Shown: positions 1 through 53,217 of the stretch, piece by piece
How positions within the stretch are numbered: the stretch's first letter is position 1
Layout of the letters: every line of letters begins with the position of its first letter
Program-made: the position numbers and the translations under genes
IMG/VR virus record: IMGVR_UViG_3300009548_000009
Span: 1 to 53,217 of that record
Strand: one strand, 5' to 3'
DNA from: a virus
Lineage: Duplodnaviria > Caudoviricetes
DNA length: 53,217 bases
The notes under the pieces: generated by a model
What the model saw: the letters and a program-made list of their open reading frames with translations, nothing else
Databases searched by the model: none
What the model was told of the DNA's origin: nothing

Positions 1-117
1 AATCTCACGCGGCTCGGGGAATATGTTGTTTCTGATCTTGACTATTGGATCGTACGCCCTACCTATCAGGTGTGTTGCGTTTACCTTGGCCTCGCGTTCT
101 GCGTTCCACTGTGACAT
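1..117 (-). CDS. Partial hypothetical protein (N-terminus, runs off window start)
   Basis: ATG at 117, then 39 codons with no stop (MSQWNAEREAK...EPREI), 14 nt after the peptidase stop. Confidence 0.55.
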   Translation of the reverse strand, partial: MSQWNAEREAKVNATHLIGRAYDPIVKIRNNIFPEPREI

Positions 118-131
118 TTATTTTATATATA

Positions 132-938
132 TTATATTTTAATTAAGCCCGCCAACTCTGACTCAGCAGCTATGCACCAACAATCACTAGCGATACCGTT
201 TGTTATATACCCATACGGCAGCCATCCATACCCTGACATTCCCCAACTCGTGCCCCACGAATTGAGCGTAAGAAATGCCTGTTTTGAGTCGTCATGGCCA
301 ACCCACAGCATGCAGTGACCGCCAATGGCTGCCTCATCCTCACCGGGCATTTCTATCATTCCGTCTGGGCCGACGTTTTCTATTTGTTCGTATACGTTAG
401 TCCCGAATACTACTGGTAATCCAGTAACAGCTAAAACGGTTTTTATGTTTGTAAGCGTCGCATTGTACCCATCCGTGCTATCTACAAGATAATAGTTAGT
501 TGATTCATCTTTTACAGCTGCAGCGGCCACATCTGCTGGTATTTTCTTGTCGAACCTTTTGATGTCATACGGCCACATTGTCTCAGGAGCAACACCATAT
601 TGTGCTGTTGACTTGACTGCGCCGCGTATCGTGCCGCCGTTGTCGCCCGGGTAGTCTCCTTCTAAAATTCTTGTATCTTCATAGACCTGCAGCCTGGATC
701 CAAGTACGCAACTGCCGGTTCGTTTTACCTGCAACGCTTCAAACGCGCTTGTGGTTCCGTGTGCGGTGCATGATCCAAGTTGGCCCTGGTCTTTTACCTG
801 TGAGATCAGGTTCCGCAGGTCGCTTGTCTGAGGGAGTGGAGGGGCAACGCCACGCAGTTTTTCTTCATAGCGGTAGTCTCTATGATCGGGTGCAGCCTTG
901 CGCCAGCCGAAGTAATATTTTTTTCCTTTTATGTTCAT
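132..938 (-). CDS. Papain-like cysteine peptidase (family C1A)
   Basis: DQGQLGSCTA (oxyanion Gln, catalytic Cys), GGHCM (His), NSWGTSWG..GYGWLPY (Asn). Confidence 0.92.
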   Translation of the reverse strand: MNIKGKKYYFGWRKAAPDHRDYRYEEKLRGVAPPLPQTSDLRNLISQVKDQGQLGSCTAHGTTSAFEALQVKRTGSCVLGSRLQVYEDTRILEGDYPGDNGGTIRGAVKSTAQYGVAPETMWPYDIKRFDKKIPADVAAAAVKDESTNYYLVDSTDGYNATLTNIKTVLAVTGLPVVFGTNVYEQIENVGPDGMIEMPGEDEAAIGGHCMLWVGHDDSKQAFLTLNSWGTSWGMSGYGWLPYGYITNGIASDCWCIAAESELAGLIKI

Positions 939-1981
939 TGTACTCTCTTACCTCTCGAATGCCATTTGCCGGTTGTATCTGACCAGTATAGATTTCCGTC
1001 AACACCTATCGCGTAAAAGTCGCCAGTTGACGTTATTGCTGGCTCAGTTCCGCTTTCGAGCTGGCCGCCTAATGATTTCCACGTAACGCCTTTGTCTGTG
1101 CTATACCACAACGCATTGTCGCTTCCTTTCATGCAGACGTATGTACCGCATGCTACCGGACTGCCGACCATTGTGATCTGTTTGGGGGTTGGTGCTGGTG
1201 TAACACCTTTAAACCTGTTCTTCATCGTAACGTTCGTAGGCGGCCATAGTGCCATCCAGGCAGCATACCATGAAGCGAATCTGTTATAGACTGCGTTCAT
1301 GTTATTTCCGTATCCACTCCAGACGCCTATTCCTGCACAGGGTACGCCGTGAGCTTCCATTTCATATATCAAATTGATGTAATCCTGCGCGCTACTGGTT
1401 TTGAGTATATGATCAAGATGATCAATGCCTCTTTTTGCTAATTGGGCTTGCATCATCCAGCTTCCAACTAAAATGCCTATCTCCTTAACGCCATGCTTTT
1501 GTGCATCAAGCATGCCCGGGCCTACAACGTCCCATCCCCAGAAGTTAGCAGACGCATCATATGTTTCTAAATAAGAAGCAGCGCCGAATCCGTGGACCGG
1601 CGATGGGTGTGTAGCGGCCCAGACATCATCGTTTGTTCCGCCACCTGTACCCATGCCGCCATAGTCTAAAAAGATCAAGCTATTCATTATAGCATCAATC
1701 TCATTAGCTTGTTCTGATTCGCCGCCTGCAGCGTGGTAGCCGAGTGAAACTATTTTAGGATAGTAGGTTGATGTGCCATCCCACCCAGCCTTTCCATCGT
1801 TGCCGTTATTCAGGATTGGTGAGAGACCTGCGGCATTGCAGTCTAGGACGAACTGAGCAAGTGGAATTACACCCCCGCCGTGTACGACAAGGTGCGCGTC
1901 TATAATGCCAACTGTTCTAAGTGCGCCTAAGTTTGAATAACTGTCTCCAGCTATAAAGTAAGCCATGCTGTGGTTCATCAT
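935..1981 (-). CDS. Putative lytic enzyme: possible glycoside-hydrolase-like N-domain, Pro/Thr linker, C-terminal PLL-type lectin repeats
   Basis: VTPAPTPK linker followed by repeats KGSDNALWY...WKSLGG and IGVDGNLYW...WHSRG, typical of fucose-lectin propeller blades. The catalytic domain assignment is inference. ATGA overlap with the peptidase. Confidence 0.5.
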   Translation of the reverse strand: MMNHSMAYFIAGDSYSNLGALRTVGIIDAHLVVHGGGVIPLAQFVLDCNAAGLSPILNNGNDGKAGWDGTSTYYPKIVSLGYHAAGGESEQANEIDAIMNSLIFLDYGGMGTGGGTNDDVWAATHPSPVHGFGAASYLETYDASANFWGWDVVGPGMLDAQKHGVKEIGILVGSWMMQAQLAKRGIDHLDHILKTSSAQDYINLIYEMEAHGVPCAGIGVWSGYGNNMNAVYNRFASWYAAWMALWPPTNVTMKNRFKGVTPAPTPKQITMVGSPVACGTYVCMKGSDNALWYSTDKGVTWKSLGGQLESGTEPAITSTGDFYAIGVDGNLYWSDTTGKWHSRGKRVQ

Positions 1982-2011
1982 TTTGGTTGCTTTTAAGTTT
2001 GTAACTGATAT

Positions 2012-2158
2012 TTACGCGCCAAATAACGCGCTGAATCCTAATGCTATCAGGAGCGCCTTAAACAGGACGCTGCCGAGTAGTCCAAACGCACCACCTAGAA
2101 TCCACGTAACTATGAGTGTGAGCAATGCATCGTAGTTGACTGCAATAATTTCTAGCAT
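2012..2158 (-). CDS. 48-aa membrane protein, holin-like (not in ORF track)
   Basis: MLEIIAVNYDALLTLIVTWILGGAFGLLGSVLFKALLIALGFSALFGA, with GGAGG RBS upstream; precedes the two putative lytic enzymes. Confidence 0.6.
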   Translation of the reverse strand: MLEIIAVNYDALLTLIVTWILGGAFGLLGSVLFKALLIALGFSALFGA

Positions 2159-2179
2159 TTTTTAGTTCTCCCTCCTGTG

Positions 2180-2326
2180 TTATTTTTGCCTCTCAACGAT
2201 CTTCTTTTTGATTTCTGCTTTGATCTCTGCCTTCATTACGCCTTCTTGCCAGTCCTTGTTTCGCCCCCACCTCGTCGGAGGCCGCTCAAGCATTCGATCG
2301 ATTGTGGTCTTTTTATTGTCAGTCAT
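2180..2326 (-). CDS. Small basic hypothetical protein
   Basis: Likely start MTDNKK inside ORF 2180..2392; fills the gap in the operon. Confidence 0.5.
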   Translation of the reverse strand: MTDNKKTTIDRMLERPPTRWGRNKDWQEGVMKAEIKAEIKKKIVERQK

Positions 2327-2351
2327 TTTTGCCTTTTTGTATATTAGCCTT

Positions 2352-2786
2352 TTAATTCCTACCGCAGCGGACAGATGCAATACTACCGCCATGATCTAGA
2401 ATCATAAACGTTCGTGTCCATGGTCCAAATGCCGCGGCTTTTCTCAATAACTTAACTGCCTCAACATCGCCTTTCATTTCGTGTATTAAAATGTGAACAT
2501 CAACAGGACAGCAGAGCAGGTTGACAGGATTGTTATTCGTCTTGTCTTTATCTTTATGATGGATATGATAGCCTGCGGGAATCTTAACTTTAAAGTGTTG
2601 TTCCCACGCTTTTCTATGATTGGCTGAGAATGCTCGCCTATATCCCCGTCCAGCTAAAGGAACTGATGATTGTGCAAGTTCCGGTTCTATACGTTCAACT
2701 GGCTCAAGGAACCTGCGGCTATACTCCTGAGCATCGGCCCTTATCTCAGCAAGGTATTCATCTAAAGTTATATTTGATTTTGTCAT
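2352..2786 (-). CDS. HNH endonuclease
   Basis: HIHHKDKDKTNNNPVNL...HILIH motif. Confidence 0.85.
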   Translation of the reverse strand: MTKSNITLDEYLAEIRADAQEYSRRFLEPVERIEPELAQSSVPLAGRGYRRAFSANHRKAWEQHFKVKIPAGYHIHHKDKDKTNNNPVNLLCCPVDVHILIHEMKGDVEAVKLLRKAAAFGPWTRTFMILDHGGSIASVRCGRN

Positions 2787-2798
2787 TCGTGTTTTGTG

Positions 2799-2812
2799 TT
2801 AACCCAGGTTAA
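2799..2812. promoter_or_regulatory. Palindrome TTAACCCAGGTTAA (one mismatch from TTAACCTAGGTTAA)
   Basis: Intergenic; related copies at 19331, 19457 and 48727. Confidence 0.55.
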
Positions 2813-2813
2813 T

Positions 2814-3647
2814 CTAAAGTGATAGTTCTCCGTTAATAAACAACGGCTTTACGTCCTCGCTTACGCTTTCCTGTATCTCCTCATCGCTGAAATACTGCTC
2901 AACGTTCTCGCTGAACTCGCACATGTACTCTTGCCTGAACCACCACTCACCTAGAACGGCTTTTTCTTCTTTTAAAAAAGCTTTAGAGATTCGCGGGCAT
3001 TCGTAGGCTGTTACCTTAAAGCCCTGCCACCCACCTAGGTTATCAGTTACATAATCGTTCCAGGATTCGTAAAAGAAGCCTCTGCGTCCGAATGGTGTTG
3101 AAAGTAAAATTAATCGGCCTTGAGAAACCGCAAGCATTGGCCGTAAGGAGCCGTAATAGAGCTCATCATCCTCGATTTGTGCTGCTTCATCAATAATCAT
3201 CAGACTCGGCGCGCTGAACCCTCGCACTGTCTGCGGCTTGGATGGTAGGCTTATTATCCTGCTTCCATTCGTTAATTCTAACGTATGCTTATTCTCTGCA
3301 TCGCTCGGGACCGGCCTGCCACGTTCCTGGTAAAAATCTGCTACTTTCTTAAATAGTTCTGTTGATTGCCGGTATCCTCTGCTTATGATGAGCACAAGGG
3401 AGTTAGGATTGTAAAGGGCGCTGTGTAACGCTATTATAGCGGTTATTGTTGATTTGCCTGACTGCCTGGCACAATTCAATATTATCTTTTTTTCTTCTGA
3501 GGTGAGCAGTTTGCGCTGCCAAGGATCGGGGTCAATGCCGAGTAATTGAGCGAATTTGATCGGGTTGATAGCAAGAGCTAGTTCTTTGCGTTCGCTTTCG
3601 TTTAAGGTTAGGATTGCGTCGTCAAATCTACTAGTACTAATCGCCAT
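2814..3647 (-). CDS. terL: Terminase large subunit, ATPase domain only
   Basis: PWQ adenine motif, Walker A ARQSGKS, Walker B MIIDEAA, coupling motif LSTP, QEYMCEF. Ends at 277 aa with no nuclease domain. Confidence 0.92.
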   Translation of the reverse strand: MAISTSRFDDAILTLNESERKELALAINPIKFAQLLGIDPDPWQRKLLTSEEKKIILNCARQSGKSTITAIIALHSALYNPNSLVLIISRGYRQSTELFKKVADFYQERGRPVPSDAENKHTLELTNGSRIISLPSKPQTVRGFSAPSLMIIDEAAQIEDDELYYGSLRPMLAVSQGRLILLSTPFGRRGFFYESWNDYVTDNLGGWQGFKVTAYECPRISKAFLKEEKAVLGEWWFRQEYMCEFSENVEQYFSDEEIQESVSEDVKPLFINGELSL

Positions 3648-4221
3648 CTGAATCTAATTGCTCGCTAAACTCTATGCGTTTTTCAATCGGTAGCGTTTTA
3701 AGAACTTCTTTAAGCTTTGCGACATCAGGGCCAGTTTTAACCTCACCACTGAGCTCTACCTTTTGTTTGTCAAGCCCAAGGATCTGCATAAACTTATCTA
3801 CACCTAGCTCCCAGCGTTTCCGCGCTTCTTTTGAGCCTATCTCACCTGTTTGCATATTCTCAAAGGCTTTATCGGCTATTTCAAGGGCTTCTTTTGAGCG
3901 CTGGTCTTTGAACTTTAATATTCTGTTCTCAAACGTCTGTAGTGCTTTCTTTTGCAGGTAATCGTCATATGCACGTGTGCGTTGCACCCAGTTATGATTT
4001 GCACTAAGACGGCCTAGGTAGCGTAAATATGATGGTTTCTTGTCGGCTTTCTGGCGTAGCTTTTCAAGTGAGCGTTCTGGACCCATATCACGGTACATAC
4101 AAAAAAGATCAAATGCTTTAGACCGCTCGGTATTCTGACGCGCCCATAATTCAGCTTCGCTGGGCAAAGATATCTCCAATAGAAAGAACGGAAAAATAAT
4201 ACTTAAGTATTGTGTGTACAA
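3637..4221 (-). CDS. terS: Terminase small subunit (probable; true start likely TTG at 4167)
   Basis: W...E.SKAF..F..YRDMG.ERSL...W..R..AYD pattern and C-terminal KVELSGEV; overlaps the start of TerL. Confidence 0.7.
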   Translation of the reverse strand: MYTQYLSIIFPFFLLEISLPSEAELWARQNTERSKAFDLFCMYRDMGPERSLEKLRQKADKKPSYLRYLGRLSANHNWVQRTRAYDDYLQKKALQTFENRILKFKDQRSKEALEIADKAFENMQTGEIGSKEARKRWELGVDKFMQILGLDKQKVELSGEVKTGPDVAKLKEVLKTLPIEKRIEFSEQLDSDGD

Positions 4222-4225
4222 TAGC

Positions 4226-4675
4226 TTATTTTATGGCCTTTTTGAAGGACTGAACGCTTGTATATTCATTATATAATATTGTTAACGCATCACTAAGGTA
4301 TTCACATTCATCACGCAATGCCAATTCTAACTCCTCATCTTTAAGCCCGGCGATCCTAGCGTGTTCAACGTTGAGTTCTTGATGTAATAAATTGAAGTTA
4401 TTCTCCCAGTGACTGTTATGCACTCGTTTCCAGTGTTTTATAATTGCTGCTGAACGGGCTTCTTCTTCCGGTGTAGCAAGCACGCCGTCGTGTATTTTCT
4501 TTTGCTCTCTGGAAACGTGCGTGAGCTGTAACCTGGAAACGCCGCCTAGCTCTTTTTCAATTTTAATGAGCTTGCCAAGTATGTTACAAAAAAGTATTCG
4601 TTTGCCGGAGTCTATGATCTCATCTTGAATTGTGAAAAGTCGACCCCGTATTCCAGTGTAGTCGGGTTCTGCCAT
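4226..4675 (-). CDS. Hypothetical protein
   Basis: 149-aa ORF in the genome's coding orientation. Confidence 0.65.
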   Translation of the reverse strand: MAEPDYTGIRGRLFTIQDEIIDSGKRILFCNILGKLIKIEKELGGVSRLQLTHVSREQKKIHDGVLATPEEEARSAAIIKHWKRVHNSHWENNFNLLHQELNVEHARIAGLKDEELELALRDECEYLSDALTILYNEYTSVQSFKKAIK

Positions 4676-4748
4676 TATGGTTGCTATAATTTAGCACACA
4701 GTATTTCAAAAGAGAATTGGAGTTGAAGGGTATATAATGATTACTAGA

Positions 4749-5000
4749 TCAAAATTTATTCCTAATAGAGAGACCAACCACCGCCATCCACGCACAGATG
4801 TCAATACCGTCTCCACAGACTGCAAGCCAAAGGCCCAATGTACCATAGATCATACCTAAGATCATGAGCGCCGCGAGAGTGGTTGTTCCCGATACAACAT
4901 TCATTGAGGTTCCATTGCGCTTGAGGTCGAGGATTTGCGGTATTAGTAGTAAACCGAAAACCAAATTAAGTGAGAGAATACCAACGTCCTGCCATACCAT
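4749..5000 (-). CDS. Small 3-TM membrane protein, PQ-loop/SemiSWEET-like
   Basis: LLLIPQI motif at the end of TM1; three hydrophobic segments in 83 aa. Confidence 0.55.
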   Translation of the reverse strand: MVWQDVGILSLNLVFGLLLIPQILDLKRNGTSMNVVSGTTTLAALMILGMIYGTLGLWLAVCGDGIDICAWMAVVGLSIRNKF

Positions 5001-5015
5001 TACAAAGCGTCCACA

Positions 5016-5231
5016 TTAACTTGCTGAATACACTCTTTTATTACATTCTTCACAGGCAATTAAGCCCTTATCGGCGTCTTCTGGATCTATATAGACAATA
5101 AACGCTATTTCTCCATCGCAGATCTCACGGCCACATTCTGAGCAGTAGACTTTACTTAGCATCTTTTCTATGGTTAAGCCAGAATACTGGGCATATCCAA
5201 TATCCTGGGCAACGTTTCTCGCAGTAAGCAA
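5016..5231 (-). CDS. Small Zn-finger protein (true start probably MLSKVYC at 5163)
   Basis: CSECGREI...CEEC. Confidence 0.55.
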   Translation of the reverse strand: MLTARNVAQDIGYAQYSGLTIEKMLSKVYCSECGREICDGEIAFIVYIDPEDADKGLIACEECNKRVYSAS

Positions 5232-5412
5232 CTTCTTTAGGTGAGTGAGTAATTATACAAGAGACTACTAACTTTGCTTGGCTCATCTTAACACTAGGAT
5301 CTATCTGTTCGTGGGTAGGTGTGTTACCGTATAGTGGTGAGCCTATCTTTGCGAGCCGTTTTAAGGCCATGACGTGCTGTAAAAGTATTTGTTGCTCAGA
5401 TTTGCTAGTCAT
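5152..5412 (-). CDS. Fusion of paralogs of micro-genes 6624-6791 and 6496-6627
   Basis: N-half MTSKSEQQILLQHVMALKRLAKIGSPLYGNTPTHEQID; C-half VVSCIITHSPKEVAYCEKRC..YWIC. Confidence 0.7.
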   Translation of the reverse strand: MTSKSEQQILLQHVMALKRLAKIGSPLYGNTPTHEQIDPSVKMSQAKLVVSCIITHSPKEVAYCEKRCPGYWICPVFWLNHRKDAK

Positions 5413-5534
5413 TTTTCTGCCTTTTTTTCATCCTTCAATGATTCTTTGAATTGTTTCCTATATGCTATGGGGCCTTTCTTATCCGCTTCTTTCACGGTTT
5501 CAAAATTATCTAACCAACACGGTTCCCTATTCAT
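5409..5534 (-). CDS. 41-aa micro-protein ending KKAEK (not in ORF track)
   Basis: Junction-motif RBS and ATG; ATGA overlap with the next gene. Confidence 0.6.
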   Translation of the reverse strand: MNREPCWLDNFETVKEADKKGPIAYRKQFKESLKDEKKAEK

Positions 5535-5558
5535 TTTTCAACCTCTTTTTTATATATA

Positions 5559-6395
5559 TTAATGTTTTAAGTGCATAAACATACACGATAATAGCGCACC
5601 GCTCTTAGTAAATTCATCTATATCCACAAAGCAACTATCCAAACCCAGCTTAGCCGCGATTTCTGTTAAGGTGTTGTTCTTATGTGTGGTTTCGGGTGTT
5701 TCATCGTGAACCATGCCGTTATATATCGTGTCTTCTATTCTAAGAGAGTTAGTTATGCCCTCATAGCAGTCTTCTAAAGCTACGTTTATTACATTAAATT
5801 CCTTATTTAATAATTCCCAATCGTCGTCAGTAATAACTTCCTTACACGCTAGTATAGTATCGCTATCTACTGGAAATATGAAACAATCCACGTGGTAAAG
5901 GTAGTTGTCTAAGGCTTTTAATTTTATTATCTCTGCGTCAAACGCTTTTTCAATCCAGCATAAGGTTTCATATGAGGTAAATAACCCATAACTGGCTATA
6001 TACTGGTTATCGCGTATCCATTTAAGCTCGCCTTCGCCCTCAAAATACGCTGGTGGTGTATAACATGTGTACCCAAGAGTTTCTAAGAAGCCCAAGGCTA
6101 CCCATTCCTCACCGACTCGCCCATCTGCTCTAAAATGACTTATTACTGCGGTTTTATCTAAGTGCGGTAATACACATGCCGGATTTGTGGCATAAGTCTG
6201 ATCCTGTAACCCTGGTGTTGGTGGCAACAGGTACACCAGTGCGTGATTGGTAATTATCATATACAACGCCATAAACTGTTCTAGTGCGGCATCTAGGTTT
6301 ATTTCGCGTTCCTTTTGGGGTAAATCGAGCATCCATATGTTGTTTATTGTAGTGGTGCTCAGGTACCTGGGTGGGCACATAAGTAGTTCTTTCAT
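5559..6395 (-). CDS. Amidinotransferase/pentein-family guanidino hydrolase (resembles ArgZ/AgrE arginine dihydrolase domain, DDAH-like)
   Basis: LMCPP..INNIWM, QDQTYATN, FEGEGE, YHVDC and EFTKSGALLSCM, with catalytic His/Asp/Cys retained. Confidence 0.85.
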   Translation of the reverse strand: MKELLMCPPRYLSTTTINNIWMLDLPQKEREINLDAALEQFMALYMIITNHALVYLLPPTPGLQDQTYATNPACVLPHLDKTAVISHFRADGRVGEEWVALGFLETLGYTCYTPPAYFEGEGELKWIRDNQYIASYGLFTSYETLCWIEKAFDAEIIKLKALDNYLYHVDCFIFPVDSDTILACKEVITDDDWELLNKEFNVINVALEDCYEGITNSLRIEDTIYNGMVHDETPETTHKNNTLTEIAAKLGLDSCFVDIDEFTKSGALLSCMFMHLKH

Positions 6396-7003
6396 ATTTT
6401 GTTTATTCCTACTAACAGGAAATGGTATGGCACGCTGATAATCACCATGCAGCCGAAAAGGAAAAGGAAGAGTATATCTTCAAAAGGATAGTCGGTCATT
6501 TTTCATTAACTTCTGGATTTGTAACTCTAAACGCTGAGCATGTCCAATACATACTGCAGCACTTTTTACAGTAAGCGACTTCGATCGGGAAATATGTGAT
6601 CGGGCATGATACTACCTGTTTGCTCATTTTTTCAGGTCTTTTTGTTTTATATAATCTTCAAGTTCCTTAGCCCAAGCGTCTATCTGTTCGTGGGTAGGTG
6701 TGTTGCCATATAGTGGTGCTCCTATCTTTGCGAGCCGTCTTAGGGCCATGACGCGCTGAAGTAATACCTGCTGCTCAGATTTGCTAGTCATTTTTCAGCC
6801 CTCTTTTTCTTCATCTTCCTCGGACCTGTAGAACATACATGCAATGAGGTCAGTGTCTGGGTCTATTCTTGAATAAATACAACATTTCTCACAAGTCATT
6901 TTTCCACCTCTTTTTCTTCTATGATTACAACACCGTTTTCAAATCTCACCCGTTTCGTTCCGTCTGCAAGAATCGCATCAATAACATCCTCGCACGTAGT
7001 CAT
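6392..7003 (-). CDS. Chain of five coupled micro-ORFs: 6392-6499 (35 aa, hydrophobic), 6496-6627 (43 aa, Cys-rich), 6624-6791 (55 aa), 6795-6899 (34 aa), 6896-7003 (35 aa)
   Basis: Hand-translated. They tile the region end to end with ATGA overlaps or 3-nt gaps, each starting at a junction-motif copy. Confidence 0.7.
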
Positions 7004-8193
7004 TTTCCAGCCTCTTCTTCCTCACACTCACCTTCAAAATAATTTTTATCTTTATCAATCAAACCGAGTTTCTTTAATTTACATTCATCATCCTTAGAAG
7101 CGGGTAAGGTAACGTCAAAGCCTAACTCGTCATCTTCATCACTAAGCCAGCTAATATGGTATTTATTTAGATGTATCTTGTCTTTGGTCATTTTTCAGCC
7201 CCCATGGTCAAACACAAAAGGTTCTCCGTTTATGATGCCACAGCCAAAACCTTTACCTCCCGTTACCATACCAACATTGCCAACCCCACAACTCATGTAA
7301 CATTCGCGGTGATAATGGTAGTATGTGCCGTGCCGGTTAAATGTTGGATAGTTATTTGAGATATCATCGGTAACGTATTCTATATCATCACCTGTGATTA
7401 ATCTACCACAGATTATACAGGAACTTGGTTTAAAAATCATCATTTTTCAGCCTCTTTTTCTTTTCTTCTTTTCAATATTTCCTCTATTTTGTCAAGTTGT
7501 AATAACCAAAGGCGTACTGACTTTTTATCCCAAGTCATTTTTTCAGCCTCTTTTTCTTGCCTAATTATAAAGTTCGCCATTAGTTTTTCGATGAATATAC
7601 AATCCTCTACATTTCTATTACGCTTACCCGTAAGCCCGTTGAAATCCCCACAATATCTACACCTATTATAGGCAGTCATTTTTCAGCCTCTTTTCATATT
7701 TGCTACAACTAATATCAATAAAGTTAGGGGGAGACGTTACCCAAAATGTGCCGCCGATGGTGCACTCAATATCCAAATCACCACCCCAATCTGCCGTTAC
7801 GAGCCAAGGACTTTTGCAATTCTTACAGGACTGACAGAGTATTGGTTTATCATCTGTACATTCGTTATCAGTCATTTTTCAGCCTCTCTTTCACCCCGTA
7901 TTCATACGGTTTCCACTCACCCGGCAACATCCCCTTTAGCTTCTGTAAAAAATCACCCCTATCTTCATAACTGATTTGCAGTACTTCTTCTATCGTCGCA
8001 TTGTTAAATGCCATTTCTACTGCGCTGATTATCATGCTATTCAACTTATCTGACCTTGTCTGCTTTTTAGTCATTTTTCAGCCTCTTTTTCCTTCGTTAA
8101 ATCTAATACCTTATTGGTATTTTCACCACACAGCCACGGTTCACTATCAAAACAGCGATACCTGCAAAACGTACAAACTGATTCAAAAGTCAT
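7000..8193 (-). CDS. Chain of six coupled small ORFs: 7000-7191, 7195-7443, 7440-7679, 7666-7875, 7868-8074, 8071-8193 (several Cys-rich)
   Basis: ORF track plus the hand-translated 40-aa ORF 8071-8193; the five internal junctions each carry GAGGCTGAAAAATG or a close variant. Confidence 0.72.
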
Positions 8194-8803
8194 CTTTTAC
8201 TCTCCTCAAACTCAGCTTCGGATGTAAGTCCATCAGTGCAGCGCCTAATCCAACTTCCCATACAATAAGCGGATAGAACATAACCCGTTCCATGCCGCCT
8301 GTGCCTAACAGACCTGAAAACATCAAAGCGCCGCCTGCAAGCGTGATAATGCCTAATACTATCGAGACGTACGTAAACGGCGGATTAAACCGCTTGTAAA
8401 AGAAAAGCATAACGATTGCGCCAAATACGACTATCAACATTGCAGATGAAATATGCAGATACGGTGCATATTTAAATGGATGCAGCGAAGGGAATACCCC
8501 TACGCCAATTTGACCTAAGCAGGATATACATAAAAGCCCAGTGAATCGGCTGCCGAGCGTTTTACGTACCAGCAGCGCGCCTATTAGTGCGAGTGATCCA
8601 GCGGTTACAAGTGTAATGCCGAAAAGTAGTATCGTTGGCGACAGCGCACCCAGTTCACTGATCGTATCTAAGCGCACCGAATAGGTAGGGTTTAACGCTT
8701 CCATAACAGGTATAAGCAATAGTCCTAAAAATCCGGCCAAGAAAATTAGAGTGCCGCCGAGTTGTTGTTTATCAGTCATCGCTCGAATAAACCCCCGTTT
8801 CAT
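8183..8803 (-). CDS. DUF998-family membrane protein (true start probably MTDKQ at 8779)
   Basis: YS...TISELGA, GVGVFP, H..SA and GGMER motifs; about 6 TM segments. Confidence 0.75.
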   Translation of the reverse strand: MKRGFIRAMTDKQQLGGTLIFLAGFLGLLLIPVMEALNPTYSVRLDTISELGALSPTILLFGITLVTAGSLALIGALLVRKTLGSRFTGLLCISCLGQIGVGVFPSLHPFKYAPYLHISSAMLIVVFGAIVMLFFYKRFNPPFTYVSIVLGIITLAGGALMFSGLLGTGGMERVMFYPLIVWEVGLGAALMDLHPKLSLRRVKDDF

Positions 8804-9263
8804 TTTCGTCGCTTACATCGTGCGGCCATGTTCTAGCGATAACGATGCGCTCTATGCTGCCATCCTTGCGCTTAAAGATGTAACCAATGCGTCCAGGGTA
8901 TAATACATCAAGTTTATCGAAGTCGGTATCGCCTGGATATACTACCCTGAATAACTCCAGCGGCCCCCATCGCTTTGGGTTTACTTCTGCGATTGTATCT
9001 TCTGCCATTGCCTCTCAAATATGTTTAACAGTTTTGCCGTTGCCGAACGTACAACTCACGGCTTTCTTTGTTCGAGATATGAAATGCACGCAGTCGTAAC
9101 AGTTTCTAATTGACCGCGTACCCGTAGTTAATGAGTTCTTACCTGGCCATGGACACGGTACTTTGCCTATATTCTCTGAGGCCCCTGACCATTGGATCGG
9201 AACTTCATGTGTTGCTTCTATCGAGCTCGTGTTAGCCCGCCTCACCTTTGGCTGTGTTACCAT
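8772..9263 (-). CDS. Two small hypothetical proteins (8772-9008; 9015-9263, Cys-rich)
   Basis: Consecutive minus-strand ORFs. Confidence 0.6.
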
Positions 9264-9282
9264 CTTTAAACCTTTAAACAGA

Positions 9283-9612
9283 TCACCTCATAACCGTACC
9301 CATCACGATTAAAATTGCTCCTAAGAGCGCCCTAAAGACGCGCCCACCGTCGCGCATTATGTTGTGCACCTGGCCCTGTTCTATGTAGATACTACCTACA
9401 CCGTCCATGATAATCCAAACTCCTAGACCTACTAATAGCGCCCAGCCCCAGGTTCCGAGGCCTAAGAACGCCATGCACATTAGCGTTACGCCGATGTACG
9501 ACCGTATGATGCGACCGCCATCGAAAACCCAACCGTGAGCTCCTTTCGCTGCGATGCTAACTATCCCATCTAAGAAAAGGATGAGCCCTATTAATGCTGC
9601 TAACCAGATCAT
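9283..9612 (-). CDS. 4-TM membrane protein with internal duplication
   Basis: DGIVSI...H...DGGRIIRSYIG is repeated as DGVGSI...H...DGGRVFRALLG. Confidence 0.75.
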   Translation of the reverse strand: MIWLAALIGLILFLDGIVSIAAKGAHGWVFDGGRIIRSYIGVTLMCMAFLGLGTWGWALLVGLGVWIIMDGVGSIYIEQGQVHNIMRDGGRVFRALLGAILIVMGTVMR

Positions 9613-9615
9613 TTT

Positions 9616-10477
9616 TTACTCCCAACACATCGGATAGTACCAGTACCACTCCACTAATGAAGGGTCTACAGGGTCACGACGACCAGCTGGAATGGGCCAT
9701 TCTTTCTTTTCTTTTTGTTCTGTGTTAGTCATTTTTCAGCCTCTTTTTCTATAAGTTCTGAGTCTACGCATTGATAACAATAGTGAATATTTTTACTCCA
9801 TGGTGGGAGCCACAACTCTCCTTTAAATGGGTGGAAATAGTCACCGCGACAAACATCATAGCCAAAACGACAGGATTTCAATGGCTTATGTTGCTTGCTC
9901 CATAATGGTATTTCTATATTAGTACGATTACATCTCCACTTCATTTTTCAGCCCTCTTTTTTACATTTGTTCCATTCTTTTAAAACCGCGTTATTTTCAT
10001 TCTCTAATACCGGAATAGGCACAACGCTCTGGCAATAAGGACAAAGCACGTACGTCTTATCTCCGTCAAATGTCAGGTAGTGCTTTGGTATTATTGGCTT
10101 CCTGCATTTCTGATTTTGGCATTTGATAGGGGCGTTCACCTTAGCTTATCTCTTTAAGGATCTCGTCAAGCAATTTATGCCGCTTGTCCAACTCGCAATA
10201 ACTGCACCATAGTATTCCATCAACATAAACAGCATGCCCAGAAACGTGCTCGCCGCATCTATTACAGCGCCCAAATGTTAGTTCAGACATCTTTTACTCC
10301 TTTTTGTTTACACCGTATCCATTCGTGCTCAGGACAGTACTTGCGTTGCCTCCAGCCTTTAACCCGAACATAAAACTTGCCTTCCCATCGTCCTTTTTCG
10401 ACTTTTATTGGTGTGCTGCATCCTGGATAAGCGCATTTTTTAATGATAATATGGCGCTTGTCGACAGTCATTGGCAT
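9616..10477 (-). CDS. Five small ORFs (9616-9732, 9729-9944, 9948-10139, 10141-10290, 10283-10477), mostly Cys-rich Zn-binding
   Basis: Tightly packed ORFs with CxxC-type pairs; two were hand-translated. Confidence 0.62.
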
Positions 10478-11254
10478 TTATTCTTCCCTACTAGACGTCA
10501 TCATTATCCCCATGAATTCAGCTTCAGTTTGTATTCCTTTTCGAGCATTGCATTCTCGACATGCGAGCGCTACATTCGTTATATCATTAGAGCCGCCGCG
10601 TGATATAGGGATCTTGTGTTCTATTTCAAAATAATATTCGAGAGTACCGTTAATAAAAAATGATGCCCCACAATAATAGCAGCGGTGATTTTGTTGATCG
10701 GCTAAAGCTAAGACGTCTTTTTGTTTAACCACACCTTCATTCTGACGCGCTTTTACTCTTCGTCGGTGCGTGGCAATCTTCTTAATTGCTGCATATTTAA
10801 TATGGTTCTTCTTTTTACTCTCTATCGCAGATAAATTATCTGCTTTTCTTTGGCAGTCGCTACAACGCTTTTTTAGCGGGCTTCGTGCCATTAATATTAT
10901 TCCACAATCAATGCATTTAATCTCTTTATGAAATGGTCCTTTGTAGTTGTATGTCCTTATATGAAAATTCCAAGCTTTTTCTGCAGATATAGCAGTTGAA
11001 CATGAATGACAATATCTTCTATTCTTACCAGGTCCTGATAAAAGCATTATAGTACCACATTTTACGCACGGCTTAATCCTCGGTAAGCGAGGTTTATAAT
11101 AATATTTTGAACCCCCTTCGCGTTCTCTTTTTGCTCGCATTAATTCTGCATTGACTTTCTTCCTACACTCATCGCAATATTTTCTGAGCTTTGAGCGCCA
11201 ATACAAAGTCATAACCTTGCCGCAGTGCTCACATGTTTTTATTAGCGGTTCCAT
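10478..11254 (-). CDS. HNH endonuclease with three N-terminal Zn-finger repeats
   Basis: CYYCG...IEHKIPISRGGSNDITNVALACRECNARKG; repeated CxxCG...(Y/R)CxxC. Confidence 0.88.
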   Translation of the reverse strand: MEPLIKTCEHCGKVMTLYWRSKLRKYCDECRKKVNAELMRAKREREGGSKYYYKPRLPRIKPCVKCGTIMLLSGPGKNRRYCHSCSTAISAEKAWNFHIRTYNYKGPFHKEIKCIDCGIILMARSPLKKRCSDCQRKADNLSAIESKKKNHIKYAAIKKIATHRRRVKARQNEGVVKQKDVLALADQQNHRCYYCGASFFINGTLEYYFEIEHKIPISRGGSNDITNVALACRECNARKGIQTEAEFMGIMMTSSREE

Positions 11255-12127
11255 CTATTCTTCCTCTGGTAGCGCCATGCTTGCCTCACCTAGTGCTGAT
11301 TCTTCCTCTTCTGGTGATAGTTCGCTTTCTTCTTCTGAGGGCCCCGTCGAATATTCTAAGACGCACATACAATTAATGGTTTCAGAAGCTGGGCCGCTTG
11401 GATCACCAGGATATGCCAAATCGCCGTCTTCAAGTTCAAAAACGTCATCTATTGCGATTTCTGTGCCTTCAATTTCCTCGTGGCTAGGGCGTGGGTTTCC
11501 AGATGTAGTCCACCAAATTTTTGTTGCTCCGTCTGGAAGCAAGTCTTTAGCAGTTTCATTGCTCGCGTAAGAATATGCCCCGTGCGTCTCAGTAGTCGCA
11601 ATTGTACGCGCCCTACTATCTGATACATTATCAAAATCATCTACTAGATCATCGGCTATCTCGTCCTGTGTCTTACCCTCACTTACACCGCTTCTTAACG
11701 TATTCGCTAACCACTCCTGGTCTGTGTCAGTTATCCCATCAATCTTAGTTCCTGCGTGCTGATCCATCCATTCATCTGCATAATCCTGATAATCCTTTTG
11801 AATTATTTCCTCTGTCTTTTTAACTGGATTATGATGTTCTTTTACAAAGTCTTCAGCTTCCTCAGCGGCGTTGAGCCATACTTGCTTGAGTGCTCGAGAC
11901 CACATAGGTTTAAAGTTCACTTTGAAGAATAACGGTAAGCCTTCTATCGCCATTTTTGGTGTCCTTGAACGGACATAGCGTAAAATCAAAGGTTTCTGTT
12001 TGCGATAGACGGCGCGTATGATATTGTAGTTCTGACCGCCGTGAAACGCTCCTTTAGAGTCTTCACGTCCTATGATATTGTTCATGAGGAGTTTATGCCT
12101 GTGGATCAAGTTGGTTTTGCTTGCCAT
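11255..12127 (-). CDS. Minor head protein, Mu gpF/SPP1 gp7 family
   Basis: RARTIATTET, KIWWT...RPSH and YPGDPSG...ETINCMC motifs. Confidence 0.88.
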   Translation of the reverse strand: MASKTNLIHRHKLLMNNIIGREDSKGAFHGGQNYNIIRAVYRKQKPLILRYVRSRTPKMAIEGLPLFFKVNFKPMWSRALKQVWLNAAEEAEDFVKEHHNPVKKTEEIIQKDYQDYADEWMDQHAGTKIDGITDTDQEWLANTLRSGVSEGKTQDEIADDLVDDFDNVSDSRARTIATTETHGAYSYASNETAKDLLPDGATKIWWTTSGNPRPSHEEIEGTEIAIDDVFELEDGDLAYPGDPSGPASETINCMCVLEYSTGPSEEESELSPEEEESALGEASMALPEEE

Positions 12128-12758
12128 TTGTTCTTAGTTTATGTTTTGAGGCACGTTCTGAGGCACGTTCTAAAACAAAAGTAAGTCTTTGAATCGTTTC
12201 CTCTTTGAGGGCGCTTCTCTGTTCGTAATAATCCCACCACTCTTTAGCTGTGTTTACTTCGATTTGCAGTTGTTCAATGAGTGCGTCTTTCCGCCTGATC
12301 TCTTCTCTTTGGTTTCTGGTTAGTATCGTAAGAGTTTTTGCTCTAGCTTTCGGAGCACACCTATTATGAAAACGTGCATTAGAAACTTTTGCTTTACCTG
12401 GTTTTTTACAATATTCACAAATAAATTTTTTTAAAGGCTTGTTCGCGTACCACCGGCGCTCCCTTTCTAGGTAATATTCTCTATAACTCAAATCTTCTTT
12501 TATCCTTATCTTTGTTGCAGCCTCCTCTAAAAGACGACCGCAATAGTAGCAAAAATCAGTATTACTATTATTATTCCAATAACTGTTCTTACACCGAAGG
12601 CATATTCGTTCTCTAATGTTTTTCCCATGTGCTGAGTGATACTTACCTCTACATTCGGGATTGCAAAAATGCCTCTTGAGTCCTAGCTCGGACGAGCTAA
12701 TTTCTATTTCTTTTCCACACCAATCACAATTGACTATAACTGTCTTACGTAGCACCAT
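12093..12758 (-). CDS. Multi-Zn-finger protein with C-terminal coiled coil
   Basis: CDWCGK...FCNPEC, CLRC...CYYC and CEYC...HNRC. Confidence 0.7.
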   Translation of the reverse strand: MVLRKTVIVNCDWCGKEIEISSSELGLKRHFCNPECRGKYHSAHGKNIRERICLRCKNSYWNNNSNTDFCYYCGRLLEEAATKIRIKEDLSYREYYLERERRWYANKPLKKFICEYCKKPGKAKVSNARFHNRCAPKARAKTLTILTRNQREEIRRKDALIEQLQIEVNTAKEWWDYYEQRSALKEETIQRLTFVLERASERASKHKLRTNGKQNQLDPQA

Positions 12759-12797
12759 TCTGTGCCCCCTAAAAAGGAAAAAGCCGCATAAAGCGGC

Positions 12798-13640
12798 TTA
12801 TCGCTCACATCCTTTCGTGAACCAACCATATTCTGGTCTCCAACAATCCTGGCGTTCCTGTATTGGCTCAATTACTAAAGGAGGTTCTTTTTGATCGCCT
12901 ACTGCCTTTGCTTGCACGAACTTACTCTGGTCAAATACGTCTCTAAGGTGCTCAGTAAATCCTTCTATTCCCTCCTCATCTAGCGTTAATTTGCCAGAAC
13001 TGTAGATCTTTATATATTGAGTGGGGAGTTTATCACCCTTCCCGCGCATCCATTCCCGATATATACGCACCTCTGCCACATCAAGAATGCCTGGCTGCAT
13101 GTGATAATGACGCATTTCTTGTTGGTGTTGCTCGGTTATTGCTTTCTTGACGCTTTCGTCGTCGAGAAACAACATGTTAGAAAGCGGCGTGTTCTTCATG
13201 CTCACTGCATATTCCGTGTCTGGATGAAAGCGTTTTGCTCCCTCCTTTTTATTGAGCACGTCGCCTAGGTCTGGCATCTTTCCTCTCACCACTATATTGT
13301 GAATGGTCAGGTCGTCGCAATGGCTCTGTCTGATATAATCGATTGTTTCGTTCACTGGGAACTCAGCTCTCTCTTTACTTCGTCTAACGTCGTAGGTTAC
13401 CCCAACGTCTTCGACGCACTTCACTTTATGTCGTAGGAATTGAGGGAGGTCTGATTCTATCGGTTCGTTGTTCTTTAGCCAACCGCGCGATGCCATCAAG
13501 CGCAGTATCTTTTCTTGTTTCACCATCGGAATGATGCGGGTGAAGCAATTCGACGCAATGAACGACTCGGTTTTGATCTTCTTGTACAAAAGATTCGCAT
13601 CGGTCGTCGTTGCGACGCTTCGTTCGTCTATTTCATTCAT
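12798..13640 (-). CDS. Hypothetical protein (280 aa)
   Basis: Long ORF with no motif I recognise. Confidence 0.75.
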   Translation of the reverse strand: MNEIDERSVATTTDANLLYKKIKTESFIASNCFTRIIPMVKQEKILRLMASRGWLKNNEPIESDLPQFLRHKVKCVEDVGVTYDVRRSKERAEFPVNETIDYIRQSHCDDLTIHNIVVRGKMPDLGDVLNKKEGAKRFHPDTEYAVSMKNTPLSNMLFLDDESVKKAITEQHQQEMRHYHMQPGILDVAEVRIYREWMRGKGDKLPTQYIKIYSSGKLTLDEEGIEGFTEHLRDVFDQSKFVQAKAVGDQKEPPLVIEPIQERQDCWRPEYGWFTKGCER

Positions 13641-13704
13641 TGGTTTTTCAACTCTTTTTTTAAGTTAGGGGCTAACAGCCACATGACTACTAGCCTTTCC
13701 TACT

Positions 13705-14416
13705 TCATTTCAGCACTCCAAATACAATAACCACAGCCAGCACCCAGGGCACGATACAAAAAGCAACGGTCATCGCATGATCTTTTTTAGCATTCCGGTG
13801 TCGAAGGCAGTAGGAGCGGTAGCCCATTGGGATTAATCTGTTTATTCTAATATCCCTAATCTCTTCACGATAGCGTTCGATTCTTTTTTCTATTCTTTCA
13901 ATCTTTTTAGTCCTTTCCATTTAACCCCTCCTTATCTGAAATGTTCTGCAGTCTCATCATAACGCCCCACCCTCTGCTCAGCTTTTTCGGATCACCGGCA
14001 TAGGACGGGCATGCCTCGGTAAATGCGCTTATTGTTTCGCCTGTGTCCCTGCAGCGGATGTGTAGGTCTCTCAACGTATATGCCCGCCTGCAGGTGTGGC
14101 AGCGTTTTATTTTGGCCATTTCTTGCATAAGAGTTACACAGTACAAGCGTTAGGTCTAAGCTTATTAGCTCCTCGTGCTCGGTAGGAAGGTTAAACCCTC
14201 GTGCTTTGCAGTAGTACGCATTATGTCGTATGACTGCGTTCGAGCAGCTGTTACACGGCGAAGGAAGCTTCATTTTTCACCCTCTTTTATATTCGTATCC
14301 TGGTGCATCCATGCCTCTCTACAGGCTGAATGGATAGTGTACGGCATGGCATCCCTTACCCCACTATAATGTGGTTCGCGTGATTTTATCTCCCTGCCGC
14401 ATTGTTCGCACAGCAT
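13705..14416 (-). CDS. Small coupled ORFs (13705-13920 with C-terminal TM; 13907-14146 and 13992-14273 Cys-rich, overlapping, starts uncertain; 14270-14416 Zn-finger)
   Basis: ORF track plus the hand-translated 48-aa MLCEQCGREIK...KEGEK. Confidence 0.5.
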
Positions 14417-14419
14417 GTT

Positions 14420-14620
14420 TTACCTCTTAAGATGGTACATAATCCGCCTACCGTCAGTTGTTGAGAGCCACATACCTACCTTTCCATCCTGGCGTAGTTG
14501 CAGTAAATACCTACATGTCGTAGGCTGCGAGGTCTTTGTTGCTTTTGCTAGTTCCCGGGAAGTACAGGGGCCTATTTGTGCCATTGCTGTAAGATAAAGA
14601 CTCTCAGAATAGAGCTTCAT
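14420..14620 (-). CDS. Winged-HTH DNA-binding protein
   Basis: GPCTSRELAKATKTSQPTTCRYLLQLRQDGKV followed by a wing hairpin. Confidence 0.8.
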   Translation of the reverse strand: MKLYSESLYLTAMAQIGPCTSRELAKATKTSQPTTCRYLLQLRQDGKVGMWLSTTDGRRIMYHLKR

Positions 14621-14623
14621 TCT

Positions 14624-15571
14624 TCAACCGTAGCCAACATCATACTGTAATGGTTTTTGATCGCTTTCTTTCATCTCATGGAGTTTCATTTGAATCCTCA
14701 GAGCAAGTTCAAGCCGCTGTAAATACTCATGATAATCATCGCGCATTTTAGTAACTTCTGGATCGCTGTCAGGTATGCCTCTTCTTTGTAAGATATTCAA
14801 CAATGTAGCAAGCCCTGTGACTATTGATTCGCACGACATTACCATAAAGGCCGCGATATCTGCTCCGTTGAGTGTGATCTCAATCTCTTTAAGTTCTAGT
14901 TCCTCAACCATTTGATAGGCCTCATTTATTTGGTGATCTTAGATAGTTCGCTCTACAAGCGAGGTGCAACTGGTACTGCTCACCGTCTCGCATCCCAATA
15001 AGAATAGACTCGCGTTCCTTTATCTCCCTGCCGCAGTAGGTGCAATTTTCGGTCATTTTTCACTCTTCACGCGTACCAAAAGTCCCCCTCATATTTTCTA
15101 ATAAGTTTCATTCCTTCCGTGTACCCTGCTTCTTCTAGCACATCAAAACATAAATCATCTATCTTACTGTGAGCTTCTTCGTTATCAAAGATTCCAAGTT
15201 CCCCATTATAACTTAGGGCTTCCTTAACTTTCTTTTCAAATTCTTCTGGTGTCATTTTTCAATCTCCCATAAAATGTGCATATTCTTAGGCATGCCAAAT
15301 AGCAGCCACATCATGGTCCGGTAGTGCTTTTTTAAGGTGGTCATTTTTCATTCCCGATTAGCTGCCCAAGCGCAGTAATATCTTTTATTTCTGTATTTGG
15401 GATGGTTAACCAACTGTTGTCACATGAGGGGCATGCAGTAACCACCAACCCTTCCTTGTCAAATAAACATTCTGGTATAATCTCAAGTTGTTCTTTCTCG
15501 CAAAACGGACACGTTATAAATACAGATGTTGGTTCTGCTTTAGATTTTGGTTTTGGTGATGCTTTAACCAT
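14624..15571 (-). CDS. Small ORFs 14624-14911, 14922-15056 (Zn-finger), 15067-15255, 15341-15571 (Zn-ribbon)
   Basis: Consecutive minus-strand ORFs, several with junction-motif-like starts. Confidence 0.62.
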
Positions 15572-15574
15572 TTT

Positions 15575-16219
15575 TCAGCCACCTGATTTAAACTGCGTAG
15601 TGCTCGGAAGAAACTGGACAATACGAGGCCACTCGTCTCCCCGCTGGTTCTTTACGTTCTTCACCATCACTCTCACATGCTGGCCCAGGAGGTCATCAGT
15701 AGTCAGCGACTCAGGATACCCACCTAGTGTAACGCTAACTAAATCACGCAGTATTGAGCCTTCATTATAGTTTAGTGACATGCGCCTGGTTATCTCGCCA
15801 AAAGAGGTTTCAAAAGAGATGTATAAAAACGTCCTGACTCCAGGGCTGCCGTCTGGTGTTTTATTGTAATAGTCTGGATCTTCGCTTGTCCATGTTTTCC
15901 TTATTACAGCTTCGTAAACGTCTTCTTTTACTGCACTAAGATGCTTCTTGCGGATTATTTCTATTGTTTCATGCTTTGGGCCGCGTTCTTCTGTTGAGCT
16001 TGCAGAATTTGGAGTATCAACATTTACTACTTTATATGGCCTTTCATCTGCCCTTTCTGCGTTAACTTCTGAGGGAGTCATATAACGCGGTTCTTTTTTG
16101 GGTTTAGTTACTTTAAATGCCTTTGCTGCTTCATCCTCTTCAGACTCACTGGGGATAAATTCTTCCTCTTTTCTGGCCTGTTCAGCTTTCCATTCTTCTT
16201 CTGTTTTTAGTTCTTTCAT
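15575..16219 (-). CDS. Probable phage single-stranded DNA-binding protein (DUF669-like OB fold)
   Basis: YEAVI...F.T......S.L..L......DDLLGQHVRVMV......WPRI pattern. Start moved to MKELKT, which follows a junction motif. Confidence 0.55.
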   Translation of the reverse strand: MKELKTEEEWKAEQARKEEEFIPSESEEDEAAKAFKVTKPKKEPRYMTPSEVNAERADERPYKVVNVDTPNSASSTEERGPKHETIEIIRKKHLSAVKEDVYEAVIRKTWTSEDPDYYNKTPDGSPGVRTFLYISFETSFGEITRRMSLNYNEGSILRDLVSVTLGGYPESLTTDDLLGQHVRVMVKNVKNQRGDEWPRIVQFLPSTTQFKSGG

Positions 16220-16347
16220 TTTTCTGCCTCTTTCGTAATTGAGACTATTCCCCATTCTATACTTCCGTCTTCTCTTTTTATTCGTTTGGCTTCTGCACGA
16301 ATTCCCTTTGTCACAATAGTTACTTTAGTTGGATGATCTGTCATTTT

Positions 16348-16530
16348 TCACCCCAATATCACCTTTTTTAAGATCTCTTCAACCATCGCCGATACTGGCA
16401 GCATTTCATCGTGCGCCATTTTCTCTACTGTTTCGCGTATATCAGGTCCGAGCCAGATGTAGAGCTTTCTGTATCCTTCCTCTGCTCTTCTCCTTTCCCA
16501 TAACATCTTTTTACTTTGATATTTTACCAT
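16348..16530 (-). CDS. Ribbon-helix-helix-like regulator
   Basis: KLYIWL strand, then a helix, then VSAMVEEIL. Confidence 0.6.
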   Translation of the reverse strand: MVKYQSKKMLWERRRAEEGYRKLYIWLGPDIRETVEKMAHDEMLPVSAMVEEILKKVILG

Positions 16531-16823
16531 CTTACTAGTTTCAGATTTTAATGTTGAGTCTTAGTTTATAGACTTCCTCAGCTAACGCGCAGAGGGCCTC
16601 TGCGAGCAGGAGCACGTCGCGACTGTACAATTCTTTACATTCATCTTCTTGTATTTCGCTCAGTCTGTGGTCAAGTTCCAGGAATCCCAACGTTATCACT
16701 CCTTATTACAACTTTACGTTCAAGCGTCGTGCAAGCATATCAAAACCCTTAAAGATCAAGAGCCCTTCAACCAAGACTCCGACGCCTATGCAAAGTTCAA
16801 TCACAATCAGTTCGATTATCATA

Positions 16824-17180
16824 TCAGATCAGCTGTTTCCATTTCGGTCTATTTTTAATCTTATTGTTCCAAATTCTTGCATCTTCAACTACATCAGGAT
16901 TATAGCTTACCCATCTACATAAATGGCCGAAAGACCAGTGATGCGTACGGCAAAGCGTTATCAGATTATCCTCATCCAATTCTTTTTCCGGATACCACTG
17001 GAACGGCAACACATGATGAACAGCGCTGTTATTGCTACGAGCTATAGCGCCACATACTGCACAAGCGGGGTGTTTTTTCCTGAACCGTCTGCTTACTCTA
17101 GACCAGTTAGGACTCCTAGCGTATGTAGAGAGAAAAAGCCTATCTCTGCGTATATCACGTAACGTAACACTTGCGCTCAT
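16824..17180 (-). CDS. HNH endonuclease
   Basis: CAVCG...VHHVLP...NLITLCRTHH...H. Confidence 0.88.
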   Translation of the reverse strand: MSASVTLRDIRRDRLFLSTYARSPNWSRVSRRFRKKHPACAVCGAIARSNNSAVHHVLPFQWYPEKELDEDNLITLCRTHHWSFGHLCRWVSYNPDVVEDARIWNNKIKNRPKWKQLI

Positions 17181-17415
17181 ACCACACTTTCTCTGTTCTG
17201 ACGTATCCTTCCTTTTCTAATGTTCTGATCCGATGATACAGCATAGGTTGTTTTAATCCGCTGAACCGACCGAGCACAAGACACATCCAAATCATTTTTA
17301 CGTTACTGCCTGGCCGGTCGCGGAGGCAGTCAAGTATTCCCTGATCCAAAAGATCAAGTTCGCTGCTAGAGTCGGTTCGCCATTCACGGTACTTGGATGT
17401 CTGTCTCTTGAGCAA
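17155..17415 (-). CDS. Winged-HTH protein
   Basis: LDQGILDCL...PG...LYHRIRTLEKEGYV. Confidence 0.7.
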   Translation of the reverse strand: MLKRQTSKYREWRTDSSSELDLLDQGILDCLRDRPGSNVKMIWMCLVLGRFSGLKQPMLYHRIRTLEKEGYVRTEKVWYERKCYVT

Positions 17416-18052
17416 TATGCGCCTCCTCGTTAACCTGGATTAATCCTTCAGTATGCCGTTTTTCTTGGACTGATCTCCGTATATCCTCAATCTGCCTTAG
17501 GTGCTCTTTAACACTGTCTTCTAGCTGTGAGATTACTTCCCAGATAGAATTGAATTCTTTGGTAATTTGCTCATGTGTTAAATCATGGTTCATCGTACGC
17601 CTACCTTGATGATTAACGAAAGACCGTATAGGATTATGACCGTTGCAATGCCGTTTAAAAACAGGAACCAGTACAGCTTAGCAACTGTAACCCATGTTTC
17701 ACGAAAAAGAGTATGCCGCCTATTAATTTTAGTTGTGGTTGTGATATTAGCAGTATTAGCAGCCATCTTTATCCCCCCATTGATTACAGGAATGATCTTT
17801 CTCAAAATAAGCACGCTGCGGGATACACCAGCGGTGCGGAGCGTAGCTGTCTGAGTTACGCACGTTTATGCAGGTGTCGCACCTTCTTTCCTGAGACATT
17901 CAGATGCACCCCCATTCATAAGAAAGCACTGGTCTTATAAAAACGTTTATGCGCTGGCGCTGGTCACACTGGTGGCATGTGTGCATAAAAGCCTGCTCCT
18001 CTTCACCTAGTGAAGCGCCGCAATATTTACAGTGCTCGCCGTCGATGATCAT
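17384..18052 (-). CDS. Four small ORFs (17384-17593 coiled coil; 17590-17767 TM; 17756-17899 and 17900-18052 Cys-rich)
   Basis: They tile the region with overlapping starts and stops; two were hand-translated. Confidence 0.58.
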
Positions 18053-18738
18053 TTTTCAGCCTCTTTTTCTTCTAATCCAACTGCTTTGTCTTTGTTTAGC
18101 GCACCCTGAAGGTTAGCACCCCAAAGGTTAGCACCCCAAAGGTCAGCACCCCAAAGGTTAGCACTCTGAAGGTTAGCACTCTGAAGGTTAGCACCCCAAA
18201 GGTTAGCACCCCGAAGGTTAGCACGCTGAAGGTCAGCACCCTGAAGGTCAGCACCCCGAAGGTTAGCACGCTGAAGGTCAGCATCCCGAAGGTCAGCACC
18301 CTGAAGGTCAGCATCCCGAAGGTCAGCACCCCAAAGGTTAGTACCCTGAAGGTTAGCATCCTGAAGGTCAGCACCCCAAAGGTCAGCACCCCAAAGGTTA
18401 GCACTCTGTAACATCTGTGGTGTAAACCACGATTCCAAATCGGCGATGTTGAAGATACTACGCGCTACTGCTGCGAATGCTTCTTTACAAGCTCGGAGTT
18501 TATAGCCACGTTTGATTACCCACCCATCTGGGTAATACTTATCAGCTACGTCGTGTACAATATCATCTCGTATCTGGTCTGGAAACAACACTTCAAATTT
18601 AATATGCGGTCTTTTTCCATAACGTAGGTCATCATCAAGCGTTGCTAAAAGTTCATCATGCGAACACACTTTCGGTTGTGCGTAAACTTTCCATTCTCCA
18701 TCTATCTTTTCGGTTATTACCGCTAAACCTTGGCACAT
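18049..18738 (-). CDS. Pentapeptide-repeat protein
   Basis: 20 A(D/N)Lxx repeats after a ~110-aa unique domain; ends EKEAEK. Confidence 0.93.
   Translation of the reverse strand: MCQGLAVITEKIDGEWKVYAQPKVCSHDELLATLDDDLRYGKRPHIKFEVLFPDQIRDDIVHDVADKYYPDGWVIKRGYKLRACKEAFAAVARSIFNIADLESWFTPQMLQSANLWGADLWGADLQDANLQGTNLWGADLRDADLQGADLRDADLQRANLRGADLQGADLQRANLRGANLWGANLQSANLQSANLWGADLWGANLWGANLQGALNKDKAVGLEEKEAEK
18103..18402 (-). repeat. 20 x 15-bp tandem repeat encoding the pentapeptides
   Basis: Unit GCT-RAC-CTT-YRG-VRT. Confidence 0.95.
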
Positions 18739-18739
18739 C

Positions 18740-19300
18740 TCAGTCCAACCCCTCTATAAGTTGTTCAACTACAAGGTCGGGAGTTACGTGTCGGGCGTTG
18801 GCATAGTCAAAGAGAGAAAGTAATATCCCCTCATCCATAACCATGCTGATCTTAGAAAAGTAGCCACTCTTTTTAACCATTTAGTCCACTTCCGTTGATA
18901 ATAGCTTTAGAAGCTCCACGCGGATTTTCAAGTCTCCACGTCTCTCGTGCTCGCAGACGATCTCGTTTTTCATCTTCTGCACTACCTTCAGCATGTCCCT
19001 GTGCGCGTCAAGTGCAGCCTCGTAACCTTCAACGTCGCGAAGCATGATTTCACTAGCTGCTTTTTGGCTGTCAAGGTTCGGATTAATAAGCTTGCCTGTG
19101 ATCTTGCTGACCTCAGTTGCCGCCTTAACGAACGCCTGAGCCTTCGCTAAGTTGAGTTGATCCATGACTCCTGCAGCTTCGTATTCGGTTTCTGCGATTG
19201 CGTCACTCAACGACTTTATGTGGTTCCGCGAGTTGCGGAGATCCCGAAGAATCTGTTCCGCTGTCGCCTCGACGGATGACTTAAGAATTGGTTCTTGCAT
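18740..19300 (-). CDS. 46-aa RHH-like ORF (18740-18880) and 139-aa coiled-coil protein (18881-19300)
   Basis: GAGGTGA RBS before 19300; the stop and start are adjacent. Confidence 0.65.
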
Positions 19301-19317
19301 TTTTAGTCACCTCTTTT

Positions 19318-19470
19318 GTTAACCTTGGTATTAACCTAGGTTAACTTTTAGGCTGGATACACTCTCATGTACCCATTTACCTTAATGCATCCTTTCAATA
19401 AAAAGCTTTCTATTTACCTCTAATAACAAAAATAGTACAAAAAAAGAAAGCGAGTGTTAACCTAGGTTAA
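19318..19470 (-). promoter_or_regulatory. Archaeal-type promoter (GAAAGCTTTTTATTG, 19396-19410) bracketed by perfect palindromes TTAACCTAGGTTAA (19331-19344, 19457-19470)
   Basis: Purine-rich BRE plus TTTTAT box in a 175-bp intergenic gap upstream of 19300. Confidence 0.65.
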
Positions 19471-19475
19471 TTAGA

Positions 19476-19940
19476 TTAACGGCGTTTATGCATCGCCTTT
19501 TCGTATTCACAAAATTGCTCTTCCGTAACATTGTGGCCATCAACGGTATATTTGAATTCACCTTTACCTACTGATAACACCGTCTCTCGCGGAATCGTAT
19601 TATACTCCTCACAAAGGTACGTATCCACCTTTCCTTTAACTTGTCGTGCAATCGAATCAATATCTTGCCGCCGTTCCTTCTCTCGTAACTTGTGTAGACG
19701 TTGCCATTCTCTATGTTTCTTCTCATCTCTGCGTTTTTGTAACGTAGATTCGAGGCCTAACTGTTCTTCAATACCTTCAATGGCGCTTTCAGCAATCTTT
19801 TGTGCGTCTTCGTTACCAGGAACAAACCATGCATCATCATATGTTTCTTCATAATAACCTTCTCGCCATTCGGTTTCGTCATACTCTTTAAGGAGTCTAT
19901 CACGTAACGCGGTTAACTGCTCACGCTCTGTCTGTTTCAT
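19476..19940 (-). CDS. Hypothetical protein
   Basis: 154 aa, with GGAG RBS coupled to the parB-like stop. Confidence 0.7.
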   Translation of the reverse strand: MKQTEREQLTALRDRLLKEYDETEWREGYYEETYDDAWFVPGNEDAQKIAESAIEGIEEQLGLESTLQKRRDEKKHREWQRLHKLREKERRQDIDSIARQVKGKVDTYLCEEYNTIPRETVLSVGKGEFKYTVDGHNVTEEQFCEYEKAMHKRR

Positions 19941-19951
19941 TTTTCATCTCC

Positions 19952-21001
19952 TCATTTAAACAATACGACATAAACTATTTCCTGGGGGTTCCACTCAACT
20001 TTATATTTCTCTATCCATGCCTCTTTAAACGTCTCAAGATCGGGATACCCAGCGCTCTTTGCATCCATGTCTTTGAACCGGCCCAGTGGTCTTTTGAACA
20101 CGTCAGAAATTTCAAGCGGCTCAGCTCTGATGAGTGGTTCAACAATAGCATCCTCCCTTAATCCTGGTTTGAGCGTGCGTTCTATGAGAACCCGTTTCGT
20201 TCCGGACCGCAGGGCCTCGTAGTCTGCTGCTGTCATGACAAGTGTGGGCCGGAGCGGTTCAAGGTGCTCGAGTCGTCGTTGCGTTAACTCAGTTATAGGC
20301 GTTTCTGGTTCCTCACGGGCTTCTGAAATTAATAGTCGCGCTCTGTCGCTTGTGAGCTTCGGATGCGTCACTATCTCCTGCGCTACTTCCCTTTGTCTTT
20401 CTTTATCAGGAATATGTGATATTTCATACGCTATTCTGTCAGTTATCGAACCTTGCGGGATCTTGCCTGACTGATCTGATGGTGCTACAAGGTCCTGCAC
20501 TTCCGGATCAAGGTCTGTTACGAGTTTAACAAACTGATTAATTCTTGCTGTTGATATGCCAAGCCTGCGCGCCATTGCCCGTTGATTTGGATACTTTGAG
20601 CTAAAGCGCTTTTGTAATTCTAAAAGAGCTCTTCCCATCTCAACGCCGCTGAGGTTTCGACGGATGGTAGAAACGAGTCCAAATTCCAAGACCTCATCGT
20701 CCGTTTTCGACAGGATAAGTATAGGAACAGTGGCTTGCTTTGCCTTAATCGCGGCCTGTAAGCGCCTGTCGCCGTCATAGACCTCGTAAAGATGGCCTTC
20801 TTCGTCTTCCTCTATCGGTCGCACGCGTATCTCAGTATCAACTCCTCGAACTGAAATACTCTGGAATAGTTGTTTATCCTCCTCTTTATCGACCTCTGTG
20901 CGAGGGTTTAAGCGATTAGGGCGGATTAGTTTTGTACTAACAAATAATCGTTTTGTTTCTTTTGGGTATTCTTCCTTTGTTTCAATTCCTTCTGTTGCCA
21001 T
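19952..21001 (-). CDS. ParB/Srx-family protein with HTH and C-terminal ASCH-like domain
   Basis: NPR, YEVYDGDRRLQA, RRNLS, HTH NQRAMARRLGIS. C-terminus SGTKRVLIER...DAKSAGY..LETFKEAW...VYVVLF. Confidence 0.85.
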   Translation of the reverse strand: MATEGIETKEEYPKETKRLFVSTKLIRPNRLNPRTEVDKEEDKQLFQSISVRGVDTEIRVRPIEEDEEGHLYEVYDGDRRLQAAIKAKQATVPILILSKTDDEVLEFGLVSTIRRNLSGVEMGRALLELQKRFSSKYPNQRAMARRLGISTARINQFVKLVTDLDPEVQDLVAPSDQSGKIPQGSITDRIAYEISHIPDKERQREVAQEIVTHPKLTSDRARLLISEAREEPETPITELTQRRLEHLEPLRPTLVMTAADYEALRSGTKRVLIERTLKPGLREDAIVEPLIRAEPLEISDVFKRPLGRFKDMDAKSAGYPDLETFKEAWIEKYKVEWNPQEIVYVVLFK

Positions 21002-21041
21002 AATAGTTCACCCCCATTAGGGAAAACCTAAATGAAGGCTT

Positions 21042-21059
21042 CCAATAAAAGCTTATTGG
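21042..21059 (-). promoter_or_regulatory. Putative promoter of parB-like gene (AAGCTTTTATT inside palindrome CCAATAA-n4-TTATTGG)
   Basis: About 45 bp upstream of the ATG; GGGGGTGA RBS at 21008-21015. Confidence 0.5.
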
Positions 21060-21137
21060 TTTGTGATACGTTAAAGCTATGTTACACAAGGGTGTTACAA
21101 ACCATAGAGGGCTTATTTTTAATTATTAACGCGAAAA

Positions 21138-21560
21138 TCAATAATTTCCGTGTCGTTCGTTTTTTCTCCCATTATAATAATCTCTAGCCTTTTCTTCCGT
21201 GATCCAACCAGTAGAGATCAATTCAGTTACTCGACCGTACGGTGGCTTAAATCCTTTATACGTCGTGTGAGTTGGGTTTTGGCAGCGTGTATGGTCGCAG
21301 CATACAAAAAGCTTACGTCTGTCTGGTAGCGTGTACCATGTTGTCAAAAAGAGATATCTGCGAATTTGAACGTATCTCCCTTGACCATCATCTGTCTCCA
21401 CCATCTCCTTAGTTAGATAAAGTTGACCTGTATCGTCCTTATCTTTCAGAGTCCAACACCCTGGTTCAAAACATCCGTCTATCCTATCTCGCAGCTCTTT
21501 TCTTATCCGGACGTGGTTTTGTTCGGAGAGTCCCGGTCTAAGTCGGAAGATATTTGCCAT
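21138..21560 (-). CDS. His-Me finger (HNH-like) protein, possibly degenerate
   Basis: CW...RRYLF...CCDHTRCQNPTH resembles the C-x3-C-x-NP-x-H Zn loop. Start moved to MANIF, about 25 nt after a TATA box. Confidence 0.55.
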   Translation of the reverse strand: MANIFRLRPGLSEQNHVRIRKELRDRIDGCFEPGCWTLKDKDDTGQLYLTKEMVETDDGQGRYVQIRRYLFLTTWYTLPDRRKLFVCCDHTRCQNPTHTTYKGFKPPYGRVTELISTGWITEEKARDYYNGRKNERHGNY

Positions 21561-21584
21561 AAATATTAGTGTGTGCTGATTATA

Positions 21585-21801
21585 TATAAAAGAGTTGCAA
21601 ATCTGTAAATCTGTACCGACTCCGCGAAGCAATCTCCTCCTAACGAAAGTGATATTCAGATGTGCGTGCTATTTACCAACTTATTTATAGTATAAAATAC
21701 AATAACAAACGAAGGATTTTTTTGATTAACTTACTCACTCTTTTTTTGAGAGGGGTCTTTCGGAAGCTAACACAGGTTTACAGATTTGTAACTTTTTTAT
21801 A
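21585..21801. promoter_or_regulatory. 30-bp inverted repeat forming twin divergent TATA-containing promoters
   Basis: 21585-21614 and 21772-21801 are inverted copies (27/30) of ACAGRTTTACAGATTTGYAACTYTTTTATA. Confidence 0.7.
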
Positions 21802-21882
21802 AAGGATCTGTAAGTTTAATCCAGCTTAACTTTCTCATCACAATCATAACCTTTATCATCTCTCCTTATAAGGTTACAACTT

Positions 21883-22203
21883 ATGCCATCAATCAAACTG
21901 GATCTCGACGATGATCTCTTAGAGAAAGTAGAGCGGGACACTCTTGACAACGGCACATCTAGGCAGAAGGTCATTCAACATGCCGTTGAGATATATTACT
22001 CATCAGAAGCGCATAATATTGATCTGCTTAAAAAAGAGCTGGAACACAGGGGTGAATTGCTGCAGCTGCGAGAGAAAGAATATACAAAGCTTAACTTTGA
22101 TTTTGAATGGTTACGGGGGCAGTATGATCTCGTTACGACAAAACTTCTACCTGCAGCGGAGCCTTGGTGGAAGCGATGGTTTAGGAGGAAAAATAAAGAC
22201 TGA
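21883..22203 (+). CDS. RHH (CopG-like) regulator with coiled coil; the only convincing plus-strand gene
   Basis: SIKLDLDDDLLEKVE...GTSRQKVIQHAVE, C-terminal LLP...WWKRWF; TTTATCA box about 30 nt upstream. Confidence 0.8.
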   Translation: MPSIKLDLDDDLLEKVERDTLDNGTSRQKVIQHAVEIYYSSEAHNIDLLKKELEHRGELLQLREKEYTKLNFDFEWLRGQYDLVTTKLLPAAEPWWKRWFRRKNKD

Positions 22204-22260
22204 GATGAGCTTCGTTATTTCGCTTTTTGCTTATTTCACGAAATTATTTCTCACCACATT

Positions 22261-22776
22261 CTATACAGGTCCCCCGTTTGCTGTGCCGTAAGTAACAAAC
22301 TCATCCTGCTGGAACGCTATATTAATCAAAGCTCCAAATAAACTCAAGCTTGCTGTCTGGGTTGAGTAACGGTTTATCGTTGGTGTGTGTCCCATAACCT
22401 GCTCGTATATGGCGCTGTTAACCGGGGTGTGTGGGCTATATCCAAAGCTCGTGCTGTTAAAGAAGTTACTCGCGTCGTTCGTATTGTCAAACTGTTTTAT
22501 GTTTAGGGCATAGGTATACATTGAGCCGTTCGACCAGATCAAGGTCGGCGTTGTGTTCTGTAGCGTCATAGAGACCTGCACAGCGTCGGAGCCGTTCTGA
22601 ACTATATTGGAACTGATTAAGGTTAGTCCAGAGTTGTCTCTAGTCGAATTTACAAACGCATTTGCATAGGCGTTCACATGTGACGTTTTAATTAAAGGGG
22701 GCAGCGAGGTGCATCCGGCTCCAGCTATAAATAATGTCATTATGAGTACGGTAATAACTAGTAATTTTTTTATCAT
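22261..22776 (-). CDS. Lipoprotein (surface protein)
   Basis: MIKK, hydrophobic stretch and AGAGC lipobox; Asn/Thr-rich with several N-x-S/T sequons; GGTGA RBS. Confidence 0.72.
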   Translation of the reverse strand: MIKKLLVITVLIMTLFIAGAGCTSLPPLIKTSHVNAYANAFVNSTRDNSGLTLISSNIVQNGSDAVQVSMTLQNTTPTLIWSNGSMYTYALNIKQFDNTNDASNFFNSTSFGYSPHTPVNSAIYEQVMGHTPTINRYSTQTASLSLFGALINIAFQQDEFVTYGTANGGPV

Positions 22777-22777
22777 T

Positions 22778-22933
22778 TCACTCACCTTGCCGTAAACTGA
22801 TTAACCGCCGCGTTAATAGGTGCTGGATAACCTCATCCCACGTCACGCGTCTGTTCTGTTCTTTTGATCTCTCTTGCTTTATTCGCTGTAGCTCCCAGTA
22901 TGTTTTATCACTTAATGGTATTGATTTATTCAT
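22778..22933 (-). CDS. 51-aa RHH/antitoxin-like DNA-binding protein (not in ORF track)
   Basis: MNKSIPLSDKTYWELQRIK...VTWDEVIQHLL. Confidence 0.65.
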   Translation of the reverse strand: MNKSIPLSDKTYWELQRIKQERSKEQNRRVTWDEVIQHLLTRRLISLRQGE

Positions 22934-23282
22934 TTTTTACCTTCTTATCGTCCTTATTATCAAAATATCTCTCCCAAAACTCTTGGTATTCTTTGTATTC
23001 TTTACATGTAAGTGTGCAAGCGTCTTCCTCATACAACTTACCTTGACAACCATCACAAGGACTTTTCATAATGTTCTCCATATCCATTCACCTCATTGTA
23101 GTTATCCTACAATAATACTATAATACACTAATAGTATATATAATTACCTAACACACCTACACAAAGCTCAGTCCTAGCAAAAAGGCTACGCTATCTTTAT
23201 ATACGGACTCTCAAAATCGCGATTGGACTGCGGAGTGGCCTTGTTTTCTATGGTGCAGCAATAACACTAAGGAGTTAAGGGT

Positions 23283-23314
23283 AAAAAAGAGAAAAGAAGG
23301 GCATTATAGCCCTT
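23283..23314 (-). terminator. Terminator of the structural operon
   Basis: Hairpin AAGGGC-TATAAT-GCCCTT followed by CTTTTCTCTTTTTT, 3 nt after the stop at 23318. Confidence 0.65.
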
Positions 23315-23317
23315 GAC

Positions 23318-24393
23318 CTACTCGGCCTTTTCGACAAACTTTAGGACCACGGTCAGTATAACACCCGCAAAAAGTAGGATCGCAGATTCTAGGGCGCTTA
23401 GGTGTACATAGCTTTGTAACGCATTTACGCCAGCTAGCAACATGCTTATAATAAGCACCCACACCCATGCCCCTGGAAGCGTTCCTGACGCCTTGAGCAT
23501 ATATCTTGCCATGCTATCCTCCAGTGTTTAGGTATTAGCCGCTCAAATTTATCTCTGCGCTGGCCGGCAGTATGGTTAGCACAGCGTTCAAGACAGCCGT
23601 TATCAAAGAGATCATCTCAGTCTCCGTGGGTGTTAGCGCAGAGTCCGACTGGACTAAGGCATTTAACCCACCAAGTATAACGCTAACGACTATGCGGAGA
23701 TCGACAGTTGTAGTACTCATTTTCTTTATCACCTCCATTTATGTTGATTGTTTTATAAAGATCTATTTTAATGATGGAACCAAACAAACGCGCTCACTAA
23801 CGCACCGATAACTAACATTAATAATGTATTTATGTATTTCTGTATAAAAGACTGCTGCTCTGATTCTTCCGTTGCACTCTTCAAAGTTAGGCTGGCCACC
23901 TTCCCTAAAATAGTATCCTGAGCTGTATCTATATTATCGAGCCGCGCTATAACGACGTCCTGTTTTGTTGAAATATACTTTAGTTTTACCCCTAATTCTA
24001 TGATCTGGTCATGAGACTTATCAGCCAGCTCCGTCGCATCGCATGTGTCTTTGTCTATCCCACCCAGCTCGGCAGTTACCCCCTTCATCCGTTCCTGAAT
24101 GACAATTACCGCGTCATGGGCTTCACGCGCCAAGCGTTCTAGCTCTTCAATCCTTGGCCCGCGCTCGATTGATTGTACGTTTAATGCGTCTTGTGCATCT
24201 TGTGCTCTGTCTTCCATGTATCTATTTAACCCCCGTGTCGTGCCATATCAAAAAAGAATATAGTGACCGCAGATAGCCCCGCGTAGACTGCCGCTGAAAA
24301 GCTGGCTGAGATAATAAGGAGTGGTTGTAAAAGCATTCCATCCGTAAGGAAGAACGCCTGAAGCACAATAAACATCACTACGGTTATAATCAT
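23318..24393 (-). CDS. Four membrane proteins: 23318-23512 and 23535-23720 (2-TM, holin-like), 23768-24217 (coiled coil plus C-terminal TM), 24226-24393 (2-TM)
   Basis: Hydrophobic profiles, GGAGG RBSs, and position after the tail-fibre genes. Confidence 0.62.
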
Positions 24394-24436
24394 TAATCTT
24401 TTGCGTTTTGTCCACCATGACTTTGGCGTAGATGAT

Positions 24437-25094
24437 TTAGTTGCTTTTTTTCTCCTGTTCAGACTCGGCTGCCGTGTGTCTCTCAGCCGCCTCCTCTACG
24501 GACAACTCTTTAGCCTTCTTTCGGGCAAATATAGACCTGAGCATCTCTCGCCCTTCTGGGGTCGTGTAAAGGTATATCTCAGTATCTTTCTTGCAGCGTA
24601 AGCATATCCAGGTGCGGCCCTTCTTGCCACCTACGAGGTCGAGCTCTTTGGCGGTATTCCCACAGATGTCACACCCCTCTTTAGGGATCTTGACCCGCAA
24701 CCATTCAATCTCTTCTTCTGCCATTTTAGCCTTTATCCTCTTCTCTTTGTCTCTCTCGTAGCTTTTCTATTATCTTAGCCGCCTCTTCATCGCTCAACTC
24801 GTCGTACACGCTTTTCGCGCAGACTTCAGTAAGAAATCCGTTTAGCTCATCTTCTGTAAACTCTGTAATGAGCTCATATACGCGTGTTATGGTGTCCATT
24901 TTTTACTCACCTGTTTTCTTACCTTCCTCCCACTTTTCCTTGCAGCCTGGAGCCGCTGATTTCTTCCCGTGAAAGACGTGTCGTTTTCCTTCTACTATCT
25001 TAATCTGTCGCAGTTCACGGTTTCCTATCTGCAGCCCACAGTGTGAGCATGTTTCTGTTTCCATTTCTGTTTCCATTTCTACTCTACTCCGCAC
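24437..25094 (-). CDS. Three small ORFs (24437-24724 Zn-finger; 24726-24899 acidic; 24903-25094 Zn-finger)
   Basis: CDICG...CLRC and CSHCG...H...C; tightly coupled. Confidence 0.62.
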
Positions 25095-26280
25095 TTGGTA
25101 TATACTGAAGTCTTGCGCCCTCCGCTACTGTGTCAACCACTTCATACCGCTGCGCGAAAATCCCTGCCGCAGTGCCATCGTTGTATAGTCCACCCGCGAC
25201 CAAAACGTTATTGCCAGTACTAGCCATCCACGTTTCGTCGCAGAAGTACGTGCTCGCCGATCCGCTGCCTGTAATCGGTAGGAAATAACACGTATTAGCC
25301 CCGAATATACCAGTAGGAATCATTGCTTTTATCCAACTCCCCCCCGCACCGTTCAAAATCGTGCCATATGAGACATACGGCGATGCGTAGTCAGCCCATT
25401 GATAATATGTCGGTCTGGTTCGGCTCTGTGGGGCTATCCACGCGGCTAGTGAAGTGTTAACGTTTAGCCCATCTATCACAGTTCTTTGGTTCCCCCAGAG
25501 ATTTTCGATTCCTCGATAACTCATAGCAGTTGTGCTGTTTCCGGTCGTTCCATAAGACAAGTTCCCACGATCCGTTCCTGTTGTCCCAGTCGCACCGGTG
25601 TTTGCCAATGCGCCAGCACCCGTTATCCCATTACCAATCGCGCTTTGAGAATTAAGTGACGCGTATTCAATTATATAAAGCAGTTGCAGCGCCGAGAGTG
25701 CTTGTATGTTCATCAGTTCCCACCCCGTATCCCTAGCTTCTGCGTATGAGCGCGCTACTGTATTCGTTTCAAAGGTAGTTGGCGTCACCCCTGCTACGGA
25801 GTCGATCATTATTGTATTTTGGTTTAGGTACCCCTCAAATGCGCTTACATAAGCATAATCGACATAGTTTCCATCAACTACAAAGAGTTGGTGCGTGTCC
25901 GCTTCGGTAAGCGTATGCGTGAGGCCGGAGTGTAATGTAACCGTGCTTCCTATATCCCCCATATCAGCGATATAAAACCTTGCTTCCCCTGAACCATAAT
26001 AATATGTCTCCATATAACACAAAAACGCTGGGATCTGCACCATCACCTGCCCTAGCGAGCCGGTGTTCGTATCGATATAACATCGCGTGCCCCATGTCGA
26101 TGTCACGGTGCCATCGTCCCACAGGTTAACGCGCCGCATATTCTCCCACGTGCCGAACGAATTAAATAACGTGCCGCCGCTCGCGGGGCCTGTGTAAGTT
26201 CCATTCGTGCCGTCATGTCCTATCCTCGTCAGCGTCGGCGACGAAGCATTACCAGCCCAGTTTACCCCGATTATTGTCAT
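25084..26280 (-). CDS. Tail fibre/receptor-binding protein, C-type-lectin (Mtd/FGE-like) fold
   Basis: VMVQIP.F, YVSAFEG, LYIIEYASLNSQ, AMSYRGIENLWGN and terminal GG...G..AGIF...GARL. Confidence 0.75.
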   Translation of the reverse strand: MTIIGVNWAGNASSPTLTRIGHDGTNGTYTGPASGGTLFNSFGTWENMRRVNLWDDGTVTSTWGTRCYIDTNTGSLGQVMVQIPAFLCYMETYYYGSGEARFYIADMGDIGSTVTLHSGLTHTLTEADTHQLFVVDGNYVDYAYVSAFEGYLNQNTIMIDSVAGVTPTTFETNTVARSYAEARDTGWELMNIQALSALQLLYIIEYASLNSQSAIGNGITGAGALANTGATGTTGTDRGNLSYGTTGNSTTAMSYRGIENLWGNQRTVIDGLNVNTSLAAWIAPQSRTRPTYYQWADYASPYVSYGTILNGAGGSWIKAMIPTGIFGANTCYFLPITGSGSASTYFCDETWMASTGNNVLVAGGLYNDGTAAGIFAQRYEVVDTVAEGARLQYIPSAE

Positions 26281-26291
26281 TTTTCTCTCCC

Positions 26292-28121
26292 CTAATATTT
26301 GTAATACTGTATAGGCGGTCGGATATACTGAAGCCGCGTTCCGGTCACTGCGTCCGAAGAGGTGTAGCCAAACGTTACATCCTCACTGAATATTCCGCTA
26401 CCAAGTCCGGTATTGTAACTACCACCCACCCTTGGAAATCTTGGCACTGACCAGTCGCTTACGGTGTAAACTGCACACATATACGACGTCGTTGACCCAC
26501 CCATCTGATATTTTTCAAACTGCCAGTTATCATTCTGATATGAATCCCACCCAGTAGGGTACATTGGATTGCCGCTCGTCGTGGCAGCCGTATATGATGT
26601 CTGCACGTAGGGCCATTCCATTATTCCCGCTATGTTTATCAGCTCTAACGTGGACCCCGCGATTGCCTTTGCAGTACCGGCTACTGCTGAGATGCATATA
26701 TAATAAGAGTAACTTGACCCGACGCTGAGGCCCGGGTTATTAAAGCCAGGATTAGTAAAGGTGGGGGCGACAGTTTTGTTTGTGTTTATGCTCGCGGGGT
26801 AAAATGTACCCTGCCAGACGAGTGAGTCGTATGCACCGGGGGGGGCTCCTGTCGCTGGGGTGGAACCTCCAGCCAGGGTTCGGTATATCGCCACATTAAC
26901 ACCATCTGCATGTGATCCTCCCCAAGGAATAGTATTATTCTGGAATGTTATCGATGCGGCGACCTGAACCTGTGTATTCGTCGTAACAATCGTAGCTGCA
27001 AGGCCAGTAAAGGCGTATGATGTGCCACTTGTGGAATAGTTAGCCCCTAACGTTCCTGTAGTATATGGGGTGCCAGTAATAATTTGGTCTGCCGTATCGG
27101 AACCAGTGAAGTTGACCCAGATACTCCTGTCTGTCGCGATATTGATGCCATCGAGCATCGCATAAATATTCCCCCAGAGGTTTTCAATCCCTCGATAGCT
27201 CATTGCATATACGGGGTTGCCGCCTATGGTATTACACCGCACTTGTCCGCTGCTGTTGCCCAAGTCATAAGAGTGTAAGCCGTGTGCATTGACGTCTGTC
27301 GAGGATGTCCAACCTGTTTTCTCTATCGCGGTGTCGTTGGTTATGCCAGCACTTAGTCCCCCTTGTGCCGTTGACTGAGACGGTACCATGCTGTTGAGTG
27401 ACGCGTACTCGACAAGATACAGTAGTTCCAGCATGTTCCACGTCTGCCAGTCAATCATGCCAAAATCATACACGTTTGTCGGCCCTGCTCGCGTACAGTT
27501 CAATCCTGTATTTGATGCATAATCTCGGAACGTTGCGCGGGTTTGCCCCGTTGACGGGGTAACGTTTGCGATGCTGTCGAGATTGGGATACGTTGCACTA
27601 ATCGTCGGATCGATATATGCGTCATACGCGGCTACGTAAATGAAATCCAGAACGTTCGCAGTCACACCGCTTTGGCCGCGCAAGAATGCTGGATGCAGTG
27701 TGTAGCCCTCTTTAGGAAACGGGGAGACCCAGTACTGCCATATGCCTGTTGTTGGTGTATTCCTCAAAATTAGATACCAGAACTTAGGAATCTCCACCAT
27801 GATTAGTGTGGAACCAGTAAGTGACTCATTAAACGTGCTGATTCCTGCCCCATCAACTTCGCCATGAGTTGAGACATAATCCCCATTGCGGTTCATCTCT
27901 ACTCGCCGGATGCCACTCCAAGGCATGTAACTATCAAAATCAGAGGTATATACTGTATACGTCGCCGTGGAAGGTACAGATGTATCCACGCTCAAATCTG
28001 CAGCATCTCCAATCCGGGTCAAACATGCATTCGGGTCTGAGTTTGATGTATCCCACTGAACCCCGAACGCAAGGTTTGGCCTATAAACGTCATAATCGTT
28101 GTACCGTATTCCGACGGTCAT
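26292..28121 (-). CDS. Tail fibre/receptor-binding protein, paralog of 25084-26280 with an inserted beta-rich domain
   Basis: MVEIPKFW, LYLVEYASLNS, AMSYRGIENLWGN and terminal GG...G.GSGIF...GTRLQYI. Confidence 0.75.
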   Translation of the reverse strand: MTVGIRYNDYDVYRPNLAFGVQWDTSNSDPNACLTRIGDAADLSVDTSVPSTATYTVYTSDFDSYMPWSGIRRVEMNRNGDYVSTHGEVDGAGISTFNESLTGSTLIMVEIPKFWYLILRNTPTTGIWQYWVSPFPKEGYTLHPAFLRGQSGVTANVLDFIYVAAYDAYIDPTISATYPNLDSIANVTPSTGQTRATFRDYASNTGLNCTRAGPTNVYDFGMIDWQTWNMLELLYLVEYASLNSMVPSQSTAQGGLSAGITNDTAIEKTGWTSSTDVNAHGLHSYDLGNSSGQVRCNTIGGNPVYAMSYRGIENLWGNIYAMLDGINIATDRSIWVNFTGSDTADQIITGTPYTTGTLGANYSTSGTSYAFTGLAATIVTTNTQVQVAASITFQNNTIPWGGSHADGVNVAIYRTLAGGSTPATGAPPGAYDSLVWQGTFYPASINTNKTVAPTFTNPGFNNPGLSVGSSYSYYICISAVAGTAKAIAGSTLELINIAGIMEWPYVQTSYTAATTSGNPMYPTGWDSYQNDNWQFEKYQMGGSTTSYMCAVYTVSDWSVPRFPRVGGSYNTGLGSGIFSEDVTFGYTSSDAVTGTRLQYIRPPIQYYKY

Positions 28122-29473
28122 TTCAAAATACCCCCCATAGTCCGTAGTTGTTTTGTGGCCGCCAGCGCCCGCCTAGCCGCTGTGCCGCCGCTTCGTGAAA
28201 ATATCATGGCATCTGCAATAGTCGGCACTACACGCTCTCCATCAGTTGGCGACACGGTAATGTTTATCTCACGTATTACATCGCTAAACTGGAGGTCGCC
28301 CCCGGTGTATGTGTTAGGTGTTGAACCAATATCAACGTAGACGATATCTCCAAGCTCAAACGTATCCATAAACTCTGGCCCTTCATACGGAAGCAACGTG
28401 ATTTTCGCTTTCATTGCATATGAGTTCTTTGAGCACTCGATAAGCGCCTGATTCTGCATGGCGGCCATTATCGCCAGTTCTTGGTCTGAGCTTCCGCTCG
28501 AACCAGAAACGTTCCCACCATAGTCAGTAAACTCCTCACGTCTCCCGTAAAGCTCAGCACTCGTCTGATTTAAGATTTCAGTGTACATTCTATAACATGA
28601 ATCGTTAGTCTGTCCGCTGCCTGACATATCATAATTTGGCCCGCCACACATCACATAATTCGCCTGCGGCAGGCTTTCGGTATAATCAAACTTCGAGATC
28701 GTACCTAACTCAGTACCAAAAATCGCCTGCTCTGTCTTATCGGTTGGTTCGTACCAAGAGTACAGAAGCCTCGTCGAAGCGGTTTCGCTCACTTGTTTGA
28801 TCCCAAATGATTCTGTAATAACTAGGTTGGTTTGGGAAGCAAGTATATCCTGGCATGCTGTGAACAGGTTTTGGAACTTCCCCTGATAGGTAACCTGATT
28901 TCCTCGCTGCCGGTCTGGGGCAGTATCAAAATAATTGAGCCTGCGTTCCGGTACTGCCCAAGAGCCCAAATTGAAGTTCACGTAATACGCAAGACAAGAT
29001 TCACACGGGCCAAGCACGTCATCGCTCGAAATATCAGCAGTACCGCTCCACCAGCCTGTAGACTTGTCGTAGTCGCTGGTGGGGTCTGGCCACAAGTCGC
29101 GGGTTTTTAAAAATGATGTGTCACTCTCTCCAGTCAATGTTACCGTATCAGTAAATCCATCATACACCCGTTCCGCACTTATGATAATACCAGTAAGGAG
29201 TGCATCTTCCAGCGACGTGTTGTTTCTGGTAATAATCACGCCAAGCGGAGCGCCGTATTCTCCACAACCGCCAGGGGGCACTAACATAGAGCTATATAGT
29301 CCGCTGAGTTGCCACCGTTTGACAAACTCTTTTGTAGGCAGCACGAGCGACCACGTAGACACGTCCCCCCATTTAAGATCAATAGTTAACGTCGTAAAAT
29401 CAGCTACTAAGTCCATGCGCTGGAGGTTGCTGCCGCGTGTCCAAATATCGTATGTGCCTGCTGGAAACTCCAC
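28118..29473 (-). CDS. Minor tail/hub protein (Tal position; siphovirus Gp37-like)
   Basis: Follows Dit; YGRREEF and FELGDIV...IREINI motifs. Confidence 0.72.
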   Translation of the reverse strand: MEFPAGTYDIWTRGSNLQRMDLVADFTTLTIDLKWGDVSTWSLVLPTKEFVKRWQLSGLYSSMLVPPGGCGEYGAPLGVIITRNNTSLEDALLTGIIISAERVYDGFTDTVTLTGESDTSFLKTRDLWPDPTSDYDKSTGWWSGTADISSDDVLGPCESCLAYYVNFNLGSWAVPERRLNYFDTAPDRQRGNQVTYQGKFQNLFTACQDILASQTNLVITESFGIKQVSETASTRLLYSWYEPTDKTEQAIFGTELGTISKFDYTESLPQANYVMCGGPNYDMSGSGQTNDSCYRMYTEILNQTSAELYGRREEFTDYGGNVSGSSGSSDQELAIMAAMQNQALIECSKNSYAMKAKITLLPYEGPEFMDTFELGDIVYVDIGSTPNTYTGGDLQFSDVIREINITVSPTDGERVVPTIADAMIFSRSGGTAARRALAATKQLRTMGGILK

Positions 29474-29477
29474 GATT

Positions 29478-29654
29478 TTAACTCTCCGAATTACCTAGAA
29501 AAAGGATACCGATAAAACCACCAAACAAAAAGCCAAAACCCCACCCTAGTTGACCGGCCCACAAAAGTAGGCCACCTATTCCACATCCGATTACCCCAAA
29601 AAAGGCAACCTTCTCATTATCACTTAGTCCTAGAAACCAGCTTTTAAATGTCAT
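29478..29654 (-). CDS. 58-aa Gly-rich 2-TM membrane protein (not in ORF track)
   Basis: Fills the Dit-Tal gap almost exactly: FFGVIGCGIGGLLLWAG...GWGFGFLFGGFIGILFLG. Confidence 0.62.
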   Translation of the reverse strand: MTFKSWFLGLSDNEKVAFFGVIGCGIGGLLLWAGQLGWGFGFLFGGFIGILFLGNSES

Positions 29655-29656
29655 AA

Positions 29657-30505
29657 TTATACTCCTAGGTACTTATTAACCCATCTCACTCGCAGCTCAG
29701 TGTTCTCGTCGCTATCGGTAAATATAGGCACGATCTCATTTGGCCCTGGTGCAAGTGGGAATAACTGTGAATCAGTACTCAAGCTTCCAAAATCAACGGC
29801 GACGTGGTTGCGTAATACGTCGCGGTTTCCAGGCCGCGTGTCTATGTAAACGCATTGCTTAGTTGTTACATCTTCCTGGAGATCAAAGAGAGAGCCAGTT
29901 GTTATATTCTGCACTTCAACTTCACTAAAAGCCCCGGTTAACGACCACACCGGCCACGCTGGAACATCGCCTTCATTGTAAAGGGTAATCTTTGAGTTTA
30001 TGCTGCTAATGCCTGTCTCACCAGCTTGCGCGTTTAGAAATAGTTCGTTTTCCGTTGGGTCATACCAGTACGGATCAAACGCTGTAAATATCGGAAGGAA
30101 CGCATAAAACACAGATGGAAACGCAGTATCAGATGTTTCCTGAAAGCCCATCCCTTCGCTGTAATAACAATTAATCATCCTAACCTTGCCGTCAGGAGAT
30201 ACTACTTTCAGTTTCGCTGAGCCGAGGTCGTAACTGAAGGCAACGTTTAAAGCGCGCAAGTTTTCTCGCACGCCTTCAAGGTCTTTACCAAGAACGGTAA
30301 TCGGCAGGTCTATCTCTCGAGGTTTCGTCAGCTTAATCCTGAGTACTTCACCTGGATATGTGTACACTGGTTCGCTTGTGTACTGATACGGAGGCATCCA
30401 CCTGCCACTTACCCCCCACCGGATATCATAATTAACGTGGTCTGTCAGGTCAATGGTTCCGCCGTCACCGCGAATGAAGTAGATTTTATCAGTTGTTGTT
30501 GCCAT
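29657..30505 (-). CDS. Distal tail protein (Dit)
   Basis: PREIDLPI, FTAFDPYWY, NEGDVPAWP and LAPGPNEI motifs; downstream of the tape measure. Confidence 0.85.
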   Translation of the reverse strand: MATTTDKIYFIRGDGGTIDLTDHVNYDIRWGVSGRWMPPYQYTSEPVYTYPGEVLRIKLTKPREIDLPITVLGKDLEGVRENLRALNVAFSYDLGSAKLKVVSPDGKVRMINCYYSEGMGFQETSDTAFPSVFYAFLPIFTAFDPYWYDPTENELFLNAQAGETGISSINSKITLYNEGDVPAWPVWSLTGAFSEVEVQNITTGSLFDLQEDVTTKQCVYIDTRPGNRDVLRNHVAVDFGSLSTDSQLFPLAPGPNEIVPIFTDSDENTELRVRWVNKYLGV

Positions 30506-31056
30506 TAGAGTAGCCTCAGATTATCTCCCCTTTCCGGGTTAGCGTTGAGGATTGGCGGATAATGCAGGTGACACGTTGCGTTCATGTACGCCCACATATC
30601 GCACTGATTCCACACCATAGCATGATTGAGAACCGCCTTTGCTGCATCCATAACTCGCCACATATATGGGTGTTCCAATATGAACCCCCTCTCAAATTTA
30701 ACAAGAGCCAGCCCTGGGGCAACCCCTCTTTTTAGTTTATTTTCCAAATCGCGCCCGAAGTGGTATCGTATCAAATCTCTAATTGTGTATTGCGTGAAGC
30801 CGCACCACAGCTCAGGGCAGTTTATTAACTCTTCAATAGCTCCATTTGGAAATACCATGTCATGCTCGACGTTTATGAAGGTCTCGCACTCATCCCATCG
30901 CTCTTGAAAGTACTCCCTATAACTATCCCAATACGTCATTTTCACCGTTGTATATTCGTAAGGATTAAGGGAGAGCAATGTTTCTGAGTGAATTTTTGTA
31001 TACGGCACAAATATTTTCACGCCTGTTGTATCAGCAGTATCAACCATCAGTACCAT
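30505..31056 (-). CDS. Glycosyltransferase-like protein (GT-A fold, truncated)
   Basis: IFVPY start, TFINVEHD (DxD-equivalent), GLALVKF and late D...H motifs. Confidence 0.5.
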   Translation of the reverse strand: MVLMVDTADTTGVKIFVPYTKIHSETLLSLNPYEYTTVKMTYWDSYREYFQERWDECETFINVEHDMVFPNGAIEELINCPELWCGFTQYTIRDLIRYHFGRDLENKLKRGVAPGLALVKFERGFILEHPYMWRVMDAAKAVLNHAMVWNQCDMWAYMNATCHLHYPPILNANPERGDNLRLL

Positions 31057-34000
31057 CCCGTCTGGAGGAGTTCATTGCGCTGTATCTGTTTAACCACCTT
31101 GTCAGCCATTCTTTTTACTGCTGCGTCATTTTCATCGCCAGAAACGTGCATATTGATTGTGTACTGTGTGCCGAATGAACCTACTTTATTGAGTGGGATA
31201 ACCGCTTCTGGACCTGCTTCGCCTGCGAGCACCCGTGTTGGACGGGTAATGATACCGCCGTGTTGCATCCCCATCATACCCATAGCCCCGGTTGCGACAG
31301 CCCCGATACCAGTGAAGATAGTGCCAACGTCCCCGATGATTTTGCCCCAGTCAATCGGAGCTTTTGTTGAGTGGGTAATATAGTAAGAGCCATCGTATGA
31401 AAAATTGCCACTTGTTGGCTGTTTCTGTTCCGCTATCGTGTTGGATATATCGGTGACCAAGTTGAATATCCCTTTAAAAATATCAACGATTCCGCTTATT
31501 ATCCCACTTATTCCGCTACTGCCGCCACTGCTGCCCCCGCTTCCCATCACAGATGAGAGATTTGAGATAGCGTTCGACGTCGAGTTAGTATTATTATTTA
31601 CGGCACTTACAAGATTTGCCCCGTTGGTGTTTATAGACCCGCCTGTCTTCGTTGCGCTATCTGTGCTGGCGGTTGTAAGGTTTGAAACGCCCGATATAAC
31701 ACCCATGATGCTACTACCCGCAGTAGAAGCAAGATTCATAACGCTATCAAAGATTGATTTGTTCGTGGTTATCTGCGCCTGCCCGTACTGTTGCAGGTTA
31801 GATACCACAGAGTTTGATCCTATCGCTGTGCCTGATCCTGACAATGCTGTGACAATCTGCGGTGTGCCACTACCTTCTGGCTGGCTCGTGTACGGTGGGT
31901 AATAATCAAGATTTGTGAGCACGCCGCCGAACCGCTGCGGAAGCATCTTTAGGCTTTCCTGCGCGCTCATAAGGCCAAAAACAGCGTCGCCGATTGAGGA
32001 TATTCCGCTCGTCACTGTAGATACGAGGCTGGTGATATTCTTGTTGGTTTCGGCTGCGGCCTTCGCAGTATTAGCAGCAGTTTGTGCGCCATATGCTGCG
32101 ATCAGCGTAGTCGCATCCGAGATCTTTGATGTGTCCCTTCCACTGGCTTTATAATATGTCTCGGCAGCATTGATCTGTTTCTGTAATTGCGCTGCCGTCT
32201 CTTTTGTATTCACGGCAAGCTCTGTTAAATATGCAACTTCCTCGTCGGATGTTTGATAATTCCATTTGTGTGTTTTAAGGTCTTCCCACGCGCCCGGGGT
32301 CGCTGCCGTCGCTCCGCCCGCTTTGTAACCACCAGGAAGTGTCGCGAAGTCCGCAGCCAATTTCTCCAACGCGCCCTTTACGTCGATAGTTGACGATGCC
32401 GCTTTTCCATATAACGGATAATATGTATTAACAAGGTTGATTTGTTTTTGTAATTGCGCGTTCGTTTCTCCGGTATTGAGCGCGACCGCCGTGAGATATT
32501 CAATTTCCTGGTCTGCCGTCCGCGATGGAGCGTAGTATGCACTCTTGCTGCCGCCCAGCTGTGATTTGTCCCATTGCTGTAACTGCTGCTCTTGATTATA
32601 CTTATCTATCTGCTTTTGAGTTGGATGCTTGCCGAGCTTTCTTGTATTCTCTTCGATCTTTCTTGTATTCTCTTCGGTCTTTCGTGTATGCTCTTCCGTC
32701 TTTGTTCCAGAGGTGTCATGAAAGCCGCCTGTTCCTGTGATACCGCCTTTCGCCAGTCTAGGGAGTGAATTTAAGACCGTTGACCAATCCCCACCCCATA
32801 AATGCGCTGGGATAATCGCTTCGGATTCGCCCGCTTCTCCAACTATGACGTGAGTCCCACCTACTCGTGACCCAACATTCCCTCCGCCTTGTAAACCTCC
32901 TACGTAGTAAAATGGGGGTATAATCTTTTTTTCCTGATTAATAATCCAATCCCTAAGTGCATCGACGCCATATTGCGCCTCAATCTGCTGTGTGGATGTC
33001 TCCCCAACTACCCCCCCACCCTGCAATCTTGGAAGCCCTATAGCACCAACCATAGACCCGACTGCGCTATTTTTAACACACAACCCACAGCTACAACAAG
33101 TCGGGTCGCTAGAAACGAATGTATAACCCGGTGGGCAAAAACATCCACCGTATCCATTAGGTACAGGACTGGGGCCGTATTGAAAACCTACTGCACCACC
33201 AATACGCCCGCCACCCTGCAATCTTGGCATAGCACCTACGATTACTCCTCCTGCTGCTGGGAATGGATCAGCTAAAGTGCTTAAGTGCCCCCTTGGCGAG
33301 AGACCTTGAACTTTTTTGGCATCGGGGTAATCTGCCATTAATTGGTTACAGATACTACAACCACCAGTGAGATCACTGAGGTAAAGCGTCTGCCCGCTGC
33401 CTGAATGTTGACTTGGGACTGGTTGCGAGGTCGGTCCACTTACTTTTGTCGGTCCCCCTTTATTTTGCGCACCGAGTAAGATGCCAGCTGCTTGTTGCGC
33501 CCACTGAACAATTTGTTGCCCCCACGCAAGTGCGCCATTTACCCATGATGTTACAGCCGACACTACTTGGTCAGCAATTTTCCCTCCCCACGTAAGAGCA
33601 CTGCCTATCCAATTTTCTATAATTTTTGCGACATCTTCTACAGCCTTAATACCCCAGTTAACACCACCAGTTAGCCAGTTCGTTACGCCAGATGCTAGAT
33701 CAGCGAGGAATTTGATACCCCAATCGACGCCACCAGTTAGAAAGTTCGTTACGCCAGATGCTAGATCAGCGAGGAATTTGATACCCCAATCGATCCCGCC
33801 CTGTAAAAAGTTTGTGACTGCATTGACAATTGTTTTATCTATGCCTAACGCCCAGTCTATATAACTTTGAATCCATTTTTTAACGGTAGAAACTATCGCA
33901 GTATCAATGCCTTTTGCCCAATCAATGTATCCTTGAATCCATTTTTTAACGGTAGAAACTATTGCGGTATCTATCCCCTTTGCCCAGTCTATATAACTTT

Positions 34001-36881
34001 GAATCCATTTTTTAACGGTAGAAACTATCGCAGTATCAATGCCTTTTGCCCACGTAATTCCGCCCGCTACCCATTGGCTAACTGCTGCGCCTACTCCGCT
34101 AAGACCGCTTGCTGCTCCGCTAAGCGCGCTGGTAAGGGCCCCACCAATACCTCCCATCGCTCCGCTGAGCGCGCTACCTATGCCTCCAGCCGCGCCGCCG
34201 AGCATGCCACCAATTCCACCTAACGCGCCACCAAGCGCGCTAGTGATGCTGCCACCTATTCCGCCGAGCATGCTTTTGATTGCGGTTCCTAAAGCAGAAA
34301 GAGCTTGACCCCAATCAACTTGTTTAAATCCTTGGATCAATGATTGTCCAAATGAAGGCAAAAGAACGAAAAGTAGCTGGAAAATCTGGAGCCAGTTAAC
34401 CATCCTAAACAGTTGAAGCATTGTTTGCAAGAACTGTGCGGCAGAATTGGCAAGCGACTTGAAAAGTCCCGCTATGACGTCGCCCCAGTTGATCCCTGTT
34501 AAGGCTTTTCCAACCCCACCAAATGCTCCACCTATAGTCTTTACGAATCCGCTAACAGCTCCACCCCAATCTACTGACTTAATTGCATTTAGGAGCGCCA
34601 CCCCAATCGGTGACGGTTGGAACATCTTACTAGCGATGCCACCCCAATCAAGATTTATGATGCCTTCGAGCGCGGCTTTCCCTATGGCTAAGCCTATTCT
34701 TGGAAGTAGCTCTATAAGCGCGAGCGCCAGGCCTCCGAGTGCTCCGACCAATTTTGCGAGCACGTTAGGCGCGGCTTTCGTAGCGCCGTCAACCAGTGAT
34801 TTATTCATCCCAGTAGACACGGAAGCAGTTGCTCCGGCCCCTCCTCCGCCGCCTCCGCCGAATAAACCAGTGATAGCGTTAACTAATCCGCTTATAACCT
34901 GATCCCAGTTGATGTTATTGAGCCAGCTTGTTATTTTATCGGCAATATCAGATAATGATGATAAACCACCAAGAATAATTCCACCTATCTGTCCGGCACT
35001 TTCCTTAATAGACTGGATCATCTTGCCAGCCCACTCACCCCAGTTGAAGTGAGTGAGGGCATCTATAGCGCCTTGGAATCCTGTTTTGAGTAGGTCGCCA
35101 GCTTTAGCAAAATTGCCACTCATCAGCGCGCTAGTAAGCTGCCCGACCCATCCAACGATTGATTGGAAGGTAGTTAGAATACCCCCCACCATACTCCGAA
35201 ACGTGCCGGAAGTAGCATATAAAATCGCAAAACCAGCTGCGATGGCGGCAACGATGGCGACTACGGGTAATAGTAAGGGCCCTATCGTGGCTAATAATCC
35301 TACTTCTGCCGTAGTGCCTCCAAGAGCGCCTCCAACAGCGCCTTCTGCCGCCCCCGCTTCGCCTGCCGCAGCGCCTCCACCAAGTCCGACTTTACTGCCG
35401 ATGCTTAGCACCTTTGAGGGCACGCTTGACATGCTCGAGGCGAGGTTTTTAATCTGCGGGACAATCTTTTCAATATCTTTAGGTAGGCTTTTAACGCTCA
35501 TATTAAACTTGCCGAGCACGATGTTGAGCGCACCCATCCCACCTACCAGCCCAACTAACGCCATGCCCACCAACTGTATCGGCATAGGTAAATTAGCAAA
35601 CGCGGCCACTAACGAGGTAATAATAGGTAGTAATGGGGTAATCGCATCTAAGAGGCGTTCCAATAGCGTTATTAACGTTTTCCCTAAAGGTGCAAAGGCG
35701 ACTTCTAATTTGTTTTTAAATTCGGTGAGCCTTTCTGAGAAGGTTTCCATCGCGGTTCCGGCCTTCTCGGTTGCTCCTGAGCTATTTGTGATAGAATTTA
35801 CTAACTCATCATTATCAAGTTTGCCACTCTTAGCTGCTGCCTTAAAGCTCTCCAGATTATTGCCAAGGAACTTTATCTGGTCTGCAGTAAGCTTGCCGTC
35901 CTTTGCTCCCTTAATTAAACCATCAAAGAATTGCTGCGAACTTTCGTGTGCTTTTGATGCTGCTGCCGGAATCTTCTGTATCTCTGATGCTAGTTGTCGG
36001 GCGGGAATTCCAGCGGCAGTGAGCCCAGAAAGCATCGCAATCTGCTGAGGGATAGACTGGCCCATCGCAGTCATCGATGTAGTAGTTTTATTAAATACCA
36101 TACCGATTTGACTTACGGATACGCCCGTTTTCTGGAACGCGACGGTGAACATGTCACTTAGCTGCGGCATCGTCATAAGGGGTTTCTTTGCTCCCTCGAG
36201 TCCGAGATTCGCATCATTTAACGCTTTTGTGAATGTAGTGACATTAGAAGAGGCGCTCGTTCCGGTAGCGATAGAATAATTGATTACCGCTTCTGAAGCT
36301 TTAGTGAGCTCATCGCCGTTCAGTCGGAGAGATTGATTAAGTTGGTCTATAACAGAGGTGACTGTCCCAGCTGATTCGGGGACGTTTGAGTAAACAGAAT
36401 TCCAGGATGCTTCTAGTGACGCAAGTTGTGTTCCTTGTGCGCCAGTCGCCTTCGCCATCTGTGAATACGCCCCATCGACATCTTGAGCACTCTTTACAGC
36501 GAACGCGCCGATAGCTACGGCAGCACCCCCAAGCCCTGCTGCGACAATGTTGCCCAGCCCGCCAAATGCCGCGCCTAAGCCTTTAGCTTTAGAAGCAGCG
36601 CCTTCTGCTTTTGTGCCGAGCTCTTCAGTCGCGGTAGCGGCTTGCTTAGCACCGCTTGAGAATCCTCCAAAAGCAGAAGCGTTTGAGCCAATGGTAGATG
36701 TTAACCCCTTGGCCTTGGATTCTGTTTTATCTAAAGAAGCCCCTAAATTCTCAGCGTCTCCTGCAACGCCTTTAAAAGAAGTAGATAAACCGCTGGTCTC
36801 TGCCTTAACACCAGCTAATTCAGATTTGAGGCCAGAGGTGTTGGCAAGGATTTTAACTTCAAGCGTGTCGAGAAGCGTCAT
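31047..36881 (-). CDS. Tape measure protein
   Basis: 1944 aa, Ala/Gly-rich, 11/22-aa Trp periodicity, C-terminal GG...GEAGPEAVIPL; follows the tail chaperones. Confidence 0.95.
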   Translation of the reverse strand: MTLLDTLEVKILANTSGLKSELAGVKAETSGLSTSFKGVAGDAENLGASLDKTESKAKGLTSTIGSNASAFGGFSSGAKQAATATEELGTKAEGAASKAKGLGAAFGGLGNIVAAGLGGAAVAIGAFAVKSAQDVDGAYSQMAKATGAQGTQLASLEASWNSVYSNVPESAGTVTSVIDQLNQSLRLNGDELTKASEAVINYSIATGTSASSNVTTFTKALNDANLGLEGAKKPLMTMPQLSDMFTVAFQKTGVSVSQIGMVFNKTTTSMTAMGQSIPQQIAMLSGLTAAGIPARQLASEIQKIPAAASKAHESSQQFFDGLIKGAKDGKLTADQIKFLGNNLESFKAAAKSGKLDNDELVNSITNSSGATEKAGTAMETFSERLTEFKNKLEVAFAPLGKTLITLLERLLDAITPLLPIITSLVAAFANLPMPIQLVGMALVGLVGGMGALNIVLGKFNMSVKSLPKDIEKIVPQIKNLASSMSSVPSKVLSIGSKVGLGGGAAAGEAGAAEGAVGGALGGTTAEVGLLATIGPLLLPVVAIVAAIAAGFAILYATSGTFRSMVGGILTTFQSIVGWVGQLTSALMSGNFAKAGDLLKTGFQGAIDALTHFNWGEWAGKMIQSIKESAGQIGGIILGGLSSLSDIADKITSWLNNINWDQVISGLVNAITGLFGGGGGGGAGATASVSTGMNKSLVDGATKAAPNVLAKLVGALGGLALALIELLPRIGLAIGKAALEGIINLDWGGIASKMFQPSPIGVALLNAIKSVDWGGAVSGFVKTIGGAFGGVGKALTGINWGDVIAGLFKSLANSAAQFLQTMLQLFRMVNWLQIFQLLFVLLPSFGQSLIQGFKQVDWGQALSALGTAIKSMLGGIGGSITSALGGALGGIGGMLGGAAGGIGSALSGAMGGIGGALTSALSGAASGLSGVGAAVSQWVAGGITWAKGIDTAIVSTVKKWIQSYIDWAKGIDTAIVSTVKKWIQGYIDWAKGIDTAIVSTVKKWIQSYIDWALGIDKTIVNAVTNFLQGGIDWGIKFLADLASGVTNFLTGGVDWGIKFLADLASGVTNWLTGGVNWGIKAVEDVAKIIENWIGSALTWGGKIADQVVSAVTSWVNGALAWGQQIVQWAQQAAGILLGAQNKGGPTKVSGPTSQPVPSQHSGSGQTLYLSDLTGGCSICNQLMADYPDAKKVQGLSPRGHLSTLADPFPAAGGVIVGAMPRLQGGGRIGGAVGFQYGPSPVPNGYGGCFCPPGYTFVSSDPTCCSCGLCVKNSAVGSMVGAIGLPRLQGGGVVGETSTQQIEAQYGVDALRDWIINQEKKIIPPFYYVGGLQGGGNVGSRVGGTHVIVGEAGESEAIIPAHLWGGDWSTVLNSLPRLAKGGITGTGGFHDTSGTKTEEHTRKTEENTRKIEENTRKLGKHPTQKQIDKYNQEQQLQQWDKSQLGGSKSAYYAPSRTADQEIEYLTAVALNTGETNAQLQKQINLVNTYYPLYGKAASSTIDVKGALEKLAADFATLPGGYKAGGATAATPGAWEDLKTHKWNYQTSDEEVAYLTELAVNTKETAAQLQKQINAAETYYKASGRDTSKISDATTLIAAYGAQTAANTAKAAAETNKNITSLVSTVTSGISSIGDAVFGLMSAQESLKMLPQRFGGVLTNLDYYPPYTSQPEGSGTPQIVTALSGSGTAIGSNSVVSNLQQYGQAQITTNKSIFDSVMNLASTAGSSIMGVISGVSNLTTASTDSATKTGGSINTNGANLVSAVNNNTNSTSNAISNLSSVMGSGGSSGGSSGISGIISGIVDIFKGIFNLVTDISNTIAEQKQPTSGNFSYDGSYYITHSTKAPIDWGKIIGDVGTIFTGIGAVATGAMGMMGMQHGGIITRPTRVLAGEAGPEAVIPLNKVGSFGTQYTINMHVSGDENDAAVKRMADKVVKQIQRNELLQTGWY
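33650..34052 (-). repeat. 66-bp (22-aa) tandem repeats in the tape measure gene
   Basis: WAKGIDTAIVSTVKKWIQ(S/G)YID x3 and DWGIKFLADLASGVTN(F/W)LTGGV x2. Confidence 0.9.
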
Positions 36882-36999
36882 TTATTTATGTACTCTCAAA
36901 TCTTAAAAAGCCGTCAGCTCTGGTAAACATAGATAGATAGCCTAGATTTTAGACGCAGCTTAAGAAGCTGGATCACATGCCTGGAGCCTCTGGTGAAAG

Positions 37000-37652
37000 T
37001 TATCTTGAGCCTTTTTTCGCTTCCCGCTCCATCCTCGCGAGCTCTTCTGCTTGTTCTTCGCCTCTCACGTCGTAATAGACCCGCCACAACATTAGTTCCT
37101 CAGTGGTCATATAGAGCACTTCGCGGACGGTCTTGTGAAGTTCGCCTGCTAAATCAAATATGAACCTCAACCACGTGTTTTGCGAAAATCCTCGCGTGAC
37201 TGTGCCAGTTCAGCCTGTGAAAGCCCTGAAAGGCTGTCTGCTACGTTGCCCAAGAGATCAATAATACCAGGGTGCTTCTGAGCGAGCATGTCGTGGTCTG
37301 CAGCGGTGAACAGCTTTGATCCTGTTGCTGGGTCGAACGCGCACTTGATTACTATTTCAATATTAGACCATTCCTTGACTGCGCTTATAGGCACGCCGTT
37401 CTGGAACTTGATCTGCGCTTTCTGCTGCAACTCTGCCCAATCACCAGCCGTAAGGCTCTTCATGAGCACTTCTGCATCGTCCCACCAGGGCACTTTGACC
37501 AGCTCTTGGCGTCGGTCATTGACGTTCAGGATGCGGTCGCGTAGTGATAATCGTGTAGCTGGCTTTGCGTCGATCTTCTTTTGCTCTTCCATCTTCTTCT
37601 GCTTCTCTGGGCATTCTGGACAATCGTCGTCTTCTACTTTTTTATCTACCAA
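37000..37652 (-). CDS. Tail assembly chaperones G (37167-37652) and G-T via -1 frameshift (to 37000)
   Basis: G GAT TTT at 37185-37191; the -1 frame reads ...RFIFDLAGELHKTVREV...EELMLW.VYY...GSR*. Confidence 0.82.
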
Positions 37653-37680
37653 AGTATATCCAATCCTCCTCTCATTTCCG

Positions 37681-38508
37681 TTAGCCGCTTATAGGGTCAA
37701 GCTCACTGTACCCGATCATATAATATTCATCTCCAGGGTTGTTAGCGCCTAAGCGGTATATCATATGGCCGTCAGCGTCAACTGTGCCCTCAAACTGCAC
37801 CGTTTCTGAAACTACGTCGCCGGTTATTACCTTGATCGCGTCTTCACTAACTTTCGCCCACGCCATCATGCTCGGGAGTGGGTTGATAGAATTCGACCAA
37901 AACTGAGCGACGGTTATAATATCGGTCGTCGGCATCTCAGTAAAGTACTGGTTGTGACCTTTCCCTGTCTTGGCCAAGTGGACATAGATCTGCGTTGCGT
38001 CTCCGCCTGAAGTAAGATCACCATAGACCAGGTCTGGGTTGTAGAAGTTAGTCAGCGTTCCTTTGCAGTCAAGTTGCACCCGCAGTCGTGATACGGTAGT
38101 CGTATTTAGTACGGTCGTATCCACGTTCTTGGAATCAACCGTCAGGTCGTACTCTTTGCAGTTAAGGAACGTTCTTAAGGGCAGATACTTCCCTGCTGAC
38201 ACTCGGACACTAACCCCCGCGCCTACTGCAGATTTGCACGTAATGACCCCGCCTAGTCTATCGAGCGAGTAGTCAGTTACGAGCTTCATGCTGGTCCATG
38301 TGGTAGGGTCTCCCGATCCTCCGTTGTGCTGAACCGTTACTGAATCAAAAGCACTTAGGCATGCCTTTATCGCGGGGCTGCCTGGCCACGTTATATGAAA
38401 CGTCTTCTGATCGACTAATGGGTTTGTAGTTGCTAATGGTGTAGAAATAGCAACAGCGGGAGCACTAAGATATAAAGCTCCCACTGATGCCGCAGTGGCT
38501 CCTGTCAT
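37681..38508 (-). CDS. Tail tube protein paralog with inserted domain
   Basis: Shares MTGAT, TVD.KNVD.T.L, RL....D.K.TLT.FY and KVI.GDV with 38549-39037. Confidence 0.75.
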   Translation of the reverse strand: MTGATAASVGALYLSAPAVAISTPLATTNPLVDQKTFHITWPGSPAIKACLSAFDSVTVQHNGGSGDPTTWTSMKLVTDYSLDRLGGVITCKSAVGAGVSVRVSAGKYLPLRTFLNCKEYDLTVDSKNVDTTVLNTTTVSRLRVQLDCKGTLTNFYNPDLVYGDLTSGGDATQIYVHLAKTGKGHNQYFTEMPTTDIITVAQFWSNSINPLPSMMAWAKVSEDAIKVITGDVVSETVQFEGTVDADGHMIYRLGANNPGDEYYMIGYSELDPISG

Positions 38509-38548
38509 TTATGTTTCACCTCCGTTTTCGTGGCTCATACGCGCACGA

Positions 38549-39037
38549 TCACGCGCCGGTGAGTTGTGCTATAGGCCCGTTGCCTTCTACCTGGATCGTG
38601 ATTTGGTCCACATCTCCGGCGATCACTTTGGTAGCGATCTCAGATGGTAGGACACACTGCTTCCATCCGACACTATCTGAACCAGTAGGCTCAAACATCA
38701 TCATAAGTGGTGCAGTCACAGGGGTCGCTGCTAATCCAAGAAGCCACGTCCAGAGCACGTCTTGACCGTTCGTATCCGTTTCATCGTAGAAGCCAGTCAA
38801 CGTGTACTTCGTATCGACAATCACGTGTAGTCTCGCGACCGCTGTTAATCCTAGTGTCGTAACATCAACGTTTTTACCGTCAACAGTTCCGTCTGCTTCT
38901 TTTAGGCTCATAACTTCATACCACGTAGAGGGATCAGTCAACGTTCCTTCTGTTCCCCAACTTGGCACGTCTGTGTTGCTGTAGGTCCCAACGCCTATCA
39001 GAACCTTACCTAAATAGCCTGGTGTTGCTCCAGTCAT
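38549..39037 (-). CDS. Major tail tube protein
   Basis: VDVTTLG motif, beta-rich 162 aa, canonical position. Confidence 0.8.
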   Translation of the reverse strand: MTGATPGYLGKVLIGVGTYSNTDVPSWGTEGTLTDPSTWYEVMSLKEADGTVDGKNVDVTTLGLTAVARLHVIVDTKYTLTGFYDETDTNGQDVLWTWLLGLAATPVTAPLMMMFEPTGSDSVGWKQCVLPSEIATKVIAGDVDQITIQVEGNGPIAQLTGA

Positions 39038-39040
39038 TTT

Positions 39041-39370
39041 TTACATTTCCTCCGATTTTATGCCTTTGTCCTTCTTTTTAAAGGACATTGGCGCATCTGC
39101 CTCTGGCGTCTCTGTTGGTGCTTCTGCAAGCTGCGCCTTTGGCCCTTCTATTTCTATCACCTGTCCGCCCACTACAGAGAATTTTCTCTCTTGTTTCAGG
39201 AAGTCAACAACGACGTATTCTCCATCATAAACCTGGAATTTAACTGTAGTCTGAGCTACGTCTCCGAATCCTCTATACGAACGGTCAGTTATATCGTCAC
39301 GCCCTTCCTTCCCTACTTTAAAAAGATGAAGAGGGGGGGCTGTGATTGGCACTTCTAGATCTACTTTCAT
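39041..39370 (-). CDS. Hypothetical protein in the tail module
   Basis: Position between the terminator and tube genes. Confidence 0.65.
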   Translation of the reverse strand: MKVDLEVPITAPPLHLFKVGKEGRDDITDRSYRGFGDVAQTTVKFQVYDGEYVVVDFLKQERKFSVVGGQVIEIEGPKAQLAEAPTETPEADAPMSFKKKDKGIKSEEM

Positions 39371-39384
39371 TTTTCTTCTAAATC

Positions 39385-39906
39385 CTACGCTTCCTGCGCT
39401 ATAATTCGATATGTGGCCACCAATCGCCTGATCCCTTTTTCTGGATCGGGTATCGGTAGAGGGCCGGTTATTTCGTGAACCATCGCAAAGTTTACATTGT
39501 CATATGAGAGGGGATGTGGGTTTGCTGTGGACTCTGATAATATCGCAGTAATTTGGCTGAATATGTTGCTTGTCTCGCTTTCGCCTGGTTGGGCGCTGTA
39601 AACGCTTATGTCCCATAGCATATTCTTTCCCATACGCCCAAAGGTTTCGAAGTGCGTTGCGCTAACCTCGTCAAACACTATGTAAGGGAGTAAAGCGTTT
39701 GGGGCGGCTTCATAATTCCACACCCCTGCGCTGCCATCCTCTTGCGCTGTGAGCTCAATAATTCCTGCATCTTCTGAAAGCAGAGATTGTATCGCAGTCT
39801 GGGTTGCCCATGTCAGCATGTTAGCATACACTTTTGTCACGACCGGCTGGTTAGCAGATCCTCCTCCAGATGGTGTTACGTCAGGCATTTTTACAATCCA
39901 CCCCAC
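39385..39906 (-). CDS. Tail terminator/completion protein (DUF3168-like; start probably MPDV at 39888)
   Basis: AP.ALLPYIVF...ISVYS...I..IL pattern and position. Confidence 0.75.
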   Translation of the reverse strand: MGWIVKMPDVTPSGGGSANQPVVTKVYANMLTWATQTAIQSLLSEDAGIIELTAQEDGSAGVWNYEAAPNALLPYIVFDEVSATHFETFGRMGKNMLWDISVYSAQPGESETSNIFSQITAILSESTANPHPLSYDNVNFAMVHEITGPLPIPDPEKGIRRLVATYRIIAQEA

Positions 39907-40319
39907 AGTTCCTTGATCTGTTTAGCAATCTTCTCATTTACGCTTGCATCATGCATTACTTCCTCTATCGCTGGTCGCAGATACGGTTGGGCAGCCATCT
40001 TGCGAGTTCCCATCTCTACGTACGTCGCATACACTACCCCATCACCTGTCTTCTGCCCCCAATCACCTGGGCCTCCTGCTACAACGTGTGCGCTACCAAG
40101 AGTCGCGCTACCGGCCTCACCGTGTTCGACTCGAATGGATTTCTTTAGAGCTCCAGTCATAACGGGGACTTTCTCTTTCGCCTTTGCTACTACCGCCTCT
40201 GCAATGTCCAATGTGGTCTTGGATGAGAGCGCACCACTCGATACGCCGGTGAACATCTTTGTGAGTTTTATGTCAAGCTTGTCGAGGCCAAGAACAGTCG
40301 TTTTGATGCTGTTTGCCAT
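39891..40319 (-). CDS. HK97 gp10-like neck protein
   Basis: VPVMTGALKKSI and YATYVEMGTRKMAAQPYLRPA. Confidence 0.9.
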   Translation of the reverse strand: MANSIKTTVLGLDKLDIKLTKMFTGVSSGALSSKTTLDIAEAVVAKAKEKVPVMTGALKKSIRVEHGEAGSATLGSAHVVAGGPGDWGQKTGDGVVYATYVEMGTRKMAAQPYLRPAIEEVMHDASVNEKIAKQIKELWGGL

Positions 40320-40727
40320 TTAGAACTGCTCCTCGTCCTGGCCTGCTCCGATAATTCCTGGCTCAAATTCCTTGCAACTGACTTCGAGGTGATGGTTCAT
40401 CATAACGGGATTCTCTAGACCTAAGACTGCCACAATATGCGTGCGTCCTTCTTTGGTTATGGTTAACCTGTCACCCCGTTGAACATCTGAATCTGGGTAG
40501 GTGAAGAACGTATGCGTTATGCCTGCCACGCCCTTTGCTCCTCGCTCCTCTTCATTCATTCGTGGTACTGGGATTAACACCCCTTGTAATTCTGTATCCA
40601 CTTCTGTCCAGTCTACCGTAAAGCCGCCTGCTCCGTCTGCTATAAGGGTTTTGCGTTCCTGTAGAAACGTGTCCTTGAGCAACCAGGATGAAAGGGATTG
40701 TGCTGGGTATCCGCTGAATCGTGGCAT
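40320..40727 (-). CDS. Head closure protein (SPP1 gp16-like)
   Basis: DGAGG...W, DVQRGDR and HHLEV.C motifs. Confidence 0.82.
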   Translation of the reverse strand: MPRFSGYPAQSLSSWLLKDTFLQERKTLIADGAGGFTVDWTEVDTELQGVLIPVPRMNEEERGAKGVAGITHTFFTYPDSDVQRGDRLTITKEGRTHIVAVLGLENPVMMNHHLEVSCKEFEPGIIGAGQDEEQF

Positions 40728-40736
40728 TTCTTTGTC

Positions 40737-42005
40737 TTATACTACCCCTGCTGCCGTCTGCACGTAAATTAAATAAACGTCAATCGAACCCGTGGTTGGG
40801 CCGTTAGTTGCAGCGGTATAGTAGCCATTAACGACCGTCTGTGCTGCGTAAAACTTGACTCTCTTCGTAGTGCTGTATAGGTCAGCACCCAGATCTCCTG
40901 CGGCTTCGCCGGTTACTGCGGCAGCCGTCAGCGTTGGGGATGTGATTATCTTAGCCCCGTTACCACCACCAGTATATCCTACCGTTAAAGAGGGCGTGGG
41001 TGTGTCGCCGTTGAACGTGGCTGTGCATACTGCTATCGCCTGAAGCAAAATTGCCCCAGCGGGTAGCGTGCCGATTGCCTGCGTAGCACCGCCGTTAAAG
41101 GTTACGGTTCCTTTGATTTGTTTGACGGTTCCAGTTCCGAGTTGTGAACCTGCTATTGCTGCGGTTGATGATAACTGCGTACCTGCTATTGCTGCACTCG
41201 CTGACAGCTGTGTTCCTGCTATCGCTGCGCTTGCTGATAATTGCGAACCAGTAATGCCTGCCGTCGCTGAAAGTTGCGAGCCTGCTATCGCTGCGTTTGA
41301 CGCTAACTGCGTTCCTGCGATAGCTGCGCTTGCTGATAGTTGCGAGCCTAAAATCCCTGCAGTATCGCTTAATGACGCGTGCGTAAACGTCTTAGGAACC
41401 GTCACTGACTCAGTAACTGCAGTCGAGGCAAGTTTTGCATTCGTTACTGCTCCCGCTGCTATCATTCCAGCCGTTATTGAGAGTGGGTCTATCCCAAGAC
41501 CGTTCTCAGTCTCTCTTGAAATTGACGGGAAGAAATATACATCTCCGTTTGCTCCTGAAGATGACTTGCTTGCCACTACACCAACAGGCTGTTGCATCGT
41601 GCCTGCTGTAGTCGGCGCGGTAAAGGTAATTCCACCTGCAGTACTCAAGTATGCAATATCTCCAACCGTTCGGGCAGACGTGTCCATGAACCGCACCATA
41701 GCGATGCCGTTAACATAGCCGTCGGCTCCGTCGGCGATATCGCTAAGCACGACAAACTGCGCTTGTTTCGTAGCATCAGTGTTATCTGCAGCCGCGATTG
41801 TCGGATAGTTTGAATTGTAATAAAATCCGTTTATGTAGACGAGCATTCCCTTAGTTAAGGGGCTGCCTGTCGCGTTATGCACCGGAACGCAAACCGCGTT
41901 TACCGGCTTGACAAGAAGCGAACCTGTCGCTTCGTCGATTAGGTCTCCGGCCTGTATTGCGTTGCCACTGGATGTCCTAAGTTGATTAACACCTACCCAT
42001 TGCAT
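40737..42005 (-). CDS. Virion fibre/decoration protein with seven 11-aa repeats
   Basis: NATGSPLTKG..VYI and GDIAYLSTAG.IT.TAP cement-like domain; AAIAG(T/S)QLSAS repeats at about 41135-41360. Confidence 0.7.
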   Translation of the reverse strand: MQWVGVNQLRTSSGNAIQAGDLIDEATGSLLVKPVNAVCVPVHNATGSPLTKGMLVYINGFYYNSNYPTIAAADNTDATKQAQFVVLSDIADGADGYVNGIAMVRFMDTSARTVGDIAYLSTAGGITFTAPTTAGTMQQPVGVVASKSSSGANGDVYFFPSISRETENGLGIDPLSITAGMIAAGAVTNAKLASTAVTESVTVPKTFTHASLSDTAGILGSQLSASAAIAGTQLASNAAIAGSQLSATAGITGSQLSASAAIAGTQLSASAAIAGTQLSSTAAIAGSQLGTGTVKQIKGTVTFNGGATQAIGTLPAGAILLQAIAVCTATFNGDTPTPSLTVGYTGGGNGAKIITSPTLTAAAVTGEAAGDLGADLYSTTKRVKFYAAQTVVNGYYTAATNGPTTGSIDVYLIYVQTAAGVV

Positions 42006-42050
42006 GGGCCTACCTCCTCCTTCGTTTTCTTTAGTTAGTCGATTAGTTGA

Positions 42051-42218
42051 TTAGTTAGTGCTAGTGTTTGTTTTTTCGAGCCGCGCGAGTCTGTTTATTT
42101 CTATCTGATACATATGCGCCGTAGTCCCGCAACCAATTTCCGCGATCGCAGTATCCATCGCGGTTATTGCAGCAGCGATGTCTGATTTTTTCGTCATAAT
42201 AGGATCCTTTTCAGCCAT
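42051..42218 (-). CDS. 55-aa hypothetical protein (not in ORF track)
   Basis: MAEKDPIMTKKSDIAAAIT...; fills the gap in the head operon. Confidence 0.45.
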   Translation of the reverse strand: MAEKDPIMTKKSDIAAAITAMDTAIAEIGCGTTAHMYQIEINRLARLEKTNTSTN

Positions 42219-42263
42219 TATCTTCTTACTCGTGTTATCAAAAAATTTAGGGAGTTATTCGGC

Positions 42264-42650
42264 TTACCACGTCCTGTCGCTCCACATCCCTACGCGTATC
42301 TGCCTTGGTGTGGGCTGCTCGTCTTCCTGAGGCTCCGTTCCTCCGAAGTAAGGCACTGCCTGGCGGACTGCCATTTCCTTCAGCTCTTTGCTAAGCTGGA
42401 GGAAGTGTTCATACCGTTGCTGGTATGCCCCACCCCACATGCCTACCTTTTCCTCGGTAGAAGGTGCGAACCGAGCAGCGAGGGCGTTAGCTGCTACCCC
42501 CGCCGCCCAAAACGGATTAGAGTACGTCGTAGTGATAGAGCTTACCTCTTCATCGCTGAGGAGCTGGTTATTCTCGTCGGTATCGCCGATGTAGAACCTA
42601 ACCTGATCCATTAACGATGTCGTTGGGTCGCCGCTATAACTCCACGTCAT
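42264..42650 (-). CDS. Head-tail adaptor protein
   Basis: WSYSGDP...DQVRFYIGDTD...LLSDEEV; directly after the MCP. Confidence 0.82.
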   Translation of the reverse strand: MTWSYSGDPTTSLMDQVRFYIGDTDENNQLLSDEEVSSITTTYSNPFWAAGVAANALAARFAPSTEEKVGMWGGAYQQRYEHFLQLSKELKEMAVRQAVPYFGGTEPQEDEQPTPRQIRVGMWSDRTW

Positions 42651-42670
42651 TTCTTTTCGCCTTACTCAAA

Positions 42671-43861
42671 CTACTCAAACGAAGACGAAACGCAGCCGTC
42701 CAGGAAGTAGCCAAGGTCTTGAGCAATAAGTTCCATGCCCATTGCCATCTCAGCTTCCATCCTCATGGCGCGTCTCCACTCCAGCCTAAAGTTCCTGACA
42801 GCGAACCAACCAGCTCCACCAGAGCCAACGATGTCCTGATACGGGCTGCCTGAGCTGAGGTAACCGTTCCATCCGAACATATACCCCGCAGAGGGAGTCA
42901 GTATTGAAGGGTTCGGGTTCGAGTAACAAAGGAGCGCGTCTTTACCGTAAGCGAATCCCATTGTTGGCGATGCCGATGCACCTTCCGCAGCAGTGTTGAC
43001 GACACACATCGGGATAATGACCCTGTCAACTGAAAATACTTGAGCAAGGGCCTGCTCCGAGATGACTGCCGGACTGCCTGGAGTTCCACCGTACTTAATC
43101 CTTTCCAGGATCTCAGGGTGAACAATCAGCGCCTCGTAGACTTCTGGTCCGATAACCAGGGTGTTCGGCACAAAGCCGGTTGCCATCGCCATCTCAAGTC
43201 TGTACTTTCGCACATCTTCAATAGGCGTTGAGTTTACCTGGTCGTCCCAGTAGACGAAGTCTTTCGTGGTCGCTACATACTCGGTGTTCGTTCCGCCGTC
43301 TACTTCGTTTGTCCACACAGAGTCGGTAAAGTAGTTCGTGACAAACTGCATCTCTCGTGCGAGGAGGAGCTTCTGTGTCAAGAACAGCGAAATATCCCGC
43401 TGCATGTTGAGCGGAGCGTCTGCGTTAGCTGCAACCATGTCACCGAGGTCAACGTGAAGGCCCCACACATCACAGATGTATGTGTTCGTCATGTCGAGCC
43501 CGTAGCCGGTTCCTGCCGTTTCCGCGCCGTCTAGTCTAACCTTAGCCTCATTCGTGAACCAGTAGTCTTTAGTGTACGAGACATAGTAATCCGACTTTTT
43601 CATTACAGGAATAAGCGGAAATATCTCGGCTGCCCTAAAGTTTTGCTGGCTCTGGATGTAGGCGATGCTGAACATCGTGTTTGGAACGTTAACGTGTACA
43701 TCGAACACAGTGGGCTGAGACTTCTTGAGTTGAACCTCATTTGGCATTGTCCATGCCTCATAAGGACTCTCAATATAGCCCGCCTTCGTGAGTCGCTGTG
43801 CGGCTCCATAGAGACCTAGGTTAGGTGTTGGCGAGGCAAAGTTTCTGAAATTTGTTGCCAT
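42671..43861 (-). CDS. Major capsid protein (HK97 fold, lambda gpE-like)
   Basis: SIAY.Q...F.A.EIFP..PV.K.SD.Y, W.D..NSTPIEDV, PNTLVIG..VYEAL..HP and PSAGY.F motifs; position. Confidence 0.92.
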   Translation of the reverse strand: MATNFRNFASPTPNLGLYGAAQRLTKAGYIESPYEAWTMPNEVQLKKSQPTVFDVHVNVPNTMFSIAYIQSQQNFRAAEIFPLIPVMKKSDYYVSYTKDYWFTNEAKVRLDGAETAGTGYGLDMTNTYICDVWGLHVDLGDMVAANADAPLNMQRDISLFLTQKLLLAREMQFVTNYFTDSVWTNEVDGGTNTEYVATTKDFVYWDDQVNSTPIEDVRKYRLEMAMATGFVPNTLVIGPEVYEALIVHPEILERIKYGGTPGSPAVISEQALAQVFSVDRVIIPMCVVNTAAEGASASPTMGFAYGKDALLCYSNPNPSILTPSAGYMFGWNGYLSSGSPYQDIVGSGGAGWFAVRNFRLEWRRAMRMEAEMAMGMELIAQDLGYFLDGCVSSSFE

Positions 43862-43873
43862 TTTCTTTTTTCC

Positions 43874-44695
43874 TCAGTTGTACTCGACGTACAGTGTTAT
43901 TGAGCCTGTATCCGAGCCGCCAAACGGCGTCGTGCCCTGCGTCACGTAAACGCTTATCTTGTTGGTCGGTGTAAACGAGCCTGCGGTTATAGTGCCTGCA
44001 TCGGACGTCATTACAGTACCGAAAGATTCAACGTGGGCTTTCGTTAGTTGCGTTACTGGTATTGAAAGCGTACCTATTGAAGTCGTGCCTGCTGAGCCTA
44101 GTAGGATTGTAAGCGCTGCAGATGCGCTCGTGGATGCCGAACAAACTGACGTTGCGACTGCGTATATATCAGAAACCGAGCCGGTAAATCCGAGTGGCAT
44201 TGCCTGATAAACGTAGCCGGTTGTAGCTAGTTTCGCGATAGGTATCTGGTACGGGAGCTGTCCTGCTCGTACCGTTGCGGACGCATTCGTGCGCGCCATC
44301 ATAGCGACTTCGTGAATCTCGCCGGTTCCACCAGAAACGTCTACCATAAACGCAACGATAACGTCAGAGCCTACAGTACCAGTACCGAGTCGCCCTGCCG
44401 TGTCGCCAAGCTTGAGGCCGTCGCCATGTGCGGGCGTGCTGAGCATAACTGCTTTGCTGTGTCCGAGTTCTCGCACAACGGCTATATCGCCAACTGGTGG
44501 ATCGTTTTGTAGTATTCCCCACACTCGGTTAGCTGGAACCGTCGCTGTGCTAGAAGGACCAACGCTGTTTCGCTGAGACGTTGACGCAAGATACATCAGA
44601 CCGTCGTTGCCCATTGCAACAGCACGGAATTGATATCCTGTTAAACTTTCGCCCGCGACATATGACATGTCGAGGACGGGTACATCTCCTGCCAT
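43874..44695 (-). CDS. Capsid cement/decoration protein with C-terminal extra domain
   Basis: AG..L...QFRAV...GILQN.P..G..A.V...G.SK (DUF2190-like); upstream of the MCP. Confidence 0.75.
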   Translation of the reverse strand: MAGDVPVLDMSYVAGESLTGYQFRAVAMGNDGLMYLASTSQRNSVGPSSTATVPANRVWGILQNDPPVGDIAVVRELGHSKAVMLSTPAHGDGLKLGDTAGRLGTGTVGSDVIVAFMVDVSGGTGEIHEVAMMARTNASATVRAGQLPYQIPIAKLATTGYVYQAMPLGFTGSVSDIYAVATSVCSASTSASAALTILLGSAGTTSIGTLSIPVTQLTKAHVESFGTVMTSDAGTITAGSFTPTNKISVYVTQGTTPFGGSDTGSITLYVEYN

Positions 44696-44696
44696 G

Positions 44697-45704
44697 TTAC
44701 TGCCTCCCCGCTGTTAGGTTGCGCTGAAGGACTTGGTTGTATCCTTCTGGGTCTGCGTGTACGATGTCAGTATACGCCTGTTCATACGTGACGCCGCTCT
44801 TTTGTACTCTCTCCTGTGCCAGTGCGTCCCACCTTGTAAGCGGATCTGAGGCATCGGCTTCGAGCGCGCTACCGTACTCGGCAAAAAGATCACCTTTCCG
44901 TAGCATCTCCTCGTGAGCGTCGAGCAGGTGAATGAAGCTCTGGAATCCCTTTTCACTGAGGTTGTCAGCGGCTTCCTTCATAAGAGCAACAAAGTCTGCG
45001 CCCTTGGCGATGCGCGTATATTGCGCCGCCTTCTGGACAAAGACTCGCTCCCTGTCTGCCTCTTCCATCTTCCTGATACGCTCTTCAAGGGCAAACTTCT
45101 CGCGCCATAGCGGTCGGACTGCCTTTTGAACGTCCTCGGGGAGAAGGTCGAGATCTTCCTCTTTCTCAATTTTCTCGAGGGCTTTTTCTATACTTTTCTT
45201 CATTTTTCTAGCCTTGGACTTCTTAGCGCCGTCACCGTCTTCTTCCTCATCGTCATCTCCATCCTCGCCGTCATCTCCATCATCTCCGTCTCCGTCAGAA
45301 GGTTTTCCCTTCCCTTTCTTGAAACCGGAGAGCGCAGCGACTCTTTCAAAAACGTCGTCTGGAAGAACTTCAGCGACACTCTTTGTGAGCTTCATGATGC
45401 CCGTTAGGGCCTCAGTCGCTTCAGGTGGCAGCCCTTTGAATTCCTTTTCAATAACTTCACCGTCGGGCGTATCCTGTTTGAGTACGTCGATGGCGAAGGC
45501 TGCTTCTTGTTCTTGATCCATAAAATTAGATCCTGATGTGCGCTTACCAGCTGACTTAACCAAGTGAAGCTTTTTCTGGTTTGCACCCCGCGTAACGAGA
45601 TGCACGCTCTCTACTTTAGTATCGGTCAGCTCAGTGTCTTTTTCTAGATGTATCTGTAGATTAGCAAGGCTAGGTGCGTCATTTGTATCGACTTTATCGT
45701 TCAC
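44697..45704 (-). CDS. Scaffolding protein with N-terminal protease-completing strand
   Basis: LTDTKVESVHLVTRGAN...LVKS, acidic linker, coiled coils and terminal GVTYEQAY...P..Y. Confidence 0.75.
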   Translation of the reverse strand: MNDKVDTNDAPSLANLQIHLEKDTELTDTKVESVHLVTRGANQKKLHLVKSAGKRTSGSNFMDQEQEAAFAIDVLKQDTPDGEVIEKEFKGLPPEATEALTGIMKLTKSVAEVLPDDVFERVAALSGFKKGKGKPSDGDGDDGDDGEDGDDDEEEDGDGAKKSKARKMKKSIEKALEKIEKEEDLDLLPEDVQKAVRPLWREKFALEERIRKMEEADRERVFVQKAAQYTRIAKGADFVALMKEAADNLSEKGFQSFIHLLDAHEEMLRKGDLFAEYGSALEADASDPLTRWDALAQERVQKSGVTYEQAYTDIVHADPEGYNQVLQRNLTAGRQ

Positions 45705-45721
45705 TCGCGCCTTGGTTCTCT

Positions 45722-46225
45722 TCAGTTATTACGCTTAACGCGCACACCTGTTCCGTCGATGCTATATGCGCCGAACTCACCGCTCTGCGCACGCTTCCAA
45801 AGAGCATCGTTTATTGCGGTAAACAGCACCCAGGAGCCTTTTATTATATGTTCGCCATCGACGACCATATCAACGGGCGCGATGAAGCTCTCCACAGGCG
45901 TCGCCTCGGACTGACTCACCAGTTTTTCGTGGTGGGTTCCAATCCTGCTGCTGTTGGCGAGGTATTCGTGCGCAACCTTCCGCAATTCATCGGGACGTAT
46001 AAAGTCCCCTTGCGTGTCGGTCTTGCAGACATCGCCAGAGTTGCAGGGTTCGTAAACAACACCCCACACGAGATGGTCTGTCCCTTTCAACAGGCGGGCC
46101 GTGTAGTGCCAGGCCGCTGCTTGTTTTTCTATCGTTTCAAAATTCTTTTTTGAGTATTTAAGTATTGCTTGTACCTTTACAGGTGCTTGTACCTTTACAG
46201 GACGCCTTGCTAGTTTTTTCGGTAT
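45722..46225 (-). CDS. Prohead maturation protease domain, XkdF-like (frame open from 46225, no ATG upstream of the domain)
   Basis: VWGVVYEP, DTQGDF, H, VESFIAP, KGSWV and SGEFGAYSIDG. Confidence 0.88.
   Translation of the reverse strand: MPKKLARRPVKVQAPVKVQAILKYSKKNFETIEKQAAAWHYTARLLKGTDHLVWGVVYEPCNSGDVCKTDTQGDFIRPDELRKVAHEYLANSSRIGTHHEKLVSQSEATPVESFIAPVDMVVDGEHIIKGSWVLFTAINDALWKRAQSGEFGAYSIDGTGVRVKRNN
46166..46201. repeat. Perfect 18-bp tandem duplication (PVKVQA x2 in the protease frame)
   Basis: TGCTTGTACCTTTACAGG twice. Confidence 0.95.
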
Positions 46226-47508
46226 CTAGCTTCAAGAGCCTTTGACACCTGTAACCTTTTCCTTTGAAGCTCATCCTTTGTCCTCGGCGTGTATAATGAA
46301 TTAGGATGAGGCATCGTAAATTCAACGTCCCTTTCCAGTGCTTTCTTGACCGTGTGGCCCAGCGCGATTATCGGGATTTTGCGCTTAGACTTTGATCCGG
46401 CTTCTACTTTTGCCAGCTCATCCCTAAACCAGGGTTGCCACGATTCAATCTCATCAACTGTAGGTTCTCTGACTTTTCCGCTCTCGTCTTTGAGCAGTTG
46501 CGGCACGAGGTAAGTTATAACCACATTATCTCGCGTCAGTCCTAAAGGCGTTAGGTATTCGTCGTTGAATATCTTGCCAGTAGATCCTACTAACGCCGAT
46601 TTCCTGATTGACTCTACTTCTCCAGGTGAAGCTGCTACGAAGGTAAGAATGGGCCGCTTTCCGATGAAGGTTGGCACGTCAGATTTCTTAACGCTCTTCT
46701 TAGCCTTCTCCTTCAATTTCATGCAGTTGGTTTTCACCTTTTCACAATCCGCATCTGCCTCTTCAGCGGTTTCCTTCGCTATATTATCCGGTGCATCCTC
46801 GCCGATGTCCTTATAATACGACCGAAGCGTTGCTTTCATTGAATCCAACTCTGACGCTGGGATTCCACTAGATTGGTTGATCCTGCCGGCTGCAGCTGCG
46901 AGTCCTACCCTGCTTATCTGGAACTTGCCGTTGATTATGTCAGCTACTGGAAACTTGTAGCCGCCTGCGTTGTCTGCGTTGTCTGGGTCGTGATATAGGA
47001 ATCCTTTACCGTACTTCTGCCAGTCTACGTTTTCCTTATCTGGACCGCCTGCCCATGCTAAAAGCCTCTTTTGTGCAGCTCCAGCATCCCATGAGCCCGT
47101 AGAGGCTACAGGTGCGTCCTGCTTCCCATGTGCTGTCTTTTCCATTTTCTTGTTATCTCTACATTTTTGCGTGTCTTGTTCCTCGCACGCTCCGTCAGCT
47201 TTACCATCATCGTCGTCGTCTTCATCTACTCCAGATGGGAGTGGCTGTTTGTTAACCTCTGCGCTCACTTCTGCTTGTGTATCCTGTGCCTGGTGCGCTT
47301 CTGTGGCTGCCTGCGTGTCGGCAGATTGTGACTGCGCCTGCGCCGCTCGTGCCTTAGCGCTTGCCTTTCCACCAGCACGCGGCAGGGCCTTTCTGTGTAG
47401 ATCATTCATTACGTGCGGAGGAACATACTGCCGCACTGCGTCAAGTAGTTCACTTATGTATTCCGGTGAATACTCCTTTTGTTTCGCTTCCTTTTCTAAA
47501 TCATCCAT
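46210..47508 (-). CDS. Multidomain head-module protein: low-complexity N-terminus, phage head-associated domain, UDG-family-4-like domain
   Basis: WDAGAA.KR...GYKFPVADII.G domain; then FVAASPG..E.....LVGSTGK...GLTRDNVVIT...REPT.DEI...IIALG...PHP. Confidence 0.75.
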   Translation of the reverse strand: MDDLEKEAKQKEYSPEYISELLDAVRQYVPPHVMNDLHRKALPRAGGKASAKARAAQAQSQSADTQAATEAHQAQDTQAEVSAEVNKQPLPSGVDEDDDDDGKADGACEEQDTQKCRDNKKMEKTAHGKQDAPVASTGSWDAGAAQKRLLAWAGGPDKENVDWQKYGKGFLYHDPDNADNAGGYKFPVADIINGKFQISRVGLAAAAGRINQSSGIPASELDSMKATLRSYYKDIGEDAPDNIAKETAEEADADCEKVKTNCMKLKEKAKKSVKKSDVPTFIGKRPILTFVAASPGEVESIRKSALVGSTGKIFNDEYLTPLGLTRDNVVITYLVPQLLKDESGKVREPTVDEIESWQPWFRDELAKVEAGSKSKRKIPIIALGHTVKKALERDVEFTMPHPNSLYTPRTKDELQRKRLQVSKALEARYRKN

Positions 47509-47554
47509 CGTAGCATTATTCCTCTTGTTTAATCTAAATTTTAGGTTTTAAGTA

Positions 47555-48526
47555 TCAAACATAAAATGGCCTGAACGTTACCGTAAATTCTGTTATTCCT
47601 TCCTCATCAACCCCCATAGTTATAAAATGATAACCAGTATGATTGGCCAACCGCTTGCTTCGCATCCATCTGGATTGTGTCGATAGCGCCCCGCCGCTTA
47701 CAGCATGGATATGGCGTTCAAAGAAATACCCCTGTTTGTGGCTATGTCCCATAAGCAAGACATGCGGTTTTTCTCCTCCGGTGAAGGATTCGATGAGTTT
47801 CTGAACCCGATATGATGTAGCATAACTTGATCCGTCCTCCCCGTGAAAAACACGTATCAATACCCCACTAATTTCTATATCGCCTTCATCACGCCCGATA
47901 TACTCCATATTTGGGACAGACTCACATACATCTTCTACGATGTTCGCGCCCATTGCTTCATACCACCTGTCATGATTGCCAGAGATCAGATACGTATGAA
48001 ACGGTATTTTTGATAGTTGTTCTTCAGCGTACGCTTTCTGTGCTGCGTACCCAATATCTCTTAATTCATAAATTAAATTATATTTTCTTGGGTCCATCCC
48101 ATGTGTAAGGTCCCCGCCAAATATGCAAAACTGAGCCTTTCGTTTTTTGCATGTTTGTATAAAATCATCCAAGAACTCCTCGTGATAATAGATGCTTGAC
48201 ATATGGGCGTCAGTAAAGTACCCAAAGCGTATTTCCTCTCCTGAATGGCCTATCTTTACTTTTGGGGGCGTTACAGAGAATGAGCCAAGACCTTTACCCT
48301 TGCTTATTGCCGCTAGTTCTTCAGCGGTGTATTTGCCGTGGATTCCTTCTAGGTAACGGACCCCCCGTTTTCTTTGCCTAAAGCTCCGCGTCCATTCGTT
48401 TTTGTACTCACGCTCTTTTTCTCGGTTCTCTACACGATACAATCTACATGCTTCTCGGCACGCATCGCACGTTTTAAACCCACCTGACTCGATCGGTTTA
48501 TTGCAGCGGGAGCAATGTTCTGTCAT
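47555..48526 (-). CDS. Calcineurin-like metallophosphoesterase with N-terminal Zn finger
   Basis: DAH, GGD, GNHD, FHG and GHSH motifs; CSRC...CDAC. Confidence 0.9.
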   Translation of the reverse strand: MTEHCSRCNKPIESGGFKTCDACREACRLYRVENREKEREYKNEWTRSFRQRKRGVRYLEGIHGKYTAEELAAISKGKGLGSFSVTPPKVKIGHSGEEIRFGYFTDAHMSSIYYHEEFLDDFIQTCKKRKAQFCIFGGDLTHGMDPRKYNLIYELRDIGYAAQKAYAEEQLSKIPFHTYLISGNHDRWYEAMGANIVEDVCESVPNMEYIGRDEGDIEISGVLIRVFHGEDGSSYATSYRVQKLIESFTGGEKPHVLLMGHSHKQGYFFERHIHAVSGGALSTQSRWMRSKRLANHTGYHFITMGVDEEGITEFTVTFRPFYV

Positions 48527-48548
48527 GTTTACGTATAGAATTTAGAGT

Positions 48549-48719
48549 TCAGAAGAATTCTTTTAACCAATCATTCAGAGTTTCTTCATCGTCTAGGTGT
48601 ATCCACTCCAGCGTTAGTGCAAAGATAAGGTCATCGTAACCCTTTTCTTCCAACCAGGGATGTCTTTGTTTTGCAGCGTCTAATGCCTGGACTGTCTCTT
48701 TTGATAGTTTGACGTTCAT
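48549..48719 (-). CDS. 56-aa RHH-like protein (not in ORF track)
   Basis: MNVKLSKETVQALD...GYDDLI; palindrome TTAACCTAGCTTAA at 48727-48740 just upstream. Confidence 0.55.
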   Translation of the reverse strand: MNVKLSKETVQALDAAKQRHPWLEEKGYDDLIFALTLEWIHLDDEETLNDWLKEFF

Positions 48720-48775
48720 GTTTATCTTAACCTAGCTTAATTGTAATAAATCATCATCGTCCTTTTTTAACCGGC

Positions 48776-50269
48776 TTATTCCATCCGACACCCTACATAC
48801 CCATCTGGTTTTTCTCCCCACCAACGACGCCACTGTTCGCCATGCTCCCTTAATTGATTAAATATCTCATCTTCTGTGAGGGCGTTATACTTACGTCGGA
48901 CTTCTTCCACTCCTGGTAGTTTTGATGCTTTCATTATAAAATCTAACGCGAAGTCTCGTTCTTCCGTCGTTGGATCTTTAAAGCAAATGATAAAGTTGCC
49001 AGTATTCATTAACTTTATCTGACCATCCCCATCAGAAGGAAGTTTCTTTTGTTCAGATATTACAGTAATTGACATTATCTTCCCTTCTTAATCGGCCTCT
49101 GCGGTTTCTTTGATGCAGCCACTCTGAAGAAATCAGCCTCGCTCATTGGCTGGCCGCCTACAGTAAACCCCTCGCCCTCTGCTATCGCTCCAAGCTTCGG
49201 AAGTATCGGGAGTGGTTTATCGTGGAGCATGCTCGCTGGGTTTGATGAAGTCATTGCCTGCCTGCGCTGGTTTAAGCGGCTTAGGTTCTTAATCAACTCA
49301 TCATCAGGCTCTTGCCTTTCTGGTCTGGGAATGTCAACCAACATCGCTTTTCGTATATCGTTGTTACGTTCCATCTCCTCGTCGTGGAGCGTTAACAGAT
49401 AATCAAGCGCCGTATCGTCGTTTATTGGCATCTTTGAGTAGACTGCTTTCTCGGCAGCCGTTACGCCTGGCCGGTTAAGCAAAGAAGAACGCATGCCTTC
49501 TAGCATCGTGTGCCAGTGGACGAGTAAATCTCCAGTTATTTTTAATGTGATCGGTTTGAACGTGCGACGTTTTGCCGCCTTCTCCATCTTCTTAGTAGCT
49601 TCCTCAATAATCTTTAGGTCTGCCTCCTCTTTGAGTGCAGCAAAAGCATCTATTGGCGGTGGTGGTTCTTTCACCATACGCTGAAGAAAGTCGCCTACTA
49701 AAGACTTCTCACTCACTTCTGGTTCTGGTTCAATCCCTTGCACTACGTCAATGACTATCTCTTCTTTAGGTTCAGGTTTAACTTCGGGTTTAACTTCAGG
49801 CTTAGGTTTCGTTGCTTTCTTTTTTGGCATTAGTTCCTCCTAGGTTAAAAGTGGAATACAAAGTGCGCTATGAGTATCCAGAGTATCGGATACACGAAGA
49901 TCATGAACAGCGCAAATAGCGTATTTCTGGTTTGGTTCTCTGGTTGTTCTGGTAACCCTTTTTTTCTCTCTCCAAGTAGCATTTCAAATCCTTCCTTCTC
50001 TGAATCAGTGAGCGGTCGCGTTGCGTCTCCGTCCTTTATGACTGATATATCTATCAGGTCTTTTGTGTTTACTAGGACCCTATGAAGTGACTCAAGGTTG
50101 ATAGTTTCTCCAAATTCGTTTTTCATCTTAACTTCAGCTCCCGAAACGGGCAGTTATTTACATGCATCTTTAAATCCCGTTTCAGCTCCTTTACTTCGTT
50201 TTCAAGTTTTAAGAGCACCTGTTGCATCTCCATTTCGGTAAGAAGGTTAGCTGCTTTATTAGTGGGCAT
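48776..50269 (-). CDS. Four hypothetical ORFs (48776-49075; 49075-49830; 49845-50126 with C-terminal TM; 50123-50269)
   Basis: Coupled minus-strand ORFs downstream of the portal. Confidence 0.65.
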
Positions 50270-52055
50270 TTTTCTTTTTCTTCTTTTTCTTAGGTTGTGT
50301 TTGTTCTAAGCCCTGGACATATGCAATACTAAAATCCTCATTGGGCCGGTTTACGTGGACATCTAAAACCGTCGGCTGGCTCTTTTTAGCTGGCAGCGGT
50401 TTGCCCCATGTATCTGTTTGTCCACGATACGGCGTCTCCTCGTTTATCGGCTGAGATCGTTCTCGAGCTGCAGCTGCAGTCTGCCCAGGCAGCAACGAAT
50501 CTACCGGCGTGGCCAATGGGCTTTCCGGTTCCGGTTCCTTTGGCAAGTGTATCAGATCCCATAGGGCGTTTCTAAACGTCACGTCATCTGGGATTGGCAC
50601 TCCGCCCCGGGCGACGTTGCTTAGGAATGTACCCACGTCATTGATCTCTGCGCTTGCTACGTCGCCATGCACAAGTTTAGGCAATGATTCGGGGTTTATA
50701 TCAGGATTGAGTTGCGCGAGTCGTGGAACAGCGTATGAGTTGAATACCTGGCAAATTGAATCCAATATCGCGCTTATTGAAATTGAAAAGAGATTATTTC
50801 TTGTTTCAGCAAGGGCGTATGATCCTGTCGTATCCTGGCCAAGCATAAGAAAATCAGCAAGGACAGTCATTGCTATCCATTTGCTAAACATCTGGATTAT
50901 GCCAACAATGTCAAACTGTCTTTGTGACTGCGGACCTGCTAGTTCTAAACTATACATTGGGCCGCCGCCTACATCAGAAGGATAATTGTTTGATGGTAGA
51001 AGTATGCCTTCGTCTTGGTTTCGCTTGAGATTGCGAACTATCCGTTTTAACATCTCTGCCATTGCTGATGAACGTGCATCGACTCCGGTTAGTACCTCAC
51101 CAGGAGCACGCAAGACAGGAACGCCTGCCATATCACGTTCTAGTCCTGTCATCATAATCTCTTCAGCCAGCTTTTTGAACATATATGTTCTATATGCCCC
51201 ACGCAAAAGACTCACACCTTCTGGGTTGCCCTTTCGAGGTTTAACTCGGAACAATAACAGTTTCTCTATCGGTATTTCAGTAATCCTAAAGTGAGGTGGA
51301 GCAAGTTGTCTGAATCCTCGTATGCCGCCGTTAACGTCAAAGTCCCAGTTTAATAGTGTTTCCTGGGCCCTAGTAGCAAACTTCCTCCAGCCTATTCTCC
51401 CATCATCAAAGTTGCTATTTAATGTCGGATCTTCTGGATGTGGCCCCTCTCGTTTCTTATAGACTATTTCTGAGATATGATAACCGAAGATAAACATGCT
51501 AAGAACCTCAGAAAGCAGATCATTTGGATTAACACTCATATCCTCCCAGCATTGTTGGTAAAATTCCAATGCTTTTAAGTCCTCAGGAGTAGAACCGTCA
51601 GTTTCCCACCAGAGGTTTACTGATCTGCATGACATCTCGACCGCATAAAAGATTGATGATATGACGGCATCCATCATGTACATCTCTTTGTACATACGGA
51701 CGCCGCGAGTGTATTGAAGTTCAGTCAGCCACTCCTCATACACGTAGGGAGGAATGTACATTAAGCCGGTCGTGCCGTACTCTGCGAAGTAGTTGAGGTT
51801 AACCGGAGCACCAGGTGACGAGGGGCCTATTCCCATGAGGTCGCCTGAGCCGAGCGTGGGCAAGCCCTGGGCAGTGAACGGCATCTCTTGTAAATCAATA
51901 AGTTTCTTTATGGTTGCCTGTTCAGACTTGGACAGCTTTTCAAACGCTGCGCTTTCTGATTCAGTAAATGATGTTATTCCGTTCGGGGGACTTTCGGGAA
52001 ATGAGGTTATCCCGTTCGGTTCCGTATTATTTTTCTTTATATTTTTTCGAGCCAT
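50259..52055 (-). CDS. Portal protein (Mu gp29/DUF935-like)
   Basis: Y.EM...D..I, GYHISEIVYK, GNPEGVSLLR.AY, ERD.AGVPV, GSYALA and VPRL..LN; follows the terminase nuclease. Confidence 0.92.
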   Translation of the reverse strand: MARKNIKKNNTEPNGITSFPESPPNGITSFTESESAAFEKLSKSEQATIKKLIDLQEMPFTAQGLPTLGSGDLMGIGPSSPGAPVNLNYFAEYGTTGLMYIPPYVYEEWLTELQYTRGVRMYKEMYMMDAVISSIFYAVEMSCRSVNLWWETDGSTPEDLKALEFYQQCWEDMSVNPNDLLSEVLSMFIFGYHISEIVYKKREGPHPEDPTLNSNFDDGRIGWRKFATRAQETLLNWDFDVNGGIRGFRQLAPPHFRITEIPIEKLLLFRVKPRKGNPEGVSLLRGAYRTYMFKKLAEEIMMTGLERDMAGVPVLRAPGEVLTGVDARSSAMAEMLKRIVRNLKRNQDEGILLPSNNYPSDVGGGPMYSLELAGPQSQRQFDIVGIIQMFSKWIAMTVLADFLMLGQDTTGSYALAETRNNLFSISISAILDSICQVFNSYAVPRLAQLNPDINPESLPKLVHGDVASAEINDVGTFLSNVARGGVPIPDDVTFRNALWDLIHLPKEPEPESPLATPVDSLLPGQTAAAARERSQPINEETPYRGQTDTWGKPLPAKKSQPTVLDVHVNRPNEDFSIAYVQGLEQTQPKKKKKKKNAH

Positions 52056-52094
52056 CTTTGCGTTGTTACCTTTAACCTTTACGTTTAATTTTGA

Positions 52095-52778
52095 TTATCC
52101 CGGAAGTATCGTACCCATACCTTCACCTACAATAACTGGCATAAAACCGCTTTCCCCTTTTTTCTGAGCGTACCAGCACGCCAGCGAAACAGCGAACACT
52201 AAATCATCATGCTCTCCCTCGCGCCATGCTTCGTATGAGTCATGTCCAGTTGCGATGTTTACCTTGACGTGAAAGTTCTGCAGTTCTTTCATGAGCGTTT
52301 CACGAAACGGCGTCCCCTTTGCTATTTTCAATCGCTTTTTACCCAGCAGTACTTTTGGCACTGAGACCAGATCCCGTTTAGGAACGCTCCAATAGCCTTT
52401 TTCAAACGACGTGTGTTGGCCGCCGGTTACGGTTACTGGTATAGGTTGTAGGCCTTTTAGTTTGAAACTGTCAATTATAGCTCTACCTACGCCGGTTGCA
52501 TCAACGACAAGAAAAAGCGGAACGTTTTGTTGTTTGAACTGCTGAACCATTTTATATATATATTCTTCAACGTTAGTATAGCTGGTTTCAAGTGGCAGAC
52601 GCTCACAGTGGCGGAGGTTATATTCTAAGTTTAACCGGCTTTCCATTGAGCTTGAGCCACTAAACATCTCGTTTTCTGATACGCTAACACTAACCGGATT
52701 GCGTTCTATTATAGCAAGTGCTGTATAATCCCTTGCTTGTCCGATATCTAGGCCCATAAAATAAGTATTACTTGTCAT
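52095..52778 (-). CDS. terL: Terminase large subunit, RNase H-like nuclease domain only
   Basis: GLDIGQARDYTAL, VVDATGVG and HDDLVFAVSLA; standalone 227-aa gene upstream of the portal. Confidence 0.92.
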   Translation of the reverse strand: MTSNTYFMGLDIGQARDYTALAIIERNPVSVSVSENEMFSGSSSMESRLNLEYNLRHCERLPLETSYTNVEEYIYKMVQQFKQQNVPLFLVVDATGVGRAIIDSFKLKGLQPIPVTVTGGQHTSFEKGYWSVPKRDLVSVPKVLLGKKRLKIAKGTPFRETLMKELQNFHVKVNIATGHDSYEAWREGEHDDLVFAVSLACWYAQKKGESGFMPVIVGEGMGTILPG

Positions 52779-52961
52779 TCTTTAGTTCTTTAGTCAAATG
52801 AATTCTTATACCTGGCTTTTCTCTCAAGCCGCTCGAGCTGCGAAGTCATCTGCCTGCCCTGTGCCTTGCAGTCATAGCACCACCTACCTTTCAAAGAGCA
52901 CCAACTCCCGCAGCTTGGTTTTTGTTCCACTTTTCATGTCCACTTTTACATTAAAAAAAAT

Positions 52962-53217
52962 TCATCTTCGCCTTCTTGCCTTTCTCTCAGCCTCAAATTT
53001 ATCCCTAGCTTTAGCCCACTGTTCTTGCGACAGAGTATCTACCGGAGCATTTGATGGTAAAACTATACCTTCATCTTGCCTCTCGGCCCTCGGTGCTGGC
53101 GGTTCTGCGGTTGCGTCCCACGTTTCAGACCCATTAATCGTAAATGATGCAGTATCATCAAGTGGATACACTACTTTTTGCTTGCCCTTAAGCACTACCC
53201 GCACTTCATACGTGTAC
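52962..53217 (-). CDS. Partial hypothetical protein (frame open to the window end)
   Basis: The frame continues upstream of the GTG at 53204 as ...YTYE with no stop. Confidence 0.55.
   Translation of the reverse strand, partial: YTYEVRVVLKGKQKVVYPLDDTASFTINGSETWDATAEPPAPRAERQDEGIVLPSNAPVDTLSQEQWAKARDKFEAERKARRRR

What the first reader, a model, noticed from the sequence alone, without database searches (positions are those of the whole stretch)
2814..3647. Large terminase split into two genes with the lysis cassette between them
Seen: the ATPase domain (2814-3647) ends cleanly with TAG. The RNase H-like nuclease domain is a separate ATG-started gene (52095-52778) next to the portal. Both keep their catalytic motifs. 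Across the window junction they are about 3.3 kb apart, separated by an HNH gene, the putative lysis genes and small ORFs. Known: TerL is normally one polypeptide. The spacer is protein-coding, and I see no intein (N-terminal Cys/C-terminal His-Asn) or intron signatures. Inference: a two-subunit packaging motor whose ATPase and nuclease assemble in trans.
Basis: partly seen in the sequence, partly recalled or inferred. Interest (0 to 1): 0.75.

Follow-up and report, generated by a model that had tools for sequence, protein, structure and literature searches.

The report
Large terminase encoded as two genes
This virus, probably of peat methanogens, makes its DNA-packaging enzyme from two separate genes, a motor gene and a DNA-cutting gene, that lie far apart, and many related viruses split the enzyme at the same point, giving a natural two-piece version of a motor normally studied as one protein.

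Summary
2814-3647(-) is a 277-aa TerL ATPase ending in TAG. 52095-52778(-) is a 227-aa ATG-started RNase H-like TerL nuclease that keeps all six active-site residues and sits next to a Mu-type portal.

The stated spacing is wrong. The window is a linear, about 93% complete contig, not a closed circle. A 96%-identical relative bridges its two ends with 5.5 kb more DNA (repeat-rich, tail-fibre-like genes). The halves therefore lie about 8.8 kb apart, not 3.3 kb.

The split is neither an assembly artefact nor caused by the HNH gene. A close relative lacks the HNH gene but has the same stop codon.

The split is shared by a clade. Of 87 related viral loci, 71 have separate ATPase and nuclease ORFs, mostly abutting with their own start codons. 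Of the 150 nearest ATPase clusters, 112 are ATPase-only in length. 18 of 20 (pro)viral loci in bacterial and archaeal genomes are split. The closest cultured phages (Thermus, Meiothermus) have fused TerL.

No intron, intein or single recoding route fits. A complex model docks the ATPase's C-terminal linker tail onto the nuclease (0.72 against controls 0.00), although this may reflect memory of solved one-piece TerLs.

Verdict: a genuine two-polypeptide terminase, a new variant of a known kind.

The parts
3637..4221 (-). Small terminase subunit (TerS), 194 aa. It overlaps the start of the ATPase gene.
   Evidence: phrog_6299 'terminase small subunit', E 1.3e-17. ORF. No Pfam hit.
2814..3647 (-). 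TerL ATPase subunit, 277 aa, ending in TAG (2814-2816).
   Evidence: Terminase_6N E 1.4e-16. phrog_7579, full length. PDB 3ezk E 3e-12 and 4zni E 1e-8. Walker A, Walker B and C-motif residues are invariant in A1. Logan contigs from three independent runs cross the stop with 0 differences.
2817..2906 (-). C-terminal tail of the ATPase subunit (residues 248-277), homologous to the inter-domain linker of one-piece TerL. It is the predicted docking peptide for the nuclease subunit.
   Evidence: In fused relatives the ATPase match ends at query residue 245-262 and the nuclease match starts 12-30 residues later. All modelled interface residues of chain 1 lie in 248-277. A ...P-L-F motif recurs in 29 of 84 ATPase-only relatives that carry the QEY anchor.
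2352..2786 (-). HNH_3 endonuclease gene. It is optional and mobile, not part of the terminase and not the cause of the split.
   Evidence: Pfam HNH_3 E 6e-11. Window 2181-2785 is replaced by about 38 nt in relative L003, whose ATPase ORF ends at the same TAG.
2012..2158 (-). 48-aa hydrophobic ORF, possibly a holin. This is inference from its sequence only.
   Evidence: ORF and translation. No family hit.
935..1981 (-). 348-aa protein of unknown family. It may be a lytic enzyme, because its C-terminal part resembles the tail of the C1 peptidase homologue in relatives.
   Evidence: No Pfam or PHROG hit. tblastn of residues 260-347 matches the C-terminus of the peptidase homologue in L005, L006 and L008.
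132..938 (-). Papain-family (C1) cysteine peptidase, 268 aa, a candidate lysis enzyme.
   Evidence: Peptidase_C1 E 1.6e-16. phrog_16701 'peptidase'.
52962..53217 (-). 3' part of a gene cut by the contig end. It is the C-terminus of a 198-aa protein that is complete in relative L020.
   Evidence: the translations match.
52790..52930 (-). 46-aa Cys-rich ORF immediately upstream of the nuclease gene.
   Evidence: Weak zf-CCHC_3 hit, E 0.003, below the cut-off.
52095..52778 (-). TerL nuclease subunit, 227 aa, RNase H/RuvC-like, with its own ATG.
   Evidence: PDB 5tge E 1.3e-5 and 5m1f E 1.2e-4. phrog_27743 (annotated 'unknown function') E 5.8e-41 over 9-218 of 233 positions. Terminase_6C 22.1 bits. 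D17, D93 and D191 are invariant; D11, H190 and D192 are at least 90% conserved in A2.
50259..52055 (-). Portal protein, 598 aa.
   Evidence: Portal_Mu E 3e-28.

Best explanation
The large terminase of this virus is made as two separate polypeptides. One is a 277-aa ATPase subunit, encoded next to TerS. The other is a 227-aa RuvC/RNase H-like nuclease subunit, encoded next to the portal. The break lies immediately before the first beta-strand of the nuclease fold, so the former inter-domain linker stays on the ATPase chain as a C-terminal tail. The most likely mechanism is that this tail docks non-covalently onto the nuclease subunit. The ATPase ring grips DNA and presents it to the recruited nuclease, which cuts at the start and end of packaging, as in one-piece TerL.

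Shown: there are two ORFs with their own stop and start, the catalytic residues are conserved, and the same break point occurs across a large clade. Inferred: the two proteins bind, they bind through the tail, and nuclease activity depends on the ATPase subunit.

In evolution, a fission of a compact Thermus-phage-like TerL gave two abutting, probably translationally coupled cistrons. That is the common state. In a subclade that holds all five archaeal-MAG loci, the cistrons were later pushed apart. The gap reaches about 8.8 kb here and holds lysis-like and tail-fibre-like genes.
For: (1) The two ORFs are real and reproducible. Independent assemblies L002 and L003 carry the same TAG stop. L019 and L020 carry the same nuclease ATG. 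Contigs from three other runs cross the stop with 0 differences.
(2) The arrangement is continuous. L020 bridges the contig ends. L002 confirms the left junction and L019 the right.
(3) Clade-wide split. 71 of 87 viral loci have separate ORFs, 2 were detected as fused, and 14 gave no nuclease hit. Of those 14, L057, L074, L083 and L088 have both Pfam domains in one ORF; L018 is one 519-aa ORF with only a sub-threshold TerL_nuclease hit; L016, L080 and L093 show only the ATPase domain; L017 was not scanned. The other five (L002, L003, L033, L047, L086) are the window's own lineage or lack enough downstream DNA to judge. At 90% ATPase identity there are 82 clusters: 59 abutting, 6 spaced, 3 far, 11 fused and 3 unknown. 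18 of 20 genomic loci are split.
(4) Of the 150 best ATPase representatives, 112 are 240-330 aa long and 28 are 395 aa or longer. Of the 120 best nuclease homologues, 108 are 190-265 aa long.
(5) In abutting loci the nuclease start usually overlaps or follows the ATPase stop, by about -34 to +11 nt, often behind a GGAGG-like motif. The relative frames are 2, 0 and 1 in 35, 11 and 4 clusters, so no single recoding event could fuse them.
(6) No Rfam family reaches its gathering score, and neither half has an intein domain.
(7) Complex model: score 0.72, best of 3 controls 0.00. The mark was reached by 58 of 80 solved complexes and 2 of 110 mismatched pairs; these counts hold only roughly because my own alignments were used. 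The runs agree in at least 67% of contacts and the partner's pLDDT is at least 72. The interface on the ATPase chain is residues 248-277 only.
[quoted passage not shown] This implies that a free nuclease subunit needs its ATPase partner.
Against: There is no protein, RNA or biochemical evidence. The complex model may pass because it resembles solved one-piece TerL structures, since these are halves of a split gene. It shows likeness, not binding. The nuclease's Pfam hit is just below the curated cut-off. The tail motif is not universal: PLF occurs in 29 of 84 relatives, and P-hydrophobic-aromatic in 42 of 84. In L009-L011 the halves are in frame and separated by a single TGA, so read-through in some relatives cannot be excluded. 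The 8.8 kb figure rests on a 96%-identical relative, not on this strain. Tree backbone support is weak: 34 of 89 inner branches are below 80. Many homologues come from short metagenomic contigs with automatic gene calls.
Confidence: 0.8

Rival explanations
1. The two halves are rejoined after transcription or translation, by group I or II intron splicing, trans-splicing or a split intein, so that the working enzyme is a normal one-piece TerL.
For: Split terL genes in print are of this kind. [quoted passage not shown]
Against: About 8.8 kb holding at least a dozen same-strand ORFs lies between the halves. The window has no Rfam hit at gathering threshold. Neither half has an intein domain and neither has spare length: the ATPase tail is 32 aa, and the nuclease starts 8 residues before its first strand. 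In most relatives the ORFs abut or overlap by a few bases, which leaves no room for an intron.
Confidence: 0.03
2. The nuclease-like protein no longer works with the ATPase subunit. The motor would be ATPase-only, as in phi29. Cutting, if needed, would be done by another nuclease such as the HNH protein, and the RNase H-like protein would have another role.
For: The two genes are unlinked here and lie in different gene neighbourhoods. HNH genes sit near the terminase genes in the window and in L006.
Against: All six active-site residues are conserved across 61 nuclease-only homologues. The nuclease gene accompanies the ATPase gene in 71 of 87 viral and 18 of 20 genomic loci. The HNH gene is missing from the near-identical relative L003. 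The complex model supports binding (with the caveats given under the best explanation).
Confidence: 0.1
3. Artefact: a chimeric assembly of two viruses, or a sequencing error that created the stop codon.
For: The contig is an incomplete metagenomic assembly.
Against: Four other assemblies (L002, L003, L019, L020) show the same gene ends and the same neighbours. Contigs from runs X2, X3 and X5 cross the stop with 0 differences. The same break point occurs in dozens of diverged lineages.
Confidence: 0.02
4. Translational recoding (stop read-through or frameshift) makes some fused TerL in the relatives whose cistrons abut. The window lineage then lost that option.
For: In L009-L011 and the near-identical L107 and L109, the halves are in frame across one TGA. 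Many other loci overlap in the -1 frame.
Against: All three relative frames occur, in 35, 11 and 4 clusters. Overlaps are often only 1-4 nt, and start codons with GGAGG-like motifs sit at the expected place. Recoding cannot apply across 8.8 kb in the window.
Confidence: 0.05

Closest known systems
One-piece TerL of Thermus phages P74-26/G20c and of Thermus phage Riverbug and Meiothermus phages MMP7/MMP17
   Same: Same ATPase and RuvC-like nuclease families. Identity to the ATPase half is 47.6% for Riverbug and 42% for MMP17. The nuclease half hits 5tge and 5m1f. The active-site residues are the same. A Mu-type portal lies nearby.
   Different: Those are single CDSs of 415-417 aa. Here there is a stop codon after the linker, a new ATG before nuclease strand 1, and about 8.8 kb between the two genes.
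terL genes interrupted by group I introns or inteins (Jug phages, Staphylococcus phage Twort, cyanophage Mic1)
   Same: terL appears as several ORFs in the genome.
   Different: Those are repaired by RNA or protein splicing into one polypeptide. Here there is no intron or intein signature. The break is at one conserved inter-domain position, and each part has its own translation signals.
'Genes in pieces' made by homing-endonuclease insertion in T4-like phages (NrdA of Aeh1, gp43 DNA polymerase).
   Same: An essential enzyme is encoded as two polypeptides that reassemble non-covalently, and an HNH gene sits at the break in the window.
   Different: The HNH gene is dispensable for the break, since L003 lacks it. 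The split is old and clade-wide rather than a recent single insertion.
phi29-type gp16 packaging ATPase (recalled from memory)
   Same: A packaging ATPase polypeptide that carries no active nuclease.
   Different: phi29 needs no cutting. Here a conserved, catalytically intact nuclease partner gene is kept.

Membership tests
Caudoviricetes large terminase (TerL; Pfam Terminase_6N plus Terminase_6C type) | ASCE P-loop packaging ATPase with Walker A, Walker B and the coupling (C) motif | tested here: met
   Terminase_6N E 1.4e-16. PDB gp17 and P74-26 hits. R61, G64, K65, D153 and E154 are invariant; S183, T184 and P185 are at least 90% conserved.
Caudoviricetes large terminase (TerL; Pfam Terminase_6N plus Terminase_6C type) | RNase H/RuvC-like nuclease with the metal-binding Asp triad (P74-26/G20c D294, D347, D429) | tested here: met
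   Alignment to 5tge places D11, D93 and D192, and also D17, H190 and D191, on these residues. They are conserved in A2. The residue roles come from passages of PMC5389665 and PMC5389553. The fold itself was not modelled on its own.
Caudoviricetes large terminase (TerL; Pfam Terminase_6N plus Terminase_6C type) | Both domains on one polypeptide | tested here: not met
   A TAG stop follows residue 277, and the nuclease is a separate ATG-started ORF. The same holds in 71 of 87 related viral loci.
Caudoviricetes large terminase (TerL; Pfam Terminase_6N plus Terminase_6C type) | Encoded in the packaging module beside terS and the portal gene | tested here: met
   TerS abuts the ATPase gene. The portal follows the nuclease gene after 39 nt. 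The module itself is split in two.
Intron- or intein-interrupted terL | A self-splicing RNA (group I or II) or a Hint/intein domain at the break | tested here: not met
   Rfam at gathering threshold gave 0 hits in the window. Neither half has an intein family in Pfam. Abutting or overlapping ORFs in relatives leave no room. The looser Rfam E-value mode was not run.
Homing-endonuclease 'gene in pieces' | The break coincides with, and depends on, the inserted endonuclease gene | tested here: not met
   L003 lacks the 605-nt HNH segment but has the identical ATPase stop. Most split relatives have no gene between the halves.
Two-subunit (trans-assembling) terminase large subunit, proposed here | Physical association of the two polypeptides | not testable with these tools
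   Only a model is available: score 0.72 against best control 0.00, with the interface on ATPase residues 248-277. This may reflect memory of solved one-piece TerLs.

The most novel reading that the evidence does not exclude
A large clade of tailed viruses and proviruses has abandoned the textbook single-chain TerL. It is found in MAGs labelled as methanogenic and other archaea and as at least seven bacterial phyla. These viruses would run their packaging motor with a free ATPase subunit and a free nuclease subunit, held together by the old linker peptide. In the methanogen-associated subclade the two genes have become unlinked. The amount and timing of the nuclease can then be set independently of the motor, for example expressed with the portal, which may be a different way of controlling the headful cut.
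Probability: 0.55. Interest if true: 0.75.

Novelty: new variant of a known kind. Interest (0 to 1): 0.62.

Why it matters
TerL is the hallmark protein of tailed viruses. It is used as a single-gene phylogenetic marker and treated as one chain: one review calls its C-terminal nuclease domain 'a universal feature across Caudovirales' (PMC7824862, passage). A widespread natural two-chain form has three consequences.

1. Pipelines that expect a TerL of 400 aa or more will mis-call or mis-align these viruses. PHROGs labels the ATPase-only family 'terminase large subunit' and the nuclease-only family 'unknown function'.
2. It offers a natural system for open questions about the motor. These include which part contacts the portal, how the nuclease is kept silent during translocation, and what nuclease stoichiometry is needed.
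3. It shows that the covalent link between motor and nuclease is dispensable.

The prophage in the cultured Methylocystis sp. JAN1 (L098) may offer a laboratory entry point.

Tried and rejected
Rfam at gathering threshold found nothing in the window. The looser E-value mode was not run.

I then used the smaller alignment A3 on viral contigs and the single protein on genome contigs.

Nine literature searches found no paper in the held library that describes a natural ATPase/nuclease two-gene TerL without introns or inteins. Passages were read in 11 papers. Subscription journals and supplements were not visible, so prior description cannot be excluded. My recollection that some annotation schemes list separate 'ATPase domain' and 'nuclease domain' terminase entries could not be checked.

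Sequencing runs: no RNA holder was listed, so expression and splicing could not be examined. Run X4 has no contig over 2305-2592, which says nothing.

A conserved 'PLF' docking motif was considered as a defining feature. It was downgraded because only 29 of 84 anchored ATPase-only relatives have it.

I considered a DNA rearrangement that excises the intervening 8.8 kb and rejected it. There is no recombinase, the interval holds tail-fibre-like and lysis-like genes, and both ORFs have their own stop and start.

No separate fold prediction or fold search was run for either half. The sequence matches to solved structures were taken as enough.

Full report
WHAT IS THERE. All genes at both ends of the window run on the minus strand. 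Reading that strand from the low-coordinate end, the order is as follows:
- a small terminase, 3637-4221, phrog_6299 E 1.3e-17
- a 277-aa TerL ATPase, 2814-3647, Terminase_6N E 1.4e-16, phrog_7579 over 2-238 of 239 positions
- an HNH_3 endonuclease, 2352-2786
- two small ORFs, one of them very hydrophobic
- a 348-aa protein with no family hit, 935-1981
- a papain-type peptidase, 132-938

At that point the contig ends. At the other end the contig opens inside a gene (52962-53217). A 46-aa ORF follows, then a 227-aa ATG-started protein (52095-52778), and 39 nt later a Mu-type portal (50259-52055).

The 227-aa protein matches the solved nuclease domains of Thermus-phage TerL: 5tge at E 1.3e-5, 5m1f at E 1.2e-4. 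It also matches phrog_27743 at E 5.8e-41. Its Pfam Terminase_6C score is 22.1 bits, just under the 22.6 cut-off.

The alignment to 5tge puts D11, D17, D93, H190, D191 and D192 on P74-26/G20c D294, D300, D347, H427, D428 and D429. Passages of PMC5389665 and PMC5389553 give these as the active-site residues, with D294, D347 and D429 indispensable. All six are invariant or at least 90% conserved in 61 nuclease-only homologues.

The ATPase keeps Walker A (R61, G64, K65), Walker B (D153, E154) and the S-T-P motif. It ends in TAG. The record holds no other Terminase_6N.

THE SPACING IS NOT 3.3 KB. The window is a whole IMG/VR record classed as linear, with no end repeats and about 93% completeness. 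Closing it into a circle is therefore unjustified.

Relative L020 is 95-97% identical to the window. Its bases 43-150 match window 108-1, and its bases 5691-6828 match window 53217-52092. It thus spans the gap with 5540 extra bases. L002, from a different assembly, runs 975 nt past window position 1 and matches L020 27-964. L019 runs 1271 nt past the other end and matches L020 4420-6828.

The extra DNA encodes same-strand ORFs of 96, 161, 550, 661, 217 and 198 aa. The two large ones are full of Thr/Ala/Pro-rich repeats and have no Pfam or PHROG hit. They look like fibre or adhesin proteins, and their repeats probably broke the assembly.

The distance from the ATPase stop to the nuclease ATG is therefore about 2813 + 5540 + 439 = 8.8 kb. 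This is inferred from a close relative, not measured in this strain.

NOT AN ARTEFACT, AND NOT CAUSED BY HNH. L002 and L003 have the same TAG stop. L019 and L020 have the same nuclease start. Logan contigs from three further peat-metagenome runs cross the stop codon with no differences: X2 over 2461-2861, X3 over 2457-3420 and X5 over 2395-3702. No joint was reported at either gene end.

In L003 (98% aa identity over the ATPase half), window 2181-2785, which holds the HNH gene, is replaced by about 38 nt. The ATPase ORF still ends at the same place. The HNH gene is thus a mobile passenger.

THE SPLIT IS A CLADE TRAIT. I collected relatives of the ATPase half from IMG/VR. The first search gave 17 loci. 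The second found 317 relatives, of which the tool kept 80. I scanned them with HMMs built from ATPase-only and nuclease-only alignments (A1 and A2).

The 87 loci with an ATPase match divide as follows:
- 71 have the nuclease in a separate ORF.
- 2 (L014, L015) have one fused ORF.
- 14 gave no nuclease hit.

Of those 14, five (L002, L003, L033, L047, L086) are the window's own lineage or lack enough downstream DNA to judge. The other nine are single ORFs of 420-519 aa. Pfam finds both domains in L057, L074, L083 and L088. L018 has only a sub-threshold TerL_nuclease hit. L016, L080 and L093 show only the ATPase domain. L017 was not scanned.

Collapsed at 90% ATPase identity, and including the genome loci and two cultured phages, there are 82 clusters: 59 abutting, 6 spaced by about 150-300 nt, 3 far apart, 11 fused and 3 undetermined.

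In the abutting loci, the nuclease start codon typically overlaps or follows the ATPase stop by about -34 to +11 nt. It is often preceded by a GGAGG-like motif. The nuclease ORF lies in relative frame 2, 0 or 1 in 35, 11 and 4 clusters. That pattern fits independently initiated, probably coupled cistrons. It does not fit one recoding mechanism. In L009-L011 the halves are in frame across a single TGA, so read-through there cannot be excluded.

Searches without genomic context agree:
- Of the best 150 of 10,967 ATPase homologue clusters, 112 are 240-330 aa and 28 are 395 aa or longer.
- Of the best 120 of 376 nuclease homologues found in the 124-398 aa search range, 108 are 190-265 aa.

In one genome per species, 20 loci were found and 18 have separate ORFs. 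L096 is fused. L097 has no nuclease within about 5.9 kb downstream. The record titles name Methanomicrobia, Halobacteriota and Methanobacteriota MAGs. They also name Methylocystis sp. JAN1 (a complete chromosome) and MAGs of Chloroflexia, Bacillota, Acidobacteriota, Magnetococcales, Gemmatimonadales and Rhodothermales.

The nearest cultured phages have one-piece TerL of 415-417 aa: Thermus phage Riverbug at 47.6% and Meiothermus MMP7/MMP17 at 42%. No cultured phage in the held collection belongs to the split group. The nuclease half hits only 3 records there, all fused.

EVOLUTION. I built an ATPase-domain tree of 108 rows (92 distinct) with IQ-TREE in quick mode. It is rooted on two distant fused sequences, and two short rows (L018, L075) were dropped.

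The tree puts the fused Thermus/Meiothermus-type sequences at the base. The split forms fall in one large group that contains two nested fused groups. The minimum number of fused/split changes is 3. Backbone support is weak: 34 of 89 inner branches are below 80.

The window sits in a 26-row clade (SH-aLRT 94) that contains all five archaeal-MAG loci. Most of the 'far' and 'spaced' arrangements are in this clade. The 'far' state needs at least two changes on starred branches: the window lineage, and the L004-L008/L097 lineage. In L006 the 2.7-kb gap holds a 678-aa Metallophos protein.

With the peat and wetland labels of the runs that hold the sequence, a methanogen host is a reasonable guess. 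It is unproven, because MAG bins can contain stray viral contigs.

HOW IT PROBABLY WORKS. Against fused relatives, the ATPase half aligns up to residue 245-262. The nuclease half aligns from its residue 4-6, starting 12-30 residues later in the fused proteins. The break is therefore at the C-terminal end of the inter-domain linker, and the linker (residues about 246-277) stays on the ATPase chain.

I ran a complex prediction with alignments A1 and A2:
- Score 0.72; best of 3 controls 0.00.
- The mark was reached by 58 of 80 solved complexes and 2 of 110 mismatched pairs. These counts hold only roughly, because my own alignments were used.
- The runs agree in at least 67% of contacts, and the partner's pLDDT is at least 72.
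- Every confident contact on the ATPase chain lies in residues 248-277. On the nuclease, contacts lie at residues 4, 23, 25, 54-57, 77-86 and 138-172.

One-piece TerL structures are solved, and these proteins are halves of a split gene. The pass may therefore come from memory. It shows likeness, not binding.

A ...P-L-F motif near the tail's end recurs in 29 of 84 ATPase-only relatives that carry the QEY anchor. In the L006 lineage both the tail and the nuclease are much more diverged than the ATPase core: nuclease 27% identity against ATPase 58%. This fits co-evolution of the two but is only an anecdote.

[quoted passage not shown] A free nuclease subunit should therefore depend on its ATPase partner to reach DNA.

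RIVALS. Splicing or inteins do not fit:
- The window has no Rfam hit at gathering threshold.
- Neither half has an intein domain or spare length.
- About a dozen ORFs lie between the halves.
- Relatives leave no room for an intron.

An unrelated role for the nuclease is unlikely, given the conserved active site and its steady co-occurrence with the ATPase gene. An assembly chimera is contradicted by the independent assemblies.

COMPARISON AND NOVELTY. Both halves are bona fide TerL domains of the T4/P74-26 type. The defining 'one polypeptide' feature is not met. The known ways of splitting terL, by introns and inteins, do not apply.

Nine searches of the held library found no description of a natural two-gene ATPase/nuclease TerL. 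This does not cover subscription journals or supplements. PHROGs already contains both families but labels the nuclease-only one 'unknown function'. This suggests the arrangement has gone unremarked rather than unseen.

I rate it a new variant of a known kind, of moderate to high interest to people who study packaging motors or use TerL as a marker.

Noticed in passing
window 2181-2785, against L003 10863-10900: The HNH_3 endonuclease gene is a presence/absence polymorphism between near-identical viruses. About 605 nt in the window and L002 are replaced by about 38 nt in L003. It behaves like a free-standing homing endonuclease inserted just downstream of the ATPase gene.
   Followed up: partly
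L020 6828-7556, against window 52056-52094: Relative L020 carries a 242-aa DNA methyltransferase (phrog_67, E 2.7e-71) between the nuclease and portal genes. The window has only a 39-nt spacer there. This is another indel hot spot inside the packaging module.
   Followed up: partly
L020 1045-4679 (DNA missing from the window, between its two ends): Two large ORFs (550 and 661 aa) carry many Thr/Ala/Pro-rich repeats of the 'TPTATTAT' kind and have no Pfam or PHROG hit. They may be fibre or adhesin proteins. The repeats probably explain why the window's assembly stops here.
   Followed up: no
L006 11108-13144: In the 58%-identical lineage, the 2.7-kb gap between the terminase halves holds a 678-aa calcineurin-like phosphoesterase (Metallophos, E 1e-7, matched only over residues 105-274). 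A long internal insertion looks intein-like by eye. Pfam did not confirm this.
   Followed up: partly
L043, L044, L045, L077, L087 (downstream of the ATPase gene): These loci have two nuclease-like ORFs in tandem after the ATPase ORF, and both match the nuclease-half HMM over nearly its full length. This may be a duplicated nuclease subunit.
   Followed up: no
L094, L095, L096, L097, L104 and the tree: The closest genomic relatives lie in MAGs labelled Methanomicrobia, Halobacteriota and Methanobacteriota. The runs that hold the window are labelled peat or wetland metagenomes. The virus may infect methanogenic archaea. If so, the C1 peptidase could be a cell-envelope-degrading lysis enzyme.
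   Followed up: partly
window 935-1981 and 132-938; L006 7862-9049 and 14975-16171: The 348-aa protein and the C1 peptidase homologues share a C-terminal repeat region: tblastn of residues 260-347 hits the peptidase gene's 3' end in L005, L006 and L008. This suggests a common cell-surface-binding module on two different lytic enzymes. In the L006 lineage these genes flank the terminase module rather than lying inside it.
   Followed up: no
L009-L011, L107, L109 (ATPase stop at L009 10748): In this Clostridia-associated lineage the ATPase and nuclease ORFs are in the same frame, separated by a single TGA. The next codon is a TTG. This could be a recent fission, a read-through site or a TGA-reassigned host.
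   Followed up: no
window 1390-1454: One contig of run X5 replaces 63 nt inside the 348-aa gene with 15 other letters. L002 also differs most from the window in this region (93.9% over 1454-2180). This part of the gene is variable.
   Followed up: no

Follow-up and report, generated by a model that had tools for sequence, protein, structure and literature searches.

A repeated stop/start junction motif associated with gene-cassette turnover in the micro-gene array of an uncultured peat phage

The micro-gene array

The window, the whole 53,217-nucleotide stretch of DNA that was analysed, derives from an uncultured tailed phage of peat and wetland samples (a peat-soil record). The 53-kb record is estimated to be 93% complete, and its best portal match among cultured phages is 38%, to Arthrobacter phages. 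An array delineated by ORF tiling occupies positions 5152 to 18069 (minus strand) between a ParB-like gene and terminase genes; it comprises about 47 genes in one orientation, most of them tiny, with sizes of 30-290 aa. All of these genes are on one strand, with neighbours tiled by stop/start overlaps; the gene calls represent our own greedy choice of open reading frames and not a curated annotation. The pN/pS ratio is 0.14 relative to L010 (20 shared micro-genes) and 0.17 relative to L009 (19 shared micro-genes), and the array genes, judged by their sequences, are evidently real genes under purifying selection. Twelve micro-proteins were scanned, 10 against each library and 8 against both, and none had a Pfam or PHROG match above threshold. 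In an all-against-all blastp search of 51 array proteins, paralogy was limited to two groups, one comprising g14416 and g15056, the other g5412, a fused duplicate of g6791 and g6627. The array genes appear to be mostly mutually unrelated ORFans.

Neither promoter-like sites (41 found versus 37.2 expected) nor terminator-like sites (16 versus 14.9 expected) are enriched, and a single good terminator lies at 12799-12781. The phage encodes three HNH proteins and one ParB-like nuclease-domain protein; HNH genes at 16824-17180 and 10478-11254 and the ParB-like gene at 19952-21001 adjoin the array or sit within it, and the HNH genes are themselves variable insertions.

Structure of the junction motif

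The 21-letter sequence GAAAAAGAGGCTGAAAAATGA is present on the minus strand in four exact copies, at 7440, 8071, 9729 and 18049, as had been noted in a preliminary description of this DNA, and no match to it occurred in 100 shuffles. Variants had been reported at more than ten further sites, and this was upheld: a search allowing up to three mismatches found 12 copies, all on the minus strand and all within 5409-18069 (0 expected), a loose regular expression recovered 13 full sites, spanning 18063 to 5545, and the core TG[AG]AAAA(A)ATG lies upstream of 23 of the 47 starts called between 18052 and 5412. The structural half contains no sites with up to three mismatches and only two loose look-alikes, at 26292 and 19953, in agreement with the earlier statement that the motif is missing from structural-gene junctions.

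The junction spans 21-23 nt and consists of an A-rich run, GAGG, a 7-nt spacer with TGA, ATG and A(CT). The Shine-Dalgarno-like GAGG occupies positions -12 to -9, about 7 nt ahead of the ATG. In 13 of the 23 core junctions the stop of the upstream gene is the TGA within ATGA; in five it is that of cTGAaaaATG, which precedes the ATG by 3 nt, and in two it lies in the third frame, downstream at +5 and +11. The remaining three comprise a stop at -13, a stop at -27 and one in-frame read-through. Across these junctions the motif was found to supply the Shine-Dalgarno-like GAGG, the ATG and usually the upstream stop, and upstream genes read it in all three frames, both as first described. The stop overlaps or nears the next start and the Shine-Dalgarno sequence lies within the end of the upstream gene, which is the geometry of a coupled junction. 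The motif is purine-rich, and no inverted repeat, hairpin or self-complementarity was found in it. Proteins encoded at the motif junctions measure between 30 and about 226 aa, most of them 34-93, so that the description of the bordering genes as unrelated and of 34-80 aa stands only in part: they are mostly unrelated, apart from the two paralogous groups, and their size range is wider.

Cassettes and blocks along the array

All junctions and blocks described here are on the minus strand. The exact copy at 18049-18069 joins a pentapeptide-repeat gene (ending ...EKEAEK-stop) to g18052. Two junctions bound the slot of the 42-aa g16344 (16216-16361), for which three different fillings are found across the window, L009 and L010. 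Three core junctions TGAAAAATGAC at 15053-15361 precede g15344, g15255 and g15056; g15255 is missing from L010, with an 11-letter overlap at the joint. At a variant copy with three mismatches (14270-14290, before g14273), L010 carries an additional 257-bp gene between two motif copies. The exact copy at 9729-9749 joins g9944 to g9732. Near this copy an X3 contig diverges at 9726 and an X2 contig joins 9747 to 14295 (the runs X2-X5 were examined as assembled contigs), while the two-gene block g9944 and g9732 (9617-9940), whose joint falls in AAAAATGA, is missing from L010 and one X5 contig.

The exact copy at 8071-8091 joins g8193 to g8074 and forms the left arm in two events, each a deletion or an insertion. 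A one-mismatch copy (7872-7892) joins g8074 to g7875, with the upstream gene reading it in the third frame (..KERLKND-stop), and a two-mismatch copy (7676-7696) joins g7875 to g7679 and is the right arm of a 395-bp polymorphism, the two-gene cassette block g8074 and g7875 (7674-8068) being missing from contigs of X3, X4 and X5. A copy with one extra A (7536-7556) provides an internal start at 7538; since it contains no in-frame stop, two cassettes are fused into the 79-aa g7679, which is joined to g7443 by the exact copy at 7440-7460. Two variant copies, 6896-6916 and 7000-7020, lie either side of the 35-aa g7003 (6896-7020), and the variant copy GAGGGCTGAAAAATGA (6788-6808), before g6791, is the right arm of a seven-gene indel. 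This seven-gene block (6810-8067) is missing from L010 and one X5 contig; its two flanks share 24 letters within the motif, or 16 according to the sequencing-run search, and six of its seven genes have no homolog among the relatives compared. Motif copies also lie at 5531-5551 and 5409-5429; they and the genes g5534 and g5412 belong to a block (5152-5551) that is missing from L010. Gene g5412 is the diverged form of the duplicated pair, in which the junction has been lost (6812-6666 matches 5432-5287 at 84%).

Breakpoints, polymorphism and lineage variants

The close relative L010, 83-97% identical to the window, served as the reference for 24 indel breakpoints, a start junction being taken as the interval from -25 to +10 of a start. 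Start junctions hold 18 of the 24 breakpoints (expected 12.8%, p = 5e-12) and motif junctions 14 (expected 6.2%, p = 1.5e-11); among the 18 at start junctions, the 14 at motif junctions compare with an expectation of 49% (p = 0.012). The ends of gene gains and losses in relatives do mostly fall at motif junctions, as had been predicted, and part of this motif and repeat enrichment is expected from selection alone, since in a packed, overlapping array surviving indels must hit gene borders, all of which have a similar start context. On either side of six array indels lies a direct repeat of a start junction, 8-24 nt long, of which the shorter genome retains exactly one copy; the three indels outside the array in the same comparison had no such flanking start-junction repeats. 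Six of the 24 breakpoints are not at starts. At the simple indel 15346-15586 the joint contains 10 unrelated letters, and recombination between the window's own copies does not account for this event. Indels are also bounded by other start contexts AAGGAGGGNTTARATGG, which fits plain homology.

In contigs of X3, X4 and X5, the products of three other studies, position 7673 is joined to 8069; 21 letters at the joint fit both sides, and the flanking pieces, with 0 differences in 642 letters and 6 in 1182, match the window at more than 99% identity. In G001, a 165-bp cassette occurs in two copies of 100% identity, bounded on both sides by the motif; the identity stops inside the motif at each side, and the flanks differ. 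Between G001 and G003 the entire cassette run between two motif copies has been replaced, and G005 has its genes in another order than the window. The 21-letter population joint and the motif-bounded perfect duplicate, together with the L010 breakpoints, speak against the possibility, raised at the outset, that breakpoints in relatives are independent of the motif.

Orthologs of g10290, g8193, g17593, g8803 and g7875 have the motif in one lineage but lack it in another; at the sequence level, the motif evidently goes with the junction and not with the gene. The spacer is also lineage-specific, with CT in the window (9 of 18), TTT in G001 and G003 (13 of 19) and T after GAAGG in L151 (11 of 14). 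Distant homologs were found for 7 of 22 motif genes versus 18 of 24 other genes (p = 0.007), and the motif marks variable genes, not conserved ones. At orthologous junctions the motif changes, as judged by eye, approximately as fast as silent sites, which argues against strong site-by-site constraint.

Functional interpretation of the motif

Predicted anti-Shine-Dalgarno pairing is similar at motif junctions and other starts (-5.6 versus -5.3 kcal/mol, not significant), while the mean predicted unpaired probability is 0.67 versus 0.56 (p = 2e-4); the motif is thus predicted to be no stronger a ribosome site, but a more open one. A weaker AAAA-ATG-A preference is seen at other genes of the phage as well. 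The alternative that the motif is simply a typical strong initiation context does not agree with the phage's own genes, as its structural genes do not use the motif and the predicted pairing is no stronger than elsewhere; in addition, the spacer variants differ among related lineages.

The motif might be a translation signal only, kept as a good site for coupled re-initiation while selection purges events that damage neighbouring genes. The proper spacing of GAGG from the ATG, the ATGA overlap at 13 of the 23 junctions, the greater openness and the weaker start preference elsewhere are all compatible with this, and the start-associated sequences of Cluster K phages are so interpreted by their authors in the available part of that paper (PMC3203893). 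We nevertheless consider it unlikely, because the pairing is no stronger than elsewhere, because the structural genes, which need the most protein, lack the motif, and because variable genes carry it while conserved backbone genes mostly do not. Orthologs gain and lose it, its spacer letters vary by lineage, and neither the identical, motif-ended cassette copy nor the two-gene polymorphism among nearly identical genomes would be explained. A very improbable alternative is an RNA or DNA site for a phage factor that switches the accessory genes jointly, such as a repressor or endoribonuclease of the T4 RegA/RegB type, with lineage variants arising by co-evolution. The motif is unstructured, is confined to one gene class, has lineage-specific variants and matches the architecture of the T4 RegB/S1 site as described in the accessible text (GGA, then A-rich, single-stranded; PMC1702504). 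However, no candidate factor was identified (the RegB and RegA models had no match in the record and were likewise silent in the controls), and this explanation, which could coexist with the reading favoured below, would alone account for neither the breakpoints nor the cassette duplicates.

Hardly probable at all is a dedicated site-specific system, in which a phage nuclease or recombinase would recognise the motif and move cassettes, the nearest candidates being the HNH and ParB-like proteins. The events are precise and scar-free, and these genes adjoin or lie in the array, but the HNH genes are variable insertions themselves, the motif lacks an inverted repeat or hairpin, the overlap length varies from 8 to 24 nt, and the AAGGAGGGNTTARATGG contexts bound indels too, as plain homology predicts. 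No tyrosine or serine recombinase was matched either. The tyrosine recombinase model PF00589 had no match in the 53-kb record and matched 14 of 14 control genomes; the ERF, RecT and serine recombinase models also had no match in this 93% complete record.

The motif is probably both a translational-coupling joint and a short-homology site for cassette turnover. Each junction would close one micro-gene and open the next within the long co-oriented accessory array, its GAGG lying about 7 nt ahead of the ATG where the sequence is unstructured and rich in purines; with TGA stops in up to three frames, a ribosome ending one gene could begin the next. As the same approximately 20 letters are directly repeated roughly twenty times in 13 kb, and also in related phages, the junction would be a place of DNA exchange as well. 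Possible routes include unequal crossing-over, template switching during replication and crossing-over between co-infecting relatives, each of which would lead to whole genes being deleted, inserted, duplicated or swapped, every neighbour keeping its stop, ribosome site and start intact. About 21 nt is short for RecA-type recombination. Repeated exchange would keep the copies similar within a lineage and allow drift between lineages. The breakpoints, the polymorphism and the duplicate support the original proposal of a plug-in joint for gene gain, loss and shuffling by short homology, with homology as the presumed cause; coupling and an adaptive purpose are likewise presumed, and each block may represent either a gain or a loss. 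An extended version, distinctly unlikely, is an evolved universal adapter, a three-frame stop with ribosome site and start, which would make this part of the genome a cassette exchanger that needs no integrase and operates on translation. Any motif-flanked small ORF would then fit any slot of related phages and be expressed at once, and exchange would be actively promoted, for example by breaks made by an HNH or ParB-like nuclease at or near the motif, with excised circles of cassettes as its intermediates.

Comparison with known systems

The array resembles integrons in its co-oriented, small, unrelated genes, in a repeated site bounding each and in gain, loss and reshuffling of whole cassettes. 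It differs in having a translation signal as its repeated site and in an exchange that appears to be driven by homology. An actual integron was rejected, as there is no IntI next to the array (PF00589 silent), no attC-type hairpin site and no attI; 'an integron array without an integrase' was thus correct as to the integrase and is otherwise an analogy, nothing in the array resembling attC. The nin region of lambda also contains small accessory genes with ATGA-type overlaps, lies between replication and late/packaging genes and is mosaic among relatives; to our knowledge, its junctions have no common 21-nt conserved sequence.

The PeSL elements of T4-type phages, as far as the available parts of two papers describe them, are about 100 bp long and comprise a sigma-70-like promoter and a terminator hairpin, which makes each cassette its own transcription unit (PMC2839356, PMC4122927). 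Their authors compare them with integrons, found no integrase, see in them the 'linker' of Botstein's modular theory and demonstrated mini-circles experimentally (PMC2839356, PMC4122927). Both repeats are short, conserved and regulatory, lie between small non-essential ORFan genes of a plastic region (PMC2839356, PMC4122927) and bound indels or replacements between close relatives, as observed in this phage. In contrast, the joint described here is 21-23 nt long and would act at the level of translation (stop, Shine-Dalgarno, start), the cassettes apparently having no promoter or terminator of their own and being probably chained in one message.

The start-associated sequences of Cluster K mycobacteriophages are described, in the accessible portion of their report, as 13 bp long and G+C-rich, about half having an extra inverted-repeat element; the host genome lacks them, they are proposed to act in translation initiation or in the binding of a factor, and no link to gene gain or loss is noted there (PMC3203893). 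Like the motif, they are asymmetric, combine a Shine-Dalgarno core with letters unable to pair with 16S rRNA a few bases before the ATG, and occur in a single orientation in the non-structural half only, before unrelated families, sometimes containing the upstream stop (PMC3203893). The motif differs from the 13-bp consensus (PMC3203893), and its phage, with a best match of 38% to cultured phages, those of Arthrobacter, is no kin of Cluster K. The T4 RegB/S1 target is given in the part of the source at hand as an 11-nt single-stranded site of GGA and A-rich sequence at the ribosome sites of early genes, defined by cleavage (PMC1702504). It is likewise an A-rich, single-stranded site of about 11 nt that contains the Shine-Dalgarno sequence and is common to one temporal class of T4 genes, but it is a nuclease target and its letters differ from those of the motif (PMC1702504).

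The accessory regions of phages show the fastest turnover of anti-defence and host-takeover genes, and there is mostly no explanation of how single genes enter or leave while the genes beside them stay intact; in this phage the translation junction itself would serve as the linker. If true, cassettes could turn over by a simple rule that needs no enzyme, the start-associated sequences of mycobacteriophages, so far unexplained, would gain a functional lead, and motif variants would provide a handle for finding further arrays and cataloguing their micro-genes. Variants of the motif were found in similar arrays of several uncultured peat and wetland phages.

General features of the phage genome

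The window is an entire virus record of 53,217 bases, with an estimated completeness of 93%, and carries all of its genes on the minus strand; the gene starts, including 47 in the array, are our own calls. In minus-strand order the genome encodes a Mu-type portal (50259-52055), a capsid protein (42671-43861) followed by a tape measure protein of 1944 aa and tail proteins, a ParB-like protein (19952-21001), the 13-kb array of about 47 mostly tiny genes (18069-5152), and the small (3637-4221) and large (2814-3647) terminase subunits. A scan of about 35 proteins recognised none as a DNA polymerase, helicase, primase, integrase or known single-strand-annealing recombinase; matches related to DNA comprised the ParB-like protein, an SbcD/Mre11-like exonuclease (47555-48526), a UDG-superfamily domain (46210-47508) and three HNH proteins.

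The large terminase gene seems to be split, since its 277-aa ORF (2814-3647, minus strand) is similar to terminase families in their N-terminal ATPase part alone. On its 3' side lie an HNH endonuclease gene (2352-2786), two small ORFs and a 348-aa ORF without a family match (region 935-3647, minus strand). The related contig L010 lacks the HNH segment (2189-2785). The tape measure gene contains 66-bp tandem repeats (33646-34052), and the repeated TACCGTTAAAAAATG proved to be such a repeat. A further repeat at 41140-41363 lies within a 422-aa gene (40737-42005).

Neither the array nor 20 kb of structural genes had a megablast match among 50,697 phage records, the closest portal of a cultured phage is 38% identical (tblastn), and scans of reference genomes with a single portal and an 8-sequence portal alignment revealed no prophage relatives. 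The sequence occurs in peat and wetland metagenome runs, and the presence of the phage in four of them (X2-X5, searched as assembled contigs) was confirmed by long pieces at at least 99% identity. The ends of the complete relative G001 repeat each other directly over 226 bp (1-226 and 57731-57956, 99.6% identical), consistent with a circularly closed assembly or with terminal redundancy.

Structure of the junction motif

Four sites carry the 21-letter motif exactly and 12 match it within three mismatches; all lie between 5409 and 18069 on the minus strand, and 100 shuffles of the sequence gave no copy. The repeated joint noted in the preliminary description is therefore real. Its core, TG[AG]AAAA(A)ATG, lies upstream of 23 of the 47 called array starts, with the consensus AAAAAGAGGCTGAAAAATGACT. 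As had been claimed, upstream genes read the joint in all three frames: at these 23 junctions the stop of the preceding ORF is the TGA of ATGA in 13 cases and the TGA inside cTGAaaaATG in five, and it falls in the third frame, just 3' of the start, in two. In the other three the stop lies farther upstream (-13, -27), or an extra A results in an in-frame fusion (7536-7556). The fullest form, CTGAAAAATGACTGA, stops all three frames. Unrelated upstream proteins end in EKEAEK*, EG*/GG* or KRLKND* over the same motif, and conservation thus acts on DNA or RNA rather than on the peptide, as originally proposed. In the copy at 7536-7556 the extra A in the A-run abolishes every in-frame stop, so that two cassettes are read as a single 79-aa ORF with the motif-encoded EKEAEK in mid-protein and an internal start at 7538.

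The genes at the junctions had been described as unrelated, which blastp bears out for most of them, with the exception of two paralogous groups. Judged by their substitution patterns, the micro-genes appear to behave as real genes: with the motif-encoded gene ends left out, pN/pS is 0.14 over 20 micro-genes common to L010 and 0.17 over 19 common to L009, another related contig. Twelve different micro-proteins (10 per library, eight in both) had no match above threshold in Pfam or PHROG. Distant homologs were found for 7 of 22 motif genes versus 18 of 24 other genes (Fisher p = 0.007); it is the variable genes that bear the motif, while genes conserved across distant lineages are mostly without it.

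Breakpoints between the array and a related contig

The contig L010 (13.8 kb) comes from another sample and is 83-97% identical to the window. Within the array the two differ by 12 indels or replacements, which define 24 breakpoints. Eighteen of these fall between -25 and +10 of a start codon (expected 12.8%, p = 5e-12). Motif junctions account for 14 of the 24 (expected 6.2%, p = 1.5e-11) and for 14 of the 18 start-located breakpoints (49% expected, p = 0.012). The position of gain and loss breakpoints in the motif had been set as a test beforehand, and its outcome agrees with the prediction.

Start-junction direct repeats flank six indels, and exactly one copy is left in the shorter genome. 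The overlap at the joint is 24 letters for a block of seven genes (6810-8067), 19 for an extra L010 gene at 14270-14288, 17 for an extra L010 gene bounded by a different start context, AAGGAGGGNTTARATGG, 11 for g15255 (array genes are named by start coordinate), and eight both for g9944 with g9732 and for an extra L010 gene at 6633-6641. The six breakpoints away from starts comprise four within genes and two at or near gene ends, and the simple indel 15346-15586 has 10 unrelated letters at its joint. Three indels outside the array lack start-junction flanking repeats.

Array variation in metagenomes and related phages

Joints in the metagenome runs were read only where contigs cover the window. 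Contigs from X3, X4 and X5, three runs of three different studies, join 7673 to 8069, with the loss of g8074 and g7875. Twenty-one letters at this joint fit both sides and correspond to the motif copies 7676-7696 and 8071-8091. In X3 one flank has no difference from the window in 642 letters and the other has six in 1182, making this a two-gene difference between otherwise almost identical genomes. An assembly artefact was considered and rejected: the 31-letter words of the contigs exceed the repeat (up to 25 nt) in length, which makes a false join unlikely, and the gene order of the window recurs in L009, a contig of another sample. Joints of the L010 type are also found in X5, an X2 contig joins 9747 to 14295, both motif copies, and further contigs depart from the window at 9726, 18049, 16221 and 15266, all junctions. 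The weak joints 6916 to 9728 and 9752 to 15241, with only 25 letters on one side, were left out of the evidence.

In G001 a 165-bp cassette consisting of a motif, a 46-aa ORF and a motif occurs twice with 100% identity, 597 bp apart; the identity stops inside the motif at both ends and the flanks are unlike. G001 and the relative G003 differ by replacement of the entire cassette run that two motif copies enclose. The window, L009 and L010 each fill the slot of g16344 differently, and in the window a diverged duplicate of g6791 and g6627 starts at a motif copy. Compared with the relative G005, gene order differs at several places and the backbone is collinear. The relative L120 carries a 992-bp motif-led run of micro-genes (1075-2068) at another location that follows the homolog of g22785 (174 aa, 22261-22785), where the window has only 60 bp (22197-22258); one of its cassettes is weakly similar to g6899 (41%, E = 8e-5).

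An exact 18-mer of the motif matched seven viral contigs, three of them relatives, and 62 metagenome contigs, of which nine were flagged as relatives or array-bearing (including L009 and L010); the remaining 53 have a single match and no similarity, about the chance level. In viral contigs a g6395 probe detected L010 only, and a g7443 probe had no match. A pentapeptide probe hit 39 loci, mostly unrelated repeat proteins, of which only L014 (G004) was used.

Possible function of the motif

The plug-in joint of the preliminary description, at which genes would be gained and lost by short-homology recombination, is supported by the breakpoints against L010; we infer the coupling, the recombination pathway and the direction of each event. 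The motif would most likely act as a translational-coupling signal in which the stop of one gene is combined with an accessible Shine-Dalgarno (SD) sequence and the start codon of the gene that follows. With about twenty direct copies in 13 kb, and further copies in co-infecting relatives, it would be the main substrate for short-homology exchange by unequal crossing-over, template switching or crossing-over between phages, and every exchange product would be viable because no neighbour loses its stop, ribosome site or start. Copies of one lineage would also be homogenised by repeated exchange, in agreement with the lineage-specific spacers. The window version, GAGG-CT-GAAAAATG, is found at 9 of 18 sites; the spacer is CC or CT in G005 and L129, and TTT in G001 and G003 (13 of 19 sites), while the motif reads GRGG-T in G004 and GAAGG-T in L151 (11 of 14 sites), a 4.2-kb contig of micro-genes only.

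The motif could instead be a signal for translation only, with selection accounting for the other observations; selection alone would also drive surviving indels to gene borders, which are all alike here. It has an SD-like GAGG about 7 nt 5' of the ATG, and its junctions are predicted to be less structured than the starts of non-array genes (mean unpaired probability 0.67 versus 0.56, p = 2e-4). However, predicted pairing with the canonical anti-SD, which may not be that of the host, is not significantly stronger (-5.6 versus -5.3 kcal/mol for other genes), and the 57 other gene starts, structural genes included, show a weak AAAA-ATG preference and lack the extended motif. Orthologs of g10290, g8193, g17593 and g8803 have the motif in G005 and lack it in the window, and g7875 has it in the window and lacks it in G005. 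The motif goes with the junction rather than with the gene. A signal for translation only is expected to stay on old genes; the motif instead tracks recent turnover, and a pure translation signal is unlikely. These observations, together with the lineage versions and the bias to variable genes, uphold the earlier claim that the motif is more than a ribosome-binding site.

Less probable still is a site for a phage-encoded regulator, comparable to the T4 RegB/S1 target, an 11-nt GGA and A-rich site in early ribosome sites (PMC1702504), a role that could coexist with that of a recombination joint; RegB and RegA models had no match in the window, with the positive controls likewise silent. A dedicated nuclease or recombinase acting at the motif is very improbable. 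Two points weaken the reading as a recombination joint: ERF, RecT, integrase and resolvase models had no match in the window, and a length of 21 nt is short for RecA-type recombination. On the genomic comparisons, linker-mediated modular shuffling, in which the translation junction would be the linker, is the supported interpretation.

Relation to known systems

The array had been likened to an integron without an integrase. IntI is indeed absent from the window, and the motif is purine-rich, largely unpaired and has no evident attC-like structure; the array is not an integron. The closest system in function is the PeSL of T4-type phages: promoter-terminator cassettes that recur between ORFans and whose recombination explains the indels between RB49 and phi1. 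Their authors drew parallels to integrons and to Botstein's linkers (PMC2839356, PMC4122927). Unlike PeSL as defined there, the motif has neither promoter nor hairpin and measures 21-23 nt versus about 100. Closest in appearance are the start-associated sequences of Cluster K mycobacteriophages, asymmetric 13-bp repeats whose SD core lies immediately 5' of the ATG of unrelated non-structural genes; the concept is shared, while the sequence and the phages differ. The accessible part of that report gives their function as unknown and draws no tie to gene turnover (PMC3203893). The open-access literature, supplements and subscription journals aside, yielded no account of recombination joints formed by stop/SD/start junctions.

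Other features of the array

Promoter-like and terminator-like sites are not enriched in the array. Its sole strong terminator-like hairpin (12781-12799, minus strand), directly 3' of g13640, may divide the array into two transcription units. The L010 homolog of g14273 has an internal 131-bp insert (window about 14115-14124) with a flanking 10-bp direct repeat. Within the insert, at L010 9182-9287 (minus strand), ARAGORN finds no tRNA and Rfam predicts one of 106 nt (30.9 bits, gathering score 29). Periodic 15-nt repeats (18101-18408) make up the pentapeptide-repeat gene (18049-18738); 15 letters are missing at 18385 in an X5 contig, and L010 aligns to it in many registers.

What the first reader, a model, noticed from the sequence alone, without database searches (positions are those of the whole stretch)
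46090..46228. Second -1 frameshift would fuse the UDG-like head protein to the prohead protease
Seen: the 432-aa ORF ends CGA AAA AAC TAG, a canonical A-AAA-AAC slippery heptamer (46213-46219) directly before the stop. The -1 frame opens only at 46225 and runs without a stop through an in-frame 18-bp duplication (PVKVQA x2) into the XkdF-like protease. That domain has no upstream ATG and no clear RBS before the TTG at 46090. Inference: programmed frameshifting makes a minor ~595-aa head-domain/UDG-like/protease polyprotein and sets protease stoichiometry. I know of no such described case. A single-base homopolymer error would give the same fusion constitutively.
Basis: partly seen in the sequence, partly recalled or inferred. 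Interest (0 to 1): 0.8.

Follow-up and report, generated by a model that had tools for sequence, protein, structure and literature searches.

The report
Frameshift joins phage protease to partner
In this peat-soil phage the head-maturation protease has no start of its own and sits one base out of frame behind a gene that ends in a conserved slippery run of A's, so it is most likely made by ribosomes slipping back one base, much as some retroviruses make their protease.

Summary
The 432-aa gene (46210-47508, minus strand) ends CGA AAA AAC TAG. The -1 frame opens 6 nt before the heptamer and runs 165 codons through an 18-bp duplication into an XkdF-type protease domain. No ATG, GTG or TTG lies ahead of a TTG that would cut off the first strand of the fold.

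It is not an assembly error. Of 28 sequences that cover the junction (the window plus 27 related contigs, 41-99% protein identity), 25 keep AAAAAAC plus an immediate stop with the protease in the -1 frame. One has an extra A and is fused in frame. Two lack the heptamer, and there the protease has its own Shine-Dalgarno site and ATG. The heptamer is the longest invariant nucleotide run in the whole upstream gene. Linkers of five different lengths all stay in the -1 frame.

Elsewhere the same domain order, UDG-like then XkdF, is one open reading frame in at least 41 protein clusters, one of them in a homologous head module.

Best reading: programmed -1 ribosomal frameshifting makes a minor product of about 595 aa (confidence 0.72). 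No downstream RNA stimulator is conserved, and no RNA or protein data exist. My literature searches found no described case.

The parts
46210..47508 (-). ORF1, 432 aa. The N-terminal helices are followed by a disordered stretch, then a protease-associated accessory domain, then a UDG-fold domain. It ends RYRKN + TAG.
   Evidence: ORF list. Pfam UDG. AF2 model with mean pLDDT 74. 29 homologous clusters.
46774..47136 (-). Accessory domain, ORF1 residues 125-245 (WDAGAAQ...YKFPVADIINGKF...). It recurs inside head-maturation proteases of other phages.
   Evidence: pLDDT 81-93. tblastn hits inside the annotated 'head maturation protease' of Thermus phage Riverbug (E 5e-13) and the 'capsid maturation protease and MuF-like fusion protein' of Streptomyces phage Mischief19 (3e-7). 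Atlas structural look-alikes in S78, Mu-like_Pro and MuF clusters, TM by query 0.68-0.90, a lead only.
46216..46671 (-). UDG-fold domain, ORF1 residues about 280-431. The last helix (408-431) runs into the slippery site.
   Evidence: Pfam PF03167, 26.5 bits. PDB phmmer 4zbx, E 5.5e-4. Foldseek family-4 UDG/UdgX, E 5e-8 to 1e-7, TM by target 0.5-0.6.
46213..46219 (-). Slippery heptamer A AAA AAC in X XXY YYZ phase, the proposed -1 shift site.
   Evidence: Kept in 25 of 28 junctions. It is the longest invariant nucleotide run of the gene.
46210..46212 (-). Zero-frame stop TAG directly 3' of the heptamer. It is TGA in all relatives.
46226..46228 (-). TAG in the -1 frame. It confines any shift into that frame to the 6 nt before the heptamer plus the heptamer itself.
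46111..46213 (-). Linker read in the -1 frame (LARRPVKVQAPVKVQAILKYSKKNFETIEKQAAA). It is predicted disordered and includes the 18-bp duplication at 46166-46201.
   Evidence: pLDDT below 50 for residues 1-38 of the -1 product.
45725..46129 (-). XkdF-type (PF14550) protease domain in the -1 frame. The fold starts at about residue 31-33 counted from the heptamer, ahead of the TTG at 46090-46088.
   Evidence: Pfam E 6.6e-25. phrog_3017 'head maturation protease' 1.5e-28. AF2 model. Best structural match T4 gp21 prohead protease, Z 7.9, model range 31-165.
45722..45724 (-). Stop codon (TGA) of the -1 frame.
44697..45704 (-). Next gene: an acidic, scaffold-like protein of 335 aa with a GTG start. 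It is followed by a 273-aa gene and the major capsid protein (42671-43861).
   Evidence: phrog_1005 major head protein, 6.6e-64. The same order is seen in L010 and L097.

Best explanation
ORF1 and the protease are one translational unit joined by programmed -1 ribosomal frameshifting.

Most ribosomes read ...CGA AAA AAC and stop at TAG, releasing the 432-aa protein (accessory domain plus UDG-fold domain). A minority slip back one base on A AAA AAC, probably helped by the pause at the adjacent stop codon. They then read CTA GCA AGG... and go on through a flexible linker of about 34 residues into the XkdF protease. The product is about 595 aa, with a junction ...RYRKN-LARRPVK.

In this phage the protease would therefore exist only as a C-terminal extension of ORF1. 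It would be made at a fixed low ratio and tethered to the domains that accompany it as one polypeptide in most relatives. After assembly it would presumably act in the procapsid on the scaffold and capsid proteins encoded just downstream.

Shown here:
- the sequence signals and their conservation;
- the coding continuity of the -1 frame;
- the lack of any usable start;
- natural single-ORF versions of the same architecture.

Inferred:
- that the slip is ribosomal;
- its efficiency;
- that the domain is an active prohead protease;
- the role in stoichiometry and targeting.
For: 1. Signal. There is an in-phase A AAA AAC directly before the stop, and the -1 frame opens only 6 nt upstream. This is the only such ORF end among 68 ORFs.

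2. Conservation. Thirty related contigs came from viral and metagenome collections. I merged three IMG/VR-JGI duplicates by equal contig length. Of the 30, 27 cover the junction. With the window that makes 28:
- 25 keep the heptamer, the immediate stop and the protease in the -1 frame;
- 1 (L050) has one more A and is in frame;
- 2 (L010, L057) lack the heptamer.

3. Codon alignment of 5 lineages, 369 ungapped codons. Third positions are invariant in 8.7% of codons. The last four codons are invariant at 4 of 4 third positions, which is unique among 366 windows. The longest invariant nucleotide run of the gene (7 nt) is the heptamer itself.

4. Linker. Its lengths are 93, 102, 102, 105, 108 and 324 nt, all multiples of 3. 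The -1 frame has no stops, while each other frame has 2-8. The sequence L-x-[RKQ]-R-P is conserved from the first codon after the slip.

5. No usable start.
- The -1 frame has no ATG, GTG or TTG before the TTG at 46090.
- That TTG has no SD, whereas most genes of the window have one.
- Free-standing relatives start 7 codons before the conserved W (L010, L057).
- The model has a strand at residues 33-42 ahead of the TTG at residue 44. The match to T4 gp21 starts at model residue 31.

6. Covariation. The two contigs without the heptamer are exactly those whose protease has GAGGA plus ATG.

7. Natural fusions.
- P0040 (= L097:3992-5707, also L098) carries UDG and XkdF in one ORF, between a portal (phrog_113) and a capsid gene (phrog_1005) of the same families as the window's.
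- It aligns collinearly with ORF1 residues 129-428 (3e-41) and with -1 product residues 49-156 (3e-14).
- Among the best 150 representatives of a search with P0040, 41 span both domains. All 41 of 41 carry PF03167 followed by PF14550.

8. Not an error. Contigs of four other runs show no insertion or deletion in the A run. X2 matches the window exactly over 45941-46450.

9. Precedent. Passages of PMC4066793 call the A_AAA_AAC cluster (IS1) a proven frameshift with no established stimulator. Passages of PMC3483164 describe a phage tail-gene site, GGGAAAC, immediately before a TGA.

10. The 41-52% group adds a GAGG 10 nt upstream and a 6-bp G+C hairpin 6 nt downstream of the heptamer (z -2.2). 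From memory, this is the layout of dnaX.
Against: - No conserved downstream structure. In the window the 53-90 nt after the heptamer fold no better than shuffles (z -0.34 and 0.06). The 80% group is the same (z 1.0 and 0.3).
- Passages of PMC5009743 say A_AAA_AAC is much less shift-prone than A_AAA_AAG in E. coli. Efficiency may therefore be low. The host is unknown (one search found no prophage relative).
- A free protease is viable in relatives (L010, L057).
- The 41-52% group has an ATG 9 nt after the heptamer, overlapping the stops (TGATGA). There the protease could also be made by coupled re-initiation.
- In most 6-A contigs the same position is ATA, a very weak potential start.
- K-N at the end of a helix gives some amino-acid constraint on AAA AAC.
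- No RNA holder was listed and only contigs, not raw reads, could be laid. Minority A-run variants cannot be excluded.
- No protein evidence exists.
- 'Protease' rests on a Pfam family named 'putative', a PHROG label, gene order, and a fold match of Z 7.9. That value is just under the level the tool calls safe, although the next row is at 3.7. Foldseek found nothing.
Confidence: 0.72

Rival explanations
1. There is no fusion. The protease is made on its own, either by re-initiation after termination at the ORF1 stop or by initiation at a non-canonical or weak codon in the linker (ATA in relatives) or at the TTG at 46090. The A-rich run serves as an unstructured, S1-binding leader.
For: - The 41-52% group has an ATG overlapping the stop codons (TGATGA).
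- L001, the 80% group, the 62-68% group and L037 have ATA at that position.
- L010 and L057 show that a free-standing protease works in related phages.
- No stimulatory RNA structure is conserved.
Against: - The window has GCA at that position and no ATG, GTG or TTG for 43 codons. This junction nevertheless recurs unchanged in another run (X2).
- The TTG has no SD and would delete the conserved first strand.
- This reading does not explain why the heptamer is the most conserved nucleotide run of ORF1. It also does not explain why the linker is coding from the very first codon after the heptamer in all lineages.
- UDG-XkdF single ORFs are the common state.
- No promoter-like site lies in 46090-46260 on the minus strand.
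Confidence: 0.12
2. The fusion is made at the RNA level. RNA polymerase slips on the run of 6 (or 7) A's and adds one A to a fraction of transcripts. Those transcripts then encode ...RYRKK-LARRP... in one frame.
For: - It predicts the same conserved A run and the same fused product.
- One related contig (L050) carries the extra A in its DNA, which shows that the run is prone to slippage by polymerases.
- It needs no RNA stimulator, in keeping.
Against: - From memory of the literature on bacterial transcriptional slippage, efficient slippage needs runs of about 9 or more A or T. Runs of 6-7 are short.
- The strict keeping of the final C and of the stop right behind it (25 of 25 heptamer junctions), and of the X XXY YYZ phase, is what ribosomal tandem slippage requires. 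Polymerase slippage does not require it.
- No RNA data could be obtained.
Confidence: 0.08
3. It is an artefact or a dead gene. Either a homopolymer error in the assembly hides a plain in-frame fusion (7 A), or the protease is a decaying remnant that is no longer expressed.
For: - One more A would give a continuous ORF.
- One related contig (L050, 2.6 kb) has exactly that.
Against: - The same run length is seen in 25 of 28 junctions, which have 10 different flanking sequences and come from many samples.
- Contigs of four other runs show no insertion or deletion there.
- The protease frame is intact, without stops, across lineages down to 51% identity, and all its Pfam matches are strong.
- The window encodes no other matched head protease. 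A peptidase-labelled ORF at 132-938 (phrog_16701) lies outside the head module.
Confidence: 0.03

Closest known systems
IS1 insA-insB' -1 frameshift (A_AAA_AAC)
   Same: It uses the same heptamer. Passages of PMC4066793 describe it as a proven frameshift with no established stimulator, where a low-efficiency motif gives a low amount of fusion protein. From memory, the upstream ORF's stop is close by.
   Different: It makes a transposase in a bacterial insertion sequence. The proteins and the purpose are unrelated.
Tail assembly chaperone G/GT -1 frameshift of tailed phages
   Same: It is a conserved programmed -1 shift inside a phage morphogenesis module that yields a short major product and a long minor one. 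Predicted sites can lie right before the stop, as with GGGAAAC + TGA in phage KL1 (passages of PMC3483164). The window itself has such a pair at 37167-37652 plus an extension.
   Different: The genes are tail genes rather than head genes, and the extension is not an enzyme. I found no description of a shift into a prohead protease.
Retroviral gag-pro -1 frameshift (for example MMTV; recalled, not checked in a paper beyond the remark in PMC5009743 that A_AAA_AAC is among the most shifty heptamers on mammalian ribosomes)
   Same: The logic is the same. A protein destined for the assembling particle is extended by the maturation protease in a fixed minority of translations, at the same heptamer.
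   Different: It involves eukaryotic ribosomes, strong pseudoknot stimulators, an aspartic protease and unrelated proteins. The likeness is an analogy, not homology.
Single-ORF UDG-like/XkdF head proteins (P0040 = L097:3992-5707 and 40 further clusters at 50% identity)
   Same: They have the same domains in the same order, with a linker of similar length. P0040 sits in a head module with the same portal and capsid families and also carries the accessory domain.
   Different: They have one continuous frame, with no stop and no slippery heptamer at the junction. All protease molecules are therefore fused.
Head-maturation proteases with the same accessory domain (Thermus phage Riverbug 'head maturation protease'; Streptomyces phage Mischief19 'capsid maturation protease and MuF-like fusion protein')
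   Same: ORF1 residues about 111-250 match inside these annotated protease polypeptides (E 5e-13 and 3e-7). This domain therefore normally travels with a protease.
   Different: I did not check their protease domains. They have no UDG-fold domain in the matched part, and no frameshift is annotated.
E. coli dnaX -1 frameshift (layout recalled)
   Same: The 41-52% group has a GAGG 10 nt upstream, an A-rich heptamer, and a hairpin 6 nt downstream.
   Different: The heptamer ends in C, not G. In the window's own clade neither flanking element is present. In dnaX the shift shortens the product; here it lengthens it.

Membership tests
Programmed -1 ribosomal frameshift cassette | X XXY YYZ heptamer in the zero-frame phase | tested here: met
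   A AAA AAC at 46219-46213, with the first A as the third base of CGA.
Programmed -1 ribosomal frameshift cassette | The downstream coding region is in the -1 frame, open from the shift site, and lacks its own start | tested here: met
   The -1 frame opens 6 nt before the heptamer and runs 165 codons. There is no ATG, GTG or TTG for 43 codons.
Programmed -1 ribosomal frameshift cassette | Stimulatory RNA structure 5-9 nt downstream, or an SD-like element upstream | tested here: not met
   The window gives z -0.34 and 0.06 against shuffles. Only the 41-52% group has a hairpin (z -2.2) and a GAGG 10 nt upstream. The adjacent stop codon is the only conserved flanking element.
Programmed -1 ribosomal frameshift cassette | Conservation of the site beyond what the protein requires | tested here: met
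   It is the longest invariant nucleotide run of the gene. All 4 of 4 third positions are invariant, unique among 366 windows. 25 of 28 junctions keep it.
Programmed -1 ribosomal frameshift cassette | The trans-frame protein is observed | not testable with these tools
   No RNA holder was listed and no proteomics is available.
XkdF / Peptidase_S78_2 (PF14550) | Profile match above the curated cut-off | tested here: met
   88 bits against a cut-off of 24, E 6.6e-25. phrog_3017 at 1.5e-28.
XkdF / Peptidase_S78_2 (PF14550) | Prohead-protease fold | tested here: inconclusive
   VIA-align gives T4 gp21 (5jbl_A) at Z 7.9, rmsd 3.1, 111 residues aligned. The next row is Z 3.7, a herpesvirus protease. 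Foldseek found no match. The model's mean pLDDT is 66.
XkdF / Peptidase_S78_2 (PF14550) | Position in the head module, between the portal and the scaffold and capsid genes | tested here: met
   The portal is at 50259-52055, the scaffold-like gene at 44697-45704 and the capsid gene at 42671-43861.
XkdF / Peptidase_S78_2 (PF14550) | Proteolytic activity and catalytic residues | not testable with these tools
   Invariant D68, H97, S111 and S153 (numbered from the heptamer) across 31 sequences. I did not assign the catalytic residues.
Uracil-DNA glycosylase superfamily, family 4-like | Profile match and fold | tested here: met
   PF03167 at 26.5 bits against 24.3. Foldseek hits to family-4 UDG and UdgX, E 5e-8 to 1e-7.
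Uracil-DNA glycosylase superfamily, family 4-like | Active-site motif G-E-[AG]-P-G (recalled as defining) and the iron-sulfur cysteines (recalled) | tested here: not met
   In the alignment to 4zbx the chain has FVGEAPGE where ORF1 has FVAASPGE. The chain's CKKC and KCR positions align with only one Cys in ORF1. This is a UDG fold, and glycosylase activity is doubtful.
Single-ORF UDG-like/XkdF head proteins (family seen here) | Domain order UDG then XkdF, collinear with members | tested here: met
   All 41 of 41 members have this order.
Single-ORF UDG-like/XkdF head proteins (family seen here) | One continuous reading frame | tested here: not met
   The window has a stop and a frame change at 46210-46219. 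This is the feature that the frameshift would make good.

The most novel reading that the evidence does not exclude
A clade of peat-soil siphoviruses turned an ancestral single-ORF 'cargo-protease' head protein into a Gag/Gag-Pro-like pair. A conserved A AAA AAC + stop lets most ribosomes release the accessory/UDG-fold protein, while a fixed few per cent append the XkdF protease. This would be the only route to the protease in these phages. It would set the protease copy number per procapsid and deliver the protease by tethering.

More broadly, XkdF proteases may serve as self-removing C-terminal modules. They would load varied enzymes into capsids: UDG-fold domains, 2H/Acb1-like phosphoesterases, NUDIX, methyltransferases, histidine phosphatases and ChaB. 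These enzymes could then be delivered with the DNA.
Probability: 0.3. Interest if true: 0.8.

Novelty: new variant of a known kind. Interest (0 to 1): 0.68.

Why it matters
Programmed frameshifts in tailed phages are textbook for the tail chaperone and are known for some capsid proteins. I found no report of one for the head-maturation protease.

If confirmed, this case would show that phages, like retroviruses, can use recoding to fix how much protease enters each particle and to carry it in on a partner protein.

It also bears on annotation. Gene callers either miss this protease or start it at a false TTG, and they label the partner 'uracil-DNA glycosylase' (source names).

The clade is a natural comparison set. 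It contains the frameshift form, an in-frame form differing by one A, uncoupled forms with their own ribosome-binding site, and ancestral-type single ORFs. These could be used to measure what the ratio of free partner to fused protease does for head assembly.

The wider finding also opens a question about what a glycosylase fold does in a procapsid. A UDG-fold domain precedes the XkdF protease in at least 41 protein clusters.

Tried and rejected
- **RNA structure.** Folding 53 and 90 nt after the heptamer in four lineages gave nothing conserved. I did not build a covariance model.
- **RNA evidence.** No RNA holder was listed for the stretch.
- **Read pile-up.** Only Logan contigs were available, so 6-A against 7-A minorities could not be counted.
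- **Fused forms of the protease among longer proteins by word search.** There were 11 hits, all XkdF-scaffold types of 363-401 aa and none with UDG. This was a false negative, later overturned.
- **Host.** The genome-contig scan gave one weak hit to the accessory domain in a Bacteroidetes MAG, so no host was inferred.
- **Cultured phages.** 6 records match, and only the accessory domain. None has the UDG-XkdF pair or the junction.
- **Pfam on ORF1 residues 1-253 and on parts of them.** No family was found. DUF6582 appeared only as a weak hit in a distant relative (L064) and as an Atlas lead.
- **Foldseek of the protease model against the PDB.** No match at E <= 0.001.
- **Promoter and terminator scan.** The counts were at chance level, and nothing lay on the minus strand between 46090 and 46260.
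- **The insert in L001's linker.** Only sub-threshold hints of a winged-helix type (Penicillinase_R, E 0.097).
- **Supplementary files of the papers.** I did not open them. The tables of PMC4066793 and PMC10885494 may list phage clusters that I could not see.
- **A second in-phase AAAAAAC at 21159-21165.** It leads only to a -1 tail of about 27 codons with no gene behind it. I take it as chance.
Full report
**Setting**

The window is a whole IMG/VR virus record of 53,217 bp, estimated 93% complete, with 46% G+C. Nearly all genes lie on the minus strand.

PHROG and Pfam scans give a siphovirus-like layout:
- small terminase, and a large terminase interrupted by an HNH gene;
- portal (50259-52055, phrog_113);
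- several small genes and a metallophosphatase (47555-48526);
- the 432-aa ORF1 (46210-47508);
- the protease domain;
- an acidic scaffold-like gene (44697-45704) and a 273-aa gene;
- the major capsid protein (42671-43861, phrog_1005);
- head-tail and tail genes with a tail chaperone and a tape measure.

Most genes start with ATG behind a GGAG/GAGG-type motif. The sequence turns up in peat, wetland and pond metagenomes.

**The observation**

On the minus strand ORF1 ends AGA TAC CGA AAA AAC TAG.
- The heptamer A AAA AAC (46219-46213) is in X XXY YYZ phase.
- The stop follows at once.
- The -1 frame is closed by a TAG at 46228-46226 and then runs 165 codons from the heptamer to 45722.

The -1 frame reads KK-LARRPVKVQAPVKVQAILKYSKKNFETIEKQAAAWHYTARLLKGTDHLVWGVVYEP... 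It passes through a perfect 18-bp duplication (46166-46201) into a PF14550 XkdF domain (E 6.6e-25; phrog_3017 'head maturation protease' 1.5e-28).

No ATG, GTG or TTG precedes the TTG at 46090, and that TTG has no SD. Only 1 of 68 ORFs in the window ends with an in-phase slippery heptamer directly before its stop. AAAAAAC is rarer in the window than in shuffles: 6 against 15.1 +/- 4.1.

**It is not an assembly error**

Scans of viral and metagenome contigs with ORF1, the -1 product and their alignments gave 30 distinct related contigs. I merged three IMG/VR-JGI pairs of equal length. Of the 30, 27 cover the junction.

| Class | Count (window + 27 contigs = 28) |
|---|---|
| AAAAAAC + immediate stop, protease in the -1 frame | 25 |
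| One extra A, continuous frame ...EARYQKKLMRRPEK... (L050, 2.6 kb) | 1 |
| No heptamer (L010, L057) | 2 |

The 25 fall into 10 different junction sequences. They span 99%, 80%, 77%, 62-68% and 41-52% protein identity to the window. The stop is TGA in the relatives and TAG in the window.

Logan contigs of four other runs showed no insertion or deletion in the A run.
- X2 matches the window exactly over 45941-46450.
- X3 (depth 35.8) and X4 carry the L001-type variant described below.
- These are contigs, so minority variants remain untested.

**The heptamer is conserved beyond the protein's needs**

I made a codon alignment of five lineages with 369 ungapped codons.
- Only 8.7% of third positions are invariant.
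- The last four codons (TAC CGA/CAA AAA AAC) are invariant at all four third positions. This is true of 1 of 366 windows.
- The longest run of invariant nucleotides in the whole gene, 7 nt, is the heptamer itself.
- Where the preceding residue changes (Arg to Gln), the codon changes from CGA to CAA and so keeps the A that the slip needs.

**The linker is translated in the -1 frame from the first codon**

Six linker variants have lengths of 93, 102, 102, 105, 108 and 324 nt, all multiples of three. They have no stop in the -1 frame and 2-8 stops in each other frame.

The variants include the window's 18-bp duplication. They also include a 74-codon insert in L001, which is also the form in runs X3 and X4. 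The residues L-x-[R/K/Q]-R-P directly after the slip are conserved.

**The protease has no other plausible start here**

The free-standing proteases of L010 and L057 begin 7 codons before the conserved Trp (MTDTDATWQY..., MNTKETTWHY...), behind GAGGA. The homologous segment WHYTARLL lies upstream of the window's TTG.

The AF2 model of the -1 product (31 sequences, mean pLDDT 66) has these features:
- residues 1-38 are disordered;
- a strand spans residues 33-42;
- the TTG is residue 44.

The best structural match is the T4 prohead protease gp21. It has Z 7.9, rmsd 3.1 and 111 aligned residues, and it starts at model residue 31. The next row has Z 3.7. Foldseek found nothing. No promoter-like site lies between 46090 and 46260.

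The 41-52% group does have an ATG 9 nt after the heptamer (TGATGA). The other 6-A contigs have ATA at that position, and the window has GCA.

**Heptamer and own start exclude each other**

The two contigs that lack the heptamer are the two in which the protease has its own SD and ATG.
- In L010 an HNH endonuclease gene separates the genes.
- In L057 a run of CTAGAGAC repeats separates them.

Their start regions resemble each other, so this may be a single evolutionary event.

**The fused product is the normal state elsewhere**

Among 29 clusters homologous to ORF1, 8 end in EARY[R/Q]KN. One cluster, P0040 (568 aa), carries both PF03167 and PF14550.

Its gene (L097:3992-5707; also L098 from another sample id) lies between terminase and portal (phrog_113) on one side and scaffold-like genes and a capsid gene (phrog_1005) on the other. 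This is a head module of the same families as the window's.

P0040 residues 94-360 align with ORF1 residues 129-428 (34% identity, 3e-41). Residues 408-506 align with the -1 product's residues 49-156 (32% identity, 3e-14). The two parts are collinear, with a linker between them.

A phmmer search with P0040 against 1.84 billion representatives gave 3,521 hits at E <= 0.001. Among the best 150, 41 have a single aligned stretch from the UDG part through the protease. My script counted 40 because I mistyped three rows; P0177 also qualifies.

All 41 of 41 carry PF03167 followed by PF14550. The UDG match is at or above Pfam's cut-off in 37 of them. Six also have a 2H/LigT-type phosphoesterase and one has ChaB.

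More distant XkdF loci show the protease at the C-terminus of ORFs with NUDIX plus methyltransferase, histidine phosphatase, 2H phosphoesterase or ChaB domains.

**What ORF1 is**

The AF2 model (29 sequences, mean pLDDT 74) shows these parts:
- N-terminal helices;
- a disordered stretch (58-123);
- a confident domain at 125-245;
- a confident domain at 280-431, whose last helix ends at the slippery site.

The second domain has a family-4 UDG/UdgX fold (Foldseek E 5e-8 to 1e-7; phmmer 4zbx E 5.5e-4). Where the solved enzyme has GEAPG, ORF1 has AASPG, and the cluster cysteines are not matched. That these features are defining is recalled. Glycosylase activity is therefore doubtful.

The first domain matches inside annotated head-maturation proteases of cultured phages: Thermus phage Riverbug (5e-13) and a Streptomyces phage protease-MuF fusion (3e-7). 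By predicted structure it also resembles a domain in clusters with HK97-type, Mu-type and MuF proteins, which is a lead only.

Both ORF1 domains therefore usually travel with a protease.

**Mechanism**

The only place where a ribosome can enter the -1 frame is the 6 nt before the heptamer plus the heptamer itself.

I take the mechanism to be tandem -1 slippage of the Lys and Asn tRNAs on A AAA AAC, or P-site slippage while the stop codon waits in the A site.

No downstream structure is conserved. The window gives z -0.34 and 0.06, and the 80% group z 1.0 and 0.3. Only the 41-52% group has a GGCGGC/GCCGCC hairpin 6 nt downstream (z -2.2) and a GAGG 10 nt upstream.

The literature passages I read bear on this as follows.
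- The A_AAA_AAC cluster of IS1 is a proven frameshift without an established stimulator, and it illustrates the use of weak motifs when little fusion protein is wanted (PMC4066793).
- A_AAA_AAC is much less shifty than A_AAA_AAG in E. coli, and it is used in the g-t genes of a haloarchaeal virus (PMC5009743).
- A predicted phage tail site, GGGAAAC, lies immediately before a TGA (PMC3483164).

I therefore expect a low-level shift. Transcriptional slippage on 6-7 A would give the same fusion with Lys in place of Asn, and I rate it lower.

**Novelty**

These searches of the open-access library found no description of a frameshift into a head-maturation protease, nor of the UDG-XkdF pair:
- 'prohead protease' + frameshift (37 papers, 20 listed, two read in passages);
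- XkdF (6 papers, two read in passages);
- 'capsid maturation protease' + programmed + frameshift + slippery (1 paper, listing only);
- 'programmed ribosomal frameshift' + phage + protease + scaffold + slippery (6 papers, listings only);
- the PRFect paper (passages);
- the 2016 recoding review, where 'prohead', 'head protease' and 'scaffolding' are absent from the first 300,000 characters held;
- uracil-DNA glycosylase + 'maturation protease' (1 paper, listing only).

Subscription journals and supplementary tables were not covered.

The kind of event is known: a programmed -1 shift in phage morphogenesis genes, and protease delivery as a fusion. This use of it appears to be a new variant.

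**Verdict**

| Reading | Probability |
|---|---|
| Ribosomal -1 frameshift | 0.72 |
| Independent or coupled initiation without fusion | 0.12 |
| Transcriptional slippage | 0.08 |
| Artefact or dead gene | 0.03 |
| Something not considered | remainder |

Noticed in passing
window 46216-46671 with 45725-46129; proteins P0041-P0186: A UDG-fold domain followed by an XkdF protease is a common single-ORF architecture. 41 of the best 150 representatives (clusters at 50% identity) span both domains, and 41 of 41 have PF03167 followed by PF14550. I found no paper on it. ORF1's UDG-fold domain lacks the GEAPG motif (AASPG).
   Followed up: partly
L062, L072, L078, L085, L058, L095; P0057, P0071, P0111, P0140, P0156, P0173, P0143: XkdF proteases sit at the C-terminus of ORFs that also carry a histidine phosphatase, NUDIX plus methyltransferase, a 2H/LigT phosphoesterase (weak Acb1-like hits) or ChaB. 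This looks like enzymes tethered to the head protease.
   Followed up: partly
L001:2664-3380; runs X3 and X4 at window 46174-46211: In this variant 38 nt of the linker are replaced by 260 nt, an in-frame gain of 74 codons with sub-threshold winged-helix hints. It is the form in X3 at depth 35.8.
   Followed up: partly
L010:4390-4917: An HNH endonuclease gene is inserted between the ORF1 homologue and a protease that has its own SD and ATG. The ORF1 homologue ends differently here (...SLIARKQSKR).
   Followed up: yes
L057:1700-1790: About six tandem CTAGAGAC units lie between the ORF1 homologue and a free-standing protease gene.
   Followed up: no
L050:190-200: This contig has 8 A where ten sibling loci (nine distinct contigs) have 7, which gives a continuous ORF1-protease frame. 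It may be a real variant or a homopolymer error in a 2.6-kb contig.
   Followed up: partly
window 36998-37200 (minus strand): The tail chaperone ORF (37167-37652, phrog_344) ends ...GAT TTT CGC AAA ACA CGT GGT TGA. The -1 frame stays open for about 60 codons to 36998, before the tape measure gene. This is the usual G/GT arrangement. The only shift-prone motif I saw is the tetramer T TTT C.
   Followed up: no
window 21159-21165: A second in-phase AAAAAAC lies 18 nt before the stop of ORF 21138-21632. The -1 frame adds only about 27 codons and no gene follows.
   Followed up: yes
window 935-3647: The large terminase appears to be interrupted. An N-terminal part (2814-3647, phrog_7579) is followed by an HNH endonuclease ORF (2352-2786) and then a 348-aa ORF with no PHROG match (935-1981).
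   Followed up: no
window 10478-12127: A MuF-like head morphogenesis gene (11255-12127, phrog_2468) lies far from the head module, next to another HNH endonuclease (10478-11254).
   Followed up: no

Follow-up and report, generated by a model that had tools for sequence, protein, structure and literature searches.

Analysis of the 53,217-nucleotide virus record IMGVR_UViG_3300009548_000009 (IMG/VR; Duplodnaviria, Caudoviricetes), hereafter the window, reveals that the portal protein carries, close to its C-terminus, an old copy of the N-terminal segment of the phage's own major capsid protein (MCP). Judged by their sequences, this copy and similar ones found on other head proteins of related phages look like an address label or processing signal that can be reused in capsid assembly. 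Our best explanation, to which we give an even chance of being right, is that the portal tail serves as a modular tag recognized while heads assemble and mature, combining docking mimicry with, probably, protease processing. The observations that we set out for it are the identity and age of the match, the selection acting on it, its recurrence on other proteins, its tracking of MCP subtype, a regularly placed Lys and the presence of a protease gene. The literature searched contained no described example of a portal carrying a copy of the MCP N-terminus, in agreement with the original prediction, which knew of none.

The features under discussion are collected in Table 1. The portal was assigned to the Mu-type family PF06074 by a score above the curated cut-off (99.5 bits against 23.9, Pfam profile search) and by homology to solved portals, the PDB entries 11bp and 9zbs matching at E = 3e-53 over residues 80-529; a PHROG profile search added phrog_113 (E = 1.3e-70). 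The MCP was assigned to Phage_cap_E/phrog_1005 by its profile matches (phrog_1005, E = 6.6e-64, PHROG profile search; PF03864, 24.8 bits against a cut-off of 22.9) and by a predicted fold with a confident core (AF2 model, mean pLDDT 83.3, pTM 0.76). Searching the PDB by sequence gave 3BJQ as its sole solved relative (profile E = 1.1e-26); for this MCP family, no structure of an assembled shell turned up.

Table 1. Positions of the portal, MCP and neighbouring head-gene features in the window
Feature	Position	Strand	Remarks
Portal gene	50259..52055	-	598 aa, Mu-type portal; PF06074, phrog_113, solved-portal matches
Portal C-terminal linker, residues 505-556	50388..50543	-	Pro-rich, indel-rich among relatives
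MCP-N-terminus-like tag, portal residues 557-581 (KKSQPTVLDVHVNRPNEDFSIAYVQ)	50313..50387	-	K558 at -3 of Pro561
Poly-Lys run K589-K595 near portal C-terminus	50271..50291	-	Read from the ORF
Major capsid protein gene (MCP)	42671..43861	-	396 aa; phrog_1005, PF03864
MCP N-terminal extension, residues 1-47, ending L-K-K47	43721..43861	-	Found in the window's clade
Original motif, MCP residues 46-70 (KKSQPTVFDVHVNVPNTMFSIAYIQ)	43652..43726	-	Conserved N-terminal arm of the family
XkdF-type putative prohead serine protease ORF	45722..46090	-	122 aa from a TTG start
Scaffold-like acidic protein	44697..45704	-	335 aa, N-terminal VHLVTRGAN strand motif, D/E tract
273-aa ORF between scaffold-like and MCP genes	43874..44695	-	Candidate decoration protein, lambda gpD position

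The two segments agree at 20 of 25 residues. Both the positions and the degree of identity that had been claimed for them are borne out on the minus strand, where the reverse complements read KKSQPTVLDVHVNRPNEDFSIAYVQ and KKSQPTVFDVHVNVPNTMFSIAYIQ; read on the plus strand, the same coordinates give meaningless translations because both genes lie on the minus strand. A recount of the codons likewise agrees with the earlier one, with 14 of the 20 identical residues encoded differently (including Ser as AGC versus TCT) and 49 of 75 bases identical between the copies. By comparison, 200 shuffles of the portal sequence yielded only 7-10 identities in their best ungapped 25-residue windows. BLASTP of portal against MCP extended the alignment to portal 528-581 and MCP 19-70 (27/56 identical, E = 2e-10). 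The upstream part (portal 528-556 against MCP 19-45) is weak and confined to the window and its closest relative, L003, other clade-A genomes lacking it, and we treat this extended similarity as unproven. Throughout the whole virus record, the motif occurs in these two copies only.

On the capsid side, the consensus of 118 MCP homologues begins MPQPTxxDVHVNxPLTNISIAYIQ, and a Met lies within five residues of the motif's Pro in 61 of 70 distinct MCP N-terminal contexts; the motif is the ancient N-terminus of the family. The MCPs of KPP23 and RDJL Phi 1 share it, the N-terminus of the 9NA MCP is without it, and roseophage R4C has another type of MCP. The extension that precedes the motif in the window's clade has shorter counterparts in a few other lineages, and its comparison with L003 (pN 0.07, pS 0.81) shows that it is translated and constrained. 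In the AF2 model, residues 15-26 of this extension form a low-confidence helix, residues 41-70 of the monomer are coil (10-residue-block mean pLDDT 52, 55 and 64), and pLDDT is 87 or more after the motif through residue 140. The motif is thus predicted, at the level of a monomer, to be an unpacked and low-confidence arm.

On the portal side, the last 42 residues constitute a modular cassette composed of a Lys site, the copy of the coat N-arm and a polybasic run. This cassette is suspended from a tether of about 50 residues, disordered or flexible, that lies beyond the part of the portal that aligns with solved structures. The original prediction had described a Pro-rich flexible tether, and residues 505-556, which lie outside the region matching solved portals, do contain 19% Pro against 7.7% across the whole portal; among relatives, this linker comprises a conserved DSLLPGQ..RER.Q.NEETP stretch followed by a stretch of variable length and is rich in indels. 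For the homologous P7-1 portal, the part of the structural report available to us describes no density for the last 25 residues (PMC12697256). All the full-motif and half-motif portals listed have a polybasic run after the tag. A word-index search with portal residues 520-598 matched one protein.

The distribution of the copy among relatives reveals a single origin, with truncation in one sister lineage and loss in another. Of 25 related portals whose C-terminus lies on the contig, 16 carry the full tag, 3 its first half and 6 none, clade A having the full motif, clade B the first half only and clade C nothing. The tag was found in 0 of 16 more distant portals with their C-terminus on the contig and is absent from the portals of KPP23, RDJL Phi 1 and Waltz, and all portals at 43% identity or less are without it although their MCPs have the arm. 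The portal tree places the single origin of the copy in a small uncultivated clade, and the pattern shows it to be dispensable in evolution. Where present, it is kept under purifying selection: the window's copy differs from orthologous portal copies with pN of 0.20-0.27 and pS of 0.63-1.09 (pN/pS about 0.2-0.4) beside an indel-rich linker, and the positions K, P, DVHV, P, S, A, Y and G are invariant. Saturated synonymous sites and a low pN/pS across relatives accord with the earlier view of an old copy under protein-level selection. A neutral scar of recombination or duplication, without a function of its own, would fit the loss or truncation of the tag in sister lineages, but the peptide is kept at saturated synonymous sites, the flanking linker drifts freely and similar tags recur on unrelated proteins, and we consider such a scar very improbable. 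Gene conversion between the portal and MCP copies was also rejected, because within clade A a portal copy resembles the MCP copy of its own genome no more than it does those of other genomes.

To place the portal copy in a wider context, a survey took in the best 80 of 581 MCP loci, and 12,853 ORFs were scanned alongside reversed decoys with the pattern P.{4}[VI]H[VI][NDS]. This returned 128 matches against 6 in the decoys, 90 of them at MCP N-termini and 38 elsewhere; the latter reduce to 28 distinct sequences (13 XkdF-domain ORFs, 10 portals, 2 other credible proteins and 3 chance-like ones). A looser pattern used for co-variation also drew unrelated "APYA..VHEN" proteins, and the stricter pattern was used for the final count. 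P0131, a 3442-aa repeat protein in which KPQVADVHVAEAPEE occurs 14 times, was judged a chance resemblance. The carriers are XkdF-type protease proteins, portals, a MuF-like protein and a large Zeta-toxin-domain protein; a Pfam search on nine tag-bearing proteins placed PF14550 in seven, with one Zeta_toxin and one Phage_Mu_F protein besides. The tag is hence common to several head-interior proteins of one phage group, with the portal as its only carrier in the window itself. Among XkdF ORFs, it is present in 17 of 68 and absent from 51, the window's own included, and it lies C-terminal to the XkdF domain in 13 of the 17 (13/68 overall). Most tags retain only the first half of the motif. A pattern for the second half (112 matches, 0 in decoys) occurs outside MCPs only in clade-A portals and at the C-terminus of one MuF-like protein. 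Of the 25 credible distinct tags, 20 have a polybasic run no more than 22-25 residues away, a span just past which the window's own poly-Lys run begins. The cassette of the XkdF protein P0150 matches that of a portal at 15 of 25 residues, including I-x-K-x-x-P. Among cultivated phages, relatives of a tagged XkdF protein were found in Laroye-type Arthrobacter phages as fusions of LigT-like and XkdF domains, the one such protein examined, from Waltz, being without a tag.

Moreover, the tags track the subtype of their cognate MCP. In the locus L034, the tag SPTPSDVHVS equals the MCP at 10 of 10 residues; elsewhere, VH[VI]DTIM tags accompany VH[VI]DAIL MCPs, and SVHVN.P[LM] tags accompany SVHVNAPL MCPs. 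This observation is further strengthened by a pairing statistic over 18 distinct tag/MCP pairs (summed score 776 versus 596 +/- 36 for shuffled pairs, with 0 of 5000 shuffles reaching it), which measures tracking only between lineages that share ancestry, the loci not being independent. The picture for the co-variation anticipated between portal and MCP peptides is mixed: inside clade A a genome's own two copies match no better than others, and tracking of the MCP subtype shows only between lineages that share ancestry.

These distributions bear directly on the model offered in the original prediction, in which twelve portal tails would supply the N-arm strands of the missing penton to the five surrounding hexamers, locking the portal in place or nucleating the shell. 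The clade-A copy does include both halves of the arm and is under selection, its tether of about 50 residues would by our estimate of the geometry be long enough to reach the shell, and a lambda-type arm strand binds the E-loop of a neighbour, a contact that would be vacant beside a missing penton (PMC5701804, as far as the text available to us goes). Replacement of a penton is a vertex-specific logic, however, and the same kind of tag occurs on XkdF, MuF-like and cargo-like (Zeta-toxin-domain) proteins, which have no vertex to fill; the copy is truncated in 3 and absent from 6 related portals (clades B and C), the distant portals without a tag coexist with MCPs that have the arm, and 12 tails would face 5 or 10 sites. 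The model in this form seems to us improbable. Since copies of the MCP N-terminus sit on several proteins, a general tag for the head interior is indicated instead, of which penton replacement is possibly a special case.

The position of one Lys points to processing as a second aspect of this tag. Of 23 distinct tags, 16 have Lys at -3 relative to the motif's Pro, against 0 of 23 at -1, -2 and -5, and all N-extended MCPs seen have Lys at -3 in the context [ILF]-x-K-[SA]-[QG]-P-[ST]. This is where unextended MCPs have their initiator Met, which suggests a shared, Lys-marked cleavage site in the tags and the N-extended MCPs. The shared KK/S maturation site that had been put forward for the window's two copies therefore gains comparative support, and the head module contains an XkdF-type protease gene. 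The assignment of this gene follows from profile matches (PF14550, 89 bits against a cut-off of 24; phrog_3017, E = 5.4e-28) and from conserved candidate His and Ser residues, since among 18 relatives Asp25 and Ser110 are invariant and His54 nearly so, making them putative catalytic residues. The top-ranked literature matches included no mechanistic work on XkdF/PF14550.

It could be argued that the motif is nothing but a recognition site for the XkdF-type head protease, present in the MCP, in protease linkers and in the portal tail, whose cleavage would shed the polybasic anchor from the portal after assembly without any docking in place of a coat arm. The tags in linkers directly beside XkdF domains, on one side or the other, between the protease and fused ChaB, LigT-like, UDG and DUF5824 domains, are where self-processing sites would lie; tags and all the N-extended MCPs seen have a [hydrophobic]-x-K sequence ahead of the motif, most tags retain no more than its first half, and a protease gene is present. 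Yet 61 of the 70 MCP contexts have nothing upstream to remove, and the tags there still copy the MCP subtype; as most MCPs begin at the motif and need no cut, cleavage alone cannot explain the match between tag and MCP. In addition, clade-A portals and the MuF-like C-terminus preserve the second half of the motif (FS[IV]AY.Q) 10-20 residues from the presumed cut, and XkdF is itself only a putative protease. We consider a pure protease site unlikely, though better placed than the penton model.

Under the preferred reading, that of a recognition tag which both docks and is probably processed, proteins destined for the head interior would each have their own copy of the N-terminus of the cognate MCP, namely XkdF proteins with or without fused enzymes, a MuF-like protein, the Zeta-toxin-domain protein and, in this clade, the portal. 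The tag would be recognized during head assembly by the same reader as the MCP N-arm, for which the arm-binding site of a neighbouring coat subunit or the scaffold are candidates, and such recognition would anchor the portal to the shell or core as it grows. The head protease would cut where the Lys at -3 marks the site, a cut that in the MCP would strip the 47-residue extension and in the portal would free or expose the cassette, giving a new N-terminus in register with that of a Met-processed MCP. What we infer in this scheme is that the tag binds, that it is cut, which partner receives it and what the poly-Lys run does. In an assembled shell, each arm-binding site should hold a coat arm, and for that reason it is hard to see where a tag would dock. 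According to the portion of the source at hand (PMC5701804), the N-arm strand of the lambda and BPP-1 coat proteins is paired with both the E-loop and the decoration protein, and by analogy a portal tail in the interior might not reach the place of a lambda-type arm. Complex predictions of the portal tag with MCP residues 71-396 and with the XkdF domain scored 0.00 and 0.01; they were run without controls and are counted neither way. A bolder version, which we hold tentatively and as less probable than the general tag, is a code of self-mimicry in which the copy of the coat N-arm, exposed by a cut after a Lys that takes the place of the initiator Met, addresses proteins into the head, where the assembling shell or core would accept them as pseudo-coat subunits, so that the portal is built into or nucleates the shell and the code co-evolves with the coat.

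Short peptides that join a protein to a shell are known from several other systems. The encapsidation signal of the HK97 protease, the shared C-terminus of lambda gpC and gpNu3, and the tail of the herpesvirus protease and scaffold, cut at the M-site, each tie a protein to the shell and are severed at maturation; the tags that lie C-terminal to the domain in tagged XkdF ORFs resemble them. To our knowledge, these tails are not copies of a coat N-arm, and none has been reported on a portal. Encapsulin cargo-loading peptides are likewise short, sit on a flexible linker and direct cargo to the interior surface of an HK97-fold shell, but they are unrelated to the shell protein, whereas the peptide described here is the shell protein's own arm and the shell is a phage head with a portal, scaffold and protease. 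In staphylococcal phage 80alpha, capsid and scaffold have a common N-terminal cleavage motif that the host Prp protease cuts in both. The 80alpha motif, a short copy of a ribosomal protein L27 sequence, stands at the N-terminus of each protein, in contrast to a tag stretch of 12-25 residues that is derived from the MCP and C-terminal in the portal. The signals of T4 and P1 DarB, too, are not known to us as copies of the coat protein's own terminus.

For the T4 capsid targeting sequence (CTS) and the N-terminal signal of P1 DarB, the part of PMC9024508 available to us reports that a short terminal peptide suffices for prohead entry and, for the CTS, that it permits proteolytic processing (PMC9024508, citing Mullaney and Black 1996). 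The present tags resemble the CTS in being carried by proteins expected in the head interior and in having a candidate cleavage site. They differ from both signals in that they copy and track the cognate MCP N-terminus, usually with a polybasic run following, and may be N-terminal, internal or C-terminal in their carrier, the portal itself being one. In HK97 and P7-1, flexible elements bridge the 12-fold portal and the 5-fold vertex, as described in the available portions of PMC10275583 and PMC12697256. The adaptor in the HK97 procapsid is, however, the scaffold domain of the MCP and not a portal tail (PMC10275583), and the P7-1 portal (479 aa), the closest solved relative of the window's portal, lacks such a cassette.

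How a 12-fold portal, a protease and cargo are recruited into a growing shell is open for most phages, and a tag copied from the coat arm would, if real, provide a simple and testable recruitment rule for a widespread and mostly uncultivated phage group. It would predict that the fused enzymes and cargo-like proteins (UDG-like, LigT-like, ChaB and Zeta-toxin-domain proteins) are packaged into heads, and would offer a short peptide for loading chosen proteins into capsids or phage heads. Should the motif instead be a protease site only, it would give the XkdF protease family, so far uncharacterised, its first substrate motif.

Two further genes of the head module lie between the MCP and protease genes. 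The 273-aa ORF has no Pfam or PHROG match and is a candidate decoration protein by gene order. The 335-aa protein is probably scaffold-like, judging by its position and composition; its acidic tract contains 15 D/E per 20 residues, and 26 scaffold-like ORFs have in common the motif [VI][SHA][LFI][VI]..[GP]AN.

The stretch shared by the portal and the major capsid protein (MCP) has 20 of 25 residues identical, with a BLASTP E value of 2e-10 between the two proteins and 7-10 identities in the best windows of shuffled controls (n = 200). The two copies agree at 49 of 75 bases. The window spans the entire virus record, whose own completeness estimate is 93%, and contains no further copy. Both stretches are coded on the minus strand; read on the plus strand, they give a meaningless translation. 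Different codons are used at 14 of the 20 identical residues, and comparison of the window's portal copy with its orthologs gives pS 0.63-1.09 and pN 0.20-0.27, upholding the original prediction of an old copy under protein-level selection. The MCP copies are more constrained than the portal copies (pN 0.04-0.14).

Coordinates of features in the window and in related loci (L-numbers)
Locus	Feature	Position	Strand	Evidence or character
Window	Portal, Mu-type, 598 aa	50259-52055	-	PF06074 99.5 bits; phrog_113 E 1.3e-70; solved portals 11bp/9zbs E 3e-53
Window	Portal copy, residues 557-581	50313-50387	-	
Window	Calcineurin-like metallophosphoesterase or exonuclease gene	47555-48526	-	Within head-gene block, between portal and protease
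Window	432-aa ORF, UDG-superfamily domain	46210-47508	-	Directly upstream of XkdF ORF, different reading frame
Window	XkdF-type putative serine protease	45722-46090	-	PF14550 89 bits
Window	Scaffold-like protein	44697-45704	-	Begins with strand-like motif ESVHLVTRGANQ; Asp/Glu tract, 15 in 20 residues
Window	273-aa ORF	43874-44695	-	No family match; at position of lambda gpD
Window	MCP, 396 aa	42671-43861	-	phrog_1005 E 6.6e-64; PF03864 marginally over cut-off
Window	Region of MCP codon 39 (Met39)	43745-43770	-	Conserved EAWTMP encodes GAGG 8 bases ahead of in-frame ATG
Window	MCP copy, residues 46-70	43652-43726	-	
L065	Single 493-aa protein	6979-8457		UDG, tag, polybasic run, XkdF
L124	905-aa protein	4949-7663		Hva1_TUDOR and Zeta_toxin (P-loop kinase) domains; tag and polybasic run near residue 143
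L012	Portal tail extended past poly-Lys	11591-11782		Amphipathic helix-like stretch VQKIQSLEQRVATLEKMLTEA
L014	Portal tail extended past poly-Lys	6343-6528		Same subclade as L012
L018	No-motif portal, 619 aa	139-1995		Unrelated C-terminal domain of ~100 residues (PNEHAARIRDPSEF), no family match
L023	Portal of ~900 aa through intein	9866-12661		PF14890 and PF14528

Alignment of the window MCP with 117 homologues gives the consensus start MPQPTxxDVHVNxPLTNISIAYIQ, and the MCPs of two cultivated phages, KPP23 and RDJL Phi 1, begin in the same manner. By this comparison the motif is the ancestral N-terminal sequence of these MCPs, from which the portal copy derives. An AF2 model of the window MCP has a confident core and places residues 41-70 in coil (block pLDDT 52, 55 and 64), as would suit an arm that orders only on meeting a partner. 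Sequence and profile searches of the PDB returned 3BJQ as the sole solved MCP relative, and no structure of an assembled capsid from this family turned up there by sequence. In lambda and BPP-1, as described in part of PMC5701804, the N-arm strand lies in one sheet with the E-loop of a neighboring subunit and the decoration protein.

The history of the portal copy was examined in 26 IMG/VR loci whose portals are 54-100% identical to that of the window, with the C-terminus on the contig in 25. The full motif is present in 16 of these, its first half only (QPSAGDVHV[ND]AP) in three and neither in six, and every full- or half-motif portal carries a polybasic run after it. A profile scan found the motif in none of 16 more distant portals (33-43% identity, C-terminus on the contig), and the MCPs of these loci carry it wherever an MCP is present; the KPP23, RDJL Phi 1 and Waltz portals are motif-free as well. 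Since all full-motif portals fall into a single clade (support 100/100), with a sister group of half-motif and no-motif portals and seven motif-free outgroup portals, the tree fits a single gain followed by truncation and loss. The tail opens with a conserved DSLLPGQ..RER.Q.NEETP block and continues with a length-variable linker (that of the window is 19% Pro), after which come the motif, Q-G and poly-Lys.

Within the full-motif clade, portal and MCP copies from the same genome are no nearer each other than copies across genomes, which rules out gene conversion between them and argues against fine co-variation inside the clade. The original prediction sought co-variation of portal and MCP peptides; between lineages, tags (copies outside the MCP) do follow the MCP subtype. 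MCPs with VH[VI]DAIL are paired with tags reading VH[VI]DTIM or VHVDAIM, those with SVHVNAPL are paired with SVHVN[RV]P[LM], and in the full-motif clade the usual Leu after Pro is Asn, Ser or Thr in both MCP and portal. BLOSUM scores added up over 18 distinct tag-MCP pairs came to 776 versus 596 +/- 36 in shuffles, none of 5000 reaching 776; this shows, at the level of lineages that share ancestry, that tags track the cognate MCP.

The tag also occurs on other proteins. A portal-tag profile run against 1.84 billion representative proteins gave 34 matches: two portal fragments, 30 resembling MCP N-termini (at residues 3-43, as expected, with 9 of the 30 sequences inspected), one repeat protein and P0150, a database protein in which a LigT-like domain, SSDVHVDTPSDEISVAGLDGEQKKRKRK and an XkdF domain follow one another and which shares 15 of 25 residues with one portal cassette. 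The repeat protein (P0131, 3442 aa, immunoglobulin-like C-terminus, KPQVADVHVAEAPEE 14 times) was judged a chance resemblance. In a survey of 128 sources, including the best 80 of 581 MCP loci, the pattern P.{4}[VI]H[VI][NDS] matched 128 times versus 6 in reversed decoys, with 90 matches at MCP N-termini and 38 elsewhere. The latter collapse to 28 distinct sequences, comprising 13 XkdF-domain ORFs, 10 portals (all of the window's clade), a 905-aa protein that may be packaged or ejected, one fragment and three chance-like matches. Tags were found in 17 of 68 XkdF ORFs (C-terminal to the domain in 13, N-terminal to it in 4) and were absent from 51, the window's own included; because the loci include near-duplicates, these counts are of sequences, not independent events. 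Examples include DPTVSDVHVDTIMNPKKKKPK at the C-terminus, the order ChaB, KESPTSDSVHVNVPLGEDKKK, XkdF, and a 465-aa XkdF protein (L032-L034) whose SPTPSDVHVS is identical to its own MCP N-terminus. A pattern for the second half of the motif gave 112 matches and no decoy matches, and outside MCPs it was confined to full-motif-clade portals and the C-terminus of one MuF-like protein. The original prediction held that the portal tail mimics the N-arms of the penton it replaces; this is possibly a special case, but it leaves unexplained why proteases and cargo proteins bear tags and why the portal copy was lost in sister lineages.

A candidate cleavage site accompanies the tags. Among 23 distinct non-MCP tags, Lys stands at -3 of the motif Pro in 16 and at -1, -2 or -5 in none, with -5 mostly hydrophobic. 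All extended MCPs observed read [ILF]-x-K-[SA]-[QG]-P-[ST]; extensions of 45-60 residues precede the motif in full-motif-clade MCPs, and shorter ones occur in a few further lineages. The extension is translated and constrained (window versus L003, a related locus: pN 0.07, pS 0.81), and Met39 could serve as an alternative start, yielding an isoform with a short extension (MPNEVQLKKSQPTV). In 61 of 70 distinct MCP contexts, a Met lies within 5 residues of the motif Pro, typically as M-P-Q-P-T. Lys at -3 in tags and extended MCPs thus occupies the position of the initiator Met in unextended ones, and a cut after Lys would leave an N-terminus in register with Met-processed MCP. Such comparisons support the KK/S cleavage site proposed earlier as common to portal and MCP. 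The putative protease XkdF, encoded directly upstream of the acidic scaffold-like protein, has an invariant Asp and Ser and a nearly invariant His relative to 18 relatives.

Taken together, the comparisons show a cassette of Lys site, MCP-arm copy and polybasic run, selected and modular, that is shared by proteins whose expected place is the head interior. It is compatible with two mechanisms: docking mimicry, in which a partner of the MCP arm reads the tag, and recognition by the head protease. We favor a combination with docking as its probable core, because tags match the MCP subtype even in cases in which the MCP needs no cut and because the second half of the arm persists far from the presumed cut in full-motif-clade portals and the MuF-like protein. 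The receptor could be the coat arm site or the scaffold. Among the closest known systems are protease and scaffold shell-binding tails, the loading peptides of encapsulins and the Prp site shared by head proteins of phage 80alpha. To our knowledge, neither these nor the targeting sequences of T4 and P1 copy the terminus of the coat protein, and no portal carries any of them. The capsid targeting sequences of T4 and P1, as covered in part of PMC9024508, are likewise among the closest known systems. No earlier description of a coat-terminus copy as a tag or on a portal was found in the main texts of the top-ranked full-text literature matches.

Several features of the neighboring genes were also observed. 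In other loci, XkdF domains are fused to UDG, ChaB, LigT-like and DUF5824 domains, which suggests that XkdF may bring enzymes into the head. The strand-like motif opening the scaffold-like protein is common to 26 scaffold-like ORFs adjoining XkdF genes. It might dock onto the XkdF domain or complete its fold, and poly-Lys tails are possible binding partners of the acidic tract. KPP23 and 9NA have virion proteins of 133-136 aa at the gpD-equivalent position, and the 273-aa ORF product could be a decoration protein pairing with the MCP arm. Inteins inserted near portal residues 195-290 and bearing a LAGLIDADG-type endonuclease lengthen the related portals of L024, L025, L026 and L030, as well as that of L023, to about 900 aa.
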